In this document: positions 1 to 26,556 of the stretch, one piece after another | Position numbering within the stretch: position 1 is the first letter of the stretch | Layout of the letters: every line of letters begins with the position of its first letter | Virus genome (UHGV): UHGV-0062447 | DNA length: 26,556 nucleotides | Origin: a virus | Reading direction: 5' to 3' (one strand) | Notes under the pieces: model-generated | The model's database searches: none | What the model was told of the DNA's origin: nothing | What the model saw: only the letters and a program-made list of their open reading frames with translations | Made by a program: the position numbers and the translations under genes

Positions 1-470
1 GACTGACAGGTGCCTTACCTGCTGCAAGGTCATATGCCGCCTTCACTGCCTTTGGTGTGGCAGCCTGCGTTTCTGACGTGCTGTTAGTGGCGCTGCTGAG
101 TTGCACGGTGCCTTTTACCGTCAGTGAAGCTGCAGGCACATCCGTTATCTGGCTCCATGGGTGCGTGTGACTGACAGGTGCCTTACCTGCTGCAAGGTCA
201 TATGCCGCCTTCACTGCCTTTGGAGTGGCAGCCTGCGTTTCTGATGTGCTGTTAGTGGCGCTGCTGAGTTGCACAGTGCCTTTTACCGTCAGCGAGGCTG
301 CAGGTACACCTGTTATCTGATTCCACGGGTGTGTGTGACTGGCGGATGCTTTACCTGCTGCAAGATCATATGCAGCCTTTACAGCCTTCGGTGTTGCGGC
401 CAGTATTTCGGATTCACTGTTGGTCGCACTGCTTAACTGAGTAAAACCTTTTGCGGTCAGCGAGGCGTCC
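1..470. repeat. 168-bp (56-codon) in-frame tandem repeat, about 2.7 copies (units start at 1, 169 and 337; third copy diverged)
   Basis: Direct reading: 1-168 and 169-336 are near-identical (a few substitutions); 337-470 is a diverged copy. Lies within the H coding sequence. Confidence 0.85.
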
Positions 471-967
471 GGGTGACGTCGTGACTGTTCGTGCTCTGAT
501 ATTTTGTCATCCACATACTTGCGGGTTGCCAGCACTACGGCAGGGTCAATTTTCAGGGTGATATTGTCCGTACTGCTGGTAATCAGCACCATGCGCACGG
601 TCTGGGTGCGCCCGCTGCCTTCAGCCAGTTGCGGTTTATAACTTTCCGGGCAGTTCCCCACGGCAATCAATGCCCCTGACTCATCAAACAGGCCCACTTC
701 ACGTATCCACCAACCGCCCTCGTTTTCAGGGATCACCTGTTCAGCAATAATCTGGCTGCTGTTCTGCGGGTCGATATAGAGCATATTCAGCGCAGCCCGG
801 CGTTTCTCATTTACCAGTGCAGTCTGCTTTGCGTCCGGCGTCGGCAATGCTCCGCCGCCATCGCCCACCGCCATATGGGTTATTTTTAGCGGCACACCAA
901 GCGCGGCGGCGCTGGCAAGTTTCGCCGCGCCAATATCCGTCAGCAGGGTATAAAATTTTGTGCTCAT
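1..967 (-). CDS. H: Tail fibre protein H, N-terminal 322 codons (3-prime part outside window)
   Basis: Reverse-strand translation from ATG at 965-967 gives MSTKFYTLLTDIGAAKLASAAALGV..., which resembles the P2 gpH N-terminus as I recall it; it continues into 56-aa repeats (ASLTVKGTVQLSSATNSTSETQAATPKAVKAAYDLAAGKA...) typical of tail fibres. Open to the window edge, so absent from the ORF track. Start overlaps the stop of I (ATGA). Confidence 0.8.
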   Translation of the reverse strand, partial: MSTKFYTLLTDIGAAKLASAAALGVPLKITHMAVGDGGGALPTPDAKQTALVNEKRRAALNMLYIDPQNSSQIIAEQVIPENEGGWWIREVGLFDESGALIAVGNCPESYKPQLAEGSGRTQTVRMVLITSSTDNITLKIDPAVVLATRKYVDDKISEHEQSRRHPDASLTAKGFTQLSSATNSESEILAATPKAVKAAYDLAAGKASASHTHPWNQITGVPAASLTVKGTVQLSSATNSTSETQAATPKAVKAAYDLAAGKAPVSHTHPWSQITDVPAASLTVKGTVQLSSATNSTSETQAATPKAVKAAYDLAAGKAPVS

Positions 968-1569
968 GGATTCACTCTCATTGTGTCAATAACATGGACC
1001 GCCCCGCCTTCATGCGCGGTGCCGCCGGAAATAATTGTTTCGTTGATATACGGATAGATCGTGATTTCTTCGCCAAGATAGCTGGCGGCTCCCACCCAAT
1101 GCGGGCCGCTGGTCTGCAGGTTGATGGACATGCCGCTCATGTGACGGCTACATGGTTTGGCATCGCTTATCAGTCGCTCAAGTTCTAGATAGGTATCTTC
1201 AGTGATGCCCTGGTCCTGCACGCCGATATCCAGACGAAACGTGCCCGGTGCCTCTCCGGTCTGCCACCACTCAATAATGCGGATCAGAAAGCCGAACGGC
1301 TCCACCACCCGCCGCACGGCACTGGTGGTCCCTTTATGCTGATGAATATAAAAAGCATCCTTCACTACCTGGCGTTTGACGCTTTCTGTCCAGCCCTCGT
1401 CCCAGCGATCCACAGAGAACGCCCAGGCGAGATAAGGCAGGAAGCTGACCGGACAGGTAGCCGGATTCCACAAGTCACGCAGCGGCACCTGCAGATCAGA
1501 AATCCCACTGCAGGTTTGCGCCAGTCGTCGCTCCAGTGAAGTTGAACCCGGTGGCAGCAGACTATTCAT
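964..1569 (-). CDS. I: Baseplate assembly protein I
   Basis: ORF 964..1569 (201 aa), ATG at 1567-1569; position between J and H and gpI-like translation; start overlaps J stop. Confidence 0.8.
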   Translation of the reverse strand: MNSLLPPGSTSLERRLAQTCSGISDLQVPLRDLWNPATCPVSFLPYLAWAFSVDRWDEGWTESVKRQVVKDAFYIHQHKGTTSAVRRVVEPFGFLIRIIEWWQTGEAPGTFRLDIGVQDQGITEDTYLELERLISDAKPCSRHMSGMSINLQTSGPHWVGAASYLGEEITIYPYINETIISGGTAHEGGAVHVIDTMRVNP

Positions 1570-2470
1570 CCGTTCCTCCGTTGGTCACGCTCCACTGCGT
1601 ACATGATGCCGCCTGCGTTTTGTTCAGAACCACATCCGCCAGCGGAGAAGCCAGTTCCACACGTTGAACACCCTCAACATGCAGCGCGGCAAAGATGGCA
1701 CTACGGCGAATATCCCGACCGAGCCGCGTCTGACTGGCGATGTACCTCTGCAGGCTGACTTTTGCCGCTGCCATTACCGGCTCTGCTTCCGGTCCCGGAT
1801 AAAGAAAAATGGTGGCTTCCACACGGTACGGGATGATTTCTGCGCTGCGAACCGTCAGACGGTCAGCCACCGGGCGGACGTTCTCACTGTTCAGGGCTTT
1901 CTCCACCACATCCAGCAAATCTTTTTCTGCTGTTCCGTCGCCTTCACGGCTCAGGATAGTCAGTACCACCTCTGCAGGTGCCGGACTGGTTGCACTGGCA
2001 TCCGCCACCCGACCGTCGGCGCTTCGGGCATGAAATTCATAAGCGGCAGTTGGTCCCGCAACTGAAAGCCCCTCAAAGGCTGCAGGCACACGCAGGCGTA
2101 ACGCTTCATCGCTTTCCATCACTGCTGCAACGGGCGGCACAGCGTTATTATCAGCAGGCGTCACCGTCAGGCGTTTCACGTTGTAGTTGGCAGCGATCTG
2201 GTCAAGATCGCCGCCCATCGCGTAAGCCACCATTACCGCCTGCGCGGCTTCGTTAATGCGCTGGCGCAGAAGCAACTCACGGTAAGCGTTCTCCTGCAAC
2301 AATTTGGTGACGGGTTCAGATTCCAGTTCCAGCGTGCGGATCACTGCTTCCTGCTCAGCTTTCGGATGAAGCGCCACAAATTCTGCCTTGCGTTCGGCAA
2401 GCAGCGTCTCAAAGTCCGGCACATCCACAATCTGCGGTGCAGGCAACTGCGAAAGGTCAATCACTGCCAT
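1562..2470 (-). CDS. J: Baseplate protein J
   Basis: Translation from the internal ATG (MAVIDLSQLPAPQIVDVPDFETLLAERKA...) aligns along its length with P2 gpJ as I recall it (302 aa). The ORF track's longer form begins at an upstream start that overlaps W. Confidence 0.85.
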   Translation of the reverse strand: MAVIDLSQLPAPQIVDVPDFETLLAERKAEFVALHPKAEQEAVIRTLELESEPVTKLLQENAYRELLLRQRINEAAQAVMVAYAMGGDLDQIAANYNVKRLTVTPADNNAVPPVAAVMESDEALRLRVPAAFEGLSVAGPTAAYEFHARSADGRVADASATSPAPAEVVLTILSREGDGTAEKDLLDVVEKALNSENVRPVADRLTVRSAEIIPYRVEATIFLYPGPEAEPVMAAAKVSLQRYIASQTRLGRDIRRSAIFAALHVEGVQRVELASPLADVVLNKTQAASCTQWSVTNGGTDE

Positions 2471-2816
2471 TCTCTGCTCCTGTTGATACTGAAAGGGACA
2501 CAGGCACACCGTTATTCCGCCGCCCGGTCAGCTCCACCACCATTGAACCGTCAAAATTGCTGTTAATAGTGATGGAATCCAGCGTCAGCCGTGGCTCCCA
2601 GCGACTCAGTGCCACATACACAGCCGACATAACCTGCAGGCGTAACGCCGGATTTTGTGGCTGATCTATCAGTGCCGACAGCAGGGAACCATATTCCCGA
2701 CGGGCAATGCGGCTACCCTGCGGCGTCAGCAGAATGTCCCGCACCGACTGGCGCAGATGGTCAATATCAGTAATGGCTTTACCGCTGGTATTGTTCATCC
2801 CGCTATAAAGCGTCAT
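2457..2816 (-). CDS. W: Baseplate wedge protein W (gp25/GPW family)
   Basis: 119-aa ORF, ATG at 2814-2816 overlapping V stop; size and position match P2 gpW (about 115 aa). Confidence 0.75.
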   Translation of the reverse strand: MTLYSGMNNTSGKAITDIDHLRQSVRDILLTPQGSRIARREYGSLLSALIDQPQNPALRLQVMSAVYVALSRWEPRLTLDSITINSNFDGSMVVELTGRRNNGVPVSLSVSTGAENGSD

Positions 2817-3391
2817 ACCGGGCCTCCGGTTGTGTCGCCGCCTTTCAGGACGCCAGTATGCTGATGCGCATCAACCACGATCCCGTTAGAACTCATCGCT
2901 CCGCCGCCCTGGGTAACGCCACCATTGATCACCACTTCGCTGTTAATGCGCGTGCGGTCAGCCTCCAGTACAAACTCACTGGTTTTCAGGGTGATGTTGC
3001 CAGCGGCCTCAATGACCATTGATTTGATGCCCCTGACATACCAGCGCCCGGTGGCGGGTTCGTATTCAAACCAGCCACCGTCAGGATGTTCTGTCACGCA
3101 GGCGTCCGCCGACGTCGACGGTGGCGCGAACTGATTCGAATAGATGGCGGGTAACGCAAAGGCTGTTTCCAGATTGCCGCCCAGACTAAGCAGCACCACC
3201 TGCTCACCTTCCGATGGTCGCCACCATGTGCGGGCATTCCCGGCACGCAGCGTCAGCCAGCTGATCCAGTTGGTTTCAAGCTCGCCCGTTTTCACCCGGC
3301 AAAGCCAGTTCTCCCGGTCCACTTCGGTGACTACCCCAGTGCGGATCAGGTTGGTGATAAGGCGCATGATTTCGGTTAGTTGTGCGTTCAT
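2813..3391 (-). CDS. V: Baseplate spike/hub protein V
   Basis: From ATG at 3389-3391: MNAQLTEIMRLITNLIRTGVVTEVD...WWRPSEGEQVV...HQHTG... aligns with P2 gpV as recalled; the ORF-track upstream extension (36 codons) is probably not translated. Confidence 0.85.
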   Translation of the reverse strand: MNAQLTEIMRLITNLIRTGVVTEVDRENWLCRVKTGELETNWISWLTLRAGNARTWWRPSEGEQVVLLSLGGNLETAFALPAIYSNQFAPPSTSADACVTEHPDGGWFEYEPATGRWYVRGIKSMVIEAAGNITLKTSEFVLEADRTRINSEVVINGGVTQGGGAMSSNGIVVDAHQHTGVLKGGDTTGGPV

Positions 3392-3437
3392 AGGGTTAGG
3401 TTGCACGGACCTTGAATCTATGGCATCAATACGTCCT

Positions 3438-3455
3438 TGTGTGGTAAATGACACA
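3438..3455. promoter_or_regulatory. TGT-N12-ACA dyad (P2 Ogr / 186 B late-activator-type site) upstream of V
   Basis: Sequence TGTGTGGTAAATGACACA read directly; P2 late promoters carry TGT-N12-ACA upstream of the -35 region. Spacing to the V start (about 55 bp to the ATG) is shorter than expected, so tentative. Confidence 0.3.
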
Positions 3456-3486
3456 AATACAATTCCAATCGAAGAAAGGTAAAAGA

Positions 3487-4017
3487 ATGAGCCATCCAAT
3501 TGATTATTACGCTATAGAAGAACACGCAAGAATAATTGAGCAATTATGCTGTTCATCTGAATTTTATTTACAGCGTATATATTCCACACAGAAAGTATAT
3601 GATGGTTCTATAGTAACTGAATTTGAAATGGAGGAGTTATCGTACAACGGATGGTTGGAATATACCATTAGCAACAATCTTATTAGCCTTTGTACAAAAC
3701 TACGAATTCTCCAAGACACTAATGAACATGAGTGGAACCCAGATTACTCACCTGAGAAAGAAGCATTTGAAGAACATGAAAATATACTTTTTGTTATAGA
3801 TGGTCATGTTAAAGGTTCTATACGCGAATGCTGCAATAAAATTATTCACGCATTAAGTTTTGAGTTAACAAAAAAGACCGGCAAAAATGGAATAAAATAT
3901 TGGGATGGTTCTATTATTGCTTCTGGGGTTCAAAACAAAAAAAACTGGAAAATTAAAATAGACCTTTTCCCTTTTTGCCAAAGCATAAAAAGTTATTTAA
4001 GTTTATTAAGTGCGTAA
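3487..4017 (+). CDS. Hypothetical protein (176 aa), low-GC cargo gene between V and S on the opposite strand
   Basis: ORF 3448..4017; preferred start ATG 3487 preceded by AAAGG (gaaaggtaaaagaATG); alternative ATG at 3448. Coding sequence is very AT-rich relative to flanking core genes. No motif recognised. Confidence 0.65.
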   Translation: MSHPIDYYAIEEHARIIEQLCCSSEFYLQRIYSTQKVYDGSIVTEFEMEELSYNGWLEYTISNNLISLCTKLRILQDTNEHEWNPDYSPEKEAFEEHENILFVIDGHVKGSIRECCNKIIHALSFELTKKTGKNGIKYWDGSIIASGVQNKKNWKIKIDLFPFCQSIKSYLSLLSA

Positions 4018-4022
4018 ACATT

Positions 4023-4475
4023 CTAATTTTTCATCAAAAAATACTTTAAAAGTAAATCTCTTACTTCATTTTCAGTATGTTCATTTAAACCCAGCAATTT
4101 TCGGGATGGATACTTAATGACTCCCCCCTTTGGACTGACGCGATCGCGCAGGCCGTAATGATGAACGCGGGCAATGCGCTGCACCTTACCTTCAAACTGT
4201 ACGCTGGCAGAATCCGCGCTGGCGGCGGTTTTCAGGTATTTTGTGGTGCGCAGCTTTGCAAACATCTGACGTTTGATGCGCCCTTTTTTACTTCGTGCTG
4301 TTACCCGTCGCGGTTCATAGCTGCTGCCGTCAGGGTTGCGCTGCATCCTGATATTCTGCTGCTGTGTCCGGCGCAGTTCCTGCGCCAGCTGGCGCATCAT
4401 GCGGCTTCTGGCGGCTGGTTCCAGATTCGCCAGCAAGGCACTCAGCCAGTCGTCCACTTTCTGCAGTTCAGCCAC
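4023..4475 (-). CDS. S: Tail completion protein S
   Basis: 150-aa ORF with GTG start at 4473-4475 overlapping R stop; gpS-like translation and position. The last ~35 codons (4023-4130) are AT-rich. Confidence 0.8.
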   Translation of the reverse strand: MAELQKVDDWLSALLANLEPAARSRMMRQLAQELRRTQQQNIRMQRNPDGSSYEPRRVTARSKKGRIKRQMFAKLRTTKYLKTAASADSASVQFEGKVQRIARVHHYGLRDRVSPKGGVIKYPSRKLLGLNEHTENEVRDLLLKYFLMKN

Positions 4476-4899
4476 GTTTCACCGTCCACATTTCTTCAGG
4501 TTCATCGGGTTCCGCTACAGCTTCAACGCTCGACACACTGCCGTCAGTGCTGACCAGCACACGTTCCGTCAGTTGCAGGTTAAGGCTGATATCACAGACA
4601 TCGTTGCGCAGAATATCCACCTCAAAGGTGAATAGTTTTTCCCGTAACGCCGGGTTATTGATGGCATCGGGCTGGTTATCCCTCAGCCACAGCAAAACCG
4701 GGGCCATCAGCAGATTCTGGTCGCCGCTGAAATCCTCAATCACCGCGTTCAGTGTGTAACGGTACTCCCACGACATGGAGCTGGCCCCCGTGGCAACCAG
4801 CGAACCGTTATCCACAAACAGATGCAGTTTGTCCGGGTTATTGCGGACATAAGGCACCGCTTTATTGAGGGCGTGGCGCAGGGATTGTGGTTTGTTCAC
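4468..4899 (-). CDS. R: Tail completion protein R
   Basis: Translation NKPQSLRHALNKAVPYVRNNPDKLHLFVDNGS... resembles P2 gpR; GTG start at 4897-4899 preceded by GGAG 8 nt upstream. The ORF-track TTG extension is unlikely. Confidence 0.8.
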   Translation of the reverse strand: MNKPQSLRHALNKAVPYVRNNPDKLHLFVDNGSLVATGASSMSWEYRYTLNAVIEDFSGDQNLLMAPVLLWLRDNQPDAINNPALREKLFTFEVDILRNDVCDISLNLQLTERVLVSTDGSVSSVEAVAEPDEPEEMWTVKRG

Positions 4900-5152
4900 T
4901 GTTTCGCTCCTGACACGCAATAATCATGTCCACTTTGTCTGCACAGACCGCCCAGGCGGCCTCCGTTTCATCCAGCAACGCATTCAGATCACCGTTAGTG
5001 CGTGGTGCTGCCTGCTCCAGCCGACACGGCGTCACTCGCGGACAACCACTGACGGTAAGCTGCACCTCCGGTGAGTGCCGGACGTTCCCGCAGCCGGATA
5101 ATGTCAGCAGGCAAAGGAGTATCAGCCCAGTGGCGTAAATCCTCGTTCTCAC
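4862..5152 (-). CDS. lysC: LysC, Rz1-like outer-membrane spanin lipoprotein, overlapping lysB out of frame
   Basis: N-terminus MRTRIYATGLILLCLLTLSGC has a signal peptide plus lipobox (LSGC); embedded in / overlapping the lysB frame as in P2. GTG start; exact start uncertain. Confidence 0.6.
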   Translation of the reverse strand: MRTRIYATGLILLCLLTLSGCGNVRHSPEVQLTVSGCPRVTPCRLEQAAPRTNGDLNALLDETEAAWAVCADKVDMIIACQERNSEQTTIPAPRPQ

Positions 5153-5423
5153 GTTTCAGTTCCTCGATCCGGCGTTGTCGTTGTCTCAGCTGTGCGCTGG
5201 TCTGTTCTGCTTCGGCATAGAGCCGCGCCTGCTCCCGGTTATTGGTTTCAGTCAGAATGGACAGGCTGATAAGCTGGCTGTTGCTCTTTGCCAGTGCCTG
5301 GCTTTTGCTCTGCAGCTTGTTTGCCTGCGTGCTGATGGTCTGGCTGGCATCAGCCAGCCGCCACGTCTGCCAGCCCAGCGCCGCCAGTAATAACGCCAGC
5401 ACAACCAGCAGCAACCGGTTCAT
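4995..5423 (-). CDS. lysB: LysB, Rz-like inner-membrane spanin
   Basis: 142 aa with an N-terminal TM segment (LLLVVLALLLAALGW) and a coiled-coil-like remainder; ATG 5421-5423 overlaps lysA stop. Confidence 0.75.
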   Translation of the reverse strand: MNRLLLVVLALLLAALGWQTWRLADASQTISTQANKLQSKSQALAKSNSQLISLSILTETNNREQARLYAEAEQTSAQLRQRQRRIEELKRENEDLRHWADTPLPADIIRLRERPALTGGAAYRQWLSASDAVSAGAGSTTH

Positions 5424-5797
5424 GCTGATACCTGTTGCGCCATCTGATTACGGGTCATCCAGAAGGCAATAACGGTCAGCAGATAAAAGACCAGGGTAAT
5501 AGCCCACCCCGTCCAGGCGAGACTTACAACAATCAGCAATCGCATCACCCAACTGGTAAATACGTTTTCTTTTCGGGTAATTGTCTTCAGCAAAGATGCC
5601 CTTAACTCCTGCCAGAGCGGGCCATTCTTAATTAACGCAGCCAGTGCTACCGGAATTACCGCCCATGTCAGCAAACAGGCTACCCAAACGCCGGACGCTG
5701 ACAGTACCGGAAAAATCCCCTGCGGATACACCATTGCTGCGATTAACAGCGCCATCCATAACATCAGAAATAGTCCGCTGATTAATTTCTTTTTCAT
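5420..5797 (-). CDS. lysA: LysA, small membrane lysis-timing protein
   Basis: From ATG at 5795-5797 (MKKKLISGLFLMLWMALLIAAMV...); several hydrophobic helices; position between K and lysB as in P2. Confidence 0.7.
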   Translation of the reverse strand: MKKKLISGLFLMLWMALLIAAMVYPQGIFPVLSASGVWVACLLTWAVIPVALAALIKNGPLWQELRASLLKTITRKENVFTSWVMRLLIVVSLAWTGWAITLVFYLLTVIAFWMTRNQMAQQVSA

Positions 5798-5798
5798 T

Positions 5799-6311
5799 TC
5801 AGTTTGCTCCCTGTAAACACCAGGCCATCTCCCGCGCACGGCGGTTATCCAGCCCCTGATTAAACACACCTTTTACATAAACCCAGCGCGGCAACTGTCG
5901 GCACGCATCCGCCCAGCGCCGCTGATTGAGCAATTTCACCAGCGTGGAACTACAGGCATTGCCCGTCCCCACGTTGAAGGCAAACGACACCGTAGCGTCA
6001 TACACCTTCTGTGGTGGCTGTTGCTTCACACACCTTTCCAGTGCCCGCTCCACACGCAGCACGTTGGAGATCAGCCCTTCTGCTGCCTGTCGTTCCGTGA
6101 TTGTTTTGCCGGGAATGACGCCCGATGTATTACCAATGCCGTCGGTCCAGACACTCGCGCTGCACTGATACGGCTGCAGACGACAGCCTTCGTAATCGGC
6201 AATCAGTTTCAGCCCCTCCACGGAGGTGTGAAGCTGCTGAAAACCCGGCAGCGTGGCAGCAATAGCCAGCACGGCCCCGACAAGGCAGCGTTTAACGATT
6301 GATGGATTCAT
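5799..6311 (-). CDS. K: Endolysin (lysozyme), P2 gpK-like
   Basis: 170-aa ORF, ATG 6309-6311; lysozyme-like sequence with an N-terminal hydrophobic segment; directly downstream of holin Y. Confidence 0.8.
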   Translation of the reverse strand: MNPSIVKRCLVGAVLAIAATLPGFQQLHTSVEGLKLIADYEGCRLQPYQCSASVWTDGIGNTSGVIPGKTITERQAAEGLISNVLRVERALERCVKQQPPQKVYDATVSFAFNVGTGNACSSTLVKLLNQRRWADACRQLPRWVYVKGVFNQGLDNRRAREMAWCLQGAN

Positions 6312-6507
6312 AGCCCTCCCGCGAGATCTGCCCGTCGCGCAGAAGCTGGTAGGCTTTGTGCTTGTAGTACCAGTTGATAGCCAGCATCAGCACACCAATC
6401 ATCAGGCCGCCCAGCGTTGAGGCATCCTTGATGGACAAATCGCCCAGCCAGGCCAGCACGACGGCGATGCAATACGTGATAAAGGTGCTGATTCGCTCAA
6501 GCGTCAT
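6292..6507 (-). CDS. Y: Holin, P2 gpY-like
   Basis: 71 aa, two or three TM segments and a charged C-terminus; ATG 6505-6507. Confidence 0.8.
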   Translation of the reverse strand: MTLERISTFITYCIAVVLAWLGDLSIKDASTLGGLMIGVLMLAINWYYKHKAYQLLRDGQISREGYESINR

Positions 6508-6510
6508 AAT

Positions 6511-6714
6511 TCAGTCCCATAGCTGGACGGTCTGCACGGTGGTGGTGGTCGGAATGTCCGGCAGCTCCACCTGCAGCCCGTGAGGTAAAAAGGGGCCGTA
6601 TTCGGCAAGCCCCGGATTTGCCTTCAGTACCTGCTCCGTGACACCCTGCGTGCGCCCGTAATGACGCCAGCAAAGCGCGTCCACCGTGTCATACTGATGC
6701 GCACGCACTTTCAT
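6511..6714 (-). CDS. X: Tail protein X
   Basis: 67-aa ORF between L and Y; ATG 6712-6714 overlaps L stop; P2 gpX-like size and position. Confidence 0.75.
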   Translation of the reverse strand: MKVRAHQYDTVDALCWRHYGRTQGVTEQVLKANPGLAEYGPFLPHGLQVELPDIPTTTTVQTVQLWD

Positions 6715-7178
6715 CAGATAAGCTCCACTGTGCAGTGCGGCGCATCCTGTACCCGGCTGATGGCCCAGCGTGCGTCACGCCACAAATCACCGCTGGATTC
6801 CGCCAGTTCCTCGCCTCGCTTCACACCGGATGCCGTGGCGTCATAGTCCTGGTATCGTTCGTTGAGCATGGCGCGTGCCCAGCAGTAAACCGCGTTGAAA
6901 TAGTGCTGAATGCGCTCACTTTTGCCGTCCAGCTGTTCCGCCGGAACCTCAGCCAGCGACACATACCCCAGCATCTGCTGACGTCTGCGAAACTCATACA
7001 GCTCTGCGTTGACCTCCGAAATTGCCGACAGCGCAACCTGCTTTAAACGCGGCTGCGTCACCGTGCCGTCAGTGCGCATGACACTGCGAAACTCCGACAG
7101 GTCCACATCAGGCCAGAACGGCGTATTTCTGATGATTTCCGCCTGTTCCGGTGCCTGTTCTGGCGCAACAAACTTCAT
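6714..7178 (-). CDS. L: Head completion/stabilisation protein L
   Basis: From ATG 7176-7178 (MKFVAPEQ...) preceded by AGGAGA; gpL-like; the ORF-track N-terminal extension is probably untranslated. Confidence 0.75.
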   Translation of the reverse strand: MKFVAPEQAPEQAEIIRNTPFWPDVDLSEFRSVMRTDGTVTQPRLKQVALSAISEVNAELYEFRRRQQMLGYVSLAEVPAEQLDGKSERIQHYFNAVYCWARAMLNERYQDYDATASGVKRGEELAESSGDLWRDARWAISRVQDAPHCTVELI

Positions 7179-7273
7179 GCTGCTTTCTCCTGAAATAGAG
7201 GGCGGTGGACGGGGTTTTGATGTGGCAGTGCCTTTCGCCACCCCGTGCCGCCCGTGCGCGGGGGCACGTTCTG

Positions 7274-7924
7274 TCAGCGGCTGTCATTGCGCAGTCTGCG
7301 CTCCAGCTGCTGTTTGTCTTTTTTCACGCCACAGCGGGGATCGAGCTGTAACGCATGGTTGAGATGATTAAGGGCGGAAGCCGGATTGCTTTCACTCAGG
7401 ACAGCGCCAATCGCTTTATGCAGACGCGCCCGTGACTGGTCCGGCATATCCAGACCGTCTGTCAGCTCCAGCGTCTGCAACAACAGATCGGCATCAAAGC
7501 CGGTGGCGGCAAGCATTGCGCTCTGCGCGGCGTCTGCCATTTCCTCTGCCAGCACGGTCTGCACATTGCGGTTACCCAGTGGCATCACCCAGCCATGACG
7601 CAGGGCATGACGCCCGATCTCCAGCGCCCCGGCATAATCTCCGGCATCAATGCGCCACAGCATCACGTACATCAGTACGTCATCCTGTTGAGTGCCTCCG
7701 GCAGCCAGGACGCCCTCTGCCCAAGCGGCGTACTTCGGCAGCAGCTCCACCTTTATTTCCGCTTTTTTCACCGTGGACTGAACGCCCTTGAGACGGCGGC
7801 GGTCTTCCGCCAGTTGCAGCAGCATCAGGTCATAGCCCGACGCGTGGCGAACACTGCCGCCCTCACGGGCGGCCTGTTCAGCCTGAACGCGCAGGCGATG
7901 CTGCCGTGCGGGACTCAGGCTCAT
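7274..7924 (-). CDS. M: Terminase endonuclease (small) subunit M
   Basis: 216-aa ORF, ATG 7922-7924; gpM-like translation; between N and L. Confidence 0.8.
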   Translation of the reverse strand: MSLSPARQHRLRVQAEQAAREGGSVRHASGYDLMLLQLAEDRRRLKGVQSTVKKAEIKVELLPKYAAWAEGVLAAGGTQQDDVLMYVMLWRIDAGDYAGALEIGRHALRHGWVMPLGNRNVQTVLAEEMADAAQSAMLAATGFDADLLLQTLELTDGLDMPDQSRARLHKAIGAVLSESNPASALNHLNHALQLDPRCGVKKDKQQLERRLRNDSR

Positions 7925-7927
7925 GGA

Positions 7928-8986
7928 TTACGCTCCGGTTTCTGCTGCGGCGGCGCTGAAGTCGCCAATCTGGATGTTTTCCACCAGTGCGGCGCAGCGG
8001 TAGTCCTCAACCACATAGGCTTCGTTAACGGATTCAAAATTTTCAATCCGGTCACGTTTCGGGTTGTCGATAACTGAACGGCGGCGGGTGTCTTCCTGCC
8101 AGTAGATGGACAGGTTATCCAGACGGGTGATTAGCAGCGCATTCGGCGGGAAGAACGGCGCACGCACGGCCTGCAGGCCACCCATGCGTTTCTGACTGAT
8201 GATCATATCGGCAGCGAGTTTTTCACTGTTTTCCTGCTCTTTGTTGACCAGCGGGAAATACTTGTCAGACAGCAGTTCACGACCGCAAATCACCACCAGA
8301 TCGTCATCGTCCTGGTAGACTGCGTCGATAAGCTCATTAACGGCATCCATCACCACGGCGTCCAGGTTGGCATATTCGCCACCTTTACCGACTTTCACCG
8401 CGCCCGGTGTGGTTTCACCGCCCGTGGTGGTGCTGCCCATGACGTGATCCGGTGCATCCTCACGGATTTTCTGCAGCCAGCCTTTGTTCACATCCTGCAG
8501 CAGCGGGTTTTCACTACGGTTGGAGGTTTTCGCACGCTTCACGCCGTTAAAGCCGATCATGATGCGGTCCAGTGCCTGACGTTTCACGATGGCGTCACGG
8601 ATACGCACCTGGAAATCCTGAAACTTCGCCCACAGGTCCAGCTTCGCGTAGGTCAGCACCGTGTCAAAGTTGGTCTGCTCGCATTTATATTCCACATCGA
8701 CCATCAGCGTCGGATCGACAGGTTCACGCTCTTTCGCGGTGGTGTCAGTGGTTCCGGCAATGGTGCTGCCAACACCCAGCCCCAGCAGCTGACCGGACTG
8801 CTCAGTCACTGGCGTGACGTTAATCAGCGTCAGGAAAGCGGCGGACTGCTGGATCTGGTCTTCCAGCGTCTGCTGCACAGACGGCTCCACAGTGAACTTG
8901 CTGGACAGTTCTTCAACTGCCACACCGTTCAGACGCGCCAGCTGCTGCAGGTAAGCGTTAAAAGCAAAGCGGGTATTCTTCTTCAT
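7928..8986 (-). CDS. N: Major capsid protein N
   Basis: 352-aa ORF, ATG 8984-8986; P2 gpN-like translation. Confidence 0.85.
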   Translation of the reverse strand: MKKNTRFAFNAYLQQLARLNGVAVEELSSKFTVEPSVQQTLEDQIQQSAAFLTLINVTPVTEQSGQLLGLGVGSTIAGTTDTTAKEREPVDPTLMVDVEYKCEQTNFDTVLTYAKLDLWAKFQDFQVRIRDAIVKRQALDRIMIGFNGVKRAKTSNRSENPLLQDVNKGWLQKIREDAPDHVMGSTTTGGETTPGAVKVGKGGEYANLDAVVMDAVNELIDAVYQDDDDLVVICGRELLSDKYFPLVNKEQENSEKLAADMIISQKRMGGLQAVRAPFFPPNALLITRLDNLSIYWQEDTRRRSVIDNPKRDRIENFESVNEAYVVEDYRCAALVENIQIGDFSAAAAETGA

Positions 8987-9002
8987 CAGGTTTTGTGCTC
9001 CA

Positions 9003-9836
9003 TCAGCAATTGGTCAGAGTGTCAGCGGGGGCGTTACCGCCTGTTGCACGCTGGCGGTAGTCCTGGCGGCTGTCTTCTTGACTCAGCTTATTCACCAGCT
9101 CGTTAAAGGCGGTTTGCTGCTCCTGCAGAGCAGTCTCCAGCTCAGACAGGCGTTCTTCCTGCTCAGACAGGGATTTTTCGGTGCGCACGCTCAGGTTTTG
9201 CTGCTCAGTGGCAACCAGCTCCACGGCCTTATGCACATCAGAGAACCGGGCGTCATCGGACTGCTCTTTTTTGGTAAACAGCGCCGTGACACGGGCAAAC
9301 AGGGACGGTTTGTCATCCTGGATTTCTTCCAGTTCGATCACCGTTTCCTCTGCAGCGGTAAAAAGATTGGCGGGATTCTGCTTGCGGTTTGCCAGCGGGT
9401 TATGGGCTGCACTGGCGCTGAATGTCAGCATTTCCGTACCCAGACTGGCGGGATCATCAGTGGCAGCCAGGCCGACCAGGTAGGCTTTGCCCGTATCAGC
9501 AAACTTCGGGCTGACTTCCATAGAGGTGAATAATTTCTGGCCTTTTTTCACCAGCTCCACCAAGGACTCCGTTGGCTCAACGTCGGCATACAGTGCCATC
9601 TTGCCCGCCAGCGGACCTTCCGTGATTTCTTCAGCAAACAGCGCCGTCACCTTGCCGTAGCGGTTAAAGGTGCTGTCCGGCAGATAAGACTTGATATGCT
9701 CAAGGTTAATCAGCGCGGTATACACCGCCGGGTTGTAGCTGGCTGCCATCTGTTCCAGCCATTCACGCTGGATTTCACGTCCGTCGGTGGTGGCACCTTC
9801 CACCCCGATGCGAAAACGCTTTGCTTTCACTGTCAT
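9003..9836 (-). CDS. O: Capsid scaffolding protein O
   Basis: 277 aa; MTVKAKRFRIGVEGATTDGREI...YLVGLAATDDPASLGTEML...ATGGNAPADTLTNC aligns with P2 gpO as recalled; ATG 9834-9836. Confidence 0.85.
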   Translation of the reverse strand: MTVKAKRFRIGVEGATTDGREIQREWLEQMAASYNPAVYTALINLEHIKSYLPDSTFNRYGKVTALFAEEITEGPLAGKMALYADVEPTESLVELVKKGQKLFTSMEVSPKFADTGKAYLVGLAATDDPASLGTEMLTFSASAAHNPLANRKQNPANLFTAAEETVIELEEIQDDKPSLFARVTALFTKKEQSDDARFSDVHKAVELVATEQQNLSVRTEKSLSEQEERLSELETALQEQQTAFNELVNKLSQEDSRQDYRQRATGGNAPADTLTNC

Positions 9837-9914
9837 GAGCCGTGCTCCGTTAGAAAAAACTTACTGGAGCCTTATGGTTGCGGTGATGGGGGCAGTGAAA
9901 CAATGCGCGGTATT

Positions 9915-9932
9915 TGTACCGACAACCACACA
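9915..9932. promoter_or_regulatory. TGT-N12-ACA late-activator-type dyad in the divergent O/P intergenic region
   Basis: TGTACCGACAACCACACA read directly; centred about 85 bp upstream of the O start codon, where P2 has the divergent late promoters PO/PP. Confidence 0.35.
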
Positions 9933-9978
9933 AACCGCAGGCGGGGAAAGCCTTCATTCAAGGCTGTAGGTTTGTGCC

Positions 9979-11745
9979 ATGAACACCACACTGACACCCA
10001 CAGATCTCGATCCCCGTCGGCAGGCCATGCTGCTGTACTTTCAGGGATACCGCGTAGCCCGCATTGCTGAAATGCTGGGCGAGAAAGTTGCAACCGTTCA
10101 CAGCTGGAAGAAACGCGACAAGTGGGGTGACTATGGGCCGCTGGATCAGATGCAGCTCACCACCGCCGCCCGCTACTGCCAGCTCATTATGAAGGAGCAC
10201 AAAGAAGGGAAAGATTTCAAAGAGATTGACCTGCTGGCGCGCCAGTCGGAACGCCACGCGCGGATCGGCAAGTTTAACAATGGCGGCAACGAAGCCGACT
10301 TAAACCCTAACGTCGCCAACCGCAACAAAGGCCCGCGCCGTCAGCCGGAAAAGAATGTTTTCACCGATGAGCAGATTGAGAAGCTGGAAGAAATCTTCCA
10401 TTCCTCCATGTTCAACTACCAGCGCCACTGGTGGGAAGCCGGAAAAACCAACCGCATCCGCAACCTGCTGAAATCACGCCAGATCGGCGCGACCTTTTAC
10501 TTTGCCCGTGAAGCCCTGATTGACGCTCTGCTTACCGGACGTAACCAGATTTTCCTTTCCGCCAGTAAGGCACAGGCCCACGTCTTTAAGCAGTACATCA
10601 TCGACTTCGCCAAAGAAGTCGAGGTGGAGCTGAAAGGCGATCCGATGGTGCTTCCTAACGGGGCCACGCTTTACTTCCTCGGCACCAATGCCCGCACGGC
10701 CCAGAGTTACCACGGCAACCTGTATCTGGATGAATATTTCTGGATACCGAAATTCCAGGAGCTGCGCAAAGTGGCTTCCGGTATGGCTATTCACAAAAAA
10801 TGGCGACAAACCTATTTTTCCACGCCATCCAGCCTGACACACAGTGCTTATCCGTTCTGGTCCGGTGCGCTGTTCAACCGGGGGCGCAACAAAGCCGATA
10901 AGGTGGACATCGACCTGTCCCACAGCAATCTGGCCCCCGGCCTGCTGTGCGCAGACGGGCAGTACCGCCAGATAGTCACCGTGGAAGATGCGGTGCGCGG
11001 CGGCTGTAACCTGTTCGACCTTGACCAGTTGCGCATGGAGTACAGCCCGGACGAATACCAGAACCTGCTGATGTGCGAGTTTGTGGACGATCTCGCGTCC
11101 GTGTTTCCGCTCAGCGAGCTGCAGGCGTGCATGGTGGACAGCTGGGAAGTCTGGACCGACTTTCATGCACTGGCGCTGCGCCCGTTTGGCTGGCGCGAGG
11201 TGTGGATCGGTTATGACCCGGCAAAAGGTACGCAGAACGGCGACAGCGCCGGGTGCGTGGTGGTGGCACCGCCAGCCGTGCCGGGCGGTAAGTTCCGCAT
11301 TCTTGAGCGTCACCAGTGGCGCGGGATGGACTTCCGCGCTCAGGCTGACGCCATCAAAAAACTGACCGAACAGTACAACGTGACATATATCGGCATCGAC
11401 TCGACAGGTGTCGGTCACGGAGTTTATGAGAACGTGAAAGCGTTCTTTCCTGCCGTCCGGGAGTTTGTCTACAACCCCAACGTTAAAAACGCCCTGGTAC
11501 TCAAGGCCTACGACATTATCAGCCACCGCCGTCTGGAGTTTGACGCCGGACACACCGACATTGCGCAGTCATTCATGGCAATCCGTCGCGCAACCACCGC
11601 CAGCGGCAACCGCCCGACCTATGAAGCCAGCCGCAGCGAAGAAGCCAGCCACGCCGATCTGGCCTGGGCAACAATGCACGCACTGTTTAACGAACCGCTG
11701 CAGGGCGAATCCGCCAATACCAGCAATATTGTGGAGATTTTTTGA
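9979..11745 (+). CDS. P: Terminase ATPase (large) subunit P
   Basis: 588-aa ORF, ATG 9979; P2 gpP-like translation; stop overlaps Q start (ATGA). Confidence 0.9.
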   Translation: MNTTLTPTDLDPRRQAMLLYFQGYRVARIAEMLGEKVATVHSWKKRDKWGDYGPLDQMQLTTAARYCQLIMKEHKEGKDFKEIDLLARQSERHARIGKFNNGGNEADLNPNVANRNKGPRRQPEKNVFTDEQIEKLEEIFHSSMFNYQRHWWEAGKTNRIRNLLKSRQIGATFYFAREALIDALLTGRNQIFLSASKAQAHVFKQYIIDFAKEVEVELKGDPMVLPNGATLYFLGTNARTAQSYHGNLYLDEYFWIPKFQELRKVASGMAIHKKWRQTYFSTPSSLTHSAYPFWSGALFNRGRNKADKVDIDLSHSNLAPGLLCADGQYRQIVTVEDAVRGGCNLFDLDQLRMEYSPDEYQNLLMCEFVDDLASVFPLSELQACMVDSWEVWTDFHALALRPFGWREVWIGYDPAKGTQNGDSAGCVVVAPPAVPGGKFRILERHQWRGMDFRAQADAIKKLTEQYNVTYIGIDSTGVGHGVYENVKAFFPAVREFVYNPNVKNALVLKAYDIISHRRLEFDAGHTDIAQSFMAIRRATTASGNRPTYEASRSEEASHADLAWATMHALFNEPLQGESANTSNIVEIF

Positions 11746-12773
11746 TGGGAAAGAGTAAGAAGAACCGCGCTGCGGCGACGAAACAGCTCCAGCTTAAAAA
11801 CCAGACTACAGCCGAAGCATTCAGCTTCGGCGATCCCGTTCCTGTTCTGGACCGCCGAGAACTGCTGGACTATGTGGAATGCGTACAGATGGATCGCTGG
11901 TATGAGCCGCCCGTCAGCCTTGACGGACTGGCACGAACCTTCCGCGCCGCCGTGCATCACAGCTCACCAATTGCGGTGAAATGCAACATTCTGACCAGTA
12001 CCTACATCCCTCACCCGCTGCTCAGCCAGCAGGCTTTTTCACGTTTTGTGCAGGACTATCTGGTATTTGGTAACGCCTACCTGGAGAAACGCACGAACCG
12101 CTTCGGTGAAGTTATCGCCCTTGAGCCTGCTCTGGCAAAATACACCCGACGCGGGTTAGACCTGGATACCTACTGGTTTGTACAATACGGCATGACTACG
12201 CAGCCGTATCAGTTCACGAAAGGCAACATTTTTCATCTGATGGAACCGGACATCAACCAGGAGATCTACGGCCTGCCCGGTTATCTTTCTGCAATTCCGT
12301 CAGCTCTGCTCAACGAGTCCGCCACGCTGTTCCGCCGCAAGTATTACATTAACGGCAGTCATGCAGGCTTCATCATGTACATGACCGATGCAGCGCAGAA
12401 CCAGGAGGATGTGAACAACCTCCGCAATGCGATGAAAAGCGCCAAAGGTCCTGGTAACTTCCGTAACCTGTTTATGTACTCGCCTAACGGTAAAAAGGAC
12501 GGGCTTCAGATTATTCCTCTGTCAGAAGTCGCGGCAAAGGATGAATTTTTGAATATCAAGAACGTGAGCCGGGATGACATGATGGCAGCACACCGAGTGC
12601 CGCCGCAAATGATGGGGATAATGCCGAATAATGTTGGGGGATTTGGGGATGTGGAGAAGGCTAGTAAGGTTTTTATGCGTAATGAATTGATACCGCTACA
12701 AAACAGAATAGAAGAACTCAATAAATGGCTCAAAGATGACATAATAAAATTCATGCCATACAGTTTCATATAA
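11745..12773 (+). CDS. Q: Portal (capsid vertex) protein Q
   Basis: 342 aa from ATG 11745; P2 gpQ-like; the last ~110 bp of coding sequence are markedly AT-rich. Confidence 0.85.
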   Translation: MGKSKKNRAAATKQLQLKNQTTAEAFSFGDPVPVLDRRELLDYVECVQMDRWYEPPVSLDGLARTFRAAVHHSSPIAVKCNILTSTYIPHPLLSQQAFSRFVQDYLVFGNAYLEKRTNRFGEVIALEPALAKYTRRGLDLDTYWFVQYGMTTQPYQFTKGNIFHLMEPDINQEIYGLPGYLSAIPSALLNESATLFRRKYYINGSHAGFIMYMTDAAQNQEDVNNLRNAMKSAKGPGNFRNLFMYSPNGKKDGLQIIPLSEVAAKDEFLNIKNVSRDDMMAAHRVPPQMMGIMPNNVGGFGDVEKASKVFMRNELIPLQNRIEELNKWLKDDIIKFMPYSFI

Positions 12774-12778
12774 AACTA

Positions 12779-12799
12779 AGGGCCGAATACCTCGGCCCT
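12779..12799 (-). terminator. Rho-independent terminator hairpin (8-bp stem AGGGCCGA/TCGGCCCT) with U-tract on the minus-strand transcript
   Basis: Stem-loop read directly, immediately 3-prime of the 557-aa minus-strand gene; the T-run on the minus strand overlaps the last codons of Q. Confidence 0.6.
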
Positions 12800-12804
12800 C
12801 TACA

Positions 12805-14478
12805 TTAAGATTTATGGCTAAAGAGTATACCTGTAACAGAACGTTGATAGGCATCAAGCTTCTCTTGCCTCTGCTTAAATTTAGATTTGATATCACTAAT
12901 ACTCGGAATACCTATTACTCCAAGGCCTGCACTTAACGTCGCTAAAGTAGTATTGCCAGTCAGCGCTCCAGCAATTGCTATAGCACCATTTGCGATACAT
13001 GGTAGGACATCTAGTCCGTAAATTCTCAATTTCTCTTTTTGGGCTTTTGCAAGAATCCTTTGATGTTCAATAAAAGCCCGGTCTACATTATCAATTACTT
13101 TTTGCGTTGTCCTCGAAAAGCTCTCTGCCGAAGAATTGATTAAAGAGTCAACACCATTTGATAAGATGGATCTTACATCCTCCATCAATTTGTTACGTCT
13201 CAACTCAATTATTTTATTGACCGGTACATTTCCTAACCATGAAAAACCATCTTGCATACCAGCAGATAACGCATGAACCATATGCAAATTTTTTAGTTCA
13301 ATATCATTGACATCAAAATTAAGAGATTCGTACTCAATAAGCCAAGTATAATAGAGCCAAGATGTGTCTGCATTTATATATGGAGTACTACCAAGTTCTT
13401 GTGCATTACATTTTGCTGAATAGGCTTGCGGCATTCTTCCAATGCAGGAAAGGAAAACCTCCATTCCAGCATGATCACCAACAACATTACGTGATATTCT
13501 TTTTTTATCAGATAGTAGTTTTTCTAATTGAGTTTTTGGATTTAGCCCCCATGCTGTATCAAAAATAAGTCTATCTGCTCTCTTAATATTTTTAAGAACA
13601 GCATCAATATCATTCATCGAATAACTAAAATCTTGAAATTCATCGTAGCTTTCGAACCGTCGATCATAGAGATATTGCGCATGAGTCAGAGCATAAGGCT
13701 CACAAAAACTCATCAAATTTTTTTTGCTCTCAGTTTCAAAATCTCTTCTATCCGGCAAAATTAATACTATTGCTGGCTCTATATCTTCAAGCGCTACTTC
13801 TTTATATGTCATACATGTTAGGACATGCTTTAGAAGTATCCTTGTAAACTCAGCCTTATCTGACTTTTCATAGAGACGACCGACTCTTAATATAGGACAT
13901 GGAAGTGAAATAGTATCAACATACAACCCTGCAATAGAGACAGCATTCTCATCAAATGCAGGAAATAAGTCACCAGAAAAATTAGCTTTAAACTGAGAAC
14001 CATCCTGCAAATGTATTACACCAATATCGGATGTTACCTGCCAAAACTCTATTACCTGATTATATAACTCAGGAAAAACATCTTCTATTTGCTTAACATA
14101 TTCTTCTTGTTGAGAAAAAAAACTTGATGCTTTATGTGGCGTTGCATTAGTTTTTTTCATCAGATAAAACAACTCGCCAAAATTACTAAAAAGAATATTA
14201 AAGTAAGAACTTTGCAAGTCCTGAATAGAGTATTTGTTTTTTATATCTTCTCTTTCTAAAAAGTGATTAACCGCTGCTCCCATAGCCTTTATTCTGCCAT
14301 CAACAGTAGAAGGGTCAACTTTACCATCCTGTCGCAGCCTTATTCTTTTAAAACTTTCAATAAAACCTTCTACAAGATGATGAGCTATTTTTAGTTTTCC
14401 CGCTTCCAGTTGTTGCTTAATGAGAAAAACACGCTCAGTTAAATCGTCTACATATTCCTCATCTTGATATTTTTCCAT
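12805..14478 (-). CDS. Hypothetical 557-aa protein with C-terminal hydrophobic/glycine-rich hairpin; low-GC cargo gene between Q and cos
   Basis: Single long ORF, ATG 14476-14478 with GGAG 6 nt upstream; very AT-rich; C-terminal segment ...LPCIANGAIAIAGALTGNTTLATLSAGLGVIGIPSI... is hydrophobic; no Walker motif or other domain recognised by eye. Confidence 0.8.
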   Translation of the reverse strand: MEKYQDEEYVDDLTERVFLIKQQLEAGKLKIAHHLVEGFIESFKRIRLRQDGKVDPSTVDGRIKAMGAAVNHFLEREDIKNKYSIQDLQSSYFNILFSNFGELFYLMKKTNATPHKASSFFSQQEEYVKQIEDVFPELYNQVIEFWQVTSDIGVIHLQDGSQFKANFSGDLFPAFDENAVSIAGLYVDTISLPCPILRVGRLYEKSDKAEFTRILLKHVLTCMTYKEVALEDIEPAIVLILPDRRDFETESKKNLMSFCEPYALTHAQYLYDRRFESYDEFQDFSYSMNDIDAVLKNIKRADRLIFDTAWGLNPKTQLEKLLSDKKRISRNVVGDHAGMEVFLSCIGRMPQAYSAKCNAQELGSTPYINADTSWLYYTWLIEYESLNFDVNDIELKNLHMVHALSAGMQDGFSWLGNVPVNKIIELRRNKLMEDVRSILSNGVDSLINSSAESFSRTTQKVIDNVDRAFIEHQRILAKAQKEKLRIYGLDVLPCIANGAIAIAGALTGNTTLATLSAGLGVIGIPSISDIKSKFKQRQEKLDAYQRSVTGILFSHKS

Positions 14479-14579
14479 AAACGCTCCATTAAAATATTTA
14501 ATAATGCATATAAGAATAGTTAATAATATTTACAGTAACTATATCACATTAGATCCAGATTGTTACACTGTTGCGCGCG

Positions 14580-14598
14580 CTCGTATCCCCGCCACGCC
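14580..14598 (-). other. Putative cos site (cohesive-end sequence)
   Basis: Minus-strand sequence GGCGTGGCGGGGATACGAG; the first 13 nt match the P2/186 cohesive-end sequence as I recall it (GGCG[A/T]GGCGGGGAAAGCA[C/T]), followed by a CGCGCGC tract as in the P2 left end. Location between Q and A is as expected. Confidence 0.5.
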
Positions 14599-14640
14599 TG
14601 CCCGCTTTATGTAGCGGTTTTCATGCGCCTGCATGACATA

Positions 14641-14667
14641 AGCAAAAGCCCGCCACTCCTGGCGGGC
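14641..14667 (-). terminator. Rho-independent terminator (GCCCGCC-ACTCCT-GGCGGGC stem-loop, T-run on minus strand)
   Basis: Read directly; lies about 95 bp 3-prime of the 203-aa minus-strand gene. Confidence 0.65.
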
Positions 14668-14758
14668 CTCAGCTAAAACGATCCTCAAACGATCATGCGG
14701 ATTCATGCGGCATAGACATGCACAATCTCCAAAGCGGGCATCGAGACTTTTTGGAAAC

Positions 14759-15370
14759 CTACGTAACCACAGTTAATGTGTGCATCCTGTCTCGAATTGC
14801 ATCACACGTCTCATCAAAAAGCTTGGTGATGGTTGTACAGTTCAACTCCGCCTCTTTCCAATAATTTTGCCCGTCAAATTCTGGATCGCTATGCTTAAAC
14901 GATATTGACTCTGAAAGGCATTCCTTCCGGAAACGGTCCAAGATTATATAAACCTCTGGTGAGATGAACGGTTTGTTAGATTCAACACTTGTAACAAAAG
15001 TGTTAAATGCATCAAAAAAAACTTTCAACCTTCTAAATTTTCTCTCTTCAAATGGTTCGTTGGGGTCAACATGATCCAGCGCAGGCCTCAGCTTAAGCAC
15101 GCTTTCTCTGGTTTCAAACATCGAATTCCAAATGAGACTATATGCTGATAACTCCTTATCAAAATACGCTTTCGTTACATAAACAGAATTGTCTAACTTA
15201 GCCTTTATTCTTTCATTAGTTGCACTCAGTTGTGATTGAAATTCAGCAATATCTTTGTTTAGCCGCGACTTATATCTTTCTAAATAAACTTTCCCGATCC
15301 AAACAAATATGCCAGATGCAACAAAAGACACCCCACCCAACGAAGCCAGAACTTTAAAGACTAAATCCAT
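14759..15370 (-). CDS. Hypothetical 203-aa membrane-anchored protein (N-terminal TM helix); low-GC cargo gene between cos and the SOS operon
   Basis: ATG 15368-15370 preceded by AGGTGGGGG; N-terminus MDLVFKVLASLGGVSFVASGIFVWIG is a predicted TM helix; AT-rich; nothing recognised in the remainder. Confidence 0.8.
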   Translation of the reverse strand: MDLVFKVLASLGGVSFVASGIFVWIGKVYLERYKSRLNKDIAEFQSQLSATNERIKAKLDNSVYVTKAYFDKELSAYSLIWNSMFETRESVLKLRPALDHVDPNEPFEERKFRRLKVFFDAFNTFVTSVESNKPFISPEVYIILDRFRKECLSESISFKHSDPEFDGQNYWKEAELNCTTITKLFDETCDAIRDRMHTLTVVT

Positions 15371-15399
15371 TGCGCCCCCACCTGCAAAAATAGTATTCC

Positions 15400-15427
15400 A
15401 TTATAAGCTAATACATTTTTAATCAAA
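15400..15427 (-). promoter_or_regulatory. Sigma70-like promoter for the 203-aa gene (-35 TTTGAT, 16-bp spacer, -10 TATAAT)
   Basis: Read on the minus strand: ...cctgTTTGATtaaaaatgtattagctTATAATgg...; about 25-30 nt upstream of the ATG. Confidence 0.5.
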
Positions 15428-15634
15428 CAGGGGATAATTCGCGTCAACCTCATCACTTCTCTGCTCTACCCTAGTGACTTCCATCAAAAACCCCAGGCCG
15501 TCATATAGCGAAACGGGGAATTCCAGCTCAAGCCAGAAGCAGTCTTCATAGATGCGGCCCAACCAAAAACCTCCGCCACACTCCTTTGGGCGTTGAAAGA
15601 AGACCCAGTCGCCAAGGGTTAAACGTTCCAGCAC
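15419..15634 (-). CDS. Hypothetical small protein (71 aa, GTG start); possible third cistron of the SOS operon
   Basis: ORF-track entry only; no ATG start and a weak RBS. Confidence 0.3.
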   Translation of the reverse strand: MLERLTLGDWVFFQRPKECGGGFWLGRIYEDCFWLELEFPVSLYDGLGFLMEVTRVEQRSDEVDANYPLFD

Positions 15635-15752
15635 CTAGCCCCGATAAATAATCTGGTGATTACTGTCTTTTTTACCCATGGCTAACGCCTCGCTACTCTC
15701 GTTGTTCAACCTTGCTGACGTCAGATTCAAGTTCTTACATCAGGAACGTTCC

Positions 15753-15986
15753 TTAGTGCAGCCAGCTGTCGTCTTCCCAAACCTGTTGCATAATTTCCAT
15801 CACCCGCTTTTTGTCTTCATCAAGCTTTAAGCCACTCAGCTCAACGCCGTTTGCCGCCCCTTTACGGATGCGGATAGCGGTCTTGGGATAGATGGGTTGC
15901 AGGTTGCGGTAAAGCTCGGACTCCAGAGCGTCCAGGGTAGACTGGCTAATCTTCTGCTCTTTATCGATCATTATTTCAATGCGCAT
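15753..15986 (-). CDS. DinI-family protein (77 aa), 186 Tum C-terminal-like
   Basis: From ATG 15984-15986: MRIEIMIDKEQKISQSTLDALESELYRNLQ...GAANGVELSG...EDKKRVMEIMQQVWEDDSWL parallels E. coli DinI (MRIEVTIAK...DALAGELSRRIQ...AAANNLSVIG...EDKQRISEILQETWE) as I recall it; SD GAGGTGA upstream. Confidence 0.8.
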   Translation of the reverse strand: MRIEIMIDKEQKISQSTLDALESELYRNLQPIYPKTAIRIRKGAANGVELSGLKLDEDKKRVMEIMQQVWEDDSWLH

Positions 15987-15996
15987 AAAAGTCACC

Positions 15997-16185
15997 TCAA
16001 CTGATGACATCCATTGAGCGGTTGTATTCGTGGGTTCTGATTTTTGCCATGAGTTCATCTGTTAGTTCAGAAACCCACTGCAAAGCCAGCCCCTTCTCTT
16101 CATCACTACACTCACTAGCCGCTACAAGCTTAAGAAAAAAATCAATGCGCTGGAGCTTCAAAGACTCCAAAAAATAGTCCTGCAT
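15997..16185 (-). CDS. Small protein (62 aa), first cistron of the LexA-controlled operon
   Basis: ATG 16183-16185 preceded by GGAGGAAAAATG; ends 10 nt before the dinI-like ATG. Confidence 0.6.
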   Translation of the reverse strand: MQDYFLESLKLQRIDFFLKLVAASECSDEEKGLALQWVSELTDELMAKIRTHEYNRSMDVIS

Positions 16186-16228
16186 TTTTCCTCCTATGAC
16201 ACCACAAGCAATACTGTATACATAACCA

Positions 16229-16244
16229 CTGTTTATATTTACAG
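16229..16244. promoter_or_regulatory. LexA box (SOS operator) CTGTTTATATTTACAG
   Basis: Perfect CTGT-N8-ACAG with AT-rich centre, read directly, inside the promoter region of the small-ORF/dinI-like operon. Equivalent to the LexA-repressed p95/tum promoter of phage 186, located between A and cos. Confidence 0.8.
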
Positions 16245-16338
16245 TATATAATAATCTTACTGATGTAAAACGTTTTTTTACGTTCATCAGCCTGATATGC
16301 CTGGTATTATTAAGAGCACGAATTGTTAATCAGCGTAA

Positions 16339-18753
16339 TTAATACATGTTCCGCCATTTATCATCCTCCTGCAGACGCTGGTTCCGATAGAAGATACGCA
16401 GGCCTGCTCCTGACGGAATACTGCCACCGCGAAGGAGCAACTCGACCTCTTTCTCGCTGCCATCAAATCCTCTGGACTTCAGTTCATAGACAAGCTGCTG
16501 TCGCTGATGGTCTGTAATTCGCTGTTTGTAGTCTTTACGCCGTTTCGGTTTCACCAGGCGTAACCTTGCTGCCAGTTCCCGGCGATCTTTTTTGCTCATA
16601 CTGTGCAGGTAATCGTGCAACTCCTTGTCATTCATACGGGTAATATCCGTTCTGGAGTCCCCATCAGCTGATTTGTTTTTCCCTTGTTGGTTCAAATTTT
16701 CAGCAAGGGGACAGTTATTGCCACGAGTCCAAGGGGCGCAAGCGCCCTGGTCGGCTGCCGCCTCCTGAACGTCAACGGCCTTACGAACCATTTTCCACTT
16801 CACCGCATGAGTGCAGATCTTGCCCTCTGCAATGGGTGACCAGATGCCATAAATACGAATACCGTGATCGCCATAGGCGGTTGGCTCTTCGTTGATTTCA
16901 TAAGCGGTTCTGATGAGGTGATATTTACGGGGAACCAGTACGCCGCCCTGCTTCATGATATAGGTGGCAAAACAACCAGCATCAGCAGCAGCCAGAATGG
17001 CATCAAGGCGCGGGTTATCCAGTACCGGCGCACCTGCTTTTTTGTCACCCTGTTGCCTTGCCGCCTGACCAGCCAGCAATCGCAGTTCACGGTAAGCCTG
17101 ACGCCCCGGAATGCCAAAGAAGCGGAATTGCTGAACACGATGCAGAGACGCCCAGGCATTAACGTATTCAGCGTTATCACGCAGGGATTTACCCGTTTCC
17201 TTGCTGATCTCCCCAGCCAGACCACGCCCGTCAATGTTCTTACTGATGTATTTCGCGATATAGCTTGTTGGCGTACCTTTGCGCGGGTTTATCAGCTCAG
17301 ACTTAAAGCGTGGTCCCGTGTTATTGCCCAGCTCCTCGCGGTCTTCACGGATGGCAAACTTACGCAGTAATGCAGTGATGGCGCGGCGGTCTTTTTTACG
17401 CATGAAACACATGAGATGCCAGTGCACAGTACCGTCATGATGCGGCTCAGCTACCCGCACGCCATACCAGCGCAACTCGGCTTTATGCATAGCCTTACGA
17501 AATGCAGCAAACATGCCGACCAGATAATCGCTACTTTGTCTTACCGTCGCGTTTGTCCAGGTCGGGTTTGGTCTGCCGTTATTGAGCGTGGAATGGAAAC
17601 GCGACGGACAGGTGATAGTGTAGAAAACGGCACAGTCACTGCGCATTTCCGCGATAAGCTCCAGACCTTTAACACAGGCCATCATCTCATTGCGGCGATG
17701 CGCCGGGTTGCTGCTGCTGGCGTTTACCACATCTTCCATATCCAGCGTGTCGCCGTCTTCGTTCACCAGTTCATGAGAACGAAAAAACTCCAGCGACTTA
17801 CGGCGCTGCTCACGTTTATGCATCACGGCTTCATAGCTGACATAGGGGGATGCTTTTTTGCTGACCAGGCAGACAGCACGCAACTGCTCTTCCCGCCATT
17901 CGCAACGCATCTTCCATAATTTCCGATACCACCAGTCGGCACACAACATACGCGCCAGCGAACCCGGGATGAGTTCATAGGGCACTGGTTTGCGGCGGTT
18001 TCTTTTCCGACGAAGTTTCTCAAACGCAGGCGGGATAACATCCAGACGCAGGGTTTCCGCTGCCACCTTTTCCCATGTCTTGCGGATTTCTTCTGGCTTA
18101 ACGTCATCGGTGGCATACAAGTCACCACAAGCGTCCTCAAGACACATGCTCATATGCGCTGCTACCAGGGTGGACAGGCGTTTCACCTGATCCTGGCTCA
18201 TTTCAGGCAGGATCAGCAGACCCTCCAGCCCTTGATGGCTTGCCATAAAACGGAAAGAAACAGATAGCTGACTGTCACGTACACAATCCAGTCGCTCCAG
18301 ACATGGCTTAATCGTCTCACGCAAATAGCGGGAATAAGCCTTTGGCCTGCCCAGGCTGCTGAAGTATTCAATACGTTGCATCAGCGGCTTGCTGATATGG
18401 GAAGGCTGGGCGTTTACGTCCGCCAGAATGACCATGTCCGGATTAAAACGCTGCTGCTCATGCGCCAGCTTTGCCCGGCTAATGAGCTTATCCTGCTCCA
18501 TTTCGCGCTGGACAGGATCACGGGATTCATTAAAGAAATAACGCTCCCAGACCTGCTCACTCAGTGCCTCGCGGCGCAGTTGTTCCTGCTCGTTATCGGC
18601 AGCGTACAGAGTGATCAGGTTTGAAAGTGCAGACTCCGGCGCAACTTCCGCCGGGTCCAGATAAGGGTTAATGGCCTTTTTCGAGCCGTTCCATGAAAAT
18701 GCTGCGGCGGCCTCGTTAAAGCCGCTGCAATTGTTCATATCGTCATGACTCAT
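16339..18753 (-). CDS. A: Replication initiation protein A (rolling-circle endonuclease), P2/186 gpA-like
   Basis: 804 aa from ATG 18751-18753 (overlaps dam stop as ATGA); large protein in the expected position, with translation recognised as P2/186 gene A family. Confidence 0.85.
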
Positions 18754-19607
18754 ACACACACTCCGTACACGGCAGAACTATCCACGCCACGCGAAGGATC
18801 AAATCCCAACCAGCAGCTCGGCCCGGAAACAGCAATGATTTCTGTTGCAGATTTACCCTCGCCAGCTGACACGCCGATGCTGCGTTTTGCCTTGATATAG
18901 TGGTGAGTAAAATTGCGATACAGCGAACGAATCAGGGATGTGTCATTGTTAGAAACAATGACCGGATGTCCTTCTGATGACCGATGTTCAAGAATGGATG
19001 CCAGGTGATACTGGTCATCTTCAGTGAAACCATCAGTGTGATAGCCGGAAAACGTACCGTCATACGGCGGATCGCAATACACCACATCCCCCACCTGCAG
19101 CATCGCCAGCGTTTCATCAAAGCTCGCGCAGATAAACGTTGCCCGCTGGGCTTTCTCTGCAAATGCGCGAATTTCTTTTTCAGGGAAATACGGATTTTTA
19201 TAATTACCGTAGGGAATGTTGAAATACCCGCTCTTGTTATAGCGACATAAACCACGGTAACCGTGACGATTGAGATACAGGAAATATATCGCCTTCATGA
19301 AATCAGTAATTTCAGTTGAGTAATTAAACTCCTGTCTTATGTTGTAATAAGCCAGCTCACTGTTTGCTTCCTCAAATAAAACTTTGGCACGAGATATAAA
19401 CGCTTCGCAATCAGCGGCAATCTTTTTATAGAGGTTGATTAAATCAGGATTAATATCCGCAACCAGATAGCTGGGGTAATCCGTCGCCATCATCACAGCA
19501 CAAGAACCCGCGAAAGGTTCAACCAGTCGCGGGCCAGCAGGAAGGTATTTTTTCAGTTCGGACATAATGGCGGTTTTATTACCCGCCCATTTCAGGATGG
19601 TGCTCAT
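18750..19607 (-). CDS. dam: DNA adenine methyltransferase (Dam-like, N6-adenine MTase)
   Basis: From ATG 19605-19607: [23 protein letters not shown]...FAGSCAV... and a DPPY catalytic motif ([14 protein letters not shown]). Confidence 0.85.
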
Positions 19608-19831
19608 ACAGCACCTCCGTTGTAATGTTTGCCTTTCAGCTCTGCGATTTCCTGGCAGGTAATGCAAAGCTGCACTCCAGGAATGGCACGGCGGCGTGCT
19701 GGCGGAATTGGCGCTTCACACTCAACGCAAAGCACGCGGGACACGCCCGGCGTTTTGGCGCGGGCAGCACGGATATGACGCTGGCGTTCTTCTTCAACGC
19801 GCTGCTGTACGAGATCCATTGCATCAGCCAT
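19604..19831 (-). CDS. TraR/DksA-family C4 zinc-finger protein
   Basis: 75 aa with CVEC...CITC motif; ATG overlaps the upstream stop; stop overlaps dam start. Confidence 0.75.
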   Translation of the reverse strand: MADAMDLVQQRVEEERQRHIRAARAKTPGVSRVLCVECEAPIPPARRRAIPGVQLCITCQEIAELKGKHYNGGAV

Positions 19832-20064
19832 CAGTGGATCTCCTGCGCTTCGTTCTGGATTGCTTCAGCAGTCACACGCAGCAGTTCTGCCACTTCGACG
19901 TGGTTTAGCTGGCGGGATGTGATATGACACGCCAGGCTATCAAGGCGAGCTGCCATTGCTTCAGCCCTTGCCCGGCGTTCTTCCAGACGAGCCTCTGTCA
20001 GTAAAATATTAAGCCCTGCATCATCCGGTCCGGTTTTAGTCGTGAGGGTTTCAATATTACGCAT
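19831..20064 (-). CDS. Hypothetical early-operon protein (77 aa)
   Basis: ATG 20062-20064 with GGAG 9 nt upstream; the ORF-track TTG extension is unlikely. Confidence 0.6.
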   Translation of the reverse strand: MRNIETLTTKTGPDDAGLNILLTEARLEERRARAEAMAARLDSLACHITSRQLNHVEVAELLRVTAEAIQNEAQEIH

Positions 20065-20131
20065 AATCAATTCTCCTGAATTTAGATAAAGGGATGCCTG
20101 GCGGGTTTACGCCATGAATTTCATTAGTTGG

Positions 20132-20473
20132 TTAATTCGGCATGGTTAGCCGTCTGGGAAATAAGCTCACCACTGCACGAAAATGATTCATTGCTTTAAT
20201 CAGCTCCCGCTTTTCGTCAGTGGTCAGCTCATTAATGCTGATGCTATGACGTTCAGCTGGAATTTTTGCCATAAAGAATATGGCAGCCAGTGCCCGTTTA
20301 TTTTGTTCATTATTGATATCCCGTGGATCACGCATATCTTTAATAAACCGCTCAAGCTCTGACTCAATATTCAGGCCAAAAACTTTCGCTCTTAATTCCG
20401 CAATGTGATTAAGTCCATTCAGGCGTTCACCGGGGCTTAATGGAACAGTCGCCGCAGCGCCATTAATTGCCAT
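20132..20473 (-). CDS. Hypothetical early-operon protein (113 aa)
   Basis: ORF with ATG 20471-20473; phage-backbone GC content. Confidence 0.6.
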   Translation of the reverse strand: MAINGAAATVPLSPGERLNGLNHIAELRAKVFGLNIESELERFIKDMRDPRDINNEQNKRALAAIFFMAKIPAERHSISINELTTDEKRELIKAMNHFRAVVSLFPRRLTMPN

Positions 20474-20495
20474 AATTCATATCCCCAAAACGCAA

Positions 20496-20720
20496 CTATC
20501 GTTCTTTGTTCTTACGGTAACGCTCAAGGGGAGATACATTTTTTCGTACCGTCTCTTTAACCTGCTCTCCCCGTAAAAACGTCCCATCCTTTAGTGTGAA
20601 AAAGTAACTGCCATCGCCCGACAACGACGGATAACAACAGAGCAAATCATCTTCAGGTACTGAATAACTATCCCCTCTGTAACGAAACTGATAAACCACT
20701 TCACTTTCTGCCGCATACAT
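20496..20720 (-). CDS. Hypothetical early-operon protein (74 aa)
   Basis: ATG 20718-20720 preceded by GGAGAAAG; overlaps out of frame with an 80-aa ORF (20591..20833) that starts inside the direct repeat. Confidence 0.5.
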   Translation of the reverse strand: MYAAESEVVYQFRYRGDSYSVPEDDLLCCYPSLSGDGSYFFTLKDGTFLRGEQVKETVRKNVSPLERYRKNKER

Positions 20721-20810
20721 TTGGACTTTCTCCGTTTCCTCGTGGTCACTTCAGACAGCAATTCATCTTGTGAATAACATGGATGCCAGCGTTTACCATC
20801 CTCACCCATG

Positions 20811-20870
20811 ATCCAGCCGTGACCGTAGTGCATTGCCGGGCTTTGTTTTACCAGCAGCGATGCAAATGAT
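20811..20870. repeat. 60-bp direct repeat, copy 1 (59/60 identical to 21614-21673)
   Basis: ATCCAGCCGTGACCGTAGTGCATTGCCGG[G/A]CTTTGTTTTACCAGCAGCGATGCAAATGAT read at both sites; a weaker GGATGCCA match lies about 25 bp further out at each copy. Confidence 0.9.
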
Positions 20871-20960
20871 TGTGCCGGGAATTTTTCTACACGCCCGGCG
20901 CGTGCCTCAGTGGTAGACTATTTGTGCTAACAATCATCTACCCCTCAAAGGAGAAAACTG

Positions 20961-21041
20961 ATGTCAGAAACAGACAACTTTCATGTACTCCCTCGCCCGG
21001 CTCCAGCACCTCAGCCTGAACCGGGGCAAGAGAAGAAATAG
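20961..21041 (+). CDS. Mini-ORF (26 aa, MSETDNFHVLPRPAPAPQPEPGQEKK) with a strong RBS, immediately upstream of the 2-TM protein gene
   Basis: AAAGGAGAAAACTG-ATG (consensus-like SD); stop TAG 9 nt before the next ATG. Not in the ORF track (too short). Confidence 0.4.
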   Translation: MSETDNFHVLPRPAPAPQPEPGQEKK

Positions 21042-21050
21042 GAATCCGGC

Positions 21051-21509
21051 ATGACTAAACAAAGCTCCGAATACTTCCAATTACACTACTGTTATTACCT
21101 TGAACTAATGACAGCAACGTTCCATGGTCGAGCTGATAAATTAATGACAGCAATCCAACTTATAAGCGGAACAGCTGTATTTGCTAATACAGGTCTGGAA
21201 TGGTTGTTCGCTTTTCCTGTTGTTGTAATCGCAACAATCCAACTTGTATGGCAACCAGCTATTATTGCGGAACGAGCAAGCGTACAAAGCCGACAATATG
21301 GTGAGTTGCTTTACGCCGAGGATGAATTGTCTCCACAGTTCATTGCACAAAAATTGAAAGCTTTGCATCACTCTGACTCCACAACATTCGGATCTTTGTT
21401 AAACCCTGCCTACAAAAGAGCTGCTATTGCCTGTGGTCGGGTTGACGATGTAAACCTCAGCTTCCAAGAAAAACTTTTCGCTTGGTTCGCAGGTTGTTTG
21501 CCACGTTAA
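21051..21509 (+). CDS. Hypothetical membrane protein (152 aa, two predicted TM helices), opposite strand to the early operon
   Basis: ATG 21051 with AGGAAT upstream; hydrophobic segments LMTAIQLISGTAVFANTGLEWLFAFPVVVIATIQLVW; lower GC than the surrounding backbone; followed by hairpin CCCCGG-N11-CCGGGG (21545-21567). Confidence 0.65.
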   Translation: MTKQSSEYFQLHYCYYLELMTATFHGRADKLMTAIQLISGTAVFANTGLEWLFAFPVVVIATIQLVWQPAIIAERASVQSRQYGELLYAEDELSPQFIAQKLKALHHSDSTTFGSLLNPAYKRAAIACGRVDDVNLSFQEKLFAWFAGCLPR

Positions 21510-21613
21510 CCATAAATCTTTGTAGGAATCGCTTTTTATTTCTTCCCCGGTAAGCCTGTTGCCGGGGTTGTAATTCAAAACTTGGATGCCACTTTTTCCC
21601 ACAAGGTAAATAA

Positions 21614-21673
21614 ATCCAGCCGTGACCGTAGTGCATTGCCGGACTTTGTTTTACCAGCAGCGATGCAAATGAT
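21614..21673. repeat. 60-bp direct repeat, copy 2
   Basis: See copy 1; lies just downstream of the cII stop. Confidence 0.9.
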
Positions 21674-21697
21674 GGTTCTTTCGTCAGCATAAGCACC

Positions 21698-22207
21698 TCA
21701 CAGCAAACCGAATGAAGCACCGAGGCCAGTCACGGTATCAACTGCACTCGCCATCGCAGGATTAGCCTGTAAACGGGCCTGCAATGAAACAGCAGCCAGC
21801 GCCATCAGTCGTGTTACAGAGTTAATGCTGCTGATAGCATCACGACGACCTGCACTGGTTTTTACATCGCCAGATACCGCACCTGCAGCAACACGTCCGA
21901 TCTCTGCGGTTGCACTCATGACGTAATGTGGCAGTTTCTCTTTTGCTACCTCATTAATCGGTACACATGGCAGACAGTGAATCTGAGCCAGAAAGCCATC
22001 TACCAGCGTCGAATCTTCAGTCAGATCGGTAAGCAGCCAAATTTCTGGTGCGGTTAATAAATGAGGTTGAGCAGGGTTCAACTTGTTTCGCAGAATCTGC
22101 ACATTCATTCCTGCACGTCCTGCCAGCTGCACCAGGTTGTGGCGCAGTGCGAATGCACGACAGGCTTCATCAAAATGTGGATGTTTGGAAACTTGGTAAT
22201 CAAACAT
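21698..22207 (-). CDS. cII: CII-like lysogeny-establishment regulator (186 CII family)
   Basis: From ATG 22205-22207: [24 protein letters not shown]...[15 protein letters not shown]...[26 protein letters not shown]... closely parallels 186 CII (169 aa) as recalled. Confidence 0.85.
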
Positions 22208-22271
22208 GGTTTTCAATTCCGAACTTATCGCAAAATCGAACTCAGCGTCTTATTGCGAAAATAGACGTCTA

Positions 22272-22475
22272 TTAAGCAGACAAAGCATCAACAGTCAGAG
22301 CAGCCAGGTTAATCATTACCTTTTCACGTTTTTTGTCTTTACGAAGACGATGACGAGGTAGTCGGCCATCAGCCAACATGTCGTTAATCGTATCAATAGA
22401 AAGGCCAGTCAGTTCGCTATAACGTTCGATTGTGACATGTGGTGTATTCAGAGTAATTGAAATGTTAGGTGTCAT
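22272..22475 (-). CDS. apl: Apl/Cox-like excisionase and lytic-promoter repressor
   Basis: 67-aa HTH protein, first gene of the lytic operon, divergent from cI; ATG 22473-22475. Confidence 0.7.
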
Positions 22476-22564
22476 AAGGCAACATTCCTTCTAGATATGG
22501 CTTGTGGCGAGCCGTTGTTTGTCGTGATTAGTAGTGAAGGCTCCAAAAGAAGACTTCTGGTTCA

Positions 22565-22593
22565 ACTTTAAGATCGCTTTTGGAATCTGTCAA
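22565..22593 (-). promoter_or_regulatory. Lytic promoter (pR-like): -35 TTGACA, 17-bp spacer, -10 TAAAGT on the minus strand
   Basis: Read on the minus strand: TTGACAgattccaaaagcgatctTAAAGT. Directed toward apl and located inside the cI leader, the face-to-face arrangement described for 186 pR/pL. Confidence 0.55.
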
Positions 22594-22620
22594 CGAATTT
22601 TGGATTTCTTTGGAGGATTT

Positions 22621-23190
22621 GTGGATTTCAATAGCGGCGGTAAGAAAGCCATAGAACGTTTGGTTGAAGCATACGGGTTCGGTACCCGTCAGGCTCTCTG
22701 TGATCATTTAGGTGTTTCTAAGAGCACCATGGCAACGCGTTATATGCGTGATATTTTTCCGGCAGATTGGGTAATCCAGTGCGCCCTTGAAACGGGTACC
22801 TCGCTTAATTGGCTAACAACAGGGCATGGTTCAAAGCAAGCATCAGCAAATACAAATACTATAGAAGTAGTAAAATATTTATTGTCTGATGGAGCATTGC
22901 AGGAAGACGGTTTTTATATTTTTGATAAGGGATTTCTACCCTCTACGTTTAAAAAACCTTTTGTCATCACAGATAACAATTCTGAATTTATTTGTGATAA
23001 AGAATTTGATGATATACGTGATGGTAAATGGGTAATAAGTATTGATGGCGAAATAACAATCCGCGACATCACTCGTTTACCCGGTGGAAGAATTTTCGTT
23101 GAAGGTGGAAACAGAGCCTTCGAGTGCAAGATAGAAGATGTTGAAATAATTGGAAAAATTATAAGCTTAACAGTTAAGTATGTTAGATAA
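22621..23190 (+). CDS. cI: CI immunity repressor (186 CI family)
   Basis: Preferred GTG start at 22621 preceded by GGAGG (ORF-track start 22534 is also GTG). N-terminal HTH region (...AIERLVEAYGFGTRQALCDHLGVSKSTMATRYMR...ALETGTSLNWLTTGHG) and C-terminal pattern (WVISIDGEITIRDITRLPGG...GGNRAFECKIEDVEIIG) parallel 186 CI; C-terminal half is AT-rich. Confidence 0.8.
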   Translation: MDFNSGGKKAIERLVEAYGFGTRQALCDHLGVSKSTMATRYMRDIFPADWVIQCALETGTSLNWLTTGHGSKQASANTNTIEVVKYLLSDGALQEDGFYIFDKGFLPSTFKKPFVITDNNSEFICDKEFDDIRDGKWVISIDGEITIRDITRLPGGRIFVEGGNRAFECKIEDVEIIGKIISLTVKYVR

Positions 23191-23205
23191 TACCTGGAGG
23201 AAACT

Positions 23206-23388
23206 ATGCTTGGTAAGTTTTTTTTTGTGGTTTTATCATGCTCTTTGTTATTAAACCCACTAACTACCTATGCTAAAAATTATCCTTGTTCTGGGAAAAA
23301 GGGAGGTGTCTCTCACTGTACCTCTGATGGAAAATTTGTTTGCAATGATGGAACCATCAGTAAATCCAAAAAAACATGCATCAAATAA
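23206..23388 (+). CDS. Small predicted secreted Cys-rich protein (60 aa: signal peptide plus ~37-aa mature peptide with 4 Cys)
   Basis: ATG 23206 with GGAGG 5 nt upstream; [60 protein letters not shown]; AT-rich; starts 15 bp after the cI stop. Confidence 0.65.
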
Positions 23389-23401
23389 TAAGGAAATATG
23401 A

Positions 23402-24733
23402 ATGAGCACAGATATAACTTTCGATATACGTGATGAATATAAAAGAAAAGCCATTGCAGAAAAAATAATAAGTTTGCTAGAGTCTAATATTCCTGTTTCA
23501 CCTATGGTCATAGATGGGGACTGGGGGACTGGAAAAACAGAGTTTTCAAAAAAGTTAGCATCCTTAATTGAAATAAACTCGACCAATCATAAAGTAGTTT
23601 ATATAGATGCTTTTACTGAAGATCACAACGATGCTCCCATACTTACAATAATGGCCGCAATTGCAGCTCTATATAATAGCGATGAAAAAAAGGAATTAAT
23701 ATCTAAGGCATTGCCAGCCCTCAGATTCGGACTTAAGACTGTACTCAAAGCTGGTGCTGGTTGGGTATTAAAACAAAATGCGGATGAAATTAATGAGGAA
23801 TTTGAAGAGGTTATCAAAGACGCTGCAAATTCAGCTATCGATGGAACCATCGAGGCTCTGTTAGAAGATCATATCGAGGCACAAAAGAACGTTCTTGCTC
23901 TAAAAGAAGTACTAACCAAATTAGCTGGAGAAAGTAAACTAACAATAATTATAGATGAGTTAGACAGATGTAAGCCTAGTTTTGCCATTTCTATTATTGA
24001 AAATATAAAACATGTTTTTGATATAAAAAACATTAACTTTTTATTAATTGCAAACACAACTCAACTAAAAGCATCCATAAATCATATCTATGGCTCTTCT
24101 GTAGACTCCAACCGTTATCTTGACAAATTTATAAAATTTACATACAGCCTTCCTGTTACCTTTAAGGAAGATAATTATAATGACACTTTAACTTCCAAAA
24201 ATCATTGGATGATGCTATGTGAGCAATCTGAAAGGCTGACCGCTGCAGTAGAAGCCAGCGAAGATATTTTCTTACAGTTCATTGAAAGTAGAAAATTATC
24301 ATTACGTGAGGTTGAAACACTTGCTAGATATGTTGAAATATACCAACTACTATCAGGCGACAAAATTAGCAACAAATATATTTATGGATATTGTTATTAC
24401 AGGACTCTAGCGATAATAATCTACACTTTTAACCGAGAGTTAGCTCTCAACTTTCTTGAAGATAAAGTTGATGCTCAATCAATCATGAAATTGTTTGGTT
24501 TGTCTAAATTTTCATATCAAACAAGTGAATATAATGTAGATAATTATGAATATGCTATATTTGGAATAGTTTACAAATACTTATCTGAAAACTCATCTCT
24601 TTTACCTACTGAGGAAAATATAAAAAGACAATGGGCAGAAATGAGTGAATACCATTTTTTAAAAGGTAGTGGCGGTATTGGTGAACCAACAAATATTGTG
24701 AAAGATGCTTTAAAAGTTTTTTTACTTCAGTGA
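23402..24733 (+). CDS. KAP-family P-loop NTPase (443 aa)
   Basis: Walker A in the KAP-typical form GDWGTGKT and Walker B IIIDELDRC (DxLDRC); AT-rich; ATG 23402 preceded by AGGAA. Confidence 0.75.
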   Translation: MSTDITFDIRDEYKRKAIAEKIISLLESNIPVSPMVIDGDWGTGKTEFSKKLASLIEINSTNHKVVYIDAFTEDHNDAPILTIMAAIAALYNSDEKKELISKALPALRFGLKTVLKAGAGWVLKQNADEINEEFEEVIKDAANSAIDGTIEALLEDHIEAQKNVLALKEVLTKLAGESKLTIIIDELDRCKPSFAISIIENIKHVFDIKNINFLLIANTTQLKASINHIYGSSVDSNRYLDKFIKFTYSLPVTFKEDNYNDTLTSKNHWMMLCEQSERLTAAVEASEDIFLQFIESRKLSLREVETLARYVEIYQLLSGDKISNKYIYGYCYYRTLAIIIYTFNRELALNFLEDKVDAQSIMKLFGLSKFSYQTSEYNVDNYEYAIFGIVYKYLSENSSLLPTEENIKRQWAEMSEYHFLKGSGGIGEPTNIVKDALKVFLLQ

Positions 24734-24759
24734 TATGTATGGCTATACAAATTCATACA

Positions 24760-24788
24760 TTGACACTGGTTATATATACAGTAAAAAT
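24760..24788 (+). promoter_or_regulatory. Putative sigma70 promoter upstream of int (-35 TTGACA) overlapped by a LexA-box-like dyad CTGGTTATATATACAG
   Basis: Read directly: TTGACA-CTGGTTATATATACAG-TAAAAAT; the dyad differs from CTGT-N8-ACAG at one position. Confidence 0.35.
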
Positions 24789-24812
24789 GCTCTCCACTGG
24801 AGGGCATTTTTT

Positions 24813-25865
24813 ATGGCTGTACGAAAACTCACCACAGGAAAATGGCTTTGCGAATGTTACCCCGCCGGACGTAGTGGGCGTCGTGTGCGTAAACAATTCG
24901 CCACCAAAGGCGAAGCACTGGCTTTTGAGCGTCACACGATGGAAGAAACCGAAGCAAAGCCCTGGCTGGGTGAATCAGTGGATCGTCGAACACTGAAAGA
25001 CGTGGTTGAGCTATGGTTCAAACTACATGGTAAATCTCTGACTGCTGGGCAGCATGTCTATGACAAATTGCTGCTGATGGTTGACGCTCTGGGCAATCCC
25101 CTTGCAACTGATCTAACCTCTAAAATGTTTGCCCACTATCGAGATAAACGCCTGACAGGTGAGATCTACTTCAGCGAGAAATGGAAGAAAGGAGCAAGCC
25201 CGGTCACCATTAACCTGGAGCAAAGCTATCTAAGTAGTGTTTTTAGCGAACTATCCCGCCTGGGCGAATGGTCGTATCCGAACCCACTGGAGAACATGCG
25301 AAAATTCACCATCGCAGAAAAAGAGATGGCATGGCTTACCCATGAGCAGATTGTTGAATTACTGGCTGATTGCAAACGTCAGGAGCCAATTCTGGCACTG
25401 GTAGTTAAGATATGCTTAAGCACAGGCGCACGCTGGCGAGAAGCCGTAAATCTTACCCGCTCACAGGTGACCAAATACCGAATTACCTTTGTAAGAACGA
25501 AGGGGAAGAAAAACAGAAGCATCCCTATCAGTAAAGAGCTTTACGAAGAGATCATGGCGCTTGATGGATTCAATTTCTTCACAGACTGCTATTTTCAATT
25601 TTTATCCGTGATGGAAAAAACGTCTATCGTGCTCCCTCGCGGTCAACTCACACACGTTCTGCGCCATACGTTTGCGGCGCACTTCATGATGTCGGGTGGA
25701 AACATTCTGGCCTTACAAAAAATTCTCGGACACCACGATATAAAAATGACTATGCGTTACGCACATCTGGCACCGGATCATCTGGAAACGGCGCTCCGTT
25801 TCAATCCTCTGGCAACGCTGCCAAGTGGCGACAAAGTGGCGGCAGCGGTTGGCATTACCCCGTAA
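24813..25865 (+). CDS. int: Tyrosine integrase (P2/186 Int family)
   Basis: From ATG 24813: MAVRKLTTGKWLCECYPAGRSGRRVRKQFATKGEALAFE... parallels the P2 Int N-terminus (MAIKKLDDGRYEVDIRPTGRNGKRIRRKFDKKSEAVAFE) and contains the catalytic-region motifs STGARW, HVLRHTFA and MRYAH. Confidence 0.9.
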   Translation: MAVRKLTTGKWLCECYPAGRSGRRVRKQFATKGEALAFERHTMEETEAKPWLGESVDRRTLKDVVELWFKLHGKSLTAGQHVYDKLLLMVDALGNPLATDLTSKMFAHYRDKRLTGEIYFSEKWKKGASPVTINLEQSYLSSVFSELSRLGEWSYPNPLENMRKFTIAEKEMAWLTHEQIVELLADCKRQEPILALVVKICLSTGARWREAVNLTRSQVTKYRITFVRTKGKKNRSIPISKELYEEIMALDGFNFFTDCYFQFLSVMEKTSIVLPRGQLTHVLRHTFAAHFMMSGGNILALQKILGHHDIKMTMRYAHLAPDHLETALRFNPLATLPSGDKVAAAVGITP

Positions 25866-25888
25866 TAACCACCACTGACCACCAACCC

Positions 25889-25920
25889 AACTTATTGTTT
25901 TTACTCTAACTTATTGTTTT
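25889..25920. repeat. Two copies of AACTTATTGTTTT (25889-25901, 25908-25920) in the int-proximal attachment region
   Basis: Read directly, between the int stop and the TetR gene; candidate integrase arm-type or core-adjacent sites. Followed by hairpin AACCC-N12-GGGTT plus a T-run (25925-25952). Confidence 0.4.
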
Positions 25921-25969
25921 CATTAACCCGTTTACATAAATGGGTTTTTTGTTGCCTGAAATTTATCTA

Positions 25970-26506
25970 CTACCCAGCAATCCTCTCAACCATCCTCAAA
26001 ATCTCCTCGCGTGATAGCGGCTTACGGTCGGTGACAAAATGCAGCGTCATCCCCTCAATAAACGCATCAAGCGCGCGGGCGGTTCCGGGTTCAAACCATT
26101 GTTCGAGCGTTTGTTGACTGCGCTGCATCCAGTTTTGCATTACCGTTTTTAAGAGCGGTTTTCGGCTAGCCAGCGCGTAGAGCTGGTACATCAGCTCCAT
26201 ATTATCCGGCGTTGCGACCTGTGAGCTGTAGATCATATCGGTGATAGCCTGGCATGCGCCTGGAGCATCACTAACATCGCTAAAAAATGCCTGATATTGC
26301 CGGGACATGATCTCAGTAAAACGGCTGAACGCCTCCAGCAACAACTCATCAATTCCTGAAAAATAGTAGGTCATCGATCCCAACGGCACCCCGGCAAGGG
26401 TAGCAATTTTGCGGTGTGTAACAGCATGTATTCCGTAAAGTTTCACCGCCTCCAGCGTGGCCTGGATAATTTTTTCTCGCCGTTGCGGATCGTTAGCGCG
26501 ACGCAT
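25970..26506 (-). CDS. TetR/AcrR-family transcriptional regulator, probably host chromosome flanking the prophage
   Basis: From ATG 26504-26506: [49 protein letters not shown] has a TetR-type N-terminal HTH; backbone GC; lies outside the phage gene order. It may correspond to an enterobacterial rcdA/ybjK-type gene, but I cannot confirm that. Confidence 0.7.
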
Positions 26507-26556
26507 GTCATTTCCTCTCTCTGCAATTGTGTACAAATGTACACAGTCTTGCTAAT

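Follow-up and report, generated by a model that had tools for sequence, protein, structure and literature searches.

An exchanged cassette between the V and S genes of a P2-like prophage carries a candidate single-gene defence family

Amid the minus-strand late genes of the virus genome UHGV-0062447 (26,556 nt; this whole stretch of DNA is referred to below as ‘the window’) there is a single AT-rich open reading frame of 176 codons that runs in the opposite direction, between the genes for the baseplate spike V and the tail completion protein S. The original prediction had singled out this ORF as low-GC cargo, and its position, strand and composition (GC 0.32, GC3 0.26) are as described (Table 1). 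How did it come to lie here, and whom does it serve? An upstream in-frame ATG at position 3448 would give a 189-aa alternative product; since every homologue begins with MSHPI, however, the 176-aa form is the right one. At the local base composition, the chance of a 176-codon open frame is 3e-7, and shuffling the sequence 2000 times gave no open run of more than 131 codons, compared with the 189 observed. Of 5426 complete Escherichia coli genomes, 22 have an intact copy, and orthologues in the same slot are 84% (a further contig), 74% (Salmonella) and 60% (Enterobacter) identical; the dN/dS ratios against these orthologues, 0.08–0.12, are comparable to those of S and V, and indicate a gene evidently held under purifying selection. 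The proposal that we are looking at a chance ORF, or a decaying remnant, in AT-rich junk DNA has nothing in its favour except the missing annotation, and is already refuted by the ORF probability, by a dN/dS of ~0.1, by the 482 clusters that make up the protein family, by a fold predicted at pLDDT 90 and by transcription of the orthologue in E. coli LF82; we give it practically no credence.

Table 1. Coordinates of the features discussed in the text (positions in the window; strand left empty where none applies)
Feature	Position	Strand	Basis or remark
gpV baseplate spike, left flank	2813..3391	-	PF04717 at 6e-18, plus Apex motif
V-to-cargo intergenic region, putative divergent control signals	3392..3486		reading of the sequence
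Exchanged low-GC segment: P_V control region, cargo ORF and S 3' end	3408..4133		
TGT-N12-ACA dyad (TGTGTGGTAAATGACACA), presumed Ogr-type late activator site for P_V	3438..3455		pattern search
Candidate -10 hexamer TACAAT for cargo gene	3458..3463	+	adjoins dyad; putative
Shine-Dalgarno-like AAAGG	3475..3479	+	7 nt 5' of ATG; read from sequence
Cargo ORF, 176 aa (MSHPIDYY...LLSA)	3487..4017	+	member of uncharacterised ~180-aa family, phrog_18838
R73-I-L-Q-D77 codons, end of long helix	3703..3717	+	
R113-E-C-C-N117-K-I-I-H121 codons, family signature	3823..3849	+	
gpS tail completion protein, complete	4023..4475	-	PF05069 at 7e-42
AT-rich gpS 3' end (36 final codons and stop), travels with cargo	4023..4133	-	
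gpS conserved part, right flank	4134..4475	-	residues 1-114 as in 4LV2017 except A73T

Aligning the window with the empty-site Klebsiella phage 4LV2017 and with phage Cartapus, we see that homology stops at ~3408, which is some 17 nt beyond the start codon of V, and is found again from ~4133, inside S; in 4LV2017, as in many E. coli prophages, just 68 bp separate the two genes. The tract between these points has a GC content of 32–33%, compared with 55–60% for its flanks. Codon usage follows the same partition: GC3 is 0.66 in V and 0.64 over codons 1–114 of S, then falls to 0.28 in the last 36 codons of S; the final 111 nt of that gene have a GC content of 32%, and the remainder 58%. At the level of the protein, gpS matches its 4LV2017 counterpart closely as far as residue 114, and from residue 115 onwards at 14 of 36 positions. 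A low-GC S tail is found in all four carrier lineages (GC 0.31–0.38; empty-site S, 0.55), and each of the six other S/V cargos that we examined comes with its own distinct, lower-GC S C-terminal tail. From these comparisons we conclude that the prophage, which is P2-like and of Elveevirus type, evidently acquired 3408–4133 as a cargo cassette by horizontal exchange at an accessory hotspot, the S/V or orf30-type slot, and that the cassette evidently brings with it both its own P_V late-promoter region and its own gpS C-terminal tail. The original prediction had treated 3392–4130 as a unit—a near-exact rendering of the exchanged segment, 3392 being the first intergenic base after the end of V at 3391—and its suggestion that the 3' end of S, some 35 AT-rich codons of it, had been exchanged together with the cargo is borne out both by the sharp boundaries against 4LV2017 and by the other cargos. 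Such cassettes evidently pass between related prophages when V and S, on either side, undergo homologous recombination, the cargo-specific tails showing how deep recombination endpoints reach into an essential structural gene.

A sister prophage is instructive in this respect. In E. coli ECamp52 the late block is 100% identical and includes the same cassette; the other two hotspots hold different cargo, so that collinearity of the window with this sister prophage throughout had to be rejected. The matches to PD-Lambda-1 and to a PDC-S06 candidate at those two hotspots consequently apply to ECamp52 alone, and the window has no share in them.

The S/V slot has the attributes of a cargo hotspot: insertion between core genes, relatives with an empty site, alternative cargos, and a cargo GC of 0.32 set against 0.55–0.60. 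In an even sample of 60 drawn from 1071 E. coli records, 30 slots were empty and 25 held some other cargo, and the gene studied here is missing from most otherwise near-identical prophages. At least 11 other types of cargo occupy the slot, amongst them AriA plus AriB (PARIS; PADLOC 6e-40 and 2e-24), a SIR2 protein like ThsA/LmuA, a GmrSD/NsnA-like protein, a TIR protein and a Sll1717 ATPase, as well as DUF6216, PcfJ and hypothetical proteins that have no defence annotation. Comparison with other prophages at the S/V junction, as proposed in the original prediction, thus places the ORF in a slot that elsewhere houses known defence genes, a fact that had not been appreciated at the time.

Between V and the cargo gene lies a short region with what appear to be divergent control signals. 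From the centre of the dyad found here to the first base of the V gene is 55.5 nt, a distance equal to that which in P2 separates the annotated activator site from the start of V transcription, and the relatives from Salmonella and Enterobacter, like those with an empty site, have an equivalent dyad. By analogy with P2 biology, the dyad would serve as a binding site for the late activator. Immediately alongside is the hexamer TACAAT, a candidate −10 element for the cargo gene, which in the Enterobacter orthologue overlaps the dyad. Being without a −35 partner, the hexamer failed a consensus scan, which returned no usable sigma-70 promoter or terminator in the interval 3300–4200. At its other end the cargo gene meets S head-on, the two stop codons lying 5 nt apart with no terminator between them.

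Expression data are available for the LF82 orthologue (LF82_787/CARTA_14), which is 98% identical. In B1, B6 and MB1 it reaches log2(fpkm+5) values of 5.1–6.0, against 2.3–3.3 for V and S, and it stands well above its silent neighbours in four of five conditions (PMC9928086 supplement); in overnight LB it falls under the 5-fold cut-off that the LF82 authors applied to morons (PMC9928086). LF82_789, which is among the two published morons of Cartapus, is a different gene and is located at 2759532–2760143. The LF82 orthologue thus appears to be transcribed from the prophage whilst the late genes are silent. As the putative promoter abuts or overlaps the activator dyad, and as S converges upon the gene without an intervening terminator, the late programme of the phage could—speculatively—turn the cargo gene off.

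An alternative beneficiary is the phage itself, with the gene serving as a counter-defence or anti-satellite (anti-P4) function, or as a modulator of the lytic or lysogenic cycle of the phage. The location among late genes and beside P_V would fit, as would long retention in a single slot across P2-like lineages of E. coli, Salmonella and Enterobacter, and anti-defence genes are present in 28 of 1511 P2-like phages. Transcription at a time when the late genes are silent is less readily accommodated; the absence of the gene from most near-identical prophages shows it to be dispensable for the phage cycle; and homologues also reside outside phages, in chromosomal integron arrays among other places, where a part in that cycle makes little sense. 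We consider a benefit to the phage quite improbable.

A benefit to the host of some kind other than defence—a regulator, a stress or metabolic enzyme, or immunity in interbacterial competition, advantageous to the lysogen in some niche—draws support from the expression data, in that the gene is expressed in the lysogen and more highly in B1/B6 medium than in overnight LB. P2-like hotspots are also known to hold neaT, cytolethal distending toxin and partition systems, although neaT (CFT073) sits at the G/FI (Z/fun) position and so provides no precedent for the S/V slot itself. Furthermore, no defence model matches the cargo protein, and most integron cassettes are of unknown function, a point that tempers equally any argument drawn from integrons in favour of defence. 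Against this stand the identifiable cargos of the slot in sister prophages, which are overwhelmingly of defence type, and the properties of the protein: it is soluble, acidic, of 20.5 kDa and predicted to be cytoplasmic, with neither signal peptide nor transmembrane segment found, and its conserved motif is polar and catalytic-looking, not a DNA-binding signature. On balance, we regard a lysogenic-conversion gene of this sort as a rather unlikely account.

The protein is a member of an unannotated family of ~180 aa, every one of whose members is named ‘hypothetical protein’ in databases, and which corresponds in PHROGs to one family of unknown function. Neither Pfam (E up to 1) nor NCBIfam returns a match for the cargo protein, and none of the families in PADLOC-DB v2.0.0 matches it at E up to 1; Pfam searches with 56 diverse family members (E up to 0.1) gave scattered noise only, sequence searches of the PDB, whether run with the protein or with the family profile, produced nothing meaningful, and Foldseek found nothing at E up to 0.001 in PDB or BFVD. 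Literature searches on the RefSeq accession and the PHROG identifier retrieved no citing paper. The original prediction, that no domain would be recognisable and that the stretch RECCNKIIH falls short of a HEPN motif, accordingly stands on both counts. What it lacked is that this same stretch hardly varies across a family of several hundred clusters, of which it is the signature: the motif [LI]RExCNKIIHA is nearly unchanged among members that are otherwise 20–30% identical, and an N[K/R]xxH core following RExC or a close variant occurs in ~150 of 165 family sequences. The 56 diverse members show no variation at R73, N117 or H121, and conservation of at least 90% at R113 and D77. In the AF2 model the N-terminal half is helical, with one long helix spanning residues 45–78; the motif is placed on a short helix (112–120), which is followed by strands (124–159) and a C-terminal helix.

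Homologues that are 80–85% identical are spread across phyla, and a member of 29% identity occupies the gpD-CI hotspot of a high-GC P2-like phage. Further afield, and likewise absent from the original prediction, distant homologues are attC-flanked integron cassettes, found in Aliivibrio, V. hepatarius and a V. anguillarum plasmid. At two loci (L009, L010) the ORF is framed by repeats of 120–132 nt that start with TAACAA and end with GCGTTA, in the manner of attC; at a third (L011) there are 38-nt repeats on both flanks, and at a fourth (L042) attC-like repeats lie upstream. One homologue adjoins a Lit-type cassette and another a GajA/LmuB-like ATPase operon together with an IS110 element. Most neighbours in non-phage contexts have no defence match, and PADLOC found none for ten further neighbours of distant homologues; any association with defence beyond the P2-like phages thus rests on those two contexts.

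These same loci bear on the possibility that the gene is a selfish addiction element, either the toxin of a toxin-antitoxin system whose antitoxin is an RNA (type I or type III), or one held in check by antisense transcription from S. Its effect would be to keep the cassette or prophage in place, not to defend it. The chromosomal integrons of Vibrio often contain toxin-antitoxin cassettes, the motif is enzymatic-looking, and the convergence of S, with 5 nt between stops and no terminator, makes an antisense RNA plausible. In none of the contexts, however, do we see a partner ORF: no conserved neighbour of the family genes emerged from eight loci, a type II antitoxin neighbour is absent, and the cassette in the window is too small to hold a partner gene. 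Nor is any Rfam RNA present in the window, and the gene stands alone in integrons and elsewhere, where convergent S is missing. An addiction module is in our view very improbable, and because toxin-antitoxin and abortive-infection functions overlap, it would in part merge with the explanation that we prefer.

That explanation is of an exchanged S/V cassette encoding a stand-alone abortive-infection (Abi-type) anti-phage effector that would act to the benefit of the lysogen. We hold this tentatively, as somewhat short of an even prospect. The defence cargos of the slot, mobility on integrons, an enzyme-like signature and organisation as a single-gene unit all point towards it, by analogy, and make it reasonable to put the gene forward as a candidate for a defence family that is new and consists of a single gene; position is in itself a weak guide, given that the slot also accepts cargos without defence annotation. 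As to how such a protein might work, we suggest, less firmly, a latent, metal-independent RNase of HEPN-like chemistry, activated by an infecting phage, in which R113, N117 and H121 would be presented on one face of the short helix and R73 and D77, from the long helix, would complete the site. The canonical HEPN motif is R-N-x3-H, the spacing of its N-x3-H being the same as that in the cargo protein. A fuller version is in its entirety unlikely: in it the family, with this gene as its enterobacterial member, would be a new class of stand-alone Abi nuclease that combines a helical bundle with a beta sheet and a shifted, HEPN-like R-x3-N-x3-H; it would spread on integrons and in the S/V slot, as an under-described third or fourth defence hotspot of P2-like prophages; and expression of the gene would be wired to the late switch through the overlap with the dyad and the convergence of S. 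The sharply conserved motif makes mutational tests simple.

Were the defence reading to be correct, a compact (531-bp) single-gene system unlike those catalogued would be added to the repertoire, and integron cassettes would become linked with the hotspots of P2-like prophages as reservoirs from which defence genes are drawn. The S/V position would then be one worth mining; it is occupied in nearly half of the E. coli sample, by at least 12 types of cargo, several of them unannotated. Were it wrong, the gene would be one more hypothetical moron.

Set beside known systems, the nearest in position is the non-essential Orf30 of P2 (NP_046770), which lies in the same S–V slot, opposite to the late genes, has a similarly low GC (0.31–0.37) and is likewise without Pfam or PADLOC matches. 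The P2 annotation and GC profile thus agree with the ‘orf30-type’ position that the original prediction had named. Orf30, however, has 260 residues to the cargo’s 176, shows no homology to it (best BLASTP E of 0.24 over 27 residues), and is followed by an S whose 3' end, at 0.50 GC, is not markedly AT-rich, unlike that of the window; the likeness is one of position only. As the cargo protein is homologous neither to Orf30 nor to any characterised protein, and the ORF is intact in relatives, the original prediction escapes refutation on the terms it had set. The validated single-gene or compact cargos of P2-like hotspots (old, tin, fun, PD-T4, PD-T7, PD-lambda and a DUF4238 protein; Rousset 2022, Vassallo 2022) resemble the cargo gene in being low-GC, patchy in distribution and lodged between core genes, with alternatives in sister prophages; our gene differs in its slot, in having no homology within PADLOC v2 and in a defence role that is, for the present, that of a candidate. 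Like phage-resistance integron cassettes, distant family members in Aliivibrio and Vibrio consist of a single ORF with VCR-type, attC-like repeats, whereas the window has its copy outside any integron. HEPN RNases, finally, offer a candidate biochemical parallel. Profiles for these enzymes matched nothing here, whether in Pfam, PADLOC or the PDB profile search, and the details depart from theirs: Arg is three residues further upstream, giving R-x7-H (R113 to H121, with N117 between) and not R-x4-6-H; the residue preceding N-x3-H is Cys in most members; the short motif helix leads, in the model, into a three-to-four-stranded sheet where HEPN proteins have a long terminal helix; and the MNT-type antitoxin that neighbours HepT is lacking. 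Even so, stand-alone Abi HEPN proteins and HepT toxins (PDB 7ae2, 5yep) are, like the cargo family, small proteins borne on mobile elements, with a helical-bundle core, predicted in the case of the cargo protein, and an invariant cluster of Arg, Asn and His on one helix.

The window holds most of a P2-like prophage, and between the genes for gpV and gpS it carries a single ORF of opposite orientation (the cargo ORF), convergent with S and with 5 nt between the two stop codons. GC content drops from 0.55–0.60 to 0.27–0.35 across positions 3400–4100 or thereabouts; GC at third codon positions is 0.26 in the cargo ORF, 0.66 in V, 0.64 in codons 1–114 of S and 0.28 in its last 36 codons. The probability of a 176-codon open frame arising by chance at this base composition is p = 3e-7, the longest seen in 2000 shuffles being 131 codons. 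Whilst an in-frame ATG upstream, at 3448, would yield the 189-aa product that both the LF82 annotation and phrog_18838 use, all homologues start MSHPI; the 176-aa product is thus the correct one.

Features of the window discussed in the text
Feature	Position	Strand	Remarks
gpV	2813..3391	minus	PF04717 + Apex motif
TGT-N12-ACA dyad	3438-3455		putative late-activator site
TACAAT hexamer	3458-3463		best -10 candidate for the cargo gene; directly abuts the dyad
AAAGG	3475-3479
Cargo ORF	3487..4017	plus	176 aa; between gpV and gpS
gpS	4023..4475	minus	PF05069
Portal-proximal (gpQ-gpA) island	12805-14478 and 14759-15370	minus	ORFs of 557 aa and 203 aa
Third low-GC island	23402-24733	plus	443-aa ORF; between CI repressor and integrase (int)

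Of 5426 complete E. coli genomes, 22 carry the cassette at 98.4–100% identity; its sole carrier in the phage collection is Escherichia phage Cartapus, which is the LF82 prophage. Orthologues occupy the same slot in an unassigned contig (84% amino acid identity) and in P2-like prophages of Salmonella (74%) and Enterobacter (60%). Pairwise dN/dS for the cargo is 0.08–0.12, in the range seen for S and V, with synonymous divergence following that of S. In published RNA-seq data for LF82, the orthologue (LF82_787/CARTA_14) stands at log2(fpkm+5) values of 5.1–6.0 in B1, B6 and MB1 and 4.4–4.6 in MB6; on the same scale, where 2.32 represents zero reads, V and S lie at 2.3–3.3 in B1, B6 and MB1, with V rising to 4.1–4.3 in MB6 (PMC9928086, S1 table). 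The orthologue reaches only 2.7–3.5 in overnight LB, which is why it is missing from the morons named by the authors of that study (PMC9928086). A chance ORF is therefore excluded: the cargo is a real, selected and transcribed single gene (transcription being that of the LF82 orthologue), and the low-GC, opposite-strand accessory gene proposed in the original prediction is confirmed by its reading frame, GC profile and selection.

Many E. coli prophages, like Klebsiella phage 4LV2017, have an empty site, in which just 68 bp separate V and S. DNA homology to this site stops some 17 nt past the V start codon (~3408) and restarts at ~4133, within S, so that the limits first drawn for the segment (3392–4130) prove accurate. 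At the protein level, gpS is the same as its empty-site counterpart up to residue 114, save for A73T, and of the 36 positions from residue 115 onward only 14 agree; as had been suggested, S did exchange its 3′ end along with the cargo. The breakpoints and the gpS comparison together define an exchanged unit that spans the control region of P_V and the cargo ORF and supplies gpS with a new C-terminal tail. In all four carrier lineages GC over the final 111 nt of S is 31–38%, versus 55% in the empty-site gene; cargo gene and S tail are an old linkage group. Each of six other S/V cargos (comparison loci L019–L024) likewise comes with a different gpS tail, GC being lowered to 0.28–0.47 and the breakpoint falling at a different codon from cargo to cargo. 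The cargo was exchanged by recombination in V-proximal and S sequences. gpS is an essential tail-completion protein; given its cargo-specific tails, its last 15–36 residues seem freely replaceable.

Within the control region, the TGT-N12-ACA dyad is centred at 55.5 nt from V's first base, the same distance that separates the annotated activator-binding site from the V transcription start in P2, and every relative, with cargo or without, has its own version of the dyad; by analogy, we infer an Ogr-type late activator site. A consensus scan returned neither a full sigma-70 promoter nor a terminator. Because the TACAAT hexamer directly abuts the dyad, binding of the activator might occlude the candidate cargo promoter. 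More speculatively, such binding, together with convergent transcription of S, would silence the cargo gene during the prophage's own lytic growth.

We then consider the slot itself. A 4.3-kb block running from J to the lysis genes was compared with complete E. coli genomes and the span of joined matches read for 60 rows, evenly spaced among 1071 records: the slot was empty in 30, held the cassette of the window in 2 and another cargo in 25, with 3 uninformative. It is therefore occupied in about half of the sampled records, by at least 12 cargo types, and placement exactly between V and S was confirmed for six of the other cargos. By annotation the full set of other cargos, all of 31–37% GC, is an AAA ATPase with DUF4435 (AriA/AriB of PARIS according to PADLOC), GmrSD (NsnA/PD-T4-2-like), SIR2 (ThsA/LmuA-like), TIR, a P-loop NTPase, PcfJ, DUF6602, FRG and several hypothetical proteins, as well as DUF6216 and an Sll1717 P-loop ATPase, both without a PADLOC match. 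Laboratory strains of the E. coli B lineage, C41(DE3) among them (genome matches H106–H109), have a DUF6216 protein in the S/V slot of their P2-like prophage remnant; in locus L023 (1934–2740) the 3′ ends of its gene and of S overlap by 59 nt. P2 Orf30, which lies in the same slot and also lacks a PADLOC match, has long been annotated as non-essential. The published analyses consulted on P2-like hotspots cover gpA-gpQ, Z/fun and tail-CI, and one 2026 paper speaks in less specific terms of hotspots ‘within the tail genes’ and ‘downstream of GpL’; in this literature we found no description of the S/V slot as a separate defence hotspot. In light of Orf30 and these looser mentions, the slot is already known as variable.

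E. coli ECamp52 (L041, NZ_CP196304.1) has a late block and cassette identical to those of the window, its other two hotspots (18942–21278 and 29493–31169) holding a PDC-S06 AAA ATPase (8e-267) and PD-Lambda-1 (2e-120). The window differs at both, indicating that the three hotspots shuffle independently. Its portal-proximal island is a second low-GC region (0.33–0.44); no complete E. coli genome covers at least 80% of positions 12400–16400, and the 557-aa protein has no match among PDB sequences. Nor does the 443-aa product of the third island, for which 38 E. coli genomes give the annotation ‘P-loop NTPase fold protein’.

Outside the S/V slot the family also spreads as integron cassettes. In Aliivibrio and Vibrio hepatarius the family gene sits as a cassette in an array whose small ORFs share one orientation and are separated by 120–132-nt repeats (starting TAACAA, ending GCGTTA) with the pattern of VCR-type attC sites. 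A Pseudoalteromonas copy lies between 38-nt repeats, and an array much like that of Aliivibrio houses the copy of a Vibrio anguillarum megaplasmid, where a group II intron follows. This intron (reverse transcriptase/maturase at 6238–7710 of plasmid p292, L042, just 3′ of the family member) may be attC-targeting. The cassette directly upstream in Aliivibrio sp. S4MY1 (L009, 3736–4866) encodes a Lit-type peptidase U49 (PADLOC Lit, 2e-23), Lit being a classical abortive-infection protease, and next to the Pseudoalteromonas aliena copy stands a GajA/LmuB-like ATPase operon, with an IS110 transposase after it; ten other neighbours of family members gave no PADLOC match. No neighbour is conserved across eight loci, which makes this a one-gene unit. 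In a high-GC P2-like viral contig, a member of 29% identity occupies the interval from gpD to the CI repressor, another recognised P2 hotspot. In this IMG/VR contig (L039, ~62% GC; 1874–4546), CI is followed by unannotated ORFs of 387 and 220 aa and then the family member, all on the CI strand with overlapping ends; judged from this arrangement, they may form a three-gene operon expressed in lysogeny. Copies of 80–85% identity in a Chloroflexia MAG (L003/L013), P. aliena (L012), a Dokdonia MAG (L014) and L005 point either to recent cross-phylum transfer or to binning error / MAG contamination.

The cargo protein is soluble (pI 5.4, without a hydrophobic segment) and, in keeping with the original prediction that no domain is recognisable, has no match in Pfam, NCBIfam or PADLOC; PHROGs places it in phrog_18838, whose function is not annotated, and all database names within the family read ‘hypothetical protein’. 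A word-indexed search gave 17 relatives, and among 1.84 billion cluster representatives a profile search picked out 482 at E <= 0.001 (111 at E <= 1e-10), the full-length matches among the 150 listed being mostly of 170–210 aa and aligned end to end. R73, N117 and H121 never vary across 56 diverse members (18–42% identity to the query), conservation is 90% or more at D77, R113, K118, I119, A122, G147 and W154, and no Pfam family matches these members consistently; the motif [LI]RExCNKIIHA is almost constant in about 150 of 165 sequences. The family is sizeable, lacks annotation and has an invariant motif of enzyme-like character. An AlphaFold2 model built on the 17-sequence alignment is confident (pLDDT 90, pTM 0.86), with helices at 7–21, 24–34, 45–78, 89–95, 112–120 (the motif helix) and 160–175, and strands at 101–105, 124–131, 137–149 and 152–159; neither Foldseek against PDB and BFVD, nor the family profile against PDB sequences, returned a match. 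R113, N117 and H121, at i, i+4 and i+8 of the modelled helix, would be expected to share one face.

We consider the chances about even that this protein protects the lysogen against other phages, as the identifiable cargos of the S/V slot do. Among the rivals, a non-defence conversion gene ranks first, a gene of benefit to the phage or for counter-defence second, and a selfish toxin third. As a candidate for a new single-gene defence system, the cargo gene is clean and simple to test; that its product would be a latent HEPN-like RNase we hold more weakly. The spacing of N117-x3-H121 is the same as in the canonical HEPN motif, R-N-x3-H, but the arginine is shifted by three residues, giving the loose R-x7-H that had been judged to fall short of HEPN and that lies outside the defining R-x4-6-H; HEPN-like chemistry is a hypothesis, and the protein no more than a putative HEPN member. 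In kind, then, this is an ordinary hotspot cargo gene of a P2-like prophage; the protein family to which it belongs is uncharacterised.

Follow-up and report, generated by a model that had tools for sequence, protein, structure and literature searches.

Accessory genes of a P2/186-like prophage appear to be inherited with the 3' ends of the portal gene Q and the tail-completion gene S

Genes and features of the locus

The window, by which we mean the whole stretch of 26,556 nucleotides analysed here (viral genome UHGV-0062447), is a P2/186-like prophage with accessory-gene slots, two of which cut into the 3' end of the core gene on which they converge. Every ORF of 90 aa or longer was listed; most were assigned by eye to P2/186 homologues, and ten were put through Pfam. 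The gene order, with Q at 11742-12773, cos at about 14583-14601 and A at 16339-18759, matches that of P2 and 186, and the features under discussion are gathered in Table 1. Cargo and core genes differ in composition (GC 0.32-0.35 vs 0.5-0.58). Within the window, no 114-nt segment of the core late genes falls below a GC of 0.42 (minimum 0.421 over 10,732 overlapping segments, none of which is at or below 0.40).

Table 1. Features of the window, with positions counted from its first nucleotide
Feature	Position	Strand	Remarks
Moron of the S/V slot, an AT-rich 189-aa ORF inserted between V and S and converging on S	3448..4017	+	GC 0.32
S tail, last ~36 codons of the tail-completion gene S	4023..4130	-	GC 0.31; specific to the adjacent insert
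Portal gene Q, conserved body	11742..12659	+	Pfam Phage_portal; homology to P2 gpQ and 186 W
Putative left-crossover interval for the latest transfers of the window's cassette	12491..12522	+	Last mismatches to L323, L324, L326 and L327
Q tail, last 38 codons and stop	12660..12773	+	AT-rich, hypervariable among relatives, apparently inherited with the cargo
Terminator-like hairpin of the converging cargo gene	12778..12800	-	U-tract 12777-12768
Slot-1 cargo, AT-rich 557-aa ORF converging on Q	12805..14478	-	GC 0.35, GC3 0.25
Conserved cos island	14577..14726		cos core at ~14583-14601; low diversity
186-type cI repressor	22534..23190	+	Pfam Phage_CI_repr and Phage_CI_C
KAP NTPase insert between cI and int	23375..24724	+	Pfam KAP_NTPase; PADLOC PDC-S20

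Slot 1 begins inside Q, at 12660, and reaches as far as the cos core at about 14577. The Q stop codon and cos are 1813 nt apart here, vs 111-260 nt in cargo-less loci. Its 557-aa ORF has no match in Pfam and a weak one to DitB in PADLOC (E 5.9e-10), and a 203-aa ORF has none in Pfam or PADLOC; the accessory genes beside the Q and S tails are probably defence genes. The 557-aa cargo is found at 99% identity or more in 19 E. coli records (complete genomes), and 19 is also the number of records with a match that spans the 3' end of Q, the tail and the 3' end of the cargo. A homologue of this cargo, 59% identical, likewise adjoins Q in two relatives (L328 and L329). Promoter-like matches are no commoner than in shuffled sequence. 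As for termination, the initial annotation had placed the T-tract of the converging cargo gene within the final codons of Q. The U-tract of the hairpin, AGTTTTATAT, does overlap the end of Q, but it takes in the stop codon and a single sense codon, the last one, which makes the plural an overstatement.

On its other side, slot 1 meets the cos island, whose reverse complement is GGCGTGGCGGGGATACGAG. Nucleotide diversity among relatives is 0.01-0.18 in this island, vs 0.59-0.72 to its left and 0.5-0.58 to its right; across slot 1 it is about 0.67-0.72. The identity of the window to relatives with the same cargo stops at about 14615. The island closes slot 1 on the right, where it presumably serves as a homology arm, and a second cargo slot adjoins it on the other side.

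The end of Q departs from the body of the gene

Q shares about 60% amino-acid identity with P2 gpQ and 186 W. For the comparison with closer relatives, we used 79 IMG/VR loci (prophages) picked by Q-body peptide patterns and the best overall tblastn score, among which the Q proteins are 92-98% amino-acid identical while the neighbouring gene content falls into 50 cargo clusters. The nucleotide diversity of the Q body is 0.01-0.15 and climbs toward 12659, although this choice of loci inflates the conservation of the body somewhat, with 12632-12661 covered by no pattern. At 12659, diversity jumps from 0.08 to 0.32, and it ranges over 0.24-0.45 in the tail; at third codon positions it increases from 0.06 to 0.44 as the boundary is approached, a gradient that linkage to the cargo would predict, and from 0.22 to 0.66 at the boundary itself. 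The alignment shows this step to the eye, and of 1317 pairwise change-points, whose median is 12659, 68% lie within 12648-12671.

The shift in composition starts at the very same place, at 12660. The last 114 nt of Q have a GC content of 0.31, vs 0.51 in the preceding 600 nt and 0.35 in the adjacent 557-aa ORF. The abrupt turn of the last ~110 bp of Q to an AT-rich, cargo-like composition, as described in the initial annotation, is thus borne out by the sliding-window check, in which the tail lies below every segment of the core late genes.

This tail is nevertheless not a random sequence. Its homology to the tails of P2 and 186 is still evident, the pattern and the structural positions being conserved, and its dN/dS is about 0.16, vs 0.02 in the body. 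The cargo-specific core-gene ends are still functional. A search of a PDB copy for solved structures of Q or S gave no sequence match, and in a P2 cryo-EM preprint gpQ is modelled at residues 27-340, with no crown domain reported.

Two candidate causes of a fixed junction were discarded. One was a conserved DNA element just 5' of 12660 at which recombination would be anchored: relatives that are more distant (76-90% amino-acid identity) have a blurred step, closer to 12615, so that there is no universal element of this kind. The other was a Chi site, GCTGGTGG, which has no copy in the whole window.

The Q tail follows the cargo

The initial annotation had proposed that the C-terminus of Q travels with the cargo, and the alignment of Q C-termini across the 79 loci agrees with this, as the tails co-vary with the cargo. 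The 52 tail clusters and 50 cargo clusters are paired almost one-to-one (ARI 0.91; best of 2000 permutations, 0.10). Tail identity correlates with cargo identity at r = 0.945 over 115 pairs, whereas the 9,949 pairs without cargo similarity have a mean tail identity of 0.63 and only one of them reaches 0.9, the pairs in these statistics not being phylogenetically independent.

The clearest cases are those in which one tail-cargo block sits on different backbones. Between the window and four relatives (L323, L324, L326 and L327), the Q body differs by 4.1-5.3% and the cos island by 10-14%, but the tail is identical (0/114 differences) and the cargo differs by 0.3-0.5%; in these relatives the last mismatches before the tail lie at 12491-12521, and the sequence is nearly identical from there to about 14615. 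The same pattern is found between L020 and L021, with matching tail and cargo on diverged Q backbones.

Composition follows as well. Cargo-less loci (cos at 111-260 nt from the Q stop, P2 and 186 included) have a tail GC of 0.45-0.68, near that of the body, whereas cargo-bearing loci form a continuum from 0.26 to 0.50, in which those with short cargo have near-consensus tails. The GC of the tail correlates with that of the cargo (r = 0.73-0.78), while that of the body hardly does (0.24), and as cargo GC falls the tails gain FYMINK residues and lose GARP residues.

We also looked for the same Q tail beside unrelated cargo and found no genuine case. The sole apparent one, L080, is explained by an IS element inserted 77 nt downstream of the Q stop codon. 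Conversely, in seven pairs that seemed to combine the same cargo with different tails, the cargo is in fact 60-85% identical, and the tails have diverged to match. The cargo homologue of L328 and L329 was set aside as a test of co-divergence: its tail is 59% identical to that of the window, like unrelated tails, which is compatible with linkage and uninformative about it. Taken together, these comparisons support the view that the last ~38 codons of Q are inherited with the neighbouring accessory genes, with crossovers that would fall inside Q.

A comparable junction in S, and none in cI

The second slot of this kind starts in the V promoter region and ends inside S, at about 4130. The S-V gap is 629 nt here and 66 nt in 58 loci in which the moron is absent. 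The 189-aa ORF, for which neither Pfam nor PADLOC returned a match, has its stop codon only 5 nt from that of S. Next to it, as the initial annotation had noted, the 3' end of S is AT-rich (0.31 over 4023-4130, vs 0.58 for the remaining S), and the GC of its last 30 codons is 0.36 and then 0.18 per 15-codon block. All 58 insert-less loci have in common one GC-rich S tail (GC 0.54-0.59), and the 22 insert-bearing loci carry six AT-rich tail types, each specific to the inserted gene. Between the window and insert-less S genes, identity drops from at least 0.87 to about 0.4 at nucleotide 345 of 453; the position of the junction depends on the cassette (about -108, -75 or -45 nt from the stop). 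L167 and the window have a matching tail-plus-cargo block on a diverged backbone. The claim that the C-terminus of S goes with the cargo is thereby upheld, and these alignments support an inheritance of the last ~36 codons of S with the neighbouring accessory gene, through a crossover that would lie inside S. A terminator of the 189-aa ORF hidden in the S tail had been considered as a functional reason for the linkage, and was rejected, since no terminator-like structure was found in the S tail or 3' of this ORF.

The case of cI is different. Its C-terminal part is indeed AT-rich (0.32, vs 0.47 in the N-terminal part), but the idea that this composition is linked to the adjacent insert did not hold: the same AT-rich half is 92-95% nucleotide-identical in about 73 of 80 relatives without the KAP insert, the very outcome that the initial annotation had named as a refutation. 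Homology to the KAP-less locus L246 runs over 22342-23374 and picks up again at 24725, which places the junction 184 nt past the cI stop and both junctions outside the gene. By these alignments, the AT-rich half of cI is a property of the gene family, with no cargo junction, and the proposal that cargo is exchanged inside conserved gene ends stands for Q and S, but not for cI.

How cargo and gene ends may be exchanged

At both slots, each cargo type comes with a core-gene end of its own, a diverged version of the last ~36-38 codons, and the divergence of the tail scales with that of the cargo. The explanation that we favour, at a probability of roughly 0.75, is that of homologous swaps of the cargo with the linked gene end, through a crossover in the conserved gene body. 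Related phages would exchange cargo by homologous recombination, with the Q body presumably serving as the left homology arm. One crossover would fall in the conserved gene body (for the window's cassette at about 12491-12522, as we infer from the mismatch patterns) and the other at or near the cos island or, in the case of the S slot, close to V. Beyond the stop codon, different cassettes would share no homology, so that only a crossover within ~110 bp could part the gene end from its cargo; such crossovers should be rare, and this rarity would leave the tail almost completely linked to the cargo. The linked tail would escape the recombination that keeps the remaining gene uniform, and it would diverge to synonymous saturation under relaxed purifying selection, drifting toward the AT-rich composition of the cargo, either by AT-biased mutation without homogenising conversion or by inheritance from AT-rich donor phages. 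The boundary would stay sharp through conversion tracts that halt where the heterology begins, although this account of the step is one that we infer.

Some observations count against this model. Passive linkage predicts a gradient, whereas more than 50 cassettes share one step. The displaced and blurred step of the distant relatives and the cassette-dependent position of the S junction also weigh against it.

An import from AT-rich donors, in which the cassette and the gene end would come from a P2-like phage of a low-GC host via a crossover in Q or S, is a sub-variant of this model that differs only in the source of the AT-richness, which the tail would owe to a donor gene that was AT-rich throughout; we consider it possible, if rather unlikely. 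P2-like viruses do range over about 35-70% GC (PMC13100340), and both the homology of the tails to Q and S tails and the correlation of tail GC with cargo GC are in line with it. It accounts less well for the continuity of GC among cargo-bearing tails and for the near-consensus tails of short-cargo loci; moreover, more than 50 independent imports are not expected to share a junction within about 20 nt, and an AT-rich full-length donor Q was not identified.

Selection, and not missing recombination, could also maintain the linkage if the C-terminus of the portal or of S had to match the cargo, be it to avoid the phage's own portal-sensing defence or because the tail DNA acts as a 3' UTR, terminator or silencing region of the cargo. 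We hold this improbable. The overlap of the cargo U-tract with the end of Q, the closeness of the 189-aa ORF and S stop codons, the often defensive nature of the cargo at this hotspot (PMC9122126) and a tail dN/dS about seven times that of the body would all suit it. However, this dN/dS stays well under 1, the amino-acid changes track AT content, the S tail has no terminator-like structure, and synonymous sites are saturated too, which co-adaptation at the protein level does not need. The corresponding conclusion, that portal and S C-termini are co-adapted with the cargo or that the tail DNA is its regulatory 3' region, is likewise improbable, perhaps a shade more so. Were co-adaptation true, each cassette would combine a defence gene with the 'self' label that fits it, the tail variant hiding the resident phage from its own portal- or tail-sensing defence while related invaders are still recognised.

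Targeted hypermutation of the 3' end, by a diversity-generating retroelement or similar, or a cargo-independent diversifying selection on the portal C-terminus, is very improbable: the variable segment, a 3'-terminal stretch of ~110 nt in a structural gene, does lie where retroelement variable regions are usually found, but neither the Q nor the S tail has a template copy in the window (short-word blastn; longest match 16 nt), all kinds of synonymous sites vary, and identical cargo always comes with an identical tail, even on diverged backbones. A chance fluctuation of composition or codon usage, without evolutionary meaning, has only the small size of the segment in its favour and is scarcely credible, as none of the core-gene segments has a GC as low as 0.40 and the compositional step coincides with the comparative one.

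Relation to known systems

In the classical model of lambdoid-phage morons (Juhala/Hendrix), junctions lie at gene boundaries. The inserts described here resemble morons in that an extra gene of foreign composition, in its own transcription-unit orientation, stands between genes that are adjacent in relatives. They differ in the place of their junctions, 114 nt within Q and about 108 nt within S, the gene end being swapped for a diverged homologue; the KAP insert by cI does have intergenic junctions. Another parallel is that of gnd beside the O-antigen cluster and of the hsd flanks, in which the diversity of conserved genes rises toward a hypervariable locus, itself subject to diversifying or frequency-dependent selection, and flank alleles are co-inherited. 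Here, rising flank diversity and co-inheritance are found in a phage and over only ~110 nt, with a step beyond the gradient and a shift of composition toward the cargo.

The site itself is already known as the cos-proximal accessory and defence hotspot of P2-like phages, gpA-gpQ or the old/tin locus (Rousset et al. 2022, PMC9122126; PMC13586616; 10.1101/2024.10.15.618418), with the same position between portal and replication genes by cos, an extreme turnover of cargo and AT-rich, partly defence-like cargo. An exchange via cos plus a homologous event was speculated upon in PMC9122126. In the accessible parts of these papers, the hotspot is delimited by whole flanking genes, whereas here the boundary lies 114 nt inside Q; these parts mention neither a boundary in Q, nor a co-variation of the portal C-terminus with cargo, nor a split into two slots. 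The conserved 150-bp cos island divides the hotspot into two independently assorting slots.

P2 hotspots rank among the main sources of new anti-phage systems, and the route of cargo exchange has so far only been speculated upon; by placing one crossover inside Q and the other at the conserved island, these data make the pathway testable. A delimitation by genes misses part of the mobile unit, and portal and S proteins that look 'core' are chimeric. Since the tail is saturated, phylogenies and recombination tests should be run on sequences from which it has been cut off; the same ~110 nt could serve as a barcode of the cargo type. The AT-rich decay of a non-recombining gene segment also offers a natural test of mutation bias vs gene conversion in phage genomes.

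A last comparison is with orf30 of P2 (NC_001895), which occupies the same S/V slot, converges on S and is AT-rich (GC 0.34). The GC of the P2 S tail is normal (0.47-0.56), and between S and orf30 there are 70 nt of spacer in which a terminator is annotated, which makes this junction intergenic; this counts against the favoured model, and the in-gene pattern is not universal in the family.

Organization of the prophage

The gene order in the window is that of the P2 map reversed, and the prophage is of the P2/186-like type. Its portal protein Q shares about 60% identity with both P2 gpQ and 186 W, and its C-terminus can be aligned with theirs. The distance from the portal stop codon to cos is 174-183 nt in P2 and 186 and 1813 nt here, so an AT-rich 557-aa ORF occupies the space between Q and cos. 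Its product belongs to no Pfam family and has a weak PADLOC match (DitB-like). The position of the DinI-like ORF resembles that of tum, the antirepressor gene of 186. Both the gpA-gpQ hotspot and the slot between S and V (that of orf30) have been described before (PMC9122126, PMC13586616, 10.1101/2024.10.15.618418); the excerpts of these papers treat the flanking genes as intact borders and make no mention of junctions within Q, of a portal C-terminus linked to the cargo, or of two slots around cos.

Main features of the prophage
Feature	Position	Strand	Remark
Late gene V	2813-3499	minus	
Late gene S	4023-4475	minus	tail 4023-4130
Terminase P	9979-11745	plus	
Portal Q	11742-12773	plus	tail 12660-12773
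AT-rich 557-aa ORF	12805-14478	minus	between Q and cos
cos site	~14583-14601		reverse complement GGCGTGGCGGGGATACGAG
Slot 2	from 14727		includes ORF 14759-15370
203-aa ORF, then DinI-like ORF	DinI-like: 15753-16058		between cos and gene A
Replication gene A	16339-18759	minus	
Immunity region: 186-type cII, apl, cI	cI: 22534-23190	plus	
KAP NTPase	23402-24733		between cI and int

A junction inside the portal gene

We gathered 160 loci that encode relatives of Q, together with the 4 kb of DNA flanking each; the IMG/VR loci come mostly from enterobacterial isolates. In 79 of them the Q proteins are 92-98% identical, and there nucleotide diversity in the Q body is 0.01-0.15, a range to be read knowing that the choice of loci, made via peptide patterns in that body and on the best overall score, favors conserved bodies. 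At 12659 the diversity steps up from 0.08 to 0.32, and beyond the stop codon it is about 0.67. When each tail type is represented once, third-position diversity goes from 0.22 to 0.66 at 12659. The step is directly visible in the alignment, and a pairwise two-rate change-point has its median at 12659, with 68% of 1317 pairs inside 12648-12671. More distant relatives have their step near 12615, which counts against a fixed DNA element, and no Chi site occurs in the whole window.

The tail beyond this junction (the last 38 codons and the stop) remains a functional part of the portal. Its codons 1-15 keep a conserved protein (ASxVFVRNELxPLQ) with saturated synonymous sites, while the last ~23 codons vary in protein too but retain the pattern E-L-N-x-W-L-x-x-x-I/V-I-x-F-x-x-Y. 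Its dN/dS is about 0.16 versus 0.02 in the body, which indicates functional tails under relaxed constraint and gives no sign of positive selection on them. Since gpQ residues 27-340 are modelled in a P2 cryo-EM preprint, the tail region belongs to the ordered portal.

The Q tail travels with its cargo

As the initial annotation had proposed, the C-terminus of Q is inherited with the neighboring accessory genes. The 79 loci fall into 52 tail and 50 cargo clusters that correspond nearly one-to-one (adjusted Rand index, ARI, 0.91; best of 2000 permutations 0.10). Across 143 loci, tail identity tracks cargo identity in the 115 pairs with alignable cargo (r = 0.945, slope ~0.88), although these pairs, like those in all our pairwise statistics, are phylogenetically non-independent. 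Pairs with cargo at least 99% identical have tails 0.99 identical and Q bodies averaging 0.96 (minimum 0.91); the 9,949 pairs without cargo similarity have a mean tail identity of 0.63, with only one pair at 0.9 or more. In a set of 5,426 complete E. coli genomes, 19 records contain the 557-aa ORF, in every case at 99% identity or more, and 19 likewise have a match running from the Q 3' end through the tail into the cargo 3' end; in ~980 other E. coli records with a related Q, the alignment ends before the stop codon.

Seven candidate pairs with the same cargo and different tails were rejected, their cargo being 60-85% identical with matching tail divergence. The single candidate with the same tail and different downstream DNA, locus L080, carries an IS3-family element 77 nt past the Q stop that interrupts the cargo; its tail is identical to those of L036 and L056, and a cI-like gene after the element indicates rearrangement. 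Elsewhere, L325 (IMGVR_UViG_3300028995_000083, ~2248-2463, flipped) keeps the last 72 Q codons beside the same 557-aa cargo with unrelated GC-rich DNA upstream, and is a rearranged remnant that retained the cassette. Five Q homologues with in-frame stops, truncations or frameshifted ends (L119, L147, L141, L158, L120) suggest decaying prophages. Another prophage lineage (L328/L329) has a 59%-identical homologue of the 557-aa protein, also between Q and cos.

Four IMG/VR loci carry the cassette of the window on diverged backbones: their Q bodies differ from it by 4.1-5.3% and their cos islands by 10-14%, with 0/114 differences in the tail and 0.3-0.5% in the cargo. Near-identity begins at 12491-12522 and lasts to ~14615, just beyond the cos core. 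These loci are direct evidence for crossovers within Q, read from sequence rather than from an observed event. A cos-anchored comparison delimits a conserved 150-bp island (14577-14726) in which diversity is 0.01-0.18, flanked left and right by hypervariable DNA, and loci with the same slot 1 (Q to cos) have different slot 2. The cassette is therefore the Q tail plus the cargo, with its limits in the Q body and at cos, and the island divides two independently assorting cargo slots.

The S and cI genes

The same linkage, also anticipated, holds at S, compared in 80 loci and the window. In 58 loci the S-V gap is 66 nt, and all have one GC-rich tail (...DDVEAMTRDMILQWLAG, GC 0.54-0.59), whereas the 22 insert-bearing loci (629-2161 nt) all have AT-rich tails of six types, one per insert type. 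Identity between the S of the window and insert-free S falls from at least 0.87 to ~0.4 at nt 345 of 453 (position ~4130); other S cassettes break 45-75 nt from the stop. In L167 the S tail of the window recurs unchanged (0.93-1.00 identity over the last 120 nt), joined to an S body that has diverged. P2 orf30 occupies this slot as the insert of the window does, but there the S tail has a normal GC and is separated from orf30 by a spacer of 70 nt that includes a terminator, so the family does not have in-gene junctions throughout.

The proposal fails for cI. Its second half is indeed AT-rich (GC 0.32 versus 0.47 for the first), but the C-terminal halves of KAP-less relatives are 92-95% identical to it and equally AT-rich (0.32-0.34). 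The immunity-specific N-terminal half varies more than the C-terminal one. About 73 of 80 relatives have a cI-int spacing of 386-396 nt and no KAP gene, and homology to a KAP-less locus runs 184 nt beyond the cI stop, to 23374, resuming at 24725. Of 22 mismatches to relatives without KAP, 14 fall in the last 133 nt of cI, and this cluster is the only trace of a linkage effect there. The KAP insert itself, 1.35 kb between cI and int and missing from most relatives, encodes an NTPase that matches PDC-S20, a candidate defence family in PADLOC (E 2.6e-171).

Origin of the junctions and of the AT-rich tails

Hitchhiking of flanking sequence with a hypervariable locus is classical in population genetics. 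The comparisons show where the junctions lie, that tail and cargo are linked, and that cassettes have moved between diverged backbones; the steps behind this are inferred. P2-like phages that reside in or infect the same cell would exchange cassettes by homologous recombination, with the gene body and the cos island providing the arms. As cassettes share no homology beyond the stop, uncoupling the last ~110 nt would need a crossover within that stretch; the tail would thus stay linked and un-homogenised, saturate and turn AT-rich. The climb of third-position diversity from 0.06 to 0.44 toward the Q boundary is consistent with such linkage. Such linkage explains the sharp common step incompletely, and conversion tracts halting at the edge of heterology are a plausible cause of it. 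Alternatively, exchange may start from the cos end, a speculation put forward in PMC9122126.

The tail of Q has a GC of 0.31, versus 0.51 in the preceding 600 nt and 0.35 in the cargo ORF, and that of S 0.31 versus 0.58 in the rest of the gene, both as initially described. In cargo-free loci, where 111-260 nt lie between the Q stop and cos (P2, 186 and a number of enterobacterial prophages are among them), tails have GC 0.45-0.68, near that of the body, and a consensus like LQELNDWLGEEVIRFEPY; where cargo is present, tail GC is 0.26-0.50. Over 116-120 unique tails, cargo GC correlates with tail GC at r = 0.73-0.78 versus 0.24 for body GC, and lower cargo GC goes with more AT-codon amino acids in the tail. 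That this composition was imported from AT-rich donors we consider rather unlikely, and that tail and cargo are co-adapted, selection maintaining their linkage, very improbable. Targeted hypermutation is excluded, as no template copy of the tails was found in the window and identical cargo always comes with identical tails. So is chance, since 114-nt windows of the core late genes (10,732, overlapping) never fall below a GC of 0.421.

The converging ORF has a terminator-like hairpin at 12800-12778, followed by a U-tract at 12777-12768; the tract does overlap Q, but it covers the stop and the last sense codon only, less than the "final codons" first described. Further mosaic pieces could be an early-region 152-aa ORF (21051-21509), which Pfam and PADLOC left without a match, or a dip in GC to 0.40 (19201-19500) within a 305-aa ORF (18750-19667).

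Follow-up and report, generated by a model that had tools for sequence, protein, structure and literature searches.

The gene for a 557-aa protein located between the portal gene Q and cos in the DNA analyzed here (the window, 26,556 nt in length, which is a P2/186-like prophage) is a real and foreign gene, and its product is, as judged by profile comparison, a remote homolog of DitB, one of the two proteins of the Aditi anti-phage system. Within the DitB superfamily, the gene is best classified in a branch whose members are solo and bear a hairpin, and which resides in the known cos-proximal hotspots of P2 and P4. The best explanation for the observations described below is that it is an accessory, stand-alone cargo module in the cos-proximal hotspot of this prophage. 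The most likely reading of its function is that of a stand-alone, membrane-associated anti-phage protein, a phenotype that we infer; we estimate the probability of a defense or exclusion role of any kind at about 0.65.

The gene and its place beside cos

The coordinates of the relevant features are collected in Table 1. The large low-GC ORF that had been reported between Q and cos is exact in its extent (GC 0.352; GC3 0.246, compared to 0.57-0.71 in P, Q and A), and the 400-nt GC profile drops to 0.33-0.39 over this gene. Its stop codon is separated from that of Q by 31 nt, and its start codon is separated by 101 nt from the cohesive-end 19-mer of cos, the first 13 nt of which are the same as those of 186 cos in the alignment. 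The 19-mer is contained in a conserved block of approximately 155 bp (~14563-14723) that is common to Fels-2, SopEPhi and many P2-like phages of Klebsiella and Yersinia; it is the boundary of the cassette and lies outside the gene. From the cos end to the portal stop, P2 and 186 have only 186-195 bp, the terminator tQ/tW included, whereas in the window the same interval is occupied by a cassette of ~1.8 kb, in agreement with the size of the insertion given in the original prediction.

Table 1. Features of the prophage segment around the 557-aa gene and of the encoded protein
Feature	Coordinates	Strand	Basis or remarks
Terminase P	9979-11745	plus	
Portal Q	11742-12773	plus	stop at 12773
Intrinsic-terminator-like hairpin and T-run	12778-12800	minus	directly after the stop codon, within the 31-nt gap to Q
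557-aa protein CDS	12805-14478	minus	ATG start, ORF intact
Residues 454-557: long helix 454-507, return helix 510-521, amphipathic basic helix 527-545, short tail	12808-13119	minus	
Gly/Ala-rich hydrophobic helical hairpin with polar TGN turn, residues 488-526	12901-13017	minus	hydropathy, conservation
DitB-homologous body, residues 83-473	13060-14232	minus	hhalign; PADLOC DitB over 195-452
Alpha/beta core with four short strands, residues 158-452	13123-14007	minus	
N-terminal helical extension, residues 1-82	14233-14478	minus	AF2 helices 7-25, 33-45, 61-82
GGAG ribosome-binding site	14484-14487	minus	5 nt upstream of ATG, read from sequence
Sigma-70-like promoter candidate	14538-14566	minus	GTAACA, 17-nt spacer, TATAGT, extended TG
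cos cohesive-end 19-mer GGCGTGGCGGGGATACGAG	14580-14598	minus	aligned with P2 cosL and 186 cos
203-aa ORF	14759-15370	minus	
DinI	15753-16058	minus	
Replication gene A	16339-18759	minus	

Among the expression signals originally attributed to the gene, the ribosome-binding site and the terminator-like hairpin are present, whereas the promoter amounts to no more than a consensus match, given that promoter-like sites near the gene are not enriched over shuffled sequences (5 found vs 9 expected). The low GC content, and nothing else, could be taken to indicate that the ORF arose by chance, or is a pseudogene in decay, within AT-rich filler. This interpretation is refuted by conservation and its probability is practically nil: a stop-free run of 557 codons is expected with a chance of ~2.5e-20 given the base composition of the ORF itself, full-length homologs with 20-78% identity are present in several phyla, the AF2 models are confident, and the 19 copies of the gene found in complete E. 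coli genomes all share at least 99% identity across their entire length. These copies are found in 17 of the 5426 complete E. coli genomes, and this sporadic occurrence, together with the GC3 of 0.25, points to the accessory nature of the gene.

The original prediction had also placed the gene in a cos-proximal hotspot for anti-phage cargo, and the comparison with related prophages bears this out. The gene lies between gpA and gpQ, beside cos, and the occupancy of this position is variable among related prophages. Like other cargo of the interval (Old, Tin, DUF4238 and DprA-PRTase), it is a variable, low-GC and self-contained element. It lies on the Q side of cos, whereas on the P2 map old and tin are located on the A side, and the encoded protein is unrelated in sequence to Old and to every other PADLOC model except DitB. 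In P2-like phages, the interval from gpA to gpQ has been documented as a defense hotspot, and Table S5A of the respective study already lists the protein (WP_024235280) as 'hypothetical', outside the systems described as tested (Rousset 2022, PMC9122126). That the cargo of this hotspot should be defensive would not in itself surprise a specialist.

The identical protein is always encoded 31 nt from Q, and across cos it is accompanied by at least six different gene sets or by none, which indicates that the gene is an independent module. In Fels-2, the same slot is occupied, in the same orientation, by a single gene of similar size that encodes a 565-aa AbiU homolog (PADLOC E 2.7e-112), and the slot between Q and cos thus exchanges single-gene cargo of the Abi type. 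The likeness is one of location, orientation, size and gene number; kinship with AbiU was rejected given that the 557-aa protein has no PADLOC match to AbiU and that the hhalign comparison with the Fels-2 homolog yields a probability of 0.08%.

Remote homology to DitB

Aditi is an experimentally verified two-gene system that consists of DitA and DitB and was verified in Saccharibacillus kuerlensis (Millman 2022). DitB is the single significant PADLOC match of the 557-aa protein (E 5.9e-10), a partial one that covers residues 195-452. The comparison of the family profile with a DitB profile using hhalign extends the match to 335 columns (probability 96.4%, E 1e-9), such that residues 83-473 align with residues 8-359 of the 372 residues of DitB, that is, with nearly the whole protein. 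The DitB sequences were taken from the supplement of Millman 2022, 35 homologs were collected, and 26 DitB sequences were aligned for the profile. The homology is convincing only once both profiles are broadened; the DitB of B. simplex compared to a narrow alignment of the family gives a weak match (probability 7.7%). The identity between the 557-aa protein and DitB is about 14-15%. Invariant residues of the two families coincide in the alignment, namely Q89/Y92 with Q14/Y17 of DitB, F145/W146 with F43/W44, P195 with P95, P242 with P142, Q351 with Q242, and P366 with P257, and the motifs IQxxY, FW, (D/P)(D/C)P, ILP, xxQA and (T/I)PxI are common to both. The profile match combined with these coinciding residues indicates that the homology is real but distant.

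Several features set the two proteins apart. DitB is a soluble protein of approximately 360-372 aa that is found in Firmicutes and is always paired with DitA, whereas the 557-aa protein contains about 80 additional N-terminal residues that have no counterpart in DitB and about 85 additional C-terminal residues that include the hydrophobic hairpin. The highest 19-residue hydropathy mean of DitB (1.49) falls in the core helix containing GYLAQA, not in a C-terminal hairpin. DitA of Aditi (483 aa, Pfam DUF5677) contains no hydrophobic segment. No trace of DitA was detected around the gene or in its family: there is no PADLOC match to DitA among the neighboring ORFs, the hhalign comparison of DitA with the 557-aa family yields a probability of 0.3%, and tblastn with DitA finds nothing significant in the window and 40 related loci. 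The gene thus lacks the defining two-gene feature of Aditi and encodes a relative of DitB rather than an Aditi system, and in the absence of the partner the functional analogy with Aditi may fail. To our knowledge, Aditi is among the few validated defense systems without a recognizable domain or mechanism, and the literature search found no mechanistic paper on Aditi or DitB. Because no mechanism is known for Aditi, the homology transfers a role and not a mechanism.

The match to DitB means that the protein does resemble something known. The specific negative statements of the original prediction hold. Neither PADLOC, Pfam nor NCBIfam gives a match to a Walker-type family, and the protein is unlike Old or Tin: no Old, AAA or TOPRIM match was obtained with these three resources, and the only PADLOC matches are DitB and a weak one to LeoBC, so that identity with Old and with Tin was rejected. 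The Old model is present in the PADLOC library and does detect a neighbor of one distant homolog. A phage structural or packaging protein was sought as well, but no virion or packaging family matches the protein significantly (the best PHROGs match has an E-value of 0.04 over 34 residues, and Pfam and PDB are negative).

Protein anatomy

The full-length AlphaFold model of the protein is confident (pLDDT 83.1, pTM 0.74) and consists of three parts: the helices of residues 7-157, an alpha/beta region at 158-452, and the C-terminal helices. Foldseek searches with this model, which had been proposed as a check, retrieve no solved structure resembling the whole protein, with nothing at E <1. The longest helix spans 54 residues (454-507) and leads into a hydrophobic turn-helix (510-521). 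The C-terminal hydrophobic hairpin of the original prediction is confirmed, with 19-residue Kyte-Doolittle means of 1.62 for residues 488-506 and 1.46 for residues 512-530. It is retained in 214 full-length relatives (median 15-residue Kyte-Doolittle values of the arms of 1.88 and 1.48), and G498 and G523 are invariant in the family. Two adjacent hydrophobic helices are thus conserved family-wide, as is characteristic of the membrane-hairpin class, and residues 488-526 are predicted to be a membrane-inserting element. The arms consist of approximately 15-17 residues and are moderately hydrophobic, a length that suits either a thin transmembrane hairpin or monotopic insertion; judging from these properties, a monotopic anchor would fit as well as a pore.

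Effectors with two transmembrane segments from signaling defense systems, and the paddle that tips the stalk of bacterial dynamin-like proteins (LeoBC of Eleos), resemble this element at the level of a generic helical hairpin, a likeness that does not imply homology, and they differ from the 557-aa protein, which has neither a GTPase domain nor a signaling partner. Accordingly, assignment to the dynamin-like Eleos/LeoBC proteins was rejected: the only match is weak and local (E 0.0044, within the C-terminal 110 residues), and there is no match to a GTPase family in Pfam.

Conservation in the family peaks in the alpha/beta core, at or beside the predicted strands. The invariant residues there include (S/G)G169-D170, Y186-x-D188-T189, P193-C194-P195 (P193-x-P195 in the conservation pattern) and P242, as well as R348, P366..T372-S373-W374, R427 and R436. 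We interpret this pattern as typical of ligand-binding sites in Rossmann-like domains. The core shows weak but consistent structural matches to Rossmann-like folds of the HUP class, including class I aaRS, cyclodipeptide synthases, pantothenate synthetase, ATP sulfurylase and PP-loop enzymes, all of which are HUP-class nucleotide-binding folds by established classification. None of the signatures of this class (HIGH, KMSKS, or SGGxDS after strand 1) is present, and the HUP fold is therefore regarded here as a lead rather than an assignment. In appearance, the core is closer to an alpha/beta domain with a ligand-binding or enzymatic role, and it probably binds a small ligand or nucleotide.

The original prediction had envisaged a fusion of a sensor in the cytosol with an effector that perturbs the membrane, and this layout fits the modeled anatomy. 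The same anatomy could also be that of a defense protein in which the hairpin is merely an anchor and the conserved alpha/beta core is the effector, an enzyme held at the inner membrane and acting on a nucleotide, a cofactor, tRNA or the incoming phage DNA. We consider this arrangement, the main rival of the mechanism proposed below, unlikely.

Distribution, genomic neighborhoods and possible function

Public databases contain the exact protein under the name 'MULTISPECIES: hypothetical protein [Enterobacteriaceae]', and WP_024235280.1, which is 99% identical, carries the same 'hypothetical' annotation. A word-indexed search identified 174 clusters at 90% identity, with lengths of about 556-560 aa, in Enterobacterales, Aeromonas, Aquitalea, Burkholderiales and Ca. 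Electronema, every one of which is named 'hypothetical'. When 1.84 billion representatives were searched exhaustively with a profile, 762 clusters, counted at 50% identity, were obtained with E <=1e-3, of which 264 have E <=1e-30, and a genome scan for the family added members in Alphaproteobacteria and one Gastranaerophilales MAG. The description of the gene as an orphan has thus to be abandoned: the family is large and widespread, in Proteobacteria and beyond, and has so far been annotated only as 'hypothetical', including the entry in Rousset 2022. No significant family for the 557-aa protein is available in Pfam, NCBIfam or PHROGs, and where distant relatives are extended at the N-terminus by 200-300 aa, as some are, the added part contains no Pfam domain. 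Among 50,697 phage records searched with tblastn, one record only carries the protein.

Distant homologs are always encoded by solitary genes: among 128 neighboring ORFs in 19 genomes, no Pfam family occurs more than three times, the integrase being the most common. In Aquitalea, the homolog is encoded inside a Tn7-like element together with Gabija, a UvrD helicase and an HNH protein, and another locus contains a cassette of an HTH protein and a reverse transcriptase along with a PAAR protein. A P4-like locus encodes an integrase and Ogr/Delta and contains a cos-like site that precedes the homolog by 168 bp, two loci in Enterobacteriaceae contain genes similar to P4 alpha and psu, and homologs are also found in chromosomal islands of Betaproteobacteria. 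PADLOC detects Thoeris, type IIG RM, DpdE/F, Old, three retron-type RTs, ZorD, AriA (PARIS) and MADS in the neighborhoods of homologs; the neighborhood evidence is a census of approximately 25 loci. Occurrence in defense contexts is another trait that the family shares with DitB. The homology to DitB, the defense-rich contexts of the solitary genes and the presence of AbiU in the same slot independently strengthen the candidacy for a defense function, so that the status of candidate defense or exclusion gene, given to this gene in the original prediction, stands at the level of a candidate.

The gene could instead be an accessory 'moron' that is not involved in defense but rather affects host membrane or stress physiology, virulence or lysogen fitness, or acts as an anti-defense factor to the benefit of the phage. 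The protein is called hypothetical in all databases, no phenotype for any member of the family is reported in the searchable literature (where the accession was found only as the 'hypothetical' entry already mentioned), and the biochemistry of DitB, the sole annotated relative of the protein, is not known. Moreover, cargo unrelated to defense, such as partition systems and a cytolethal distending toxin, is likewise carried in the P2 hotspot (Rousset 2022, PMC9122126). Against such functions stand the homology to DitB, the repeated co-location with many unrelated defense systems in unrelated mobile elements and taxa, and the known Abi gene in the Fels-2 slot; furthermore, Pfam and NCBIfam searches gave no virulence-family matches and the protein has no secretion signals. 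On balance, a role outside defense appears improbable.

Another alternative is superinfection exclusion, whereby an inner-membrane protein of the lysogen would block DNA entry or early steps of infection by incoming phages, perhaps relatives of the P2 type, without killing the cell. The protein is encoded by a prophage, has a promoter-like site of its own and is predicted to associate with the membrane, all of which is compatible with such a role, and cargo of the hotspot can act against close relatives of P2 (Rousset 2022, PMC9122126). However, homologs are also found outside prophages, for instance in the Tn7-like island and in the chromosomal islands of Betaproteobacteria, and this distribution fits general defense better than phage-specific exclusion. 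In addition, a conserved cytosolic body of approximately 490 aa is unusual for the small proteins of the Sie/Imm type. We regard exclusion as quite improbable.

For the preferred reading, that of a stand-alone, membrane-associated anti-phage protein, the following sequence of events can be proposed. The protein would be expressed in the lysogen from its own candidate promoter, and the C-terminal stalk with its Gly/Ala-rich hairpin is predicted, from the sequence, to place it in or on the inner membrane. The DitB-like body might then sense an infection cue and the signal would travel along the stalk, whereupon the hairpins may insert or oligomerize in the membrane and compromise it, with the outcome that the infection is aborted or blocked. 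The in-cis hairpin would stand in for whatever DitA contributes to the two-gene Aditi system. This complete mechanism, in which the DitB-like body senses, the stalk and hairpin damage the membrane, and the result is abortive infection, has in our estimate a little less than an even chance of being correct. The broader proposition that solo DitB proteins constitute a widespread single-protein immune system of which the E. coli gene is the founding example, with the nucleotide-binding-like core as the sensor and the hairpin as the executor of abortive infection, is tentative and more likely to be wrong than right.

Through this gene, the DitB fold is connected with a large family of Proteobacteria that does without DitA and has a membrane element of its own. 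It also provides a simple entry point to Aditi that is native to E. coli, namely one gene with its own candidate promoter in a 1.8-kb cassette, for which D188/T189, R348, R427/R436, C194 and the hairpin are clear mutational targets. It deserves study for the size of the family, the lack of a similar solved structure, the link to Aditi and because it is easy to test. Should the protein prove not to be protective, the case would serve as a caution that position in a hotspot and remote homology are insufficient evidence of defense. If it is protective, it would be a new single-gene system that is missed by present annotation of the DefenseFinder/PADLOC type, and a recurrent 'hypothetical' of the P2/P4 hotspot catalogs would be explained. 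If, furthermore, solo DitB proteins do act as a single-protein immune system, the family would show how one and the same problem is solved with two genes in Aditi and with a single gene here, and it would provide the first mechanistic handle on Aditi.

Location next to cos and other occupants of the site

No more than 101 nt separate the promoter-like site and the start codon of the 557-aa gene from the cos cleavage site. In the packaged linear genome, this closeness to cos makes the gene, together with its promoter-like site, the terminal unit on the left. The slot of the 557-aa gene, between portal gene Q and cos, is occupied in phage Fels-2 by STM2723.1, a gene annotated as "hypothetical" whose product is a full-length homologue of AbiU (PADLOC E 2.7e-112).

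Three copies of the 557-aa gene are present in Escherichia coli 13P477T (NZ_CP019273.1, NZ_CP019275.1 and NZ_CP019279.1), one of them chromosomal and the other two on 37-kb and 22-kb records that are filed as plasmids and may represent P2-like genomes, either excised or episomal, or else artefacts of assembly. On the 37-kb record, tblastn matches the 557-aa protein in two pieces, which suggests that this copy is frameshifted.

Coordinates of genes and sites in the window and in related loci
Feature	Location	Strand	Remark
Promoter-like site of the 557-aa gene and cos, next to the start codon	window 14479-14598		
C194 codon of the 557-aa gene	window 13897-13899	-	Cys at the Asp position of LPDP
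189-aa ORF	window 3448-4017	+	sharp low-GC dip (0.325) within the late-gene region
203-aa ORF	window 14759-15370	-	replication gene A side of cos; GC 0.39
D12-class (Dam-like) orphan adenine methyltransferase	window 18750-19667	-	Pfam and PADLOC
CI repressor	window 22534-23190		
KAP-family P-loop NTPase, 443 aa	window 23402-24733	+	matches PADLOC candidate PDC-S20
Integrase	window 24735-25865		
STM2723.1, AbiU homologue	Fels-2 (L030, NC_010463.1) 737-2434	-	PADLOC
DitA of the verified Aditi system	L041 1557-3008		Pfam DUF5677
Weak DUF5677 protein	L004 11869-12699		

Motif and domain variation in the family

The Asp of the LPDP motif is near-invariant in the family (41 of 51 diverse members), and the counterpart of this motif in DitB reads DDP. 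In the subfamily of the 557-aa gene, Cys replaces the motif Asp in all 32 of 32 members, giving LPCP. Some distant relatives (P0159, P0217, P0224, P0231, P0236 and others) carry N-terminal extensions of 200-300 aa, in which no Pfam domain was found. The PADLOC Avs1c profile (86 positions) is matched by 9 of the 51 diverse members; in P0217, the sole member checked, the match falls in an N-terminal helical region that DitB lacks.

DitA, the partner of DitB in the two-gene Aditi system, matches Pfam DUF5677. A protein with a weak DUF5677 match is also encoded near one distant family member, about 4 kb downstream on the far side of an HTH and RT cassette, and is probably unrelated.

Other candidate cargo genes of the prophage

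The 203-aa ORF, which has a hydrophobic N-terminal stretch, is matched over its full length by phrog_26391 (E 1e-141), and Pfam and PADLOC searches gave no match. Other prophages with an identical 557-aa gene have nothing in the place of the 203-aa ORF or carry one of at least five further gene sets there. The old gene of P2 lies on this same side of cos, that of gene A. The 189-aa ORF, encoded on the strand opposite to its neighbours and likewise without a match in Pfam or PADLOC, may be another moron. Immediately upstream of gene A, the D12-class methyltransferase (Pfam E 3e-75; PADLOC orphan methyltransferase E 9.9e-110) may serve the phage in anti-restriction self-protection. Finally, the KAP-family NTPase gene, flanked by the CI repressor and integrase genes, is located in a low-GC island (GC 0.30-0.37), and PDC-S20 covers its product over the full length (E 2.6e-171). 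This gene is a second candidate for defence cargo of the prophage, besides the 557-aa gene.

Follow-up and report, generated by a model that had tools for sequence, protein, structure and literature searches.

A Fels-2-type cohesive-end site between two cargo genes in a P2-family prophage of Escherichia coli

Phage P2 is reported to package monomeric circles. The cos site of phage lambda resembles the P2-family site described here in its staggered nicks at a partly symmetric cosN and in the fixed-spacing cosB repeats that lie on one side of it and could serve the small terminase or a bending protein; it differs in its 12-nt overhang, unrelated sequence, unrelated terminase lineage, and concatemer substrate. 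Within the P2 family, P2 and its satellite P4 have 19-nt 5′ cohesive ends (GGCGAGGCGGGGAAAGCAC), and phages 186 and PSP3 carry a related end (GGCGTGGCGGGGAAAGCAT). For P2 and P4, a 55-bp cos core has been defined (Ziermann and Calendar, 1990, as cited in PMC3931495 and PMC5694545). Cargo genes located between cosL and gpQ have also been described (Dodd and Egan, 1996; Nakayama, 1999; both as cited in PMC5694545), and the whole cos-proximal region from gpA to gpQ is known as a defence hotspot of P2-like phages (Rousset et al., 2022; a 2026 study in NAR). The ends of a closer relative, E. coli HS phage 1, have been mapped after induction by read start-site analysis and PhageTerm, which gave a 19-nt 5′ cohesive end (Zünd et al., 2021, PMC8008629). 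The cos of that phage, 5′-GGCGTGGCGGGGATACGAG-3′, was placed at 926016–926034 (Suppl. Table 4 of the same work).

The DNA analysed here (UHGV virus genome UHGV-0062447), called the window throughout, is a stretch of 26,556 nucleotides that holds a P2-family prophage, oriented in reverse of the P2 map and inserted next to rcdA of E. coli. The elements on the minus strand come in this order: Dam methylase, gpA (16339–18759), a small ORF, DinI (15753–16058), a 71-aa ORF, a 203-aa ORF, a terminator, cos, a promoter-like site, and a 557-aa ORF, while gpQ and gpP converge on the cos region from the other strand. The order gpA–DinI–cargo–terminator–cos–cargo–gpQ–gpP matches that of P2, 186, and Fels-2, and the site is thus located where the P2 family has its cos. 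A cognate P2-type terminase (gpP and gpM) is encoded in the same element. The main features of the locus are as follows.

7274–7924, minus strand: small terminase, gpM homologue, 216 aa (phrog_74, terminase small subunit)
9979–11745, plus strand: large terminase gpP, 588 aa (Pfam Terminase_5, Terminase_6N, and Terminase_6C; 99.8% to gpP of E. coli HS)
11742–12773, plus strand: portal gpQ, 343 aa, the conserved gene that bounds the cos-proximal variable region on the left (Pfam Phage_portal; 95% to the E. coli HS portal)
12805–14478, minus strand: left-end cargo gene, 557 aa, between cos and gpQ, with its ATG 120 nt from the predicted left terminus
14538–14566, minus strand: sigma-70-like promoter GTAACA-17-TGnTATAGT in cargo-specific DNA, 32–60 nt from the predicted left virion end (consensus match only)
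14573–14723, minus strand: entire conserved cos core, 151 bp, at whose two ends homology breaks off sharply (conservation profile; BLAST matches start and stop there)
14573–14579, minus strand: left flank CGCGCGC, putative bottom-strand nick half-site (YGCGCGC follows the 19-mer across the family)
14580–14598, minus strand: cohesive-end 19-mer GGCGTGGCGGGGATACGAG, Fels-2-type cos allele (sequence, and identity to the cos of SEN8, Cartapus, and E. coli HS)
14599–14626, minus strand: right flank GCATGAAAACCGCTACATAAAGCGGGCA, 28 nt, conserved (alignment with P2, P4, 186, and PSP3)
14602–14621, plus strand: small hairpin CCGCT-N6-AGCGG followed by TTTT, within the conserved right flank (terminator-type scan)
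14622–14626, minus strand: fourth GCATG repeat, at -28 from the top-strand cut (same survey as the next three)
14644–14668, minus strand: intrinsic terminator GGCCCGCCAGgagTGGCGGGCTTTT (stem conservation; position of 186 t95b)
14694–14721, minus strand: three GCATG repeats, at -123, -110, and -100 from the top-strand cut (14721, 14708, and 14698; fixed positions across the family)
14759–15370, minus strand: right-end cargo gene, 203 aa, with its stop codon 160 bp from the predicted right terminus

A first-pass annotation of the letters alone had placed a cos-like site, with a right half unlike that of P2 and 186, in the interval 14560–14620, and comparison with the ends of both phages bears this out. 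The minus strand there reads caGGCGTGGCGGGGATACGAGCGCGCGCaacag and contains the 19-mer, read from 14598 to 14580, and CGCGCGC at 14579–14573. The 26-mer that these two form (minus strand 14598–14573, GGCGTGGCGGGGATACGAGCGCGCGC) is present in a single copy in the window, and its chance expectation over 100 shuffles was 0.00 even with three mismatches allowed; the exact 13-mer is also unique in the window. The reference ends were taken from deposited genomes. The match to P2 and 186 that the annotation had described over the first 13 nt is complete for 186 and PSP3 (13/13) and one base short for P2 (12/13, with A rather than T at position 5). The difference it had noted at positions 14–19, which read TACGAG here and AAGCAT or AAGCAC in P2 and 186, applies to four of the six (14, 16, 17, and 19), the other two being shared. 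The 19-nt GC-rich cohesive end starting GGCG[A/T]GGCGGGG that typifies the cos of the P2 family is therefore found at 14598–14580 on the minus strand. The annotation had allowed that a better cos match might exist elsewhere in the prophage; since a scan of the whole window for the P2/186 19-mer at up to three mismatches returned no other site, no second or better cos is present in the window.

The comparison with 186 and PSP3 can be extended beyond the overhang. These phages have the same bases as the window at positions 1–13, 15, and 18, share the flanks GCATTAAAACC...GCGGGCA and YGCGCGC, and have an upstream terminator (t95b) and three GCATK repeats at equal distances; they differ at positions 14, 16, 17, and 19 and in the first base of the left flank, which is C here rather than T, and their terminases are distant from that of the window (63% identity for gpP, 49% for gpM/R). 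P2 and P4 show the same architecture, with the same flank motifs and the same location adjacent to gpQ, and P2 shares with the window an accessory-gene hotspot next to cos. Unlike the window, P2 has A at position 5 in addition to the differences in the right half; no terminator separates its GCATK repeats from cos, and no gene separates cos from Q.

The closest counterparts belong to the Fels-2 group. Fels-2, SopEPhi, RE-2010, SEN8, Cartapus, and p13P477T-2 carry the same 19-mer, preceded by the same AAAGCGGGCA and followed by the same CGCGCGC, and in their wider 28-nt right flank, GCATGAAAACC[G/A]CTACATAAAGCGGGCA, one to three positions vary. E. coli HS phage 1 has the 19-mer and these immediate flanks too, and, with it, the whole group has the same terminator–cos layout in the same slot between DinI/cargo and cargo/gpQ, and the terminases of close relatives are 94–100% identical to that of the window; the differences are in the cargo genes on each side and in a G/A polymorphism at 14615. 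The exact 19-mer and a Fels-2-lineage terminase, the two marks of the Fels-2-type allele, are thus both present in the window. The annotated and published cos of SEN8 is the exact 19-mer, and the annotated putative cos region of Cartapus contains it. It is important to note that the cos annotations of SEN8, Cartapus, and Smp131 rest on analogy with P2 rather than on end sequencing, so that the mapping in E. coli HS is the only direct end evidence found. The 19-mer was located at 926016–926034 in NC_009800.1, exactly at the published coordinates, and the HS prophage is 99.8% (gpP), 95% (gpQ), and 96% (gpA) identical to the window, with unrelated cargo on both sides. The linear records of PSP3, SEN8, EtG, and SEN1 stop at the base equivalent to 14599 and that of Smp131 opens at the equivalent of 14598, which puts the cut position in register with the family. 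We regard the site, with high confidence, as the cohesive-end (cos) packaging site of a Fels-2-like prophage of the P2 family (Peduoviridae) in E. coli. This identification draws on sequence identity, conservation, gene context, and the published end mapping in a near-identical phage, from which we infer cleavage and packaging in the prophage of the window.

The cos core is widespread, being present in 1,266 of 5,426 complete E. coli genomes (about 23%). Two records that carry it are unusual. CP019275.1, deposited as the 37,446-bp circular "plasmid" p13P477T-2 of E. coli 13P477T, is the circular genome of a P2-like phage and shares the cos core and the 557-aa left cargo with the window, the cargo being annotated as frameshifted; a further copy is located in the chromosome of this strain, and the "plasmid" is probably an excised or replicating phage that was assembled as such. 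IMGVR_UViG_3300011853_000021 contains two Fels-2-type cos sites, at 3440–3474 (minus strand) and 6695–6729 (plus strand), inverted and 3.2 kb apart in a head-to-head layout (Q–cos–DinI/DinI–cos–Q), which points either to a chimera of the metagenome assembly or to a pair of inverted P2-like elements lying side by side. Homologues of P4 sid, delta, psu, alpha, epsilon, and int were absent from the 80 IMG/VR loci with the exact 35-mer, a viral-contig collection in which satellites are probably not included.

The right half of the overhang follows the terminase. P2 and 186 are 88% (gpP) and 70% (gpM/R) identical to each other, and the window is 63% identical to both in gpP and 49% identical to P2 gpM and 186 R; the divergence from P2 is highest in the N-terminal HTH domain of gpP (50% identity vs. 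67–70% in the ATPase and nuclease domains). Of the IMG/VR loci that include the region and have a gpP at least 94% identical, all 70 carry GGCGTGGCGGGG[A/C]TACGA[G/T], 63 of them in the exact form. Among 80 GTDB species-representative loci, plus P2 and 186, the allele at positions 13–19 varies with the identity of gpP to that of the window.

gpP identity of at least 90% (close relatives): ATACGAG almost always
gpP identity of 83–89%: mostly [C/G]TACGAG
gpP identity of 74–76% (Xenorhabdus, Providencia): mostly TCACGAY
gpP identity of 68–72% (Pectobacterium, Rahnella, Brenneria): mostly ATAGCAT
gpP identity of 63% (P2, 186): AAAGCAY

The exceptions to these bands are ATACGAT in two Yersinia loci (70%), CTACCAT in Buttiauxella (86%), and CTACGAT in one Providencia locus. 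Positions 1–12 are almost invariant apart from position 5 and, together with the flanking half-sites GCGGGCR^ and GCGCGCR^, are common to the whole family. The published variants AGACGAG (Smp131) and GAACGAG (SEN4/5) agree with the lineage pattern. Judging from these alignments, positions 13–19 form an allele that is specific to each lineage and varies in step with the terminase, and the "diverged" half is the standard allele of the Fels-2/Felsduovirus/Elveevirus phages and not a peculiarity of the prophage in the window.

The overhang belongs to a longer conserved unit. In 75 unique sequences of the Fels-2 type, the conserved positions make up a block that begins and ends abruptly, at 14723 and 14573, and comprises, from right to left: three GCATG repeats, two GATC sites, the terminator, the 28-nt right flank (which opens with the fourth GCATG), the 19-mer, and CGCGCGC. 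The right flank is at least 95% conserved in the 75 unique relatives and aligns with GCATTAAAACCG...AAGCGGGCR of P2, P4, 186, and PSP3. On the other side of the 19-mer, YGCGCGC is found in P2, 186, PSP3, P4, and Smp131 and in most of the surveyed GTDB loci, with occasional single-base variants. Right flank, 19-mer, and CGCGCGC add up to 54 bp, a span that fits the published "55-bp cos core", and the corresponding arrangement of a core of about 55 bp with the right flank GCATKAAAAC...GCGGGCR and the left flank YGCGCGC, which the window has, is shared with P2, P4, 186, and PSP3 and with 61 GTDB loci. The bases on the 5′ side of the predicted nicks are GCGGGCA^ on the top strand (14599–14605) and GCGCGCG^ on the bottom strand (14573–14579), and the partial two-fold symmetry GCGSGCR^ is kept in nearly all the P2-family cos sites surveyed. 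By this symmetry argument, homology to the relatives presumably stops exactly 7 bp past the cohesive end because the bottom-strand half-site ends there. Two GATC (Dam) sites, at 14680–14683 and 14691–14694, lie in the near-invariant GCATGATCGTTTGAGGATCG between the GCATG repeats and the terminator, and the prophage has its own Dam-type methylase gene (18750–19667). An Rfam scan of 14450–14850 gave only a sub-threshold chance match (rnk leader, 22.8 bits vs. a gathering score of 55), and the conserved 50 nt ahead of the terminator are not accounted for by any known RNA family in that scan.

The GCATK repeats are also a family feature. They are found at -123, -110, -100, and -28 in 44–60 of 67 unique P2-family cos regions, including P2, 186, PSP3, and the satellite P4, while a control region contained almost no GCATK motifs, and the DNA between the repeats is unconserved among lineages. 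In the Xenorhabdus/Providencia lineage, repeats apparently of the GCAA type occur in place of GCATK. From their spacing and conservation, the repeats may be candidate binding sites for the terminase or for an accessory protein, that is, a cosB-like array outside the 55-bp core, and this array might be one item of possible novelty in the present work. More tentatively, the functional cos of the P2/P4 family may reach well past the 55-bp core, and the repeats, in combination with the lineage-specific positions 13–19, could set packaging specificity among co-resident P2-like phages and satellites; we consider this extension conceivable and rather doubtful.

Beside the cohesive end, the first-pass annotation had noticed a small terminator-like hairpin. 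Its pieces are present on the plus strand (CCGCT at 14602–14606, AGCGG at 14613–14617, and TTTT at 14618–14621), with a loop of 6 nt and not of 7. Were it a rho-independent terminator, it would insulate cos or the right cargo from transcription of leftward origin, and the element does pass a simple terminator scan, having a 5-bp stem with four GC pairs followed by TTTT. Nonetheless, that scan gave two sites against 1.5 expected by chance, and the central pair of the stem is kept in only 11 and the full stem in only 8 of the 75 unique relatives, the majority allele CCACT/AGCGG having an A–C mismatch in the stem. Moreover, the T-run is complementary to the GCATKAAAAC flank that the whole family has, and the conserved GCATGAAAACC is also found in P2, 186, and P4. 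Neither does the gene order provide a transcript to be ended: no plus-strand gene is located between gpQ, which ends at 12773, and the hairpin, and gpQ, the nearest upstream gene on that strand, has its own strong terminator at 12778–12800. A terminator role is thus highly improbable and was rejected; given the low conservation of the stem and the complementarity of the T-run to the family-wide AAAAC, the hairpin is read as part of the recognition sequence, that is, as cos flank. As for position 14615, the minus-strand G of the window (CCGCT), which completes the small stem, is a minority allele found in 4 of 75 unique relatives, and SopEPhi has the same; A is found in 64 of the 75 (CCACT, with the A–C mismatch), and in 7 the pairing is restored in another way, by CCACT/AGTGG. 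A different picture is offered by the terminator at 14644–14668, in which 95% of the stem cells are paired across the 75 relatives and the changes are mostly wobble-compatible. This element ends rightward transcription from the replication/DinI/right-cargo side ahead of cos.

The cos reading itself has two competitors of unequal weight. That the likeness to the P2/186 cohesive end is a coincidence between GC-rich sequences, without a role in packaging, could be argued from the shortness of the motif alone, and its probability is close to nil: zero matches are expected in shuffles, the site is syntenic, between gpA and gpQ, and the 151-bp core is kept across hundreds of phages. The shuffles, the identity within the Fels-2 group, and the coordinates in E. 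coli HS led to the rejection of this explanation. It is less easily dismissed that the site may be a genuine cos by descent that remains as a relic, with no current activity, in a defective prophage. Only 26.5 kb of the prophage are in view, with the tail genes lying outside the window, beyond its coordinate 1, and Cartapus, a close relative, yields very few virions. On the other hand, the packaging and head genes in view are all of full length (gpP, 588 aa; gpQ, 343 aa; gpM, 216 aa; gpN, 352 aa; gpO, 277 aa), the gpP is nearly that of the inducible E. coli HS phage (99.8% identity), the cos core is identical to that of functional relatives, and integrase, CI, CII, gpA, and Dam are all present. 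A relic is, on this balance, unlikely, and a cos serving its own prophage is the preferred reading.

On the P2 model, which the end mapping in E. coli HS supports, the terminase of the prophage (gpP and gpM) would recognize the conserved core after excision and replication. Its nicks, between 14599 and 14598 on the top strand and between 14580 and 14579 on the bottom strand, would be 19 nt apart and give a linear virion DNA with the 19-nt 5′ overhangs GGCGTGGCGGGGATACGAG, the linear genome starting at 14598. Of the two cargo genes, the 557-aa one would lie about 120 nt from the left virion terminus and the 203-aa one about 160 bp from the right terminus; once injected, the DNA would circularize by annealing of its ends, which would make the two genes neighbours again. 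The first-pass annotation had seen cargo on both sides of cos, and the two ORFs, at 12805–14478 and 14759–15370 on the minus strand, were confirmed. It had further held that the exact position of cos decides which cargo gene is at which physical end, which stands, and whether both are injected first or last, which does not: with cos between them the genes are at opposite virion ends and cannot both enter first or both last. No statement on the packaging or ejection polarity of P2 DNA (that is, which end goes first) was found in the accessible literature.

Regarding the cargo itself, the 557-aa protein has no match in Pfam, NCBIfam (passing threshold), PHROG, or PDB and only a weak partial match to DitB in PADLOC (E = 6e-10). 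Its gene is probably driven by the promoter-like site at 14538–14566, as the consensus match suggests, and is unrelated to the genes at the same position in Fels-2, RE-2010 (annotated there as "abortive infection protein"), and E. coli HS. The 203-aa protein has no match in Pfam, NCBIfam (passing threshold), PADLOC, or PDB, and matches phrog_26391, a family of unknown function; CARTA_47 of Cartapus has the same length (612 nt) and position as its gene. Both slots hold different genes in Fels-2, SopEPhi, RE-2010, SEN8, Cartapus, HS, and the window, which is the variable content between gpA/DinI and gpQ that is seen in P2-family phages. As in the gpA–gpQ hotspot of P2-like phages, unrelated accessory genes swap on both sides of cos; in contrast to the defence hotspot, no defence function is assigned to the two cargo genes of the window. 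Some complete E. coli genomes share the left slot with the window and others the right one, and both together are found in none of the 5,426. The matches to the left slot are 99% identical and extend from 14723 across the 557-aa gene up to gpQ, and the breakpoints of the cargo slots fall at the core edges, 14573 and 14723. Since no genome has both slots and the breakpoints coincide with these edges, the 151-bp core acts as an anchor for recombination, with a slot on either side that is exchanged independently of the other.

Three other genes of the window are placed like accessory genes or against their neighbours. A 443-aa KAP-family P-loop NTPase gene (23402–24733, plus strand) lies between the 186-type CI repressor (22534–23190) and the integrase (24735–25865), a site that is another accessory/defence-candidate slot of P2-like phages. 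A 189-aa ORF (3448–4017, plus strand; phrog_18838, of unknown function) runs opposite to the baseplate and tail-completion genes around it and resembles a moron insertion in the late operon. Finally, a 152-aa ORF with no Pfam family (21051–21509, plus strand) lies between CII (21698–22216) and the DUF5347/DUF2732 genes, in an orientation contrary to that of the early genes next to it.

The identification of the cos is correct, and its allele, its position, and the flanking hotspot were already known from published work; the value of the finding is practical rather than conceptual, and it raises no new question on cos biology. The cos fixes the virion ends, with the 557-aa gene on the left and the 203-aa gene on the right, and the core edges at 14573 and 14723 bound, to the nucleotide, two cargo slots that reassort independently around the 151-bp core. 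These boundaries can be used for the annotation of morons and defence candidates, and the core for the design of cosmids for Fels-2-type helpers.

Follow-up and report, generated by a model that had tools for sequence, protein, structure and literature searches.

Organization of the locus

The window analysed here is the whole 26,556-nt stretch of the viral genome UHGV-0062447. In its cos region the gene order is gpA, a 62-aa gene, DinI, a 71-aa open reading frame (ORF), a 203-aa gene, cos, a 557-aa gene and the portal gene. The features that concern the 203-aa gene, all of them on the minus strand, are the following:

15419..15634, minus strand: 71-aa ORF (phrog_2100), an upstream gene in decay, with the promoter located at its 3' end
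15400..15426, minus strand: predicted promoter, with -35 TTGATT (15426-15421), a 15-bp spacer and -10 TATAAT (15405-15400); based on sequence, conservation and expression of an orthologue
15379..15383, minus strand: Shine-Dalgarno sequence AGGTG, 8 nt 5' of the ATG; based on sequence
14759..15370, minus strand: coding sequence of 203 aa with an ATG start; bitopic membrane protein of the unnamed family phrog_26391
15293..15358, minus strand: single N-terminal transmembrane (TM) helix, residues ~5-26, with conserved small residues G12, G13, G20 and G26
15188..15292, minus strand: basic heptad-like helical stalk, a probable coiled coil, residues 27-61; based on the AF2 model and heptad phase
14771..15187, minus strand: four-helix bundle, residues 62-200, with near-invariant E73, W81, L94-R95-P96, P134-F135, E154, I192-R193 and R195
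14640..14668, minus strand: terminator-like hairpin GGCCCGCCA-GGAG-TGGCGGGCT followed by TTTTGCTT; based on fold and conservation
14580..14598, minus strand: homologue of the cos 19-mer, GGCGTGGCGGGGATACGAG, at the boundary of two cargo slots; based on sequence

The 203-aa ORF is a genuine gene. Its product matches phrog_26391, a family whose PHROG function label is 'unknown', over the full length (E 1e-141), and comparison with an Enterobacter-type orthologue indicates purifying selection (dN/dS ~0.11, dS ~0.85). A sequence-only reading of this DNA had described an AT-rich gene; both the ORF with its ATG start and its composition are borne out, as the GC content is 38.6%, compared with 52.7% for gpA and 50% for the portal gene (backbone ~50-53%). 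That the gene is foreign in composition yet maintained by selection counts in favor of a cargo or anti-phage role. The slot had also been recognized correctly as that of P2 old/tin: the gene adjoins cos and lies between gpA and cos, within the gpA-gpQ region known as the P2 defence hotspot (Rousset et al. 2022, PMC9122126).

Promoter and expression in the lysogen

The -10 element of the 203-aa gene is a perfect TATAAT, as had been proposed for a sigma70 promoter; the proposed 16-bp spacing to the -35 element, however, does not hold, since the best -35 hexamer is TTGATT, a weak match (4/6), at 15 bp. Because of this spacing, the promoter was not reported by a consensus promoter scanner, and it was examined by hand. 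The same scanner finds fewer promoter-like sites in the region than in shuffled sequences (5 versus 10.3), so that the motif alone is not evidence; the evidence consists of hexamer conservation and RNA-seq of an orthologue. In particular, both hexamers are invariant in nine loci of two diverged types (E. coli-type and Enterobacter-type), whereas positions in the spacer and the untranslated region vary. Transcription is predicted to begin near 15393. The ribosome-binding site expected from the sequence is present as AGGTG.

The expression evidence comes from another strain than the window's, namely from the 98.4%-identical orthologue LF82_789/CARTA_47 of strain LF82 and its prophage Cartapus. 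This gene has been called a moron and is transcribed in the lysogen at 7x the prophage background (RNA-seq, PMC9928086 S1 Table). In LB, the orthologue has 45.8 normalised counts, compared with 9.0 for its upstream neighbour and 5.6 for gpA. That neighbour does not rise above background in LB or in DMEM, and gpA and the late genes are silent while CARTA_47 is on (PMC9928086). The suggestion that the gene is constitutive in the lysogen is thus confirmed as regards expression but not as regards a flat level: log2 fpkm ranges from 5.4 to 10.5 by condition (~30-fold), with values of 5.5 in overnight LB, 8.6 in DMEM and 10.5 in macrophages at 6 h, and the rise in DMEM and macrophages exceeds that of the upstream neighbour (PMC9928086). 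The macrophage signal is in part SOS-driven read-through from an upstream LexA-box operon. Through the orthologue, transcription of the 203-aa gene in the lysogen from its own promoter, independently of the upstream genes, is strongly supported. Moreover, the gene combines the attributes of a moron: it has its own promoter and a hairpin, its expression in the lysogen (as seen in LF82) is independent of the lytic operons, its base composition is atypical, and its presence among related phages is patchy.

The cos-flanking hairpin and the two sub-slots

A terminator had been predicted downstream of the gene, and a hairpin with a U-tract is indeed found at 14640-14668. The RNA fold of a 69-nt stretch containing it has a dG of -30.3 kcal/mol (z = -3.98), and all loci in the alignment conserve the hairpin. 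It does not belong to the 203-aa gene alone, however, because it lies inside a cos-flanking block of ~150 bp (14573-14723) that is common to ~1267 E. coli genomes whatever cargo they carry. A simple terminator scanner did not report the hairpin, which was examined by hand; in our reading, the G-U-extended stem takes up part of the U-tract.

The region corresponding to the 19-mer is annotated as P2-like cos in the Cartapus record, and homology between loci with different portal-side cargo stops a few bases past the 19-mer. The cos site splits the gpA-gpQ hotspot into two sub-slots with independent cargo exchange. On the gpA side, the 203-aa gene occupies the slot in 52 of the ~1267 E. coli genomes with a P2-type cos block (~4%). 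An orthologue, WP_000366628, appears within such loci in Table S5 of Rousset et al., labelled only 'hypothetical', and its locus type is absent from their table of tested systems (PMC9122126).

Architecture of the 203-aa protein

The single N-terminal TM helix that had been proposed is confirmed at residues ~5-26, with a mean Kyte-Doolittle value of 2.0 and no second hydrophobic helix. One TM segment is predicted in 114 of 125 family members and a second segment in none of the 125. Lysine and arginine are enriched after the helix in 122 of the 125, which predicts an N-out/C-in topology, and the glycines of the helix are invariant in the close family. In the AF2 model, residues 14-92 form one continuous helix (pLDDT 95-98). 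The part of it that is assigned to the stalk measures between 25 and 71 aa in the different family members, 37% of which fall into the same residue class modulo 7, the peaks being at 51 and 58. The four-helix bundle is predicted to be cytoplasmic and is modelled with a pLDDT of 94; as modelled, its fold is generic and gives no clue to function. In helix 4, a HEPN-like Rx4-6H motif was considered and rejected, since only the close family conserves the histidine and the spacing does not fit.

The rest of the protein had been called unrecognised, and searches of Pfam, NCBIfam and PADLOC (PADLOC-DB dated 2023) with the 203-aa protein indeed gave no match beyond sub-threshold coiled-coil noise. Its 125 relatives likewise yielded only such noise in Pfam and PADLOC, with no PADLOC match that is consistent across them, and a sequence-profile search of the PDB found nothing. 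A sub-threshold hit to Val_tRNA-synt_C explains the spurious name 'valyl-tRNA synthetase' in some RefSeq records.

Neighbouring genes as candidate partners

The presence of the 71-aa ORF in P2-like loci follows that of the 203-aa gene: each examined locus with the gene also has the ORF, and P2-like loci without the gene do not have it, as would be expected if the two formed a module. Nevertheless, the ORF carries a frameshift and a stop in Enterobacter-type loci and is truncated in the window relative to the 86 aa of LF82. Its GC content (50.5%) is backbone-like, and its LF82 counterpart is at background while CARTA_47 is on (PMC9928086), so that the two are not co-expressed. In addition, tblastn found no homologue of the ORF beside distant members of the 203-aa family. 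A two-gene module of this kind is barely tenable, and the ORF was rejected as a functional partner in view of its disruption in one lineage.

The 557-aa gene was a more elaborate candidate, as it had been proposed that it and the 203-aa gene constitute one two-component system that is split by cos in the virion and rejoined in the prophage. The adjacency on which this proposal was built is real: after the 203-aa gene come the cos 19-mer and then the 557-aa gene on the same strand, and this pair, 280 bp apart, occurs in the window and in one metagenome scaffold (L022). The 557-aa protein also weakly matches the PADLOC model DitB of the two-gene Aditi system (E 5.9e-10), so that the order of the 203-aa and 557-aa genes would mimic ditA-ditB, and in LF82 the gene across cos has an expression profile parallel to that of CARTA_47 (PMC9928086). 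The distribution of the genes, however, already largely refutes the proposal. Among 5426 complete E. coli genomes, the 203-aa gene is carried by 52 and the 557-aa gene by 17, without a single genome having the two together. In 36 external loci and the window, the 203-aa gene lies opposite 17 unrelated cos-to-portal cargoes, including AIPR, DUF4145, STM3845+RT, OLD-like, AAA_21+RloB and Schlafen/HATPase, while the 557-aa gene lies opposite at least five other gpA-side cassettes; the two genes assort independently, and homology breaks exactly at cos. Unlike a DitA component, the 203-aa protein matches neither DitA nor any other PADLOC family at E<=1, and no 557-aa homologue was found beside distant members of its family. 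A literature search for Aditi, DitA and DitB returned unrelated papers only. The probability left to a joint system is almost negligible.

The family and its distribution

The family comprises at least 923 representative clusters at E<=1e-3 (50% identity), all of them ~190-220 aa long and aligned over the full length. It spans many phyla and is without annotation in Pfam, NCBIfam, PADLOC or the PDB. A back-translated motif scan of 185,579 species representatives, with approximately half sensitivity, recovered 29 true members in 31 loci, that is, an extremely patchy distribution of ~30 species representatives, and no close relative of the 203-aa locus was found among these genomes. The P2 defence hotspot was the sole location in which the gene was detected in Enterobacteriaceae. 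A search of the literature by accession and locus tag for the orthologue of the 203-aa gene returned only the LF82 paper, and a published assay of anti-phage activity did not turn up; an LF82 CRISPRi preprint makes no statement on the gene.

Elsewhere, family members recur on mobile elements. In five of eight IMG/VR contigs a member is part of an int-AlpA-X arrangement; the member of Pseudomonas phage Riah is next to the CI region, on the other strand; a satellite-like element of L. plantarum has one adjoining the integrase; and others are found near integrases, HigB/HTH or HNH-WYL genes. In Clostridium phage Maintenon, a distant member is flanked by the genes of the small and the large terminase subunit. 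The neighbours of some members are defence genes (PDC-S41, SIR2-STAND, Mrr, dCTP deaminase), whereas many distant members are situated not in defence islands but beside housekeeping genes such as pheT, gcvP, aconitase, acyl-CoA dehydrogenase and an MFS transporter. Among 73 neighbour proteins of distant members, no homologous pairs were detected, nor did any Pfam or PADLOC family recur among neighbours.

Comparison with known systems

The 203-aa gene occupies the same gpA-cos slot as P2 tin/old and other gpA-gpQ cargo (PMC9122126; Moura de Sousa et al. 2026, PMC13586616) and, like such cargo, it varies between close phages, has a foreign composition and is expressed from the prophage. Unlike Old, Tin or any PADLOC model, to which it has no sequence similarity, the protein is membrane-anchored.

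Membrane proteins that mediate superinfection exclusion include lactococcal Sie2009, P22 SieA and SieB, T4 Imm and HK97 gp15. The 203-aa protein is likewise small and membrane-anchored, its gene sits in a variable slot of a temperate phage genome and is expressed by the lysogen from a promoter of its own, and the Riah homologue beside the CI region is in a classic Sie position. It differs from these proteins in that homology is lacking: no family member consistently matches Pfam SieB or any other model, and neither the 203-aa protein nor its 125 relatives gave a superinfection-exclusion hit in Pfam, annotated PHROGs or PADLOC. It differs, too, in that most of it is predicted to lie in the cytoplasm, a location more in keeping with intracellular sensing than with a periplasmic block of injection. 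The four-helix bundle fold is shared with 4HB_MCP and histidine-kinase sensors (PDB 4k0d, TorS, Tar/Tsr). In contrast to those, the 203-aa protein has one TM helix and no signalling domain after the bundle, its bundle is predicted to be cytoplasmic rather than periplasmic between two TM helices, and there is no Pfam match. The structural match is generic, because scores almost as high are obtained with talin, catenin, FAT domains and designed bundles.

Possible functions

Very probably, the 203-aa gene is a stand-alone moron that occupies the P2 cos hotspot on its gpA side and encodes a bitopic inner-membrane protein without a conserved partner. As to what this protein does, a phage-exclusion or abortive-infection function exerted by the single gene is tentatively the most likely reading. 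The two taken together, a stand-alone membrane-anchored cargo gene with single-gene anti-phage action, form an explanation that falls just short of being probable. In this explanation, the gene is transcribed from its own promoter in the lysogen, with transcription ending at the hairpin in front of cos. The protein is predicted to expose a short N-terminal tail outside and consists further of the glycine-rich TM helix, the basic heptad-like stalk and the predicted cytoplasmic bundle with its near-invariant charged set (E73, R95, E154, R193 and R195). At the inner face of the membrane, the tethered bundle may detect some component of a phage that is entering or replicating. In response, genome entry or early development would be blocked, or else the glycine-rich TM helices would oligomerise, itself a prediction, and compromise the membrane.

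Counted in favor of this explanation are the conserved promoter hexamers, the TM and topology bias, the high-confidence all-helical model, the family of at least 923 clusters that align over their full length and the lack of a conserved partner (17 cargo types, no homologous neighbour pairs). An anti-phage role in particular is favored by the gpA-cos slot, a documented defence hotspot in which P2 has tin/old, by portal-side neighbours that are mostly of known defence types (AIPR, retron-type RT, OLD-like, AAA_21+RloB, Schlafen-like), by expression of the orthologue in the lysogen independently of upstream genes, with gpA and the late genes silent, and by recurrence in mobile-element cargo slots with some defence genes as neighbours. 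Counted against it are the orthologue's listing as merely 'hypothetical' in the Rousset tables (PMC9122126), the generic fold without similarity to PADLOC (2023), Pfam, NCBIfam or PDB families, the many distant members beside housekeeping genes, and the strong induction in DMEM and macrophages, which fits a role in host physiology equally well.

Such a role, in which the protein would be a lysogenic-conversion factor and act as a membrane-tethered cytoplasmic adaptor in envelope, stress or division processes, useful for example inside macrophages, is unlikely. The N-out/C-in bitopic layout, with its helical domain in the cytoplasm, is reminiscent of known envelope and division adaptors. The rise of the orthologue from log2 5.5 in overnight LB through 8.6 in DMEM to 10.5 in macrophages at 6 h, above its upstream neighbour, and the housekeeping surroundings of many distant members would be in keeping with it. 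It is at odds with the extreme patchiness of the family in a scan of approximately half sensitivity, with the repeated linkage to mobile-element cargo slots and, in Enterobacteriaceae, the confinement to the P2 defence hotspot; the macrophage signal itself is partly SOS read-through. Conserved glycines suited to helix packing and the occurrence of a solitary small membrane-protein gene on mobile elements could also point to a membrane-active toxin or addiction-type module that helps the prophage without phage sensing. This is improbable, given that no conserved antitoxin-like partner exists and the small upstream ORF is decaying, that the orthologue is highly expressed in viable LF82, and that a large conserved soluble domain with invariant polar residues is unexpected for a simple membrane toxin.

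It is highly improbable that the protein serves the phage's own cycle, in lysis timing, packaging or cos-proximal regulation. The gene does adjoin cos and share the cos-flanking hairpin, the Maintenon member lies between terminase genes, and the architecture is superficially like that of i-spanins; yet a spanin would have the opposite topology to the one predicted, the gene is AT-rich and foreign, the orthologue is on in the lysogen while late genes are silent, and only ~4% of the E. coli genomes with a P2-type cos block carry the gene. A lysis or morphogenesis protein was rejected on the grounds of rarity among P2-like prophages, lysogen expression and a PHROG of unknown function.

Implications

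Since cos is the boundary of independently exchanging sub-slots, gene pairs that straddle it should not be taken for an operon or a system without evidence of co-occurrence. New anti-phage systems are known to come from the P2 cos hotspot, and the 203-aa gene is one of its uncharacterised occupants. It is an easy candidate for study, as only one small gene with a promoter of its own is involved and as lysogen expression has been documented in the clinically relevant AIEC strain LF82 for an orthologue that is nearly identical; moreover, it opens onto a large, conserved, unannotated family. A more speculative proposal, on the unlikely side, is that the gene is the first recognised member of a phylum-spanning family of single-gene anti-phage proteins, in which a Glu/Arg site would be the sensor of the trigger and the glycine-rich TM helix the effector. 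If this were true, the invariant Glu and Arg residues would be buried or clustered as a trigger-sensing site, and members of the family would each combine a membrane tether with a four-helix bundle and ride in cargo slots of at least four kinds of mobile elements: the P2 gpA-cos slot, int-AlpA islands, CI-proximal regions and Gram-positive satellite-like elements.

Genomic setting of the 203-aa gene

The window is a P2-like (Peduoviridae) prophage whose orientation is reversed relative to the usual P2 map. The region around cos is organized as listed below.

Features from the portal gene to gpA
11742-12773, +, portal gene Q
12805-14478, -, 557-aa ORF, between portal gene Q and cos
14580-14598, cos 19-mer homologue GGCGTGGCGGGGATACGAG
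14640-14668, hairpin GGCCCGCCA-GGAG-TGGCGGGCT then TTTTGCTT, downstream of the 203-aa gene
14759-15370, -, 203-aa ORF, beyond cos, toward gpA
15419-15634, -, 71-aa ORF (phrog_2100), upstream of the 203-aa ORF
between the 71-aa ORF and gpA, DinI-family gene, then small phrog_698 gene
16339-18759, -, replication gene A (gpA)

This order places the 203-aa gene in the gpA-gpQ interval, and the slot of P2 old/tin claimed for it in the sequence-only reading is thus upheld. The interval is a P2 hotspot of anti-phage systems (Rousset et al. 2022, PMC9122126; confirmed, PMC13586616), and in P2 itself it contains tin and old (PMC9122126; PMC13586616). A P2-like cos is annotated at the corresponding region in the record of Cartapus, a prophage of E. 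coli LF82. A block of ~150 bp (14573-14723) is common to ~1267 E. coli genomes at 82-97% identity, regardless of cargo. A 47-aa ORF (14563-14706, -) crosses the cos cleavage site within this conserved block, and such cos-spanning ORFs are occasionally annotated by gene callers (53-56 aa in the related loci L004, L014, and L015). It is probably not a gene; the virion form would split it in two.

The window also has a second cargo slot, in which an AT-rich gene (31-38% GC) for a 443-aa KAP-family P-loop NTPase (23402-24733, +; Pfam E 1.4e-53) sits between the CI repressor (22534-23190) and integrase (24735-25865) genes. PMC13586616 mentions a hotspot on the integrase side, to which this slot corresponds. 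An AT-rich island (32% GC) at 3448-4017 (+), whose 189-aa ORF has no Pfam match and lies amid high-GC late (virion) genes on the strand opposite to its neighbours, is possibly a third.

Selection and expression

The 203-aa ORF was recovered as previously described and is AT-rich as claimed (38.6% GC versus 52.7% in gpA and 50.0% in the portal gene). Its product matches phrog_26391 across the full length, and comparison with the Enterobacter-type orthologue (83% protein identity) gives a dN/dS of 0.11 at dS ~0.85. The ORF is a real gene, under selection.

On the minus strand, its ATG is preceded by TTGATT, 15 nt, TATAAT, and 29 nt containing AGGTG 8 nt before the ATG. The proposed -10 hexamer and ribosome-binding site are therefore present; the spacer is 15 bp rather than the 16 bp reported earlier, which is why a consensus scanner (16-18 bp) missed the promoter. 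The same scanner found 5 promoter-like sites in the region versus 10.3 in shuffled sequence, so a motif match by itself carries little weight. The promoter gains weight from the conservation of both hexamers, which are invariant across nine loci that fall into two diverged types (83% protein identity, dS ~0.85) and in which spacer, discriminator, and UTR positions differ, and from direct transcript data for an orthologue.

That orthologue, CARTA_47 (LF82_789) of Cartapus, is 98.4% identical and is one of only two morons of the prophage; it was recorded as being of unknown function, with expression in LB 7-fold that of the prophage background (Misson et al. 2023, PMC9928086). Expression values (log2 fpkm) come from S1 Table of that study and cover growth in LB, DMEM, and macrophages; B1/B6 are taken here to be DMEM cultures, and MB1/MB6 to be samples from macrophages at 1 h and 6 h.

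Expression of CARTA_47 in LF82 (log2 fpkm, PMC9928086 S1 Table)
BLB (overnight LB), 5.4 / 5.6
B1, 7.1 / 7.3
B6, 8.6 / 8.5
MB1, 9.0
MB6, 10.5

Values for the directly upstream CARTA_46 remain at 3.3/3.1 (LB) and 2.8/2.6 (B6), and those for gpA at ~2.5 (PMC9928086 S1 Table). Because both are low while CARTA_47 is expressed, transcription starts between CARTA_46 and CARTA_47, where a promoter of the gene's own had been predicted. The near-identical orthologue is thus expressed in a lysogen, so the lack of lysogen expression that would have refuted the earlier reading is not seen for it; the level is not flat and varies ~30-fold.

In macrophages, the entire block upstream of CARTA_47 also rises, CARTA_44 to 10.9 and DinI to 9.2 (PMC9928086 S1 Table). 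This rise fits a LexA box at 16229-16244, before the block, with a perfect CTGT-N8-ACAG core (TACTGTAAATATAAACAGTG). The box lies just 5' of the 62-aa phrog_698 gene (ATG at 16185) and the DinI-family gene, in a region of 16165-16246 (-) extending to 15753. The arrangement is reminiscent of the SOS-controlled p95-tum unit of phage 186. In LF82, the phrog_698 and DinI genes jump in macrophages, and gpA is silent (PMC9928086 S1 Table).

The hairpin downstream of the 203-aa gene folds strongly (-30.3 kcal/mol for a 69-nt stretch, z = -3.98), in keeping with the proposed terminator; it is not private to this gene, being part of the conserved ~150-bp block at cos, and may function in both capacities. 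Across cos in Cartapus (locus L017, 5001-6600, covering CARTA_47 and CARTA_1), the DUF4145 gene CARTA_1 tracks CARTA_47 from condition to condition at roughly half its level (log2 4.7, 7.0-7.2, 7.6, 9.2, and 9.5-9.6; PMC9928086 S1 Table). These parallel profiles reflect either transcriptional read-through of the cos hairpin or two promoters responding alike. Read-through would mean that a gpA-side promoter partly drives portal-side cargo, and only in the prophage or circular form.

Independence from neighbouring genes

A two-component system of the 203-aa and 557-aa genes, as suggested earlier, fails on distribution. A query spanning both genes matched none of 5426 complete E. coli genomes at ≥80% coverage; the 203-aa gene alone occurs in 52 of these and the 557-aa gene alone in 17. 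In contigs encoding either the identical 203-aa protein or the 83% relative, the gene lies at a fixed distance from cos and the cos-to-portal genes vary widely: AIPR, DUF4145, STM3845 with a reverse transcriptase, an OLD-like AAA_15/TOPRIM protein, AAA_21 with RloB, a Schlafen/HATPase protein, or an unknown 223-aa protein. When 21 IMG/VR loci were added and the cos-to-portal DNA was clustered, 17 unrelated cargo types were found beside the 203-aa gene; of these loci, just the window and one metagenome scaffold (L022) have the 557-aa cargo. The 557-aa protein, in turn, is also paired with at least five other gpA-side cassettes. Moreover, in loci with different portal-side cargo (L003-L012; window 14573-14598), homology ends a few bases past the cos 19-mer, which marks cos as the joint of two independently exchanging slots. 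The gpA-gpQ "hotspot" is therefore two sub-slots that meet at cos and swap separately.

The 557-aa protein has no Pfam match, and 2 of its 17 E. coli occurrences are on plasmids. It contains a weak partial match to DitB of Aditi (PADLOC, E 5.9e-10, residues 195-452), whereas DitA has no counterpart in the 203-aa protein, which matched neither DitA nor any other PADLOC family at E≤1. Across the E. coli occurrences of the 557-aa gene, no DitA-like partner was seen and the gpA-side cassettes were various.

Every P2-like locus with the 203-aa gene also has the upstream 71-aa ORF, and loci lacking the former lack the latter. Against a partnership are the frameshift and stop interruption of the 71-aa ORF in Enterobacter-type loci, its shortening (71 aa with a GTG start in the window versus 86 aa in LF82), its backbone-like GC, and its lack of co-expression with the 203-aa orthologue in LF82 (PMC9928086). 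We interpret it as a gene in decay, with the promoter of the 203-aa gene contained in its 3' end.

Protein family and architecture

An index-based search returned only 17 close clusters, all from Enterobacteriaceae; an exhaustive profile search raised this to 923 representative clusters at E≤1e-3, of which 388 pass E≤1e-10; almost all are 190-220 aa long and align end to end. Across 125 aligned sequences, E73 and P134 never vary, and W81, L94, R95, P96, F135, E154, I192, R193, and R195 are at least 90% conserved. The single N-terminal TM helix described earlier is borne out by the family: 114/125 members carry one strongly hydrophobic segment at the N-terminus, and a second is never present. 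Lys+Arg averages 0.37 in the 15 residues before the segment and 3.3 in the 15 after it, a bias present in 122/125 members, and the positive-inside rule predicts an N-out/C-in topology.

AlphaFold2 with a deep alignment (pLDDT 94.3, pTM 0.74) models a long helix, 14-92, comprising TM segment, stalk, and first bundle helix; three further helices span 107-131, 138-160, and 168-200. The stalk, 25 to 71 residues long across members, has 3-4 hydrophobic spacing, and one residue class modulo 7 is over-represented among its lengths (39/104 members, peaks at 51 and 58), although related sequences are not independent observations; this pattern suggests a coiled coil. By helical-wheel reasoning, E73, R114, E154, N177, and R195 would point toward the bundle core. 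Foldseek against PDB and BFVD gave nothing below E 1e-3, a profile search of PDB sequences gave no match, and no Pfam or PADLOC family recurred among the 125 members; the fold is thus a generic four-helix bundle, in a family that lacks annotation, in agreement with the description of the protein beyond its TM helix as unrecognised. Many E. coli RefSeq copies of the protein are named "valyl-tRNA synthetase" (e.g., NZ_CP025862.1 3302764-3303375). The name is wrong, its only basis found being a coiled-coil match to Pfam Val_tRNA-synt_C that falls below threshold (16.7 bits, cut-off 25.9).

Distribution and putative function

Scanning one-genome-per-species contigs with the back-translated motif F-[DE]-x-E-F-x2-Y-x3-W-x12-L-R-P yielded 31 loci, 29 of them true family members, from Bacteroidota, Gamma- and Alphaproteobacteria, Cyanobacteria, Planctomycetota, Elusimicrobia, Acidobacteriota, Desulfobacterota, Bdellovibrionota, and Bacillota. 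Among 73 neighbour proteins of distant members, there was no homologous pair and no recurrent Pfam or PADLOC family; the family has no conserved partner. Some neighbours are of defence type (PDC-S41 Schlafen helicase, SIR2-STAND, Mrr, dCTP deaminase, PDC-S22, PDC-S02, PDC-M68A), and integrases and a transposase also occur. In IMG/VR, five of eight motif-positive contigs have the order integrase (Arm-DNA-bind_3 + Phage_integrase), AlpA, family gene. The homologue adjoins the CI/Cro region of Pseudomonas phage Riah on the strand opposite to its neighbours, directly follows the integrase in a satellite-like L. plantarum element, and lies between the small and large terminase genes of Clostridium phage Maintenon; other distant members are near integrases, a HigB/HTH pair, or an HNH-WYL gene. 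The recurring picture is of a lone accessory gene carried in mobile-element cargo slots.

The orthologue WP_000366628 is listed as "hypothetical" in Table S5 of Rousset (PMC9122126), in the locus type "hypothetical + DinI + hypothetical + hypothetical + DUF4145", which is absent from the table of tested systems in that study. Beyond this table and the LF82 study, no mention of the orthologue was found in the literature. Published records cover the gene, its slot, and its expression, but not its family, architecture, function, or independence from neighbours.

The 203-aa gene is shown to be an autonomously transcribed, selected, stand-alone cargo gene of the hotspot cargo/moron class; its product is a membrane protein that crosses the bilayer once and has a conserved helical domain. 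A role in host physiology is a serious rival to a defensive one: the orthologue is strongly induced in DMEM and macrophages, and many distant members lie beside housekeeping genes (pheT, gcvP, aconitase, acyl-CoA dehydrogenase, an MFS transporter), in some cases with a gap of just 20-40 bp. Phage exclusion or abortive infection is the most likely, putative function, judging from the slot (home to tin and old in P2), the genes found with it across cos, its lysogenic expression, and the repeated presence of relatives in cargo slots of other mobile elements. A cytoplasmic, membrane-tethered bundle with invariant Glu/Arg would be well placed to recognise a phage component at the membrane's inner face, and the conserved TM glycines would lend themselves to helix-helix packing that leads to a membrane lesion, or to docking on a membrane partner.

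Follow-up and report, generated by a model that had tools for sequence, protein, structure and literature searches.

A predicted SOS-induction operon with separate tumA and tumB cistrons and a colicin-type double operator in a P2/186-like Escherichia coli prophage

In phage 186 LexA represses the promoter p95, and after DNA damage the antirepressor Tum is made and sequesters the CI repressor (PMC7708051). The locus described here, in a viral sequence of 26,556 nucleotides (UHGV-0062447, hereafter the window), raises the question of what to make of the same arrangement when two short reading frames, of 62 and 77 codons, stand where 186 has one tum gene: is the split real, and which of the two cistrons would lift repression of the prophage? 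We consider it very probable that the locus is the SOS-induction operon of a P2/186-like E. coli prophage, in which a TumA antirepressor and a separate DinI-like protein, TumB, are placed under LexA. The split module is real but ordinary; it is already known, and the split is the common form in this lineage.

Read from its sequence, the window is a P2/186-like (Peduoviridae) E. coli prophage integrated beside rcdA, its integrase adjoining a host gene 97.8% identical to E. coli rcdA; among free phages Cartapus (Elveevirus) comes nearest, sharing 97.5% identity over the module. Gene A (806 aa, 18759-16339, minus strand), immediately upstream of the module, ends at 16339, and the end of the Cartapus genome falls at about 14631 in the window, which puts the module between A and cos, where the initial annotation had placed it. 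A cos consensus matched only with three mismatches, at 14581-14598, and the Cartapus genome end was used for cos instead. The genes of the lysis-lysogeny switch are the following:

22534..23190, plus strand: 186-type CI repressor, with 33% full-length identity to 186 CI (E = 5e-37)
22475-22272: Apl/Cox-like gene, beside CI
22216-21698: CII-like gene, beside CI

The true start of CI is probably the GTG at 22621, judging from its alignment with the CI of DuoHS, a prophage of E. coli HS, and this repressor is the presumed target of TumA. The phage thus combines a 186-type CI/Apl/CII switch with a tumA gene located 3' of gene A and ahead of cos. All elements of the module are carried on the minus strand, and each was confirmed by inspection of the sequence in the 26.5-kb window:

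16259..16291, minus strand: hairpin between the gene A stop and the tum promoter, its 3' arm containing the -35
16241..16269, minus strand: tum promoter, -35 TTTACA (16269-16264), 17-nt spacer, -10 TACTGT (16246-16241)
16229-16244, minus strand: SOS box 1, CTGTAAATATAAACAG, a perfect CTGT-N8-ACAG
16214..16229, minus strand: SOS box 2, GTGGTTATGTATACAG, degenerate (6/8 core positions), sharing one base with box 1
15997..16185, minus strand: tumA (orf62), 62 aa, ATG at 16185, Shine-Dalgarno (SD) AGGAGG at 16195-16190, stop TGA at 15999-15997
15985..16014, minus strand: small hairpin covering the tumA stop TGA (15999-15997) and the tumB SD GAGGTG
15753..15986, minus strand: tumB, 77 aa, DinI family, ATG at 15986 after GAGGTG, stop at 15755-15753

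A perfect LexA box over the promoter of a two-gene operon had been proposed for this locus, and that is what we found, since box 1 begins within the -10 TACTGT of the tum promoter. On the plus strand it reads CTGTTTATATTTACAG, the sole exact CTGT-N8-ACAG in the window, and as a 20-mer it agrees with TACTG(TA)5CAGTA at 17 of 20 positions. By motif count alone box 1 is not significant: a window should contain 0.38 exact matches by chance, and at least one turned up in 32 of 100 shuffles. What makes it credible is its location together with its conservation, rather than the count. Cartapus, Fels-2, DuoHS, PSP3, 186 and Yersinia phage 06.16-2 each have a perfect box in the corresponding place, and in the first three of these its sequence is identical to that of box 1. 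The promoter itself was positioned by analogy with the annotated p95 of 186 (TTCACA-18-TACTGT), whose -10 forms the left half of the LexA box; a generic sigma-70 scanner missed it, since the -10 agrees at only three of six positions. The promoter sequence is near-identical in Cartapus, Fels-2 and DuoHS, and the overlap of the TumA promoter by a LexA box is kept, at the sequence level, in all relatives examined.

The operator is made of two 16-bp SOS boxes that overlap by a single base pair, which is the arrangement of the colicin-type double operator. Both mismatches of box 2 fall in its CTGT half; its sequence is exactly that of box 2 in the colicin Y operator, and the layout, with box 2 overlapping box 1 by one base, is that of the pesticin promoter. 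About 140 small Col-type plasmids carry a match to the 42-nt operator, with identities of 85-92%, and those plasmid matches that were examined lie directly upstream of pesticin and colicin Y. The two settings differ in that colicin Y has CTGT-N8-CCAG as its first box where the prophage has the perfect CTGT-N8-ACAG, and in that the operator controls a bacteriocin there and a phage antirepressor here. In colicin operators the double box is bound by two LexA dimers and repression is very tight (PMC2994835); by inference from those operators LexA probably occupies box 2 as well, and the same analogy suggests that the double box gives an induction threshold above that of 186 p95. Cartapus, Fels-2 and DuoHS also have the double box, which 186, PSP3 and Yersinia phage 06.16-2 lack. 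Upstream of the operator, the hairpin at 16259..16291 folds at -12 kcal/mol (z = -3.8, with none of 200 shuffles equally stable) and may act as an insulator or a terminator for the early operon; terminator-like palindromes also precede the LexA boxes of the Gifsy SOS loci, according to Lemire et al. 2011 (PMC3121763).

The second cistron is readily classified. TumB matches the Pfam DinI family (PF06183) over the full domain, profile positions 1-63 of 63, with E = 6.9e-24 and 84.4 bits against a gathering cutoff of 24.2, and it aligns end to end with E. coli DinI (PDB 1GHH), the acidic C-terminal helix region included. Against the model of the chromosomal DinI equivalog (NCBIfam NF007893) it scores 54.2 bits where 111 is the cutoff, and on these profile scores it is a phage paralog, not an equivalog, of host dinI. 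TumB also aligns without gaps to residues 71-145 of 186 Tum, at 41% identity (E = 4e-25), and this alignment starts at the internal GTG of 186 tum, from which, in the 186 annotation, a 76-aa 'truncated Tum' arises that 'modulates SOS induction'; TumB is the counterpart of this product and of Tum residues 71-146. Two points of the initial annotation are settled by this: its statement that the C-terminal half of 186 Tum is DinI-like was right, and the DinI part does here form a separate 77-aa cistron with an SD of its own after a 62-aa frame. Its family membership and the 186 annotation make it most likely that TumB modulates the SOS response through host RecA filaments rather than serving as the antirepressor. 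TumB is 91% identical to its PSP3 counterpart, yet the TumA proteins of the same two phages are about 22% and the CI proteins about 35% identical. The protein that is conserved while TumA and CI differ therefore looks aimed at a conserved host target rather than at a CI-specific partner, while TumA appears to co-vary with the phage repressor.

The kinship of the first cistron is much more distant. A pairwise BLASTP comparison of orf62 with 186 Tum gave no match, identity to the N-terminal half of Tum being about 20%, and searching Pfam, NCBIfam and PDB with the orf62 sequence turned up nothing meaningful. At the level of PHROG profiles, orf62 matches phrog_698 (E = 3.6e-38), phrog_8554 (2.4e-8) and phrog_1993 (2e-3), and residues 1-70 of 186 Tum match the same three in the opposite order (phrog_1993, 1.5e-23; phrog_8554, 3.4e-12; phrog_698, 5.9e-6); these cross-matches are reciprocal and in a shared register, over positions 6-44. 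A 'tum protein' of a Yersinia phage bridges the profiles, with matches to phrogs 8554, 698, 1993 and 189, and PSP3 TumA matches phrog_1993. An alignment of five sequences has a common core with an invariant A-L pair followed by hydrophobic-x-x-[ED]-hydrophobic. Homology of orf62 to the N-terminal half of 186 Tum and to PSP3 TumA is thus found at profile level only, and this evidence places orf62 in the Tum N-terminal family as a diverged member. The proposal of a Tum-like bicistronic module is in this way supported for both cistrons, directly for tumB as the C-terminal half of Tum and through profiles for orf62 as the N-terminal half.

One could suppose instead that the operon is a host-directed modulator of the SOS response, with DinI as its payload, and that orf62 is a leader peptide without a role in the switch, the prophage being induced by some other route. 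Such a supposition draws on the absence of a Pfam or NCBIfam family or a solved structure for orf62, which the PGAP pipeline labels 'hypothetical protein'. It has to contend with the profile homology to the N-terminal half of Tum, with the conservation of orf62 at 98-100% across genera (61 of 62 residues are identical in Fels-2 STM2728 and in DuoHS ECHS_RS04495), and with the phenotype of a tum deletion in DuoHS: there, an in-frame deletion of ECHS_RS04495, or a lexA(Ind-) allele, abolishes both the lysis and the virions that mitomycin C otherwise induces (Phollow paper, 2025; PMC12055606). We regard a mere leader peptide as very improbable.

Whether the split itself could be spurious was a natural concern, and the nonsense codon in the neighbouring phrog_2100 gene, described below, does indicate some decay nearby. 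If a frameshift or nonsense mutation, or an error, had broken a once-fused tum, orf62 would be a non-functional N-terminal fragment. The two cistrons are separated by 10 nt and lie in different frames, their starts being offset by 199 nt (mod 3 = 1), and nothing resembling the fused 186-type Tum, one frame of about 146 aa, is found. No sequencing frameshift that would fuse the two frames was found either, and the same split with the same 199-nt offset is common to the window, Cartapus, Fels-2 and DuoHS. The reading frames, their spacing and the offset recur beyond these, the split module being present in 67 phage records and in 1126 of 5426 complete E. coli genomes. In addition, orf62 has a strong SD of its own, its family comprises 482 clusters at 90% identity across Enterobacterales with no Tum-length member among the top 120, and its DuoHS ortholog is functional. 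An artefact or a decayed gene is effectively refuted by this conservation across relatives, and we give it hardly any credence.

The preferred reading, an operon in which TumA is the antirepressor, would work as follows. In the lysogen, LexA would sit on an operator that spans the -10 and the transcription start of the tum promoter and that consists of one perfect box and, probably, of a weaker second one, as in colicin operators. DNA damage would activate RecA, LexA would cleave itself and the tum promoter would be switched on. TumA would then bind the 186-type CI and titrate it off its operators, and the loss of CI would free the early lytic promoter for expression of Apl and the replication genes. 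TumB would most likely engage host RecA filaments and so modulate the SOS signal, and transcription would probably run on through two more small genes to a terminator just before cos. Binding of Tum to CI, with the blocking of operator binding, is reported for the fused 186 Tum only, in the passages of PMC3121763 and PMC7708051 that cite Shearwin 1998, and by analogy with 186 Tum the split TumA may be expected to bind CI too. From the 98% identity of TumA to its DuoHS ortholog we infer that induction of the present prophage would likewise need both tumA and a cleavable LexA.

Which of the two polypeptides carries the antirepressor activity was left undecided at first, the function being either split between them or carried by one. 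The literature points to the upstream cistron, which favours the second option and disfavours the first. The GenBank record of PSP3 describes tumA as 'similar to 5' end 186 tum; UV induction of prophage' and tumB as 'similar to dinI and 3' end of 186 tum', and Lemire et al. 2011 (PMC3121763) state that tum is split in Fels-2 and PSP3 and that the antirepressor activity resides in the upstream gene of PSP3. The sources they give are Bunny et al. 2002 and a personal communication from G. E. Christie, so that the statement on PSP3 is second-hand. A Salmonella SOS-regulon paper leaves the Fels-2 locus unmentioned.

It could nevertheless be that TumA and TumB form a non-covalent pair that reconstitutes the fused Tum of 186, both partners being needed against CI. 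The two parts are a single polypeptide in 186, and the 10-nt gap together with the hairpin over the tumB SD suggests coupled, stoichiometric synthesis. This hairpin, at 15985..16014, folds at -9.4 kcal/mol (z = -2.1, 7 of 200 shuffles being equally stable), its stem is kept in DuoHS with one substitution in the loop, and it may couple translation of tumB to that of tumA. The DuoHS deletion, moreover, shows that TumA is necessary and says nothing of its sufficiency, and it could disturb translation of TumB if the cistrons are coupled. Against such a pair stand the report that the upstream gene of PSP3 alone is the antirepressor, the TumA-type genes of ENT90 and Yersinia phage 06.16-2, which have no DinI gene within 1.2 kb, and the conservation of TumB at 91% across TumA proteins of about 22% and CI proteins of about 35% identity, which argues for a host target. 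The 186 phage also makes its DinI part separately, from the internal GTG, and non-polar dinI deletions in Gifsy prophages left induction unaffected, according to Lemire et al. 2011 (PMC3121763). Taken together, these points make an obligate pair unlikely, and TumA acting as the antirepressor by itself is the reading we retain. The same small hairpin was the only candidate within the operon that the terminator scanner returned; it is weak, and we did not accept it as a terminator.

Downstream of tumB the following features complete the region up to cos:

15419..15679, minus strand: small phrog_2100 gene, homolog of Cartapus gp46, 3' of tumB
14759..15370, minus strand: 203-aa gene (phrog_26391) with an N-terminal hydrophobic segment, in the position of 186 orf97
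14641..14674, minus strand: intrinsic terminator, GGCCCGCC-AGGA-GUGGCGGGC followed by UUUUGCUU, just before the cos end

The phrog_2100 gene has an in-frame change of CAG to TAG at codon 15 (15637-15635), with a GTG directly after it, and is probably co-transcribed with tumA and tumB, no convincing terminator having been found between tumB and this gene by scanner or by folding. The terminator at 14641..14674 folds at -25.1 kcal/mol (z = -3.65) with a U-run after the stem, and is likely the end of the operon, comparable to t95b of 186. With no terminator after tumB and a strong one after the 203-aa gene, the operon therefore probably consists of four genes, resembling p95-tum-orf97-t95b of 186, and by positional analogy to orf97 the 203-aa gene is probably its final member. 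In the 186 annotation orf97 belongs to the p95 operon, and its expression from a plasmid prevents infection by 186; a PADLOC search returned no match for the 71-aa or the 203-aa downstream gene.

Among known systems, the nearest is DuoHS, which has tum (ECHS_RS04495) and a DinI-like gene (ECHS_RS04500) as two cistrons in a prophage at the same rcdA-adjacent site, behind a near-identical promoter with both SOS boxes; gene A is 96%, the integrase 98% and CI 86% identical. It differs by a single substitution in TumA (T51S), by a TumB that is only 84% identical, and by its cargo 3' of tumB and between cI and int. Fels-2 of Salmonella LT2 pairs STM2728 with the DinI-family gene STM2726.1 behind a matching promoter and double box and with the shared offset, while its host and downstream cargo differ and its CI is 39% identical overall (71% in the N-terminal and 24% in the C-terminal domain). 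PSP3 has the same order, a LexA box, a small antirepressor gene and then a separate DinI gene, 3' of A; its TumA, however, belongs to another subfamily (phrog_1993) and is about 22% identical to orf62, its tumA and tumB are in the same frame with only a stop codon between them, and it has a single SOS box. Phage 186 shares the position of tum between A and cos, the LexA box over a TACTGT -10, the downstream gene or genes with a terminator near cos, and a Tum composed of an N-terminal antirepressor part and a C-terminal DinI part; it differs in that Tum is fused, 146 aa in one frame, with an N-terminal half about 20% identical to orf62, and in that the SOS box is single. More remote are the dinI-gfoA/gftA loci of Gifsy-1/2/3, which, as described by Lemire et al. 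2011 (PMC3121763), are LexA-repressed operons of a small antirepressor and a DinI homolog that act without cleavage of the repressor; there dinI comes first, the reverse of the order seen here, and the phages are lambdoid, not P2-like.

The comparison of repressors bears on how TumA might reach its target. Phages whose TumA proteins are 98-100% identical have CI proteins that are only 39-56% identical overall, the N-terminal helix-turn-helix (HTH) domain being 71-88% and the C-terminal domain 24-43% identical, the latter in Cartapus, Fels-2 and 4LV2017-type phages; against 186 CI, the figures for the two domains are 40% and 28%, so that the C-terminal domain is no closer to theirs than to that of 186. 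The type of TumA tracks the N-terminal domain of CI, and this points to that domain as the target of TumA, although mosaic recombination could also produce a pattern in which TumA is constant and CI diverges. Some E. coli genomes hold up to three copies of the TumA module. We offer as a tentative proposal, more doubtful than the operon model itself, that an invariant TumA aimed at the N-terminal domain of CI acts in trans and cross-induces co-resident P2-like prophages with different CI proteins, while the double operator sets a higher threshold of damage.

As a discovery the module matters little, the annotation of tumA and tumB in PSP3 being about two decades old. Its value lies rather in annotation: about one fifth of complete E. 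coli genomes carry the 62-aa gene as a 'hypothetical protein', a label due to the lack of a Pfam or NCBIfam model for the TumA part, and this gene probably decides whether these prophages respond to DNA-damaging antibiotics. What we add are small points, namely the colicin-type second SOS box, the invariance of TumA against a diverging C-terminal domain of CI, and a LexA-like box before int, and we regard them as modest leads, open to testing, on the tightness and the reach of the trigger. The last of these is a conserved box (CTGG...ACAG) that lies inside a promoter just upstream of int.

We propose that int, the integrase gene of the window, may carry its own SOS-controlled promoter, an idea that comes from the sequence directly upstream of the gene. 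The features of that sequence, and the second box of the tum promoter, are:

24760-24815, plus strand: putative int promoter and leader region, with a LexA-like site, promoter-like elements and a hairpin
24764-24783, plus strand: third LexA-like site, CACTGGTTATATATACAGTA, matching the consensus at 17 of 20 positions
24813, plus strand: ATG, the real start of int, whose protein begins MAVRKL
16214-16229, minus strand: SOS box 2, a degenerate box overlapping the perfect box of the tum promoter by one base

Only three sites in the whole window score at least 15/20 against the LexA consensus, namely the int-side site and the two tum boxes. About 25 nt before the real start of int lies a promoter-like sequence, TTGACA-17-AAAAAT, whose 17-nt spacer is filled exactly by the int-side site. 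The CTGG and ACAG flanks of this site are invariant in five relatives, and its centre varies. Next comes a hairpin, with a folding energy of -13.1 kcal/mol (z = -4.1), that carries the int SD in its 3′ arm and has U6 after it. Its pairing is kept through compensatory changes across the five relatives, and the cargo upstream of the site and hairpin differs among them. In the mechanism we propose, the hairpin would act both as a terminator and as an SD trap, halting read-through out of cI and the cargo genes, and int transcripts would evade both because they would start within its 5′ arm.

At the tum promoter, SOS box 2 has exactly the sequence of box 2 in the colicin Y operator, and the overlapping layout matches that of the pesticin promoter. 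Among the tum promoters compared, those of the Fels-2/DuoHS/Cartapus lineage have this second box, and those of 186, PSP3 and Yersinia phage 06.16-2 lack it.

The remaining features concern cargo, the repressor and the attachment site:

23206-23388, plus strand: 60-aa ORF accompanying the P-loop protein gene
23402-24733, plus strand: 443-aa P-loop protein gene, inserted between cI and int
12805-14478, minus strand: 557-aa protein gene, between cos and the portal gene
14759-15370, minus strand: 203-aa protein gene (phrog_26391), with an N-terminal hydrophobic segment
15679-15419, minus strand: phrog_2100 gene, downstream of tumB
22621-23190, plus strand: CI
25970-26536, minus strand: listed ORF, annotated start 10 codons upstream of the real one

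The cI-int interval has the look of a slot for variable cargo or defence genes. In PADLOC the P-loop protein matches the candidate defence family PDC-S20 (E = 2.6e-171) and, more weakly, PifA and QatA; KP12 and 813R9 have a 'chromosome segregation ATPase' there, whereas DuoHS has a small hypothetical gene alone. From the ORF at 25970-26536, the window prophage therefore occupies the attachment site of DuoHS.

Among phages sharing the window's antirepressor TumA, the N-terminal HTH domain of CI is 71-88% identical and the C-terminal domain just 24-43%, reflecting either modular exchange or differing constraints; the pattern may point to the domain that TumA contacts.

Variable cargo also lies on both sides of cos. 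The 557-aa protein weakly matches DitB (5.9e-10, PADLOC), and a PADLOC search with the 203-aa protein gave no match; the gene for the latter corresponds in position to 186 orf97 and is probably inside the SOS operon. In the phrog_2100 gene, codon 15 (15635-15637, minus strand), CAG in Cartapus gp46, is a TAG nonsense codon directly followed by GTG, which leaves two readings of the gene: that it is a pseudogene, or that re-initiation yields the 71-aa product.

Follow-up and report, generated by a model that had tools for sequence, protein, structure and literature searches.

A moron-like two-gene cassette inside fil of a P2/186-like E. coli prophage, tentatively read as a SieB-like exclusion module

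Background

In the early lytic operon of a P2/186-like phage, a 743-bp segment lies between two copies of a 60-nt sequence and carries genes that run against the operon. How did this segment arrive, and what does it do there? The window analysed is the whole stretch UHGV-0062447, 26,556 nt long. The reading that we prefer, held with somewhat less than even confidence, is that the segment is a moron acquired inside the gene fil by a P2/186-like E. coli prophage, and that it encodes a lysogen-expressed, SieB-like exclusion or abortive-infection module. Exclusion and abortive-infection genes of prophages shape which phages infect pathogenic and commensal E. coli, and the carriers of this cassette include NC101 and NGF-1. 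The cassette is small (about 0.75 kb) and makes a clean experimental system, and it adds a family outside the coverage of PADLOC 2023, Pfam and NCBIfam.

Direct repeat, insert and empty sites

The two copies of the direct repeat, 20811-20870 and 21614-21673, are identical at 59 of 60 positions. The first-pass annotation had described a 743-bp segment between such repeats, and the repeat search of the window confirms it, returning 20811-20873 against 21614-21676 (63 nt, identity 61/63); the three bases past the strict 60-nt repeat (TGT versus GGT) are junction sequence. A 60-nt repeat in 26.5 kb is not explicable by chance. The repeat had been placed just downstream of cII. It is real, but it is more precisely a piece of the minus-strand gene fil (PF10893), about codons 7-26 (...SFASLLVKQSPAMHYGHGWI in the left copy). 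The left copy is the start of a 5'-truncated resident fil, and the right copy is the 5' part of an intact, chimeric fil.

Alignment with relatives, which had been proposed as a check, shows a single repeat copy and no insert in phage vB_EcoM-813R9, in many Klebsiella P2-like phages and in most E. coli prophages of the type; these insert-free relatives are shorter by exactly 803 bp. The left copy is 100% identical to the lone copy of 813R9, and the right copy is 98.3% identical to 813R9 and 86.7% to Fels-2. Flanks and both copies are of the 813R9 type, that of the recipient (95-100%). On the other hand, the inserted segment itself (20871-21613; 743 bp between the copies, 803 bp counting one copy) has 80-84% identity in Fels-2, is missing from the insert-free relatives and was found only in Fels-2-type phages. 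Part of the queried cII-fil interval is matched in 1309 of 5426 complete E. coli genomes, but only 38-40 of these 1309 have the insert. The segment is therefore an insertion relative to its close relatives, and the earlier suggestion of acquisition by recombination at this site is supported.

The insert is not the cassette alone, as had been assumed, since 21457-21613 holds, on the minus strand, the 3' part of a fil allele of the Fels-2 type. It consists of the 3' two-thirds of this second fil allele and a self-contained plus-strand cassette, which comprises, in order, a GC-rich nested-palindrome head, an extended -10, a 26-codon proline-rich ORF, the gene of a 152-aa protein with two transmembrane (TM) helices, and a hairpin.

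Transposition with target duplication was ruled out. The insert holds no transposase or recombinase in the ORF list and no terminal inverted repeats in the repeat search, and 60 nt is too long for a target-site duplication, which in transposons is short (2-14 bp). The duplicated 60 nt, moreover, belongs to a gene and has its homologue in the fil of the donor itself.

The fil genes and the two junctions

The intact chimeric fil (21457-21690, minus strand; 77 aa) matches phrog_816, cell division inhibitor (7.8e-26); it combines 26 recipient-type codons at the 5' end with a Fels-2-type 3' part. The resident fil remnant (20591-20833, minus strand; phrog_32377, positions 19-97 of 98) is equivalent to residues 19-98 of the Fil protein (98 aa) encoded by insert-free phages; its own start and SD are gone. 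This arrangement suggests that the cassette and the 3' part of the Fels-2-type fil allele arrived together. The right junction would be a homologous crossover within the conserved MHYGHGW block of fil, and the left junction an illegitimate join that used the microhomology AAATGAT and falls precisely on the edge of the cassette head. Crossover and illegitimate join together would yield the 60-nt direct repeat, the intact chimeric fil and the beheaded resident fil. The recipient-type state of both repeat copies is not fully explained by a simple double crossover between two phages; it requires either that a circular fragment bearing those 60 nt integrated by one Campbell-type crossover, or that gene conversion followed. 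Two other arrangements agree with this account of the junctions. In Fels-2 the cassette edge falls at the identical nucleotide but adjoins another gene, and at locus L017 the cassette, with a fil fragment cut at the MHYGHGW block, sits at another place of the operon and is again flanked by that block.

Genomic context and autonomy of the cassette

A conserved-backbone arrangement in related phages, with the plus-strand ORF a known early gene, would have refuted the first-pass annotation, and half of this is the case. Fels-2 and dozens of Fels-2-like prophages do carry the cassette regularly, at the same relative place. The plus-strand ORF, however, is no known early gene: the 152-aa protein is phrog_6315, 'unknown function' in PHROGs. 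The cassette also occurs in many unrelated temperate phages. It usually lies in early operons, beside repressor or defence-like genes (GmrSD_N+HEPN, PDDEXK_GAPS4), and in 9 of the 10 contexts with called genes its two neighbours both run on the opposite strand. Its place in the window is between cII/fil and the downstream early genes; in lambdoid relatives it is between the early-left genes and the repressor.

Morons are autonomous promoter-gene-terminator units of temperate phages, for example the exclusion moron gp15 of HK97. The opposite-strand insert of the first-pass annotation can be described as an autonomous unit of this type. Like a moron, the cassette lies between genes that stand side by side in relatives lacking it, has spread among unrelated phages, and has its own predicted promoter-like and terminator-like signals (the conserved extended -10 and a hairpin with a weak U-tail). 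Unlike morons, it was inserted inside a gene with a 60-nt duplication. The classical definition of a moron also includes no structured head, whereas the head of this cassette is common to dozens of other cargos.

The hairpin CCCCGGTAAGCCTGTTGCCGGGG (21545-21567, plus strand) was correctly placed after the membrane-protein gene, but it lies inside the 3' coding sequence of the minus-strand fil. Judged by its sequence it is probably a weak terminator of the cassette. It has a G.U pair on the plus strand only and a weak U-tail, and structure in the region is only weak (z = -1.1). The hairpin of Fels-2 keeps the stem, with altered inner pairs and no U-tail.

The head and the candidate promoter

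The head GCCGGGAATTTTTCTACACGCCCGGCGCGTG (20874-20904, plus strand) marks the left edge of the mobile unit. Two palindromes that overlap and exclude each other make it up, stem A (GCCGGG/CCCGGC, 20874-79 and 20894-99) and stem B (CACGC/GCGTG, 20890-94 and 20900-04), both read on the plus strand. The head is conserved across clades, with several complementary variants for each stem. It also precedes at least 33 other cargo families, and it is found upstream of both lambda sieB and Rac sieB with compensatory changes. Across 113 phage contigs, 55 different left flanks and 52 different cargos are connected by it. These counts, together with its place before lambda and Rac sieB, suggest that the head is a common regulatory or exchange element for a class of lysogen-expressed genes, and it is possibly a more general lead than the cassette itself.

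Several more specific assignments of the head were rejected. As an intrinsic terminator it has no U-tract on the minus strand and a short one on the plus strand in lambdoid versions only. As a sigma-54, sigma-28 or sigma-E promoter or a CRP site, its core bases and spacing do not fit. As an operator overlapping a -35 its distance to the -10 speaks against it, being 9 nt in the window versus 30 nt in L083. An Rfam search over 20700-21750 (E<=1) gave no match.

Downstream of the head lies the candidate extended -10 TGGTAGACT (TG-n-TAnAnT; 20911-20919, plus strand), which has no -35 match. It was missed by a generic promoter scan because the -35 is absent. In 8 P2-like sequences the TG and the hexamer bases T, A, A and T of this candidate are invariant (TGGTAnAnT).

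The 152-aa membrane protein

The gene of the 152-aa protein (21051-21509, plus strand) starts 9 nt past the TAG of the mini-ORF. That it follows at this distance and encodes two TM helices, as first annotated, is borne out by the ORF list, by the sequence (TM helices at about residues 31-49 and 51-70) and by an AlphaFold model of pLDDT 94, with helices 6-43, 50-67 and 69-88 and three C-terminal helices. The product is predicted to be a helical hairpin in the inner membrane with both ends cytoplasmic. Its C-terminal helical domain ends in a conserved AW(F/L)AG-LPR. The family has 170 representatives at 50% identity, and dN/dS of the ORF is 0.04.

Sequence searches place the protein in no named family. 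The window protein has no match in Pfam (none to SLATT_1-6, SLATT_fungal or PycTM even at E<=10), none in NCBIfam and none in PADLOC; a search of PDB with the family profile and a scan with P0024 gave none either. Searching E. coli genomes by blastn with the Rac/e14-like clade was likewise negative. We found nothing in the literature on Fels-2 STM2734, WP_000166365 or phrog_6315.

A remote likeness to SLATT and CBASS two-TM effectors is weakly indicated. With the predicted structure as query, the top Foldseek matches among viral structures (BFVD) were enriched for SLATT proteins, with probability 0.97-1.0, E 0.016-0.7 and TM score about 0.5. Although the window protein itself does not match, 12 of 117 family members match, weakly but specifically, the PADLOC CBASS '2TM effector' model PDLC00712 (best 7.6e-5), and the three RTasSLATT models match 3, 3 and 1 of the 117 relatives (best 2.7e-4). 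In Pfam the 117 relatives gave single weak matches to SLATT_fungal (0.005), SLATT_4 (0.041) and PycTM (0.024), none of them at threshold. The shared design, common to the SLATT and two-TM proteins of CBASS and to the SLATT proteins associated with reverse transcriptases (DRT/UG-Abi), is a hairpin of two adjacent TM helices with flanking cytoplasmic helices. The characterised SLATT systems have a sensor or signal-generating partner. No nucleotide cyclase, SMODS/CD-NTase, SLOG, TIR or reverse transcriptase partner is adjacent in the window or in the gene-called contexts, and the constant partner of the cassette is instead a peptide of 20-60 residues, usually proline-rich. PANGU combines a nucleoid-protein sensor with TM or SLATT effectors (bioRxiv 2026.04.06.716658). 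Identity with it was rejected, as the sensor there is a bona fide nucleoid-associated protein, unlike the proline-rich peptide.

The proline-rich ORF

The 26-aa proline-rich mini-ORF with a strong SD stands as first described. It occupies 20961-21041 on the plus strand, encodes MSETDNFHVLPRPAPAPQPEPGQEKK with the core motif [HQ]-V-x-x-R-P-x-P-x-P, and has the SD AAGGAG at 20948-20953, 7 nt before its ATG. Its dN/dS of 0.03-0.10 and the distribution of variable sites over the three codon positions (10/7/23) mark it, as far as sequence comparison can tell, as a real coding sequence under purifying selection. Pfam, NCBIfam and PADLOC gave no match for its product.

Of the 51 distinct P2-like loci, 50 have the ORF. 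A proline-rich ORF precedes the two-TM gene in almost all clades examined, though the proteins are only about 25% identical; these clades are the P2-like phages, the Pasteurellaceae lambdoids, the Rac/e14-like prophages and loci L098, L099, L100 and L102. In a Mu-like phage the upstream proline-rich mini-ORF is weaker, and at loci L097 and L101 the upstream ORF is longer and less proline-rich. The end of the ORF and the start of the two-TM gene are separated by 2-16 nt, mostly 7-14. The motif [HQ]V[PLT][PYLH]R[PQ] was counted 97 times in 810 kb translated in six frames, and always upstream of a two-TM gene. Where elements bear the head, the first ORF is proline-rich in 29 instances, and these are exactly the 29 that go on to the two-TM family. 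The net charge of the peptide differs between clades. Readthrough of the stop codon, fusing the two ORFs, was rejected: they are in frame only in the P2-like phages, and elsewhere the gaps are 7, 8, 10, 13, 14 and 16 nt.

The weak SD of the 152-aa gene (AGGA, 21040-21043, plus strand) overlaps the TAG stop of the mini-ORF, so translation of the 152-aa gene is probably coupled to that of the peptide. Pairing with the anti-SD amounts to -8.7 kcal/mol for the mini-ORF versus -4.2 for the 152-aa gene, and in most clades the upstream SD is the stronger one.

This arrangement raises the possibility that the mini-ORF, called a leader peptide in the first-pass annotation, acts in cis. Ribosomes would slow or stall on the proline-rich chain, and the cassette would sense the status of translation (prolyl-tRNA, EF-P or a phage-induced shut-off), with no use for the peptide as such; as the stop codon overlaps the SD of the two-TM gene, the rate of elongation and termination on the leader would set the amount of the potentially toxic two-TM protein. 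A short upstream ORF is indeed found in every clade with its stop overlapping the downstream SD (in or adjoining it in most of 16 clade representatives), its amino-acid sequence is conserved beyond the reading frame alone, and the polyproline runs of several clades (PTPPPK, TPPPPPPPR) would need EF-P. MgtL and MgtP of Salmonella are proline-rich regulatory upstream ORFs. A further precedent is CutF/CutO, where a proline-rich upstream protein controls translation of the next gene (PMC9973294). The cassette shares with these systems a short proline-rich ORF directly before a membrane-related gene on one mRNA, but it differs from them in three respects. Firstly, no alternative leader structure is predicted, the leader RNA folds no better than its shuffles (z = 0.40), and Rfam has no match. 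Secondly, paralogous proline-rich ORFs also lie downstream of the two-TM gene, in Pasteurellaceae (L075, with a TAATG overlap) and at L100 (two of them), where they are unable to serve as its leader. Thirdly, the distance from R-P of the motif to the stop is not fixed and varies by clade from 8 to 15 residues. The window peptide, in addition, has no consecutive prolines. The leader reading is thereby weakened, although the conserved short upstream ORF on which it was built remains, and we regard it as unlikely but worth taking seriously. The downstream paralogues imply that the peptide is probably a product, not only a leader.

Comparison with sieB and hok

Lambda and Rac SieB share several features with the cassette. 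Each is encoded by one small gene for an inner-membrane protein (162-184 aa), antisense in the early operon near the immunity region, with the same nested-palindrome head upstream, and in lambdoid prophages members of the two-TM family occupy the sieB position. sieB is expressed from the prophage (PMC10883804). Self-immunity of P22 SieB involves an internal product, Esc, and the antisense RNA sas (PMC12197685), and neither is seen in the cassette. The sieB genes have no proline-rich upstream ORF, unlike the cassette. At the protein level, hhalign of the two-TM family profile against lambda SieB gave a probability of 0.3%, and PF14163 matched neither the window protein nor its relatives.

There is also an analogy with hok/mok/sok, in which an upstream reading frame governs the translation of a small membrane toxin. 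Antisense shut-off is possible in both; for the cassette the antisense RNA would be the early lytic transcript, and no dedicated promoter of an antisense sRNA was found within it. On the other hand, mok overlaps hok, the sequence of the mok peptide is not the conserved feature, and Hok is a single-TM peptide of about 50 aa.

Proposed working of the cassette and remaining alternatives

We propose the following working for a SieB-like exclusion moron. In the lysogen, where CI holds pR silent, the cassette would be transcribed from a promoter of its own. Upon induction, converging transcription from pR and antisense RNA would silence it, so that the prophage would spare its own lytic cycle. The two-TM protein may be a membrane-permeabilising effector, remotely of the SLATT/CBASS-2TM kind, and the co-translated proline-rich peptide its partner, most likely an inhibitor or gate made in excess through its stronger ribosome-binding site; the inhibitor role is a guess. 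Together they could give the lysogen SieB-like exclusion of, or abortive infection against, superinfecting phages. By analogy, and on circumstantial support, the superinfection-exclusion or toxin-type moron of the first-pass annotation is still the best functional guess. The cassette would then pair a conserved and obligatory micro-protein, overlooked by genome annotation, with a membrane effector remotely like SLATT.

A decidedly less probable account sees the pair as a module for addiction, like a toxin-antitoxin system, or for host physiology, with no anti-phage role. The peptide would neutralise a membrane toxin and the pair would stabilise the prophage, or else the membrane protein would change envelope physiology in favour of the lysogen. 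The small upstream gene with the stronger SD, the tight spacing to the downstream gene (gaps of 2-16 nt), the extra peptide copies and the movement of an autonomous cassette between unrelated temperate phages would all suit such a module. Against it count the consistent position near immunity regions and beside the defence-like genes GmrSD_N+HEPN and PDDEXK_GAPS4, a head common to sieB, and the resemblance to immune two-TM effectors. These features favour the exclusion moron that we prefer, but none of them is decisive.

A bolder version of the exclusion moron deserves mention, to which we give little credence. The peptides would be intracellular ligands of the exit tunnel or of DnaK, similar to proline-rich antimicrobial peptides (PrAMPs), that gate a SLATT-like pore, and the head, with its two covarying stems, would be a common nucleic-acid switch or exchange site. 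If this were true, abortive infection would be controlled by a peptide sensing the state of the translation or chaperone machinery, and the head would mark dozens of uncharacterised prophage-expressed cassettes, sieB included, and serve as a beacon for new exclusion genes.

It is very improbable that the peptides are themselves the active products, as inhibitors of the exit tunnel or DnaK in the manner of oncocin and pyrrhocoricin or as leaderless bacteriocins, with the two-TM protein as immunity or release factor. Insect PrAMPs have the core YLPRP(T/R)PP, and cores of the form [YH]-[LV]-P-R-P-x-P-P occur in several cassette peptides (HVPPRPTPPPKPR, HIPPRPRPPDPGPK, DYQPPRPRPTPPPK); several peptide genes around one small membrane-protein gene are, furthermore, the usual layout of a peptide-bacteriocin operon. 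The likeness is nevertheless one between low-complexity sequences. The window peptide is slightly acidic, in contrast to the cationic known PrAMPs, and the cassette has no export signal, exporter or processing gene. We found no literature on phage-encoded exit-tunnel peptides or on proline-rich leader peptides of prophages.

A last view takes the segment for an artefact of assembly or for inert debris of recombination, the real gene, if any, being the minus-strand ORF STM2733.1 of Fels-2. RefSeq has a 134-aa minus-strand ORF over the region in Fels-2, and both Fels-2 and L017 have an open antisense ORF of 135 aa. This view is refuted for practical purposes, as the minus-strand ORF is split into pieces of 76 and 67 aa in the window, the same arrangement recurs in the 38-40 complete E. 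coli genomes, and the plus-strand ORFs are kept down to 25% identity under strong purifying selection, with a pLDDT-94 fold.

Structure and origin of the insertion

The window comes from a P2/186/Fels-2-like prophage of the Peduoviridae, contains its regulatory and structural regions, and is 100% identical to prophages of E. coli NGF-1, NC101 and about 38 further complete genomes; rcdA adjoins the integration site. The early lytic operon lies on the minus strand and passes, in descending coordinates, from an apl/cox-like gene (22475-22272) through cII (22216/22207-21698, PF06892), fil and a 74-aa ORF (20496-20720, phrog_4312) to DUF5347, DUF2732, the TraR/DksA gene, dam and replication gene A. 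The insert (20871-21613) carries on the plus strand a unit, called the cassette here, of a GC-rich palindromic head, an extended -10, a 26-codon proline-rich ORF (mini-ORF, 20961-21041), a 152-aa ORF with two TM helices (2TM gene, 21051-21509) and a hairpin (21545-21567). The first-pass annotation had described the two ORFs as 9 nt apart, with a near-perfect SD for the mini-ORF and a hairpin behind them, and all of these were recovered, the SD reading AAGGAG.

The direct repeats were also found as described, the strict duplication being 60 nt with 59/60 identical; in the repeat search, 20811-20873 and 21614-21676 are identical at 61 of 63 positions. The repeat had been placed just downstream of cII, and it is actually the 5' coding part of fil (…SFASLLVKQSPAMHYGHGWI), the gene that follows cII. 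Insert-free relatives, which the first-pass annotation had proposed to look for by alignment, are many, each spanning exactly 803 bp less: two-piece alignments gave phage vB_EcoM-813R9, many Klebsiella P2-like phages and most E. coli prophages of the same type. Part of the queried interval is matched in 1309 E. coli genomes, of which only 38-40 have the insert. Insert-free phages have a single fil of 98 aa. In the window there is an intact chimeric fil of 77 aa (21690-21457, minus strand), with the first 26 codons of the resident 813R9 type and the remainder of Fels-2 type, and, beyond the cassette, a resident remnant without a start (20833-20591, minus strand) corresponding to residues 19-98. 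The two repeat copies are 100% and 98.3% identical to the 813R9 type and both flanks 95-99%; the roughly 740 bp between the copies occur only in Fels-2-type phages, at 80-84% identity.

These alignments establish the insertion and locate its junctions. The left limit of Fels-2 homology is the same nucleotide (TTGTGCCGGG…) in Fels-2, where this edge adjoins the DUF5347 gene, and in the window. Because the junction sequence AAATGAT is common to fil and to the sequence preceding the head in other loci, the left junction was probably a microhomology join, and the right junction would be a homologous crossover within the conserved MHYGHGW block. Independent support comes from comparison locus L017, in which the cassette and a fil fragment cut at the MHYGHGW block are found elsewhere in the operon, with the block on each side here too. 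Since both repeat copies are of the recipient type, an extra step would be needed, either the entry of a small circle with the same 60 nt through one Campbell-type crossover, or gene conversion that later made the copies alike.

Two minor observations concern this region. In L017, a Fels-2-like prophage, the early operon contains a further 82-aa ORF antisense to it (4740-4988, plus strand, MLSQAEKERIEQLENEV…); this ORF has the orf74 homologue on one side and the truncated fil fragment on the other, and may represent another cassette in the same place. Also, the final ~43 codons of the 98-aa-type fil are overlapped, in a different frame, by the 74-aa ORF (20496-20720), and the Pfam Fil domain spans just the first 34 residues of the remnant; the long Fil annotation may therefore be non-coding in its C-terminal half.

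Two linked genes and the role of the peptide

The 152-aa ORF belongs to a family with close members in P2-like prophages of Enterobacterales, its dN/dS against the Fels-2-type copies is about 0.04, and a profile search gave 170 family representatives of 150-180 aa. Of 51 distinct P2-like loci, 50 have the 26-codon ORF with length and spacing unchanged; its dN/dS is 0.03-0.10, with 10/7/23 variable sites by codon position. Decisively, a proline-rich upstream ORF is kept where the large protein is only ~25-40% identical, so the two ORFs of the cassette are real coding genes and belong together. For example, the upstream ORFs are MERKRDGRGHVPPRPTPPPKPR and MKIEKEERSHVPPRPTPQPKPR in Pasteurellaceae lambdoid prophages, …QVPYRPTPAPKPKK in the Rac/e14-like clade, and …YQPPRPRPTPPPK, …HVPLRQKPPVPPKPPKEN and …IYRTPPPPPPPRSD in loci L099, L100 and L102, respectively; in L097 (Mu-like) and L101 the ORF is longer and less proline-rich. 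Six-frame translation of the 810 kb of retrieved loci gave 97 occurrences of the motif [HQ]V[PLT][PYLH]R[PQ], always at the mini-ORF position.

In most of 16 clade representatives, the stop codon of the mini-ORF falls within the 2TM gene's SD or directly beside it (UAGGA, UAAGGA, UGAGG, UAAGAGG), and the upstream SD is usually the stronger of the two. This arrangement is compatible with translational coupling and, in that respect, with the main alternative, that the mini-ORF is a cis-acting leader. On the other hand, paralogous proline-rich ORFs also lie behind the 2TM gene. Pasteurellaceae loci have a second one right behind it (MAEPTPSQESYQPKRPTPPPKK, with TAATG overlap, MLTADRDDYSYRPKNPTPPPKK and MSDDYSYNPKKPTPPPTKK), and L100 has two (4476-4550 and 4570-4638), so that some cassettes encode two or three paralogous peptides; in L075, L072 and L078 such ORFs are at 5484-5552, 5496-5564 and 5496-5555, respectively, and sequences from Pasteurellaceae and one other clade include …SYQPKRPTPPPKK, …HGHVPPKPKPPKPKK and …FHIPPRPRPPDPGPK. 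The distance between motif and stop is not constant, at 8-15 residues. The leader RNA has no more stable fold than shuffled controls (z = 0.40), and an Rfam search gave no match. From these results we favour the peptide as a co-translated partner, more than a leader.

In the RefSeq record of Fels-2, the annotated gene over the cassette is STM2733.1, a minus-strand ORF of 134 aa (L002 2595-2999 = NC_010463 30256-30660), and the plus-strand 26-aa and 152-aa ORFs (L002 2592-2672 and 2682-3140) are left unannotated. Because the latter are the conserved genes, the record probably has the wrong strand here.

The membrane protein and its proposed action

The AlphaFold model from a 117-sequence alignment (pLDDT 94) predicts a long helical hairpin (helices 6-43, 50-67 and 69-88) with both TM segments, followed by a small helical C-terminal domain. 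No model in Pfam, NCBIfam or PADLOC matches the 152-aa protein itself. Foldseek ranked SLATT-domain proteins at the top among viral structures, and the PADLOC CBASS '2TM effector' model is matched by 12 of the 117 relatives (best 7.6e-5), RT-associated SLATT models by 3, 3 and 1 members, and SLATT_fungal, SLATT_4 and PycTM by isolated weak Pfam matches. The model and these profiles suggest a remote link to the SLATT/2TM pore-forming effector class, consistent but sub-threshold. Unlike characterised SLATT/CBASS 2TM effectors, the family stands without a cyclase or RT partner in all contexts examined.

In 9 of the 10 contexts with called genes, the gene pair is flanked on both sides by genes of the opposite strand. 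Its place in lambdoid prophages is between the early-left genes and the repressor, often adjoining defence-like genes (GmrSD_N+HEPN, PDDEXK_GAPS4). Its position and orientation are those of lambda and Rac sieB; the family is not homologous to SieB. We propose that the cassette would be expressed in lysogeny and silenced by converging early transcription, that the 2TM protein may permeabilise the membrane with the proline-rich peptide as a gate, and that phage exclusion would be the outcome. The cassette is rated as a moron encoding a SLATT-like membrane effector, to which are added an obligatory micro-protein, rich in proline and without precedent, and a structured head shared with other units. 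Our literature search found no published description of it, and it is absent from the 2023 defence catalogue.

The head and its cargos

The head comprises 31 nt at the upstream edge of the cassette (20874-20904) with two overlapping palindromes, and is conserved in P2-like, Rac/e14-like and Mu-like relatives. Both stems are maintained by compensatory changes (stem A: GCCGGG/CCCGGC, GCCGGA/TCCGGC, GCCCGG/CCGGGC, GCCTG/CAGGC, ACCGGG/CCCGGT, GCCGAG/CTCGGC; stem B: CCACGC/GCGTGG, CGTGT/GCACG, CCACC/GGTGG, CCATGC/GCATGG, CCGC/GCGG), and the few G.U pairs form on the plus strand only.

Viral contigs were scanned with the exact head pattern, and the following counts are among the matches listed (at least 120; L105-L224). 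Only 29 of 121 instances have the 2TM family behind the head, and behind the others the first ORFs fall into at least 33 different families of unrelated small genes. In 113 instances, 55 left-flank clusters are joined to 52 cargo clusters, with up to five cargos behind one left flank, and the upstream gene, where decidable, is on the opposite strand in 43 vs 6 cases. Diverged copies lie upstream of sieB in lambda (L104 190-225) and K-12 Rac (L225 3063-3100). The head places the cassette in a large class of antisense units that are interchangeable and presumably lysogen-expressed, and it might be the label of an entire class of accessory cassettes in prophages. It offers a homology anchor by which cargos could be exchanged.

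Two other roles were considered. As a terminator the head is unconvincing on either strand, and as a promoter it fits none of the promoter classes testable; it stands 9 nt from the -10 in one case and 30 nt in another.

A second head (GCCGGGTTTTAGCCATGCCCGGCGCATGG, then TGTGGTAGGAT) is directly behind the terminator of the first cassette in L069 (~4503-4570), which suggests that tandem arraying is possible. In K-12 Rac, the annotated small RNA KilS (L225 2906-3003, minus strand) sits between kilR and sieB, ~60 nt upstream of the sieB head.

Other accessory genes of the prophage

Two minus-strand ORFs of 557 aa (12805-14478) and 203 aa (14759-15370), between the terminase/portal genes and replication gene A, occupy the position of the P2 tin/old hotspot. 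Neither has a Pfam match, and the sole PADLOC match of the 557-aa ORF is weak (DitB, 5.9e-10). On the plus strand, cI (to 23190) is followed by a 60-aa ORF (23206-23388) with a hydrophobic signal-like N-terminus and no family match, a KAP-family P-loop NTPase (23402-24733) and int. In PADLOC, the NTPase has a match to PDC-S20, a candidate defence system (E 2.6e-171), and a hotspot of defence genes in the same place between cI and int was noted in Vibrio P2-like phages (Rousset et al. 2022, PMC9122126).

Follow-up and report, generated by a model that had tools for sequence, protein, structure and literature searches.

The DNA analysed here is a stretch of 26,556 nucleotides from the virus genome UHGV-0062447, which is referred to in its full length as the window. 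The end of the window is the lysogeny region of a P2/186-like (Peduoviridae-type) prophage, which adjoins rcdA (ybjK) in E. coli. On the + strand, the genes follow one another in the order cI, a mini-gene of 60 codons, a gene for a KAP NTPase and int, and the apl/cox-like and cII genes are encoded divergently on the - strand. Identical DNA was found in 34 of 5,426 complete E. coli genomes. The region contains the following features:

21698-22207, - strand: gene for a cII-like (CP76) regulator in the divergent lytic/early operon (Pfam Phage_CP76, E 1.9e-41; PGAP annotation of the identical locus L001)
22272-22475, - strand: Apl/Cox-like small helix-turn-helix gene, the first gene of the lytic operon (weak Pfam matches to HTH_17 and Phage_Cox)
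22621-23190, + strand: cI repressor gene of the 186/HP1 type, the first gene of the lysogenic operon (Phage_CI_repr, E 3.3e-31; Phage_CI_C, E 1.6e-28)
23196-23200, + strand: Shine-Dalgarno sequence GGAGG, 5 nt 5' of the mini-gene ATG (read from the sequence)
23206-23388, + strand: gene for a YdcA-family mini-protein of 60 aa, including the stop codon (NCBIfam NF007463, PHROG 6000, PF27300 cluster, PGAP name, pN/pS)
23206-23274, + strand: predicted Sec-type signal peptide, residues 1-23, with predicted cleavage after T-Y-A (hydropathy, conserved Ala at -1, AlphaFold2)
23275-23385, + strand: predicted mature cationic domain of 37 aa with four invariant cysteines (alignments, pLDDT, Dis2 as PDB relative)
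23375-24724, + strand: segment missing from KAP-less sister prophages (blastn of the window against L004 and L002)
23402-24733, + strand: gene for a KAP-family P-loop NTPase, a candidate single-gene anti-phage defence (KAP_NTPase, E 1.4e-53; PADLOC PDC-S20)
24813-25865, + strand: tyrosine integrase gene, the last gene of the lysogenic operon (Pfam Int_N and Phage_integrase; PGAP coordinates)
25925-25946, + strand: terminator-like 9-bp hairpin followed by a T run, after int (terminator scan)

The cI gene begins with a GTG at 22621 according to PGAP, and the Apl/Cox-like gene occupies the same position as in 186, HP2 and K139. The mini-gene extends from its ATG at 23206 to a stop codon at 23386-23388; the TAA stop codon of cI lies upstream of it at 23188-23190, and the KAP gene starts at 23402, on the same strand and 13 nt past the mini-gene stop. 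No terminator-like site was found between cI, the mini-gene and KAP, and the one other match downstream of cI is a weak one of 5 bp within KAP itself, at 24435-24448. The 3' half of cI, the mini-gene and KAP together have a G+C content of around 33%, as against around 48% on both flanks. A search against Rfam gave no RNA family anywhere in the window.

In a preliminary description of this DNA, the 60-aa open reading frame had been credited with a ribosome-binding site (GGAGG), a leader of the Sec type and a mature part of 37 aa with the cysteine spacing C-x9-C-x7-C-x11-C, and all three features were recovered here: the ribosome-binding site is present with a 5-nt spacer, the cysteine spacing can be seen in the translated frame (residues 28, 38, 46 and 58), and the leader, which is predicted from sequence features, has a lysine at position 4, a hydrophobic core and the residues T-Y-A. 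A fifth cysteine, Cys12, lies inside the leader. For the mature part, the computed values are 3.9 kDa, a pI of 9.5 and a net charge of about +5.8. The preliminary description had also named the loss of the reading frame in related loci as an observation that would speak against the gene; instead, the frame is kept in diverged alleles, as seen from the ratio of non-synonymous to synonymous change. Over a core of 32 codons, pN/pS against other E. coli alleles was 0.025-0.055, with 5-11 synonymous changes in the other E. coli prophage alleles and a single non-synonymous one. Against the alleles L088, L092 and L093, synonymous sites were near saturation (pS 0.85-1.0) and pN was 0.03-0.06. All four cysteines of the mature part are invariant in 75 family representatives, and the residues of the YdcA motif (PCSG.KGG..C / GKF.C.DG..S.SK..C) are conserved to at least 90%. 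The mini-gene is real and under strong purifying selection. A chance open reading frame was rejected on the basis of pN/pS values of 0.03-0.06.

The mini-protein belongs to a named family. It matched NCBIfam model NF007463 over residues 6-60 with 108.8 bits (cutoff 93), whereas the score for the sibling YdcA equivalog NF007462 stayed below its cutoff (67.6 versus 118 bits). It also matched PHROG 6000 (E 2e-32) and falls into the same 90% cluster as protein P0002, which bears the Pfam family PF27300 (YdcA). A Pfam-A search with the mini-protein gave no match, because PF27300 is newer than the copy of Pfam-A that was searched, and PADLOC did not return a match for the mini-protein either. In the 34 genomes with identical DNA, PGAP names the frame 'YdcA family protein' or 'hypothetical protein', and the UniRef cluster of the mini-protein carries the label 'Conjugal transfer protein'. 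A weak match to the NCBIfam family lpg1681 (E 0.1) was treated as noise. When 1.84 billion cluster representatives were searched with a family profile, 437 clusters were obtained, 268 of them at E of 1e-10 or below, and these clusters include proteins with two or three YdcA domains in tandem. A scan of genomes at the species level recovered 286 relatives in Alpha-, Beta- and Gammaproteobacteria. Chromosomal ydcA of E. coli and Shigella, beside the cytochrome b561 gene, was among the homologues recovered, and the family occurs in many non-phage settings, with neighbours that include cytochrome b561 and DUF2946 genes. Among its contexts, lysogeny modules, other prophages and small plasmids are strongly over-represented: members follow cI in the P2-like phages of hosts that range from Escherichia and Yersinia to Haemophilus, and they are found in Mu-like phages, in Moraxella Mcat phages, in Acinetobacter Vieuvirus-type phages and in Pseudomonas phage Y12, and matches in a plasmid collection were mostly to small Acinetobacter plasmids and Rhizobium replicons. 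A tblastn search of a phage collection did not return any Escherichia phage record, and isolates such as 186 or P2 were not among the matches; the mini-gene is therefore not essential for this type of phage. Taken together, the mini-protein is a prophage-borne addition to the YdcA family, neither an orphan nor a new system.

The N-terminus of the mini-protein has the architecture of an export signal. K4 is followed by a hydrophobic core of 12 residues, with a mean Kyte-Doolittle hydropathy of 2.7 in an 11-residue window, and, at -3 to -1, by T-Y-A. All of 19 homologues have Ala23, as do at least 90% of a set of 45. The same architecture is retained across 72 diverse representatives of the family, in which the sequence of the leader itself varies: an N-terminal lysine or arginine is present in 69, a hydrophobic core in 70 and a small-x-small motif in 71 of them. 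A variable leader in front of a near-invariant mature motif is what one would expect if a signal peptide is cleaved from a constrained, folded domain, and we predict that cleavage occurs after Ala23. In the AlphaFold2 model, residues 4-16 form a lone helix of low confidence, and pLDDT is around 90 across residues 31-50. [quoted passage not shown] The mini-protein is probably a periplasmic, disulfide-bonded domain.

This assignment requires one further possibility to be considered, namely that the mini-protein is not soluble in the periplasm but is a lipoprotein of the outer membrane, with processing at Cys12. The residues V-L-S-C loosely resemble a lipobox, and a Yersinia homologue carries the UniRef label 'Lipoprotein'. 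In a lipoprotein, one would expect a conserved lipobox in which an uncharged stretch leads up to a cysteine at about positions 15-35; the cysteine of the mini-protein is at position 12, only seven residues past K4, and K4 lies within the stretch that would have to be free of charge. Moreover, only 24 of 75 representatives have a cysteine in the leader, mostly after I, V or F, and the common feature of the family is instead the conserved small-x-Ala at positions 21-23. Processing at Cys12 is therefore hardly probable.

The only significant match of the family profiles in the PDB was to 7muc_AN (E 1.1e-4 and 7.3e-5), with a second, weak repeat match. The chain 7muc_AN was also the top Foldseek match (probability 0.98, 40% identity, rmsd 1.8 A over 35 columns). 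It is Dis2 (Lpg0823), a protein of the Legionella Dot/Icm outer-membrane cap. E-values of around 1e-4 for Dis2 were reached by the family profiles only and not by searches with single sequences: phmmer against the PDB with the tandem-domain relative P0202 found Dis2 only weakly (E 0.037), and with the tandem-domain relative P0201 it found nothing. Tandem YdcA proteins that carry KMGGI and CNNG motifs bridge the YdcA and Dis2 sequence types. In Dis2, two similar lobes are pinned by five disulfides, and the protein is located near the outer membrane (PMC8486379). Its contacts are DotK, DotC and DotD; it is dispensable for assembly, and its loss has subtle effects only (PMC12716638). The Dis2 papers describe it as species-specific and found no structural relatives. 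We conclude that homology between YdcA and Dis2 at the level of the domain is probable. From this, it would follow that the four invariant cysteines of the mini-protein form two disulfides, as predicted from the disulfide-stapled lobes of Dis2, and that the protein may be situated at the periplasmic face of the outer membrane.

In phages with an operon logic of the 186 type, the lysogenic genes are carried on a pL transcript. Lysogenic pL operons are annotated in the records of HP2 and K139, and in Haemophilus phage HP2 we found an unannotated 60-codon homologue of the mini-gene directly after cI. Its product has the leader MKKLISTVLIASSFFMVANMADA, followed by a mature part of 37 residues; the start codon overlaps the cI stop codon in an ATGA, and the gene is followed by orf1(S) and int on what the record gives as the pL transcript. 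An arrangement in which a ydcA-like gene follows cI on the same strand and int comes last is also present in Yersinia (with 48-nt gaps), Buttiauxella and Spirabiliibacterium. The linkage of ydcA-like genes to cI in P2-like phages is tight and ancient, and the mini-gene is best read as a near-constant companion of this group of cI alleles in the P2/186-like prophages beside rcdA. By analogy with 186 and with the annotated operons of HP2 and K139, the mini-gene would be expressed from pL in the lysogen.

According to the preliminary description, the small exported peptide formed a pair with the cytoplasmic NTPase in a lysogenic operon. The two genes do indeed stand next to each other in such an operon; a functional pairing is unsupported, because ydcA-like and KAP genes are found apart in both directions. 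When the window was compared with the sister prophages L004 and L002 by blastn, homology stopped at 23374 and restarted at 24725, which amounts to a clean indel. The segment 23375-24724 comprises the last four codons of the mini-gene and nearly all of KAP, and it takes the place of 123 nt of the KAP-less form. A mini-gene of the prophage type, covered to at least 80%, is present in 628 of the 5,426 complete E. coli genomes. Around 589 of the 5,426 have the order cI, ydcA-like gene and int without KAP, as counted with a 500-nt probe of the KAP-less form that runs from the mini-gene across the short spacer into the start of int and had to be contiguous in the genome; E. coli B/BL21, in which this arrangement is a remnant, is among them. 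The order cI, ydcA-like gene, KAP and int is found in 43 E. coli genomes: the KAP allele of the window in 34, all at least 99.5% identical and with NC101 among them, and a second version with 78% identical DNA and a KAP protein of 71% identity in the other nine. A third KAP allele (55% identical) follows cI directly, without a ydcA-like gene, in 15 E. coli genomes. In Enterobacter ludwigii and Buttiauxella, KAP homologues of 67-68% identity are preceded by a ydcA-like gene. The Yersinia homologue (51% identity) occupies the same slot between cI and int and is preceded by a cytoplasmic open reading frame of 160 aa, not by a ydcA-like gene, and such a gene is likewise missing for the Citrobacter homologue, which lies in a lambdoid prophage close to the gene for the Q antiterminator, and for that of Photobacterium at a different locus. 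The preliminary description had suggested looking for co-occurrence with KAP NTPases in other genomes, and this search went against it: in addition to the KAP-less E. coli genomes, none of 766 open reading frames within 5 kb of a ydcA-like gene, from 70 loci in other species, matched KAP. A Pfam scan of the immediate neighbours of ydcA-like genes did not find KAP_NTPase; it found cI in 5 of 66 cases and an integrase in 6 of 66, as well as cytochrome b561, DUF2946 and Mu Gam/GemA. Among the best 80 IMG/VR contigs, 73 have the order cI, ydcA-like gene and int, and three include KAP. These 80 contigs contain near-identical loci of the E. coli type only and add no phage diversity.

Could the mini-protein nevertheless serve the KAP NTPase as a partner or sensor, or oppose it as an antagonist, with the two genes making up one system? 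Apart from the 13-nt spacing on the same strand, the observation in favour of this idea is that a ydcA-like gene still precedes KAP alleles whose identity has dropped to 67-71%, namely those of E. coli, Enterobacter ludwigii and Buttiauxella. However, the persistence of the pair at around 70% KAP identity is best explained by the linkage of the ydcA-like gene to this cI lineage and not by function, and KAP homologues of 46-56% identity do without a ydcA-like gene, whether they lie in the same slot or at other loci. In PADLOC, this KAP falls under the single-gene candidate model PDC-S20 (569 bits; the matches to PifA and QatA were weaker); a literature search for PDC-S20 found nothing. Nor are the two products predicted to share a compartment. 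The hydropathy of KAP does not exceed 0.93 in a 19-residue window, so that it has no membrane segment and is predicted to be cytoplasmic, whereas the mini-protein has an export leader. As KAP lacks a hydrophobic segment, and with it any membrane or periplasmic part within reach, the exported peptide has no obvious route to it. A two-gene system is therefore very unlikely and is already largely refuted by the distribution of the genes; we regard KAP as cargo in its own right, which can be exchanged within the cI-int hotspot. That the mini-protein is a member of the YdcA family and at the same time independent of KAP can be stated with high confidence. A bacteriocin-like antimicrobial peptide, or an immunity peptide against one, had also been put forward in the preliminary description, and the small size, the charge of about +6, the stabilising cysteines and the leader of the mini-protein would fit such a peptide. 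But a Sec leader delivers its cargo to the periplasm only, and the operon, which consists of cI, the mini-gene, KAP and int, has no gene for a dedicated exporter, for maturation or for immunity. Neither PADLOC nor Pfam returned a toxin or bacteriocin match, and the same domain forms a single-copy chromosomal gene in Escherichia and Shigella and the structural protein Dis2 in Legionella; this only structural relative is associated with the outer membrane. An antimicrobial or immunity role is thus highly improbable.

A more serious competitor is a general role in the envelope, in which the prophage copy does the periplasmic job of chromosomal YdcA and raises the fitness or stress tolerance of the lysogen, for instance towards acid or organic acids, with no effect on phage infection. 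The mature domain is around 75% identical to that of E. coli YdcA, deletion of ydcA sensitised E. coli W to 300 mM 3-hydroxypropionate, and ydcA is reportedly induced by acid under YdcI (PMC7642389). The chromosomal copy, the many non-phage contexts and the 3-hydroxypropionate phenotype favour such a role. On the other hand, this is a single phenotype in one strain with a mechanism that is not known, the family is concentrated on lysogeny modules and mobile elements as described above, and the same slot in related phages holds defence and exclusion genes (PMC9122126). We consider the general fitness role possible but somewhat doubtful and, in view of the phenotype of the chromosomal paralogue, give it about the same weight as a role in exclusion.

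A role in exclusion is suggested by the contents of the cI-int interval in related phages. In Vibrio phage K139, the operon consists of cI, orf2, glo and int, and the GenBank record annotates Glo as a 'periplasmic protein; involved in phage exclusion'. Two papers also cite Glo of K139 as a periplasmic phage-exclusion protein (PMC3952083, PMC4870250). The cI-int interval of K139-like, P2-related phages was described as a defence hotspot by Rousset et al. (PMC9122126), and a 2026 survey lists the region between integrase and primase as a minor defence hotspot of P2 (PMC13586616). Surface or superinfection exclusion, another of the roles named in the preliminary description, is thus viable for the mini-protein, with Glo in the same slot of K139 as a precedent.

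We propose that the mini-protein is a periplasmic factor which acts at the envelope, is made in the lysogen and functions independently of KAP; this is our best overall explanation, and we would put its probability at roughly 0.4. The mini-gene would be co-transcribed with cI and int from the lysogenic promoter and so be expressed in the lysogen, as suggested by the tight spacing on the same strand, by the absence of a terminator in between and by the pL operons that the HP2 and K139 records annotate. The product would be exported by Sec and cut after Ala23, in keeping with the conserved architecture of the leader, and its four cysteines may then pair into two disulfides in the periplasm, as the homology to Dis2 leads us to expect. 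To act at the envelope, the resulting 3.9-kDa, strongly cationic knot might attach to a conserved partner in the envelope, beneath the outer membrane. The model for this step is Dis2 on the lipoproteins DotC and DotD and the OmpA-like DotK, and it is drawn from homology. Finally, we would guess from the match with Glo that this form of envelope lysogenic conversion hinders an early step after adsorption of superinfecting phages, and KAP would act separately in the cytoplasm. An outcome of exclusion or blocked entry in particular is a tentative suggestion and, on our estimate, somewhat unlikely. One might speculate further that mini-proteins with a YdcA domain are a widespread and unrecognised class of periplasmic lysogenic-conversion or superinfection-exclusion factors on mobile elements, which would bind to conserved lipoprotein or OmpA-like partners beneath the outer membrane in the manner of the Dis2 lobes, and that chromosomal YdcA is a domesticated member; we think this broader generalisation unlikely.

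Had a secreted peptide been coupled to a cytoplasmic defence NTPase, the architecture of the system would have been new; the evidence points instead to two independent genes in a known cargo slot. With this, attention shifts to the mini-gene itself: around 11% of complete E. coli genomes have a phage copy of this extremely conserved, predicted periplasmic mini-protein, which from its position in the operon should be expressed alongside the repressor in the lysogen. Two aspects are new, the homologue that was missed in the annotation of the reference phage HP2 and the probable relationship of the YdcA family to Dis2, a Dot/Icm part that had been called species-specific. For ydcA, this provides the hypothesis of an adaptor near the outer membrane that may take part in phage exclusion, and the Dis2 field gains simpler relatives with a single domain.

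Among known proteins, the closest to the mini-protein is E. coli YdcA (b1419), a member of the same family with 51% identity overall. In each, a leader of about 20-23 aa precedes a mature domain of about 37 aa, and the four cysteines and the motif are the same. YdcA is encoded on the chromosome, adjoining cybB and rydC, and has its own model, NF007462, whereas the mini-gene is phage-borne in a lysogenic operon and its product matches the sibling model NF007463. Dis2 of Legionella pneumophila (Lpg0823; PDB 7MUC and 7MUD) shares the pattern CS.K.GGI..C..S.G..VCN[DN]G..S. with the mini-protein. Both are exported and stabilised by disulfides, the mini-protein by prediction, and Dis2 lies close to the outer membrane. 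However, Dis2 has two lobes and is part of a type IVB secretion machine, whereas the mini-protein corresponds to one lobe, and no type IV secretion genes were found near the mini-gene, so that a secretion component of the Dis2 kind is not indicated. The likeness to Glo of the Peduoviridae phage K139 is of another kind. According to the K139 record and to secondary citations on Glo, both are small, soluble, periplasmic proteins with a signal peptide, the mini-protein again by prediction, and both genes belong to a lysogenic cI-int transcript; the neighbour of glo, orf2, is also a cytoplasmic cargo gene. But Glo has 137 aa, and a homology to the mini-protein was rejected, with an hhalign probability of 8%. 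As the two are not homologous, an outcome of exclusion would be argued from the analogy in position and compartment only. Lastly, the locus resembles the cargo and defence hotspots of P2-like phages, since the cI-int interval differs from one sister prophage to another and the KAP indel of the window falls precisely within it. The mini-gene differs from the cargo of these hotspots in that it is not variable but the conserved element of the slot in this cI lineage, and it is not among the listed defence genes.

The ydcA-like gene is also found in Haemophilus phages, where it has gone without annotation in the HP2 reference genome. The HP2 ORF lies immediately 3' of cI, the stop and start codons of the two genes overlapping as ATGA, and phage S2 carries the same 60-codon ORF. 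The next gene after ydcA-like in both HP2 and Moraxella caviae encodes a member of the tRNA_anti-like OB-fold family (PF12869) that carries a signal peptide, and the two genes may constitute a recurrent two-gene exported module; the PF12869 signal-peptide protein is absent from the window. We also found a protein in which a DNA/RNA non-specific endonuclease domain is joined to a leader and a YdcA domain; the YdcA domain can thus form the N-terminal part of a nuclease that is exported. A DUF2946 protein is encoded on the same strand 3' of the ydcA-like gene in 6 of the 66 loci, and in one of these (L021) the int gene of a P2-like prophage terminates about 760 nt upstream of the pair. The features in the compared loci are:

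L005 2920-3102, (+): YdcA-family ORF, 60 codons, HP2 (NC_003315.1 about 2486-2668, complement)
L005 3112-3876: PF12869 protein, HP2 (E 2.8e-13)
L049 5224-5670: PF12869 protein, Moraxella caviae (E 3.4e-19)
L052 1732-2655: leader, YdcA domain and Endonuclease_NS (E 7e-35), 307 aa, Crenothrix polyspora MAG
L021-L029, about 5230-5700: ydcA-like and DUF2946 pair, Atlantibacter and Citrobacter

In the window, the G+C content is 27-38% from about 22800 to 24750, which covers the C-terminal half of cI, the mini-gene and the KAP gene, whereas the early genes and int have 45-52%. The entire block formed by the cI C-terminal domain, the ydcA-like gene and the KAP gene looks compositionally foreign. A sigma-70-like site downstream of the KAP stop codon and upstream of the int start, in sequence shared with KAP-less prophages, may be a separate promoter for int. 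The 152-aa ORF, which contains hydrophobic stretches, is encoded on the strand opposite to the early operon and has no match in Pfam or PADLOC, may be a further cargo gene.

21051-21509, (+): hypothetical 152-aa ORF (WP_000166365.1), between two Fil-family genes
24760-24788, (+): TTGACA, 17 nt, AAAAAT; 10/12, the best match of the region

Two other cI-int cargo genes weakly match the PADLOC candidate model PDC-S48 in its C-terminal part, which suggests that they share a common module:

L095 2994-3476: 160-aa ORF between cI and KAP, Yersinia prophages (E 2e-4)
L101 2194-3099: K139 orf2, annotated as BRCT domain-containing (E 3e-8)

The UniRef cluster of P0002, to which the phage mini-protein belongs, is labelled 'Conjugal transfer protein'. 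As no transfer genes were seen among the genes adjoining the phage mini-protein gene here, this label looks like an annotation carry-over. Free-standing relatives with two or three YdcA domains each also exist (P0199-P0203). Published work calls the Legionella Dot/Icm component Dis2 (Lpg0823) species-specific and reports no structural relatives for it; compared with residues 24-60 of the window protein, Dis2 (7muc_AN) looks like a YdcA domain duplicated in tandem.
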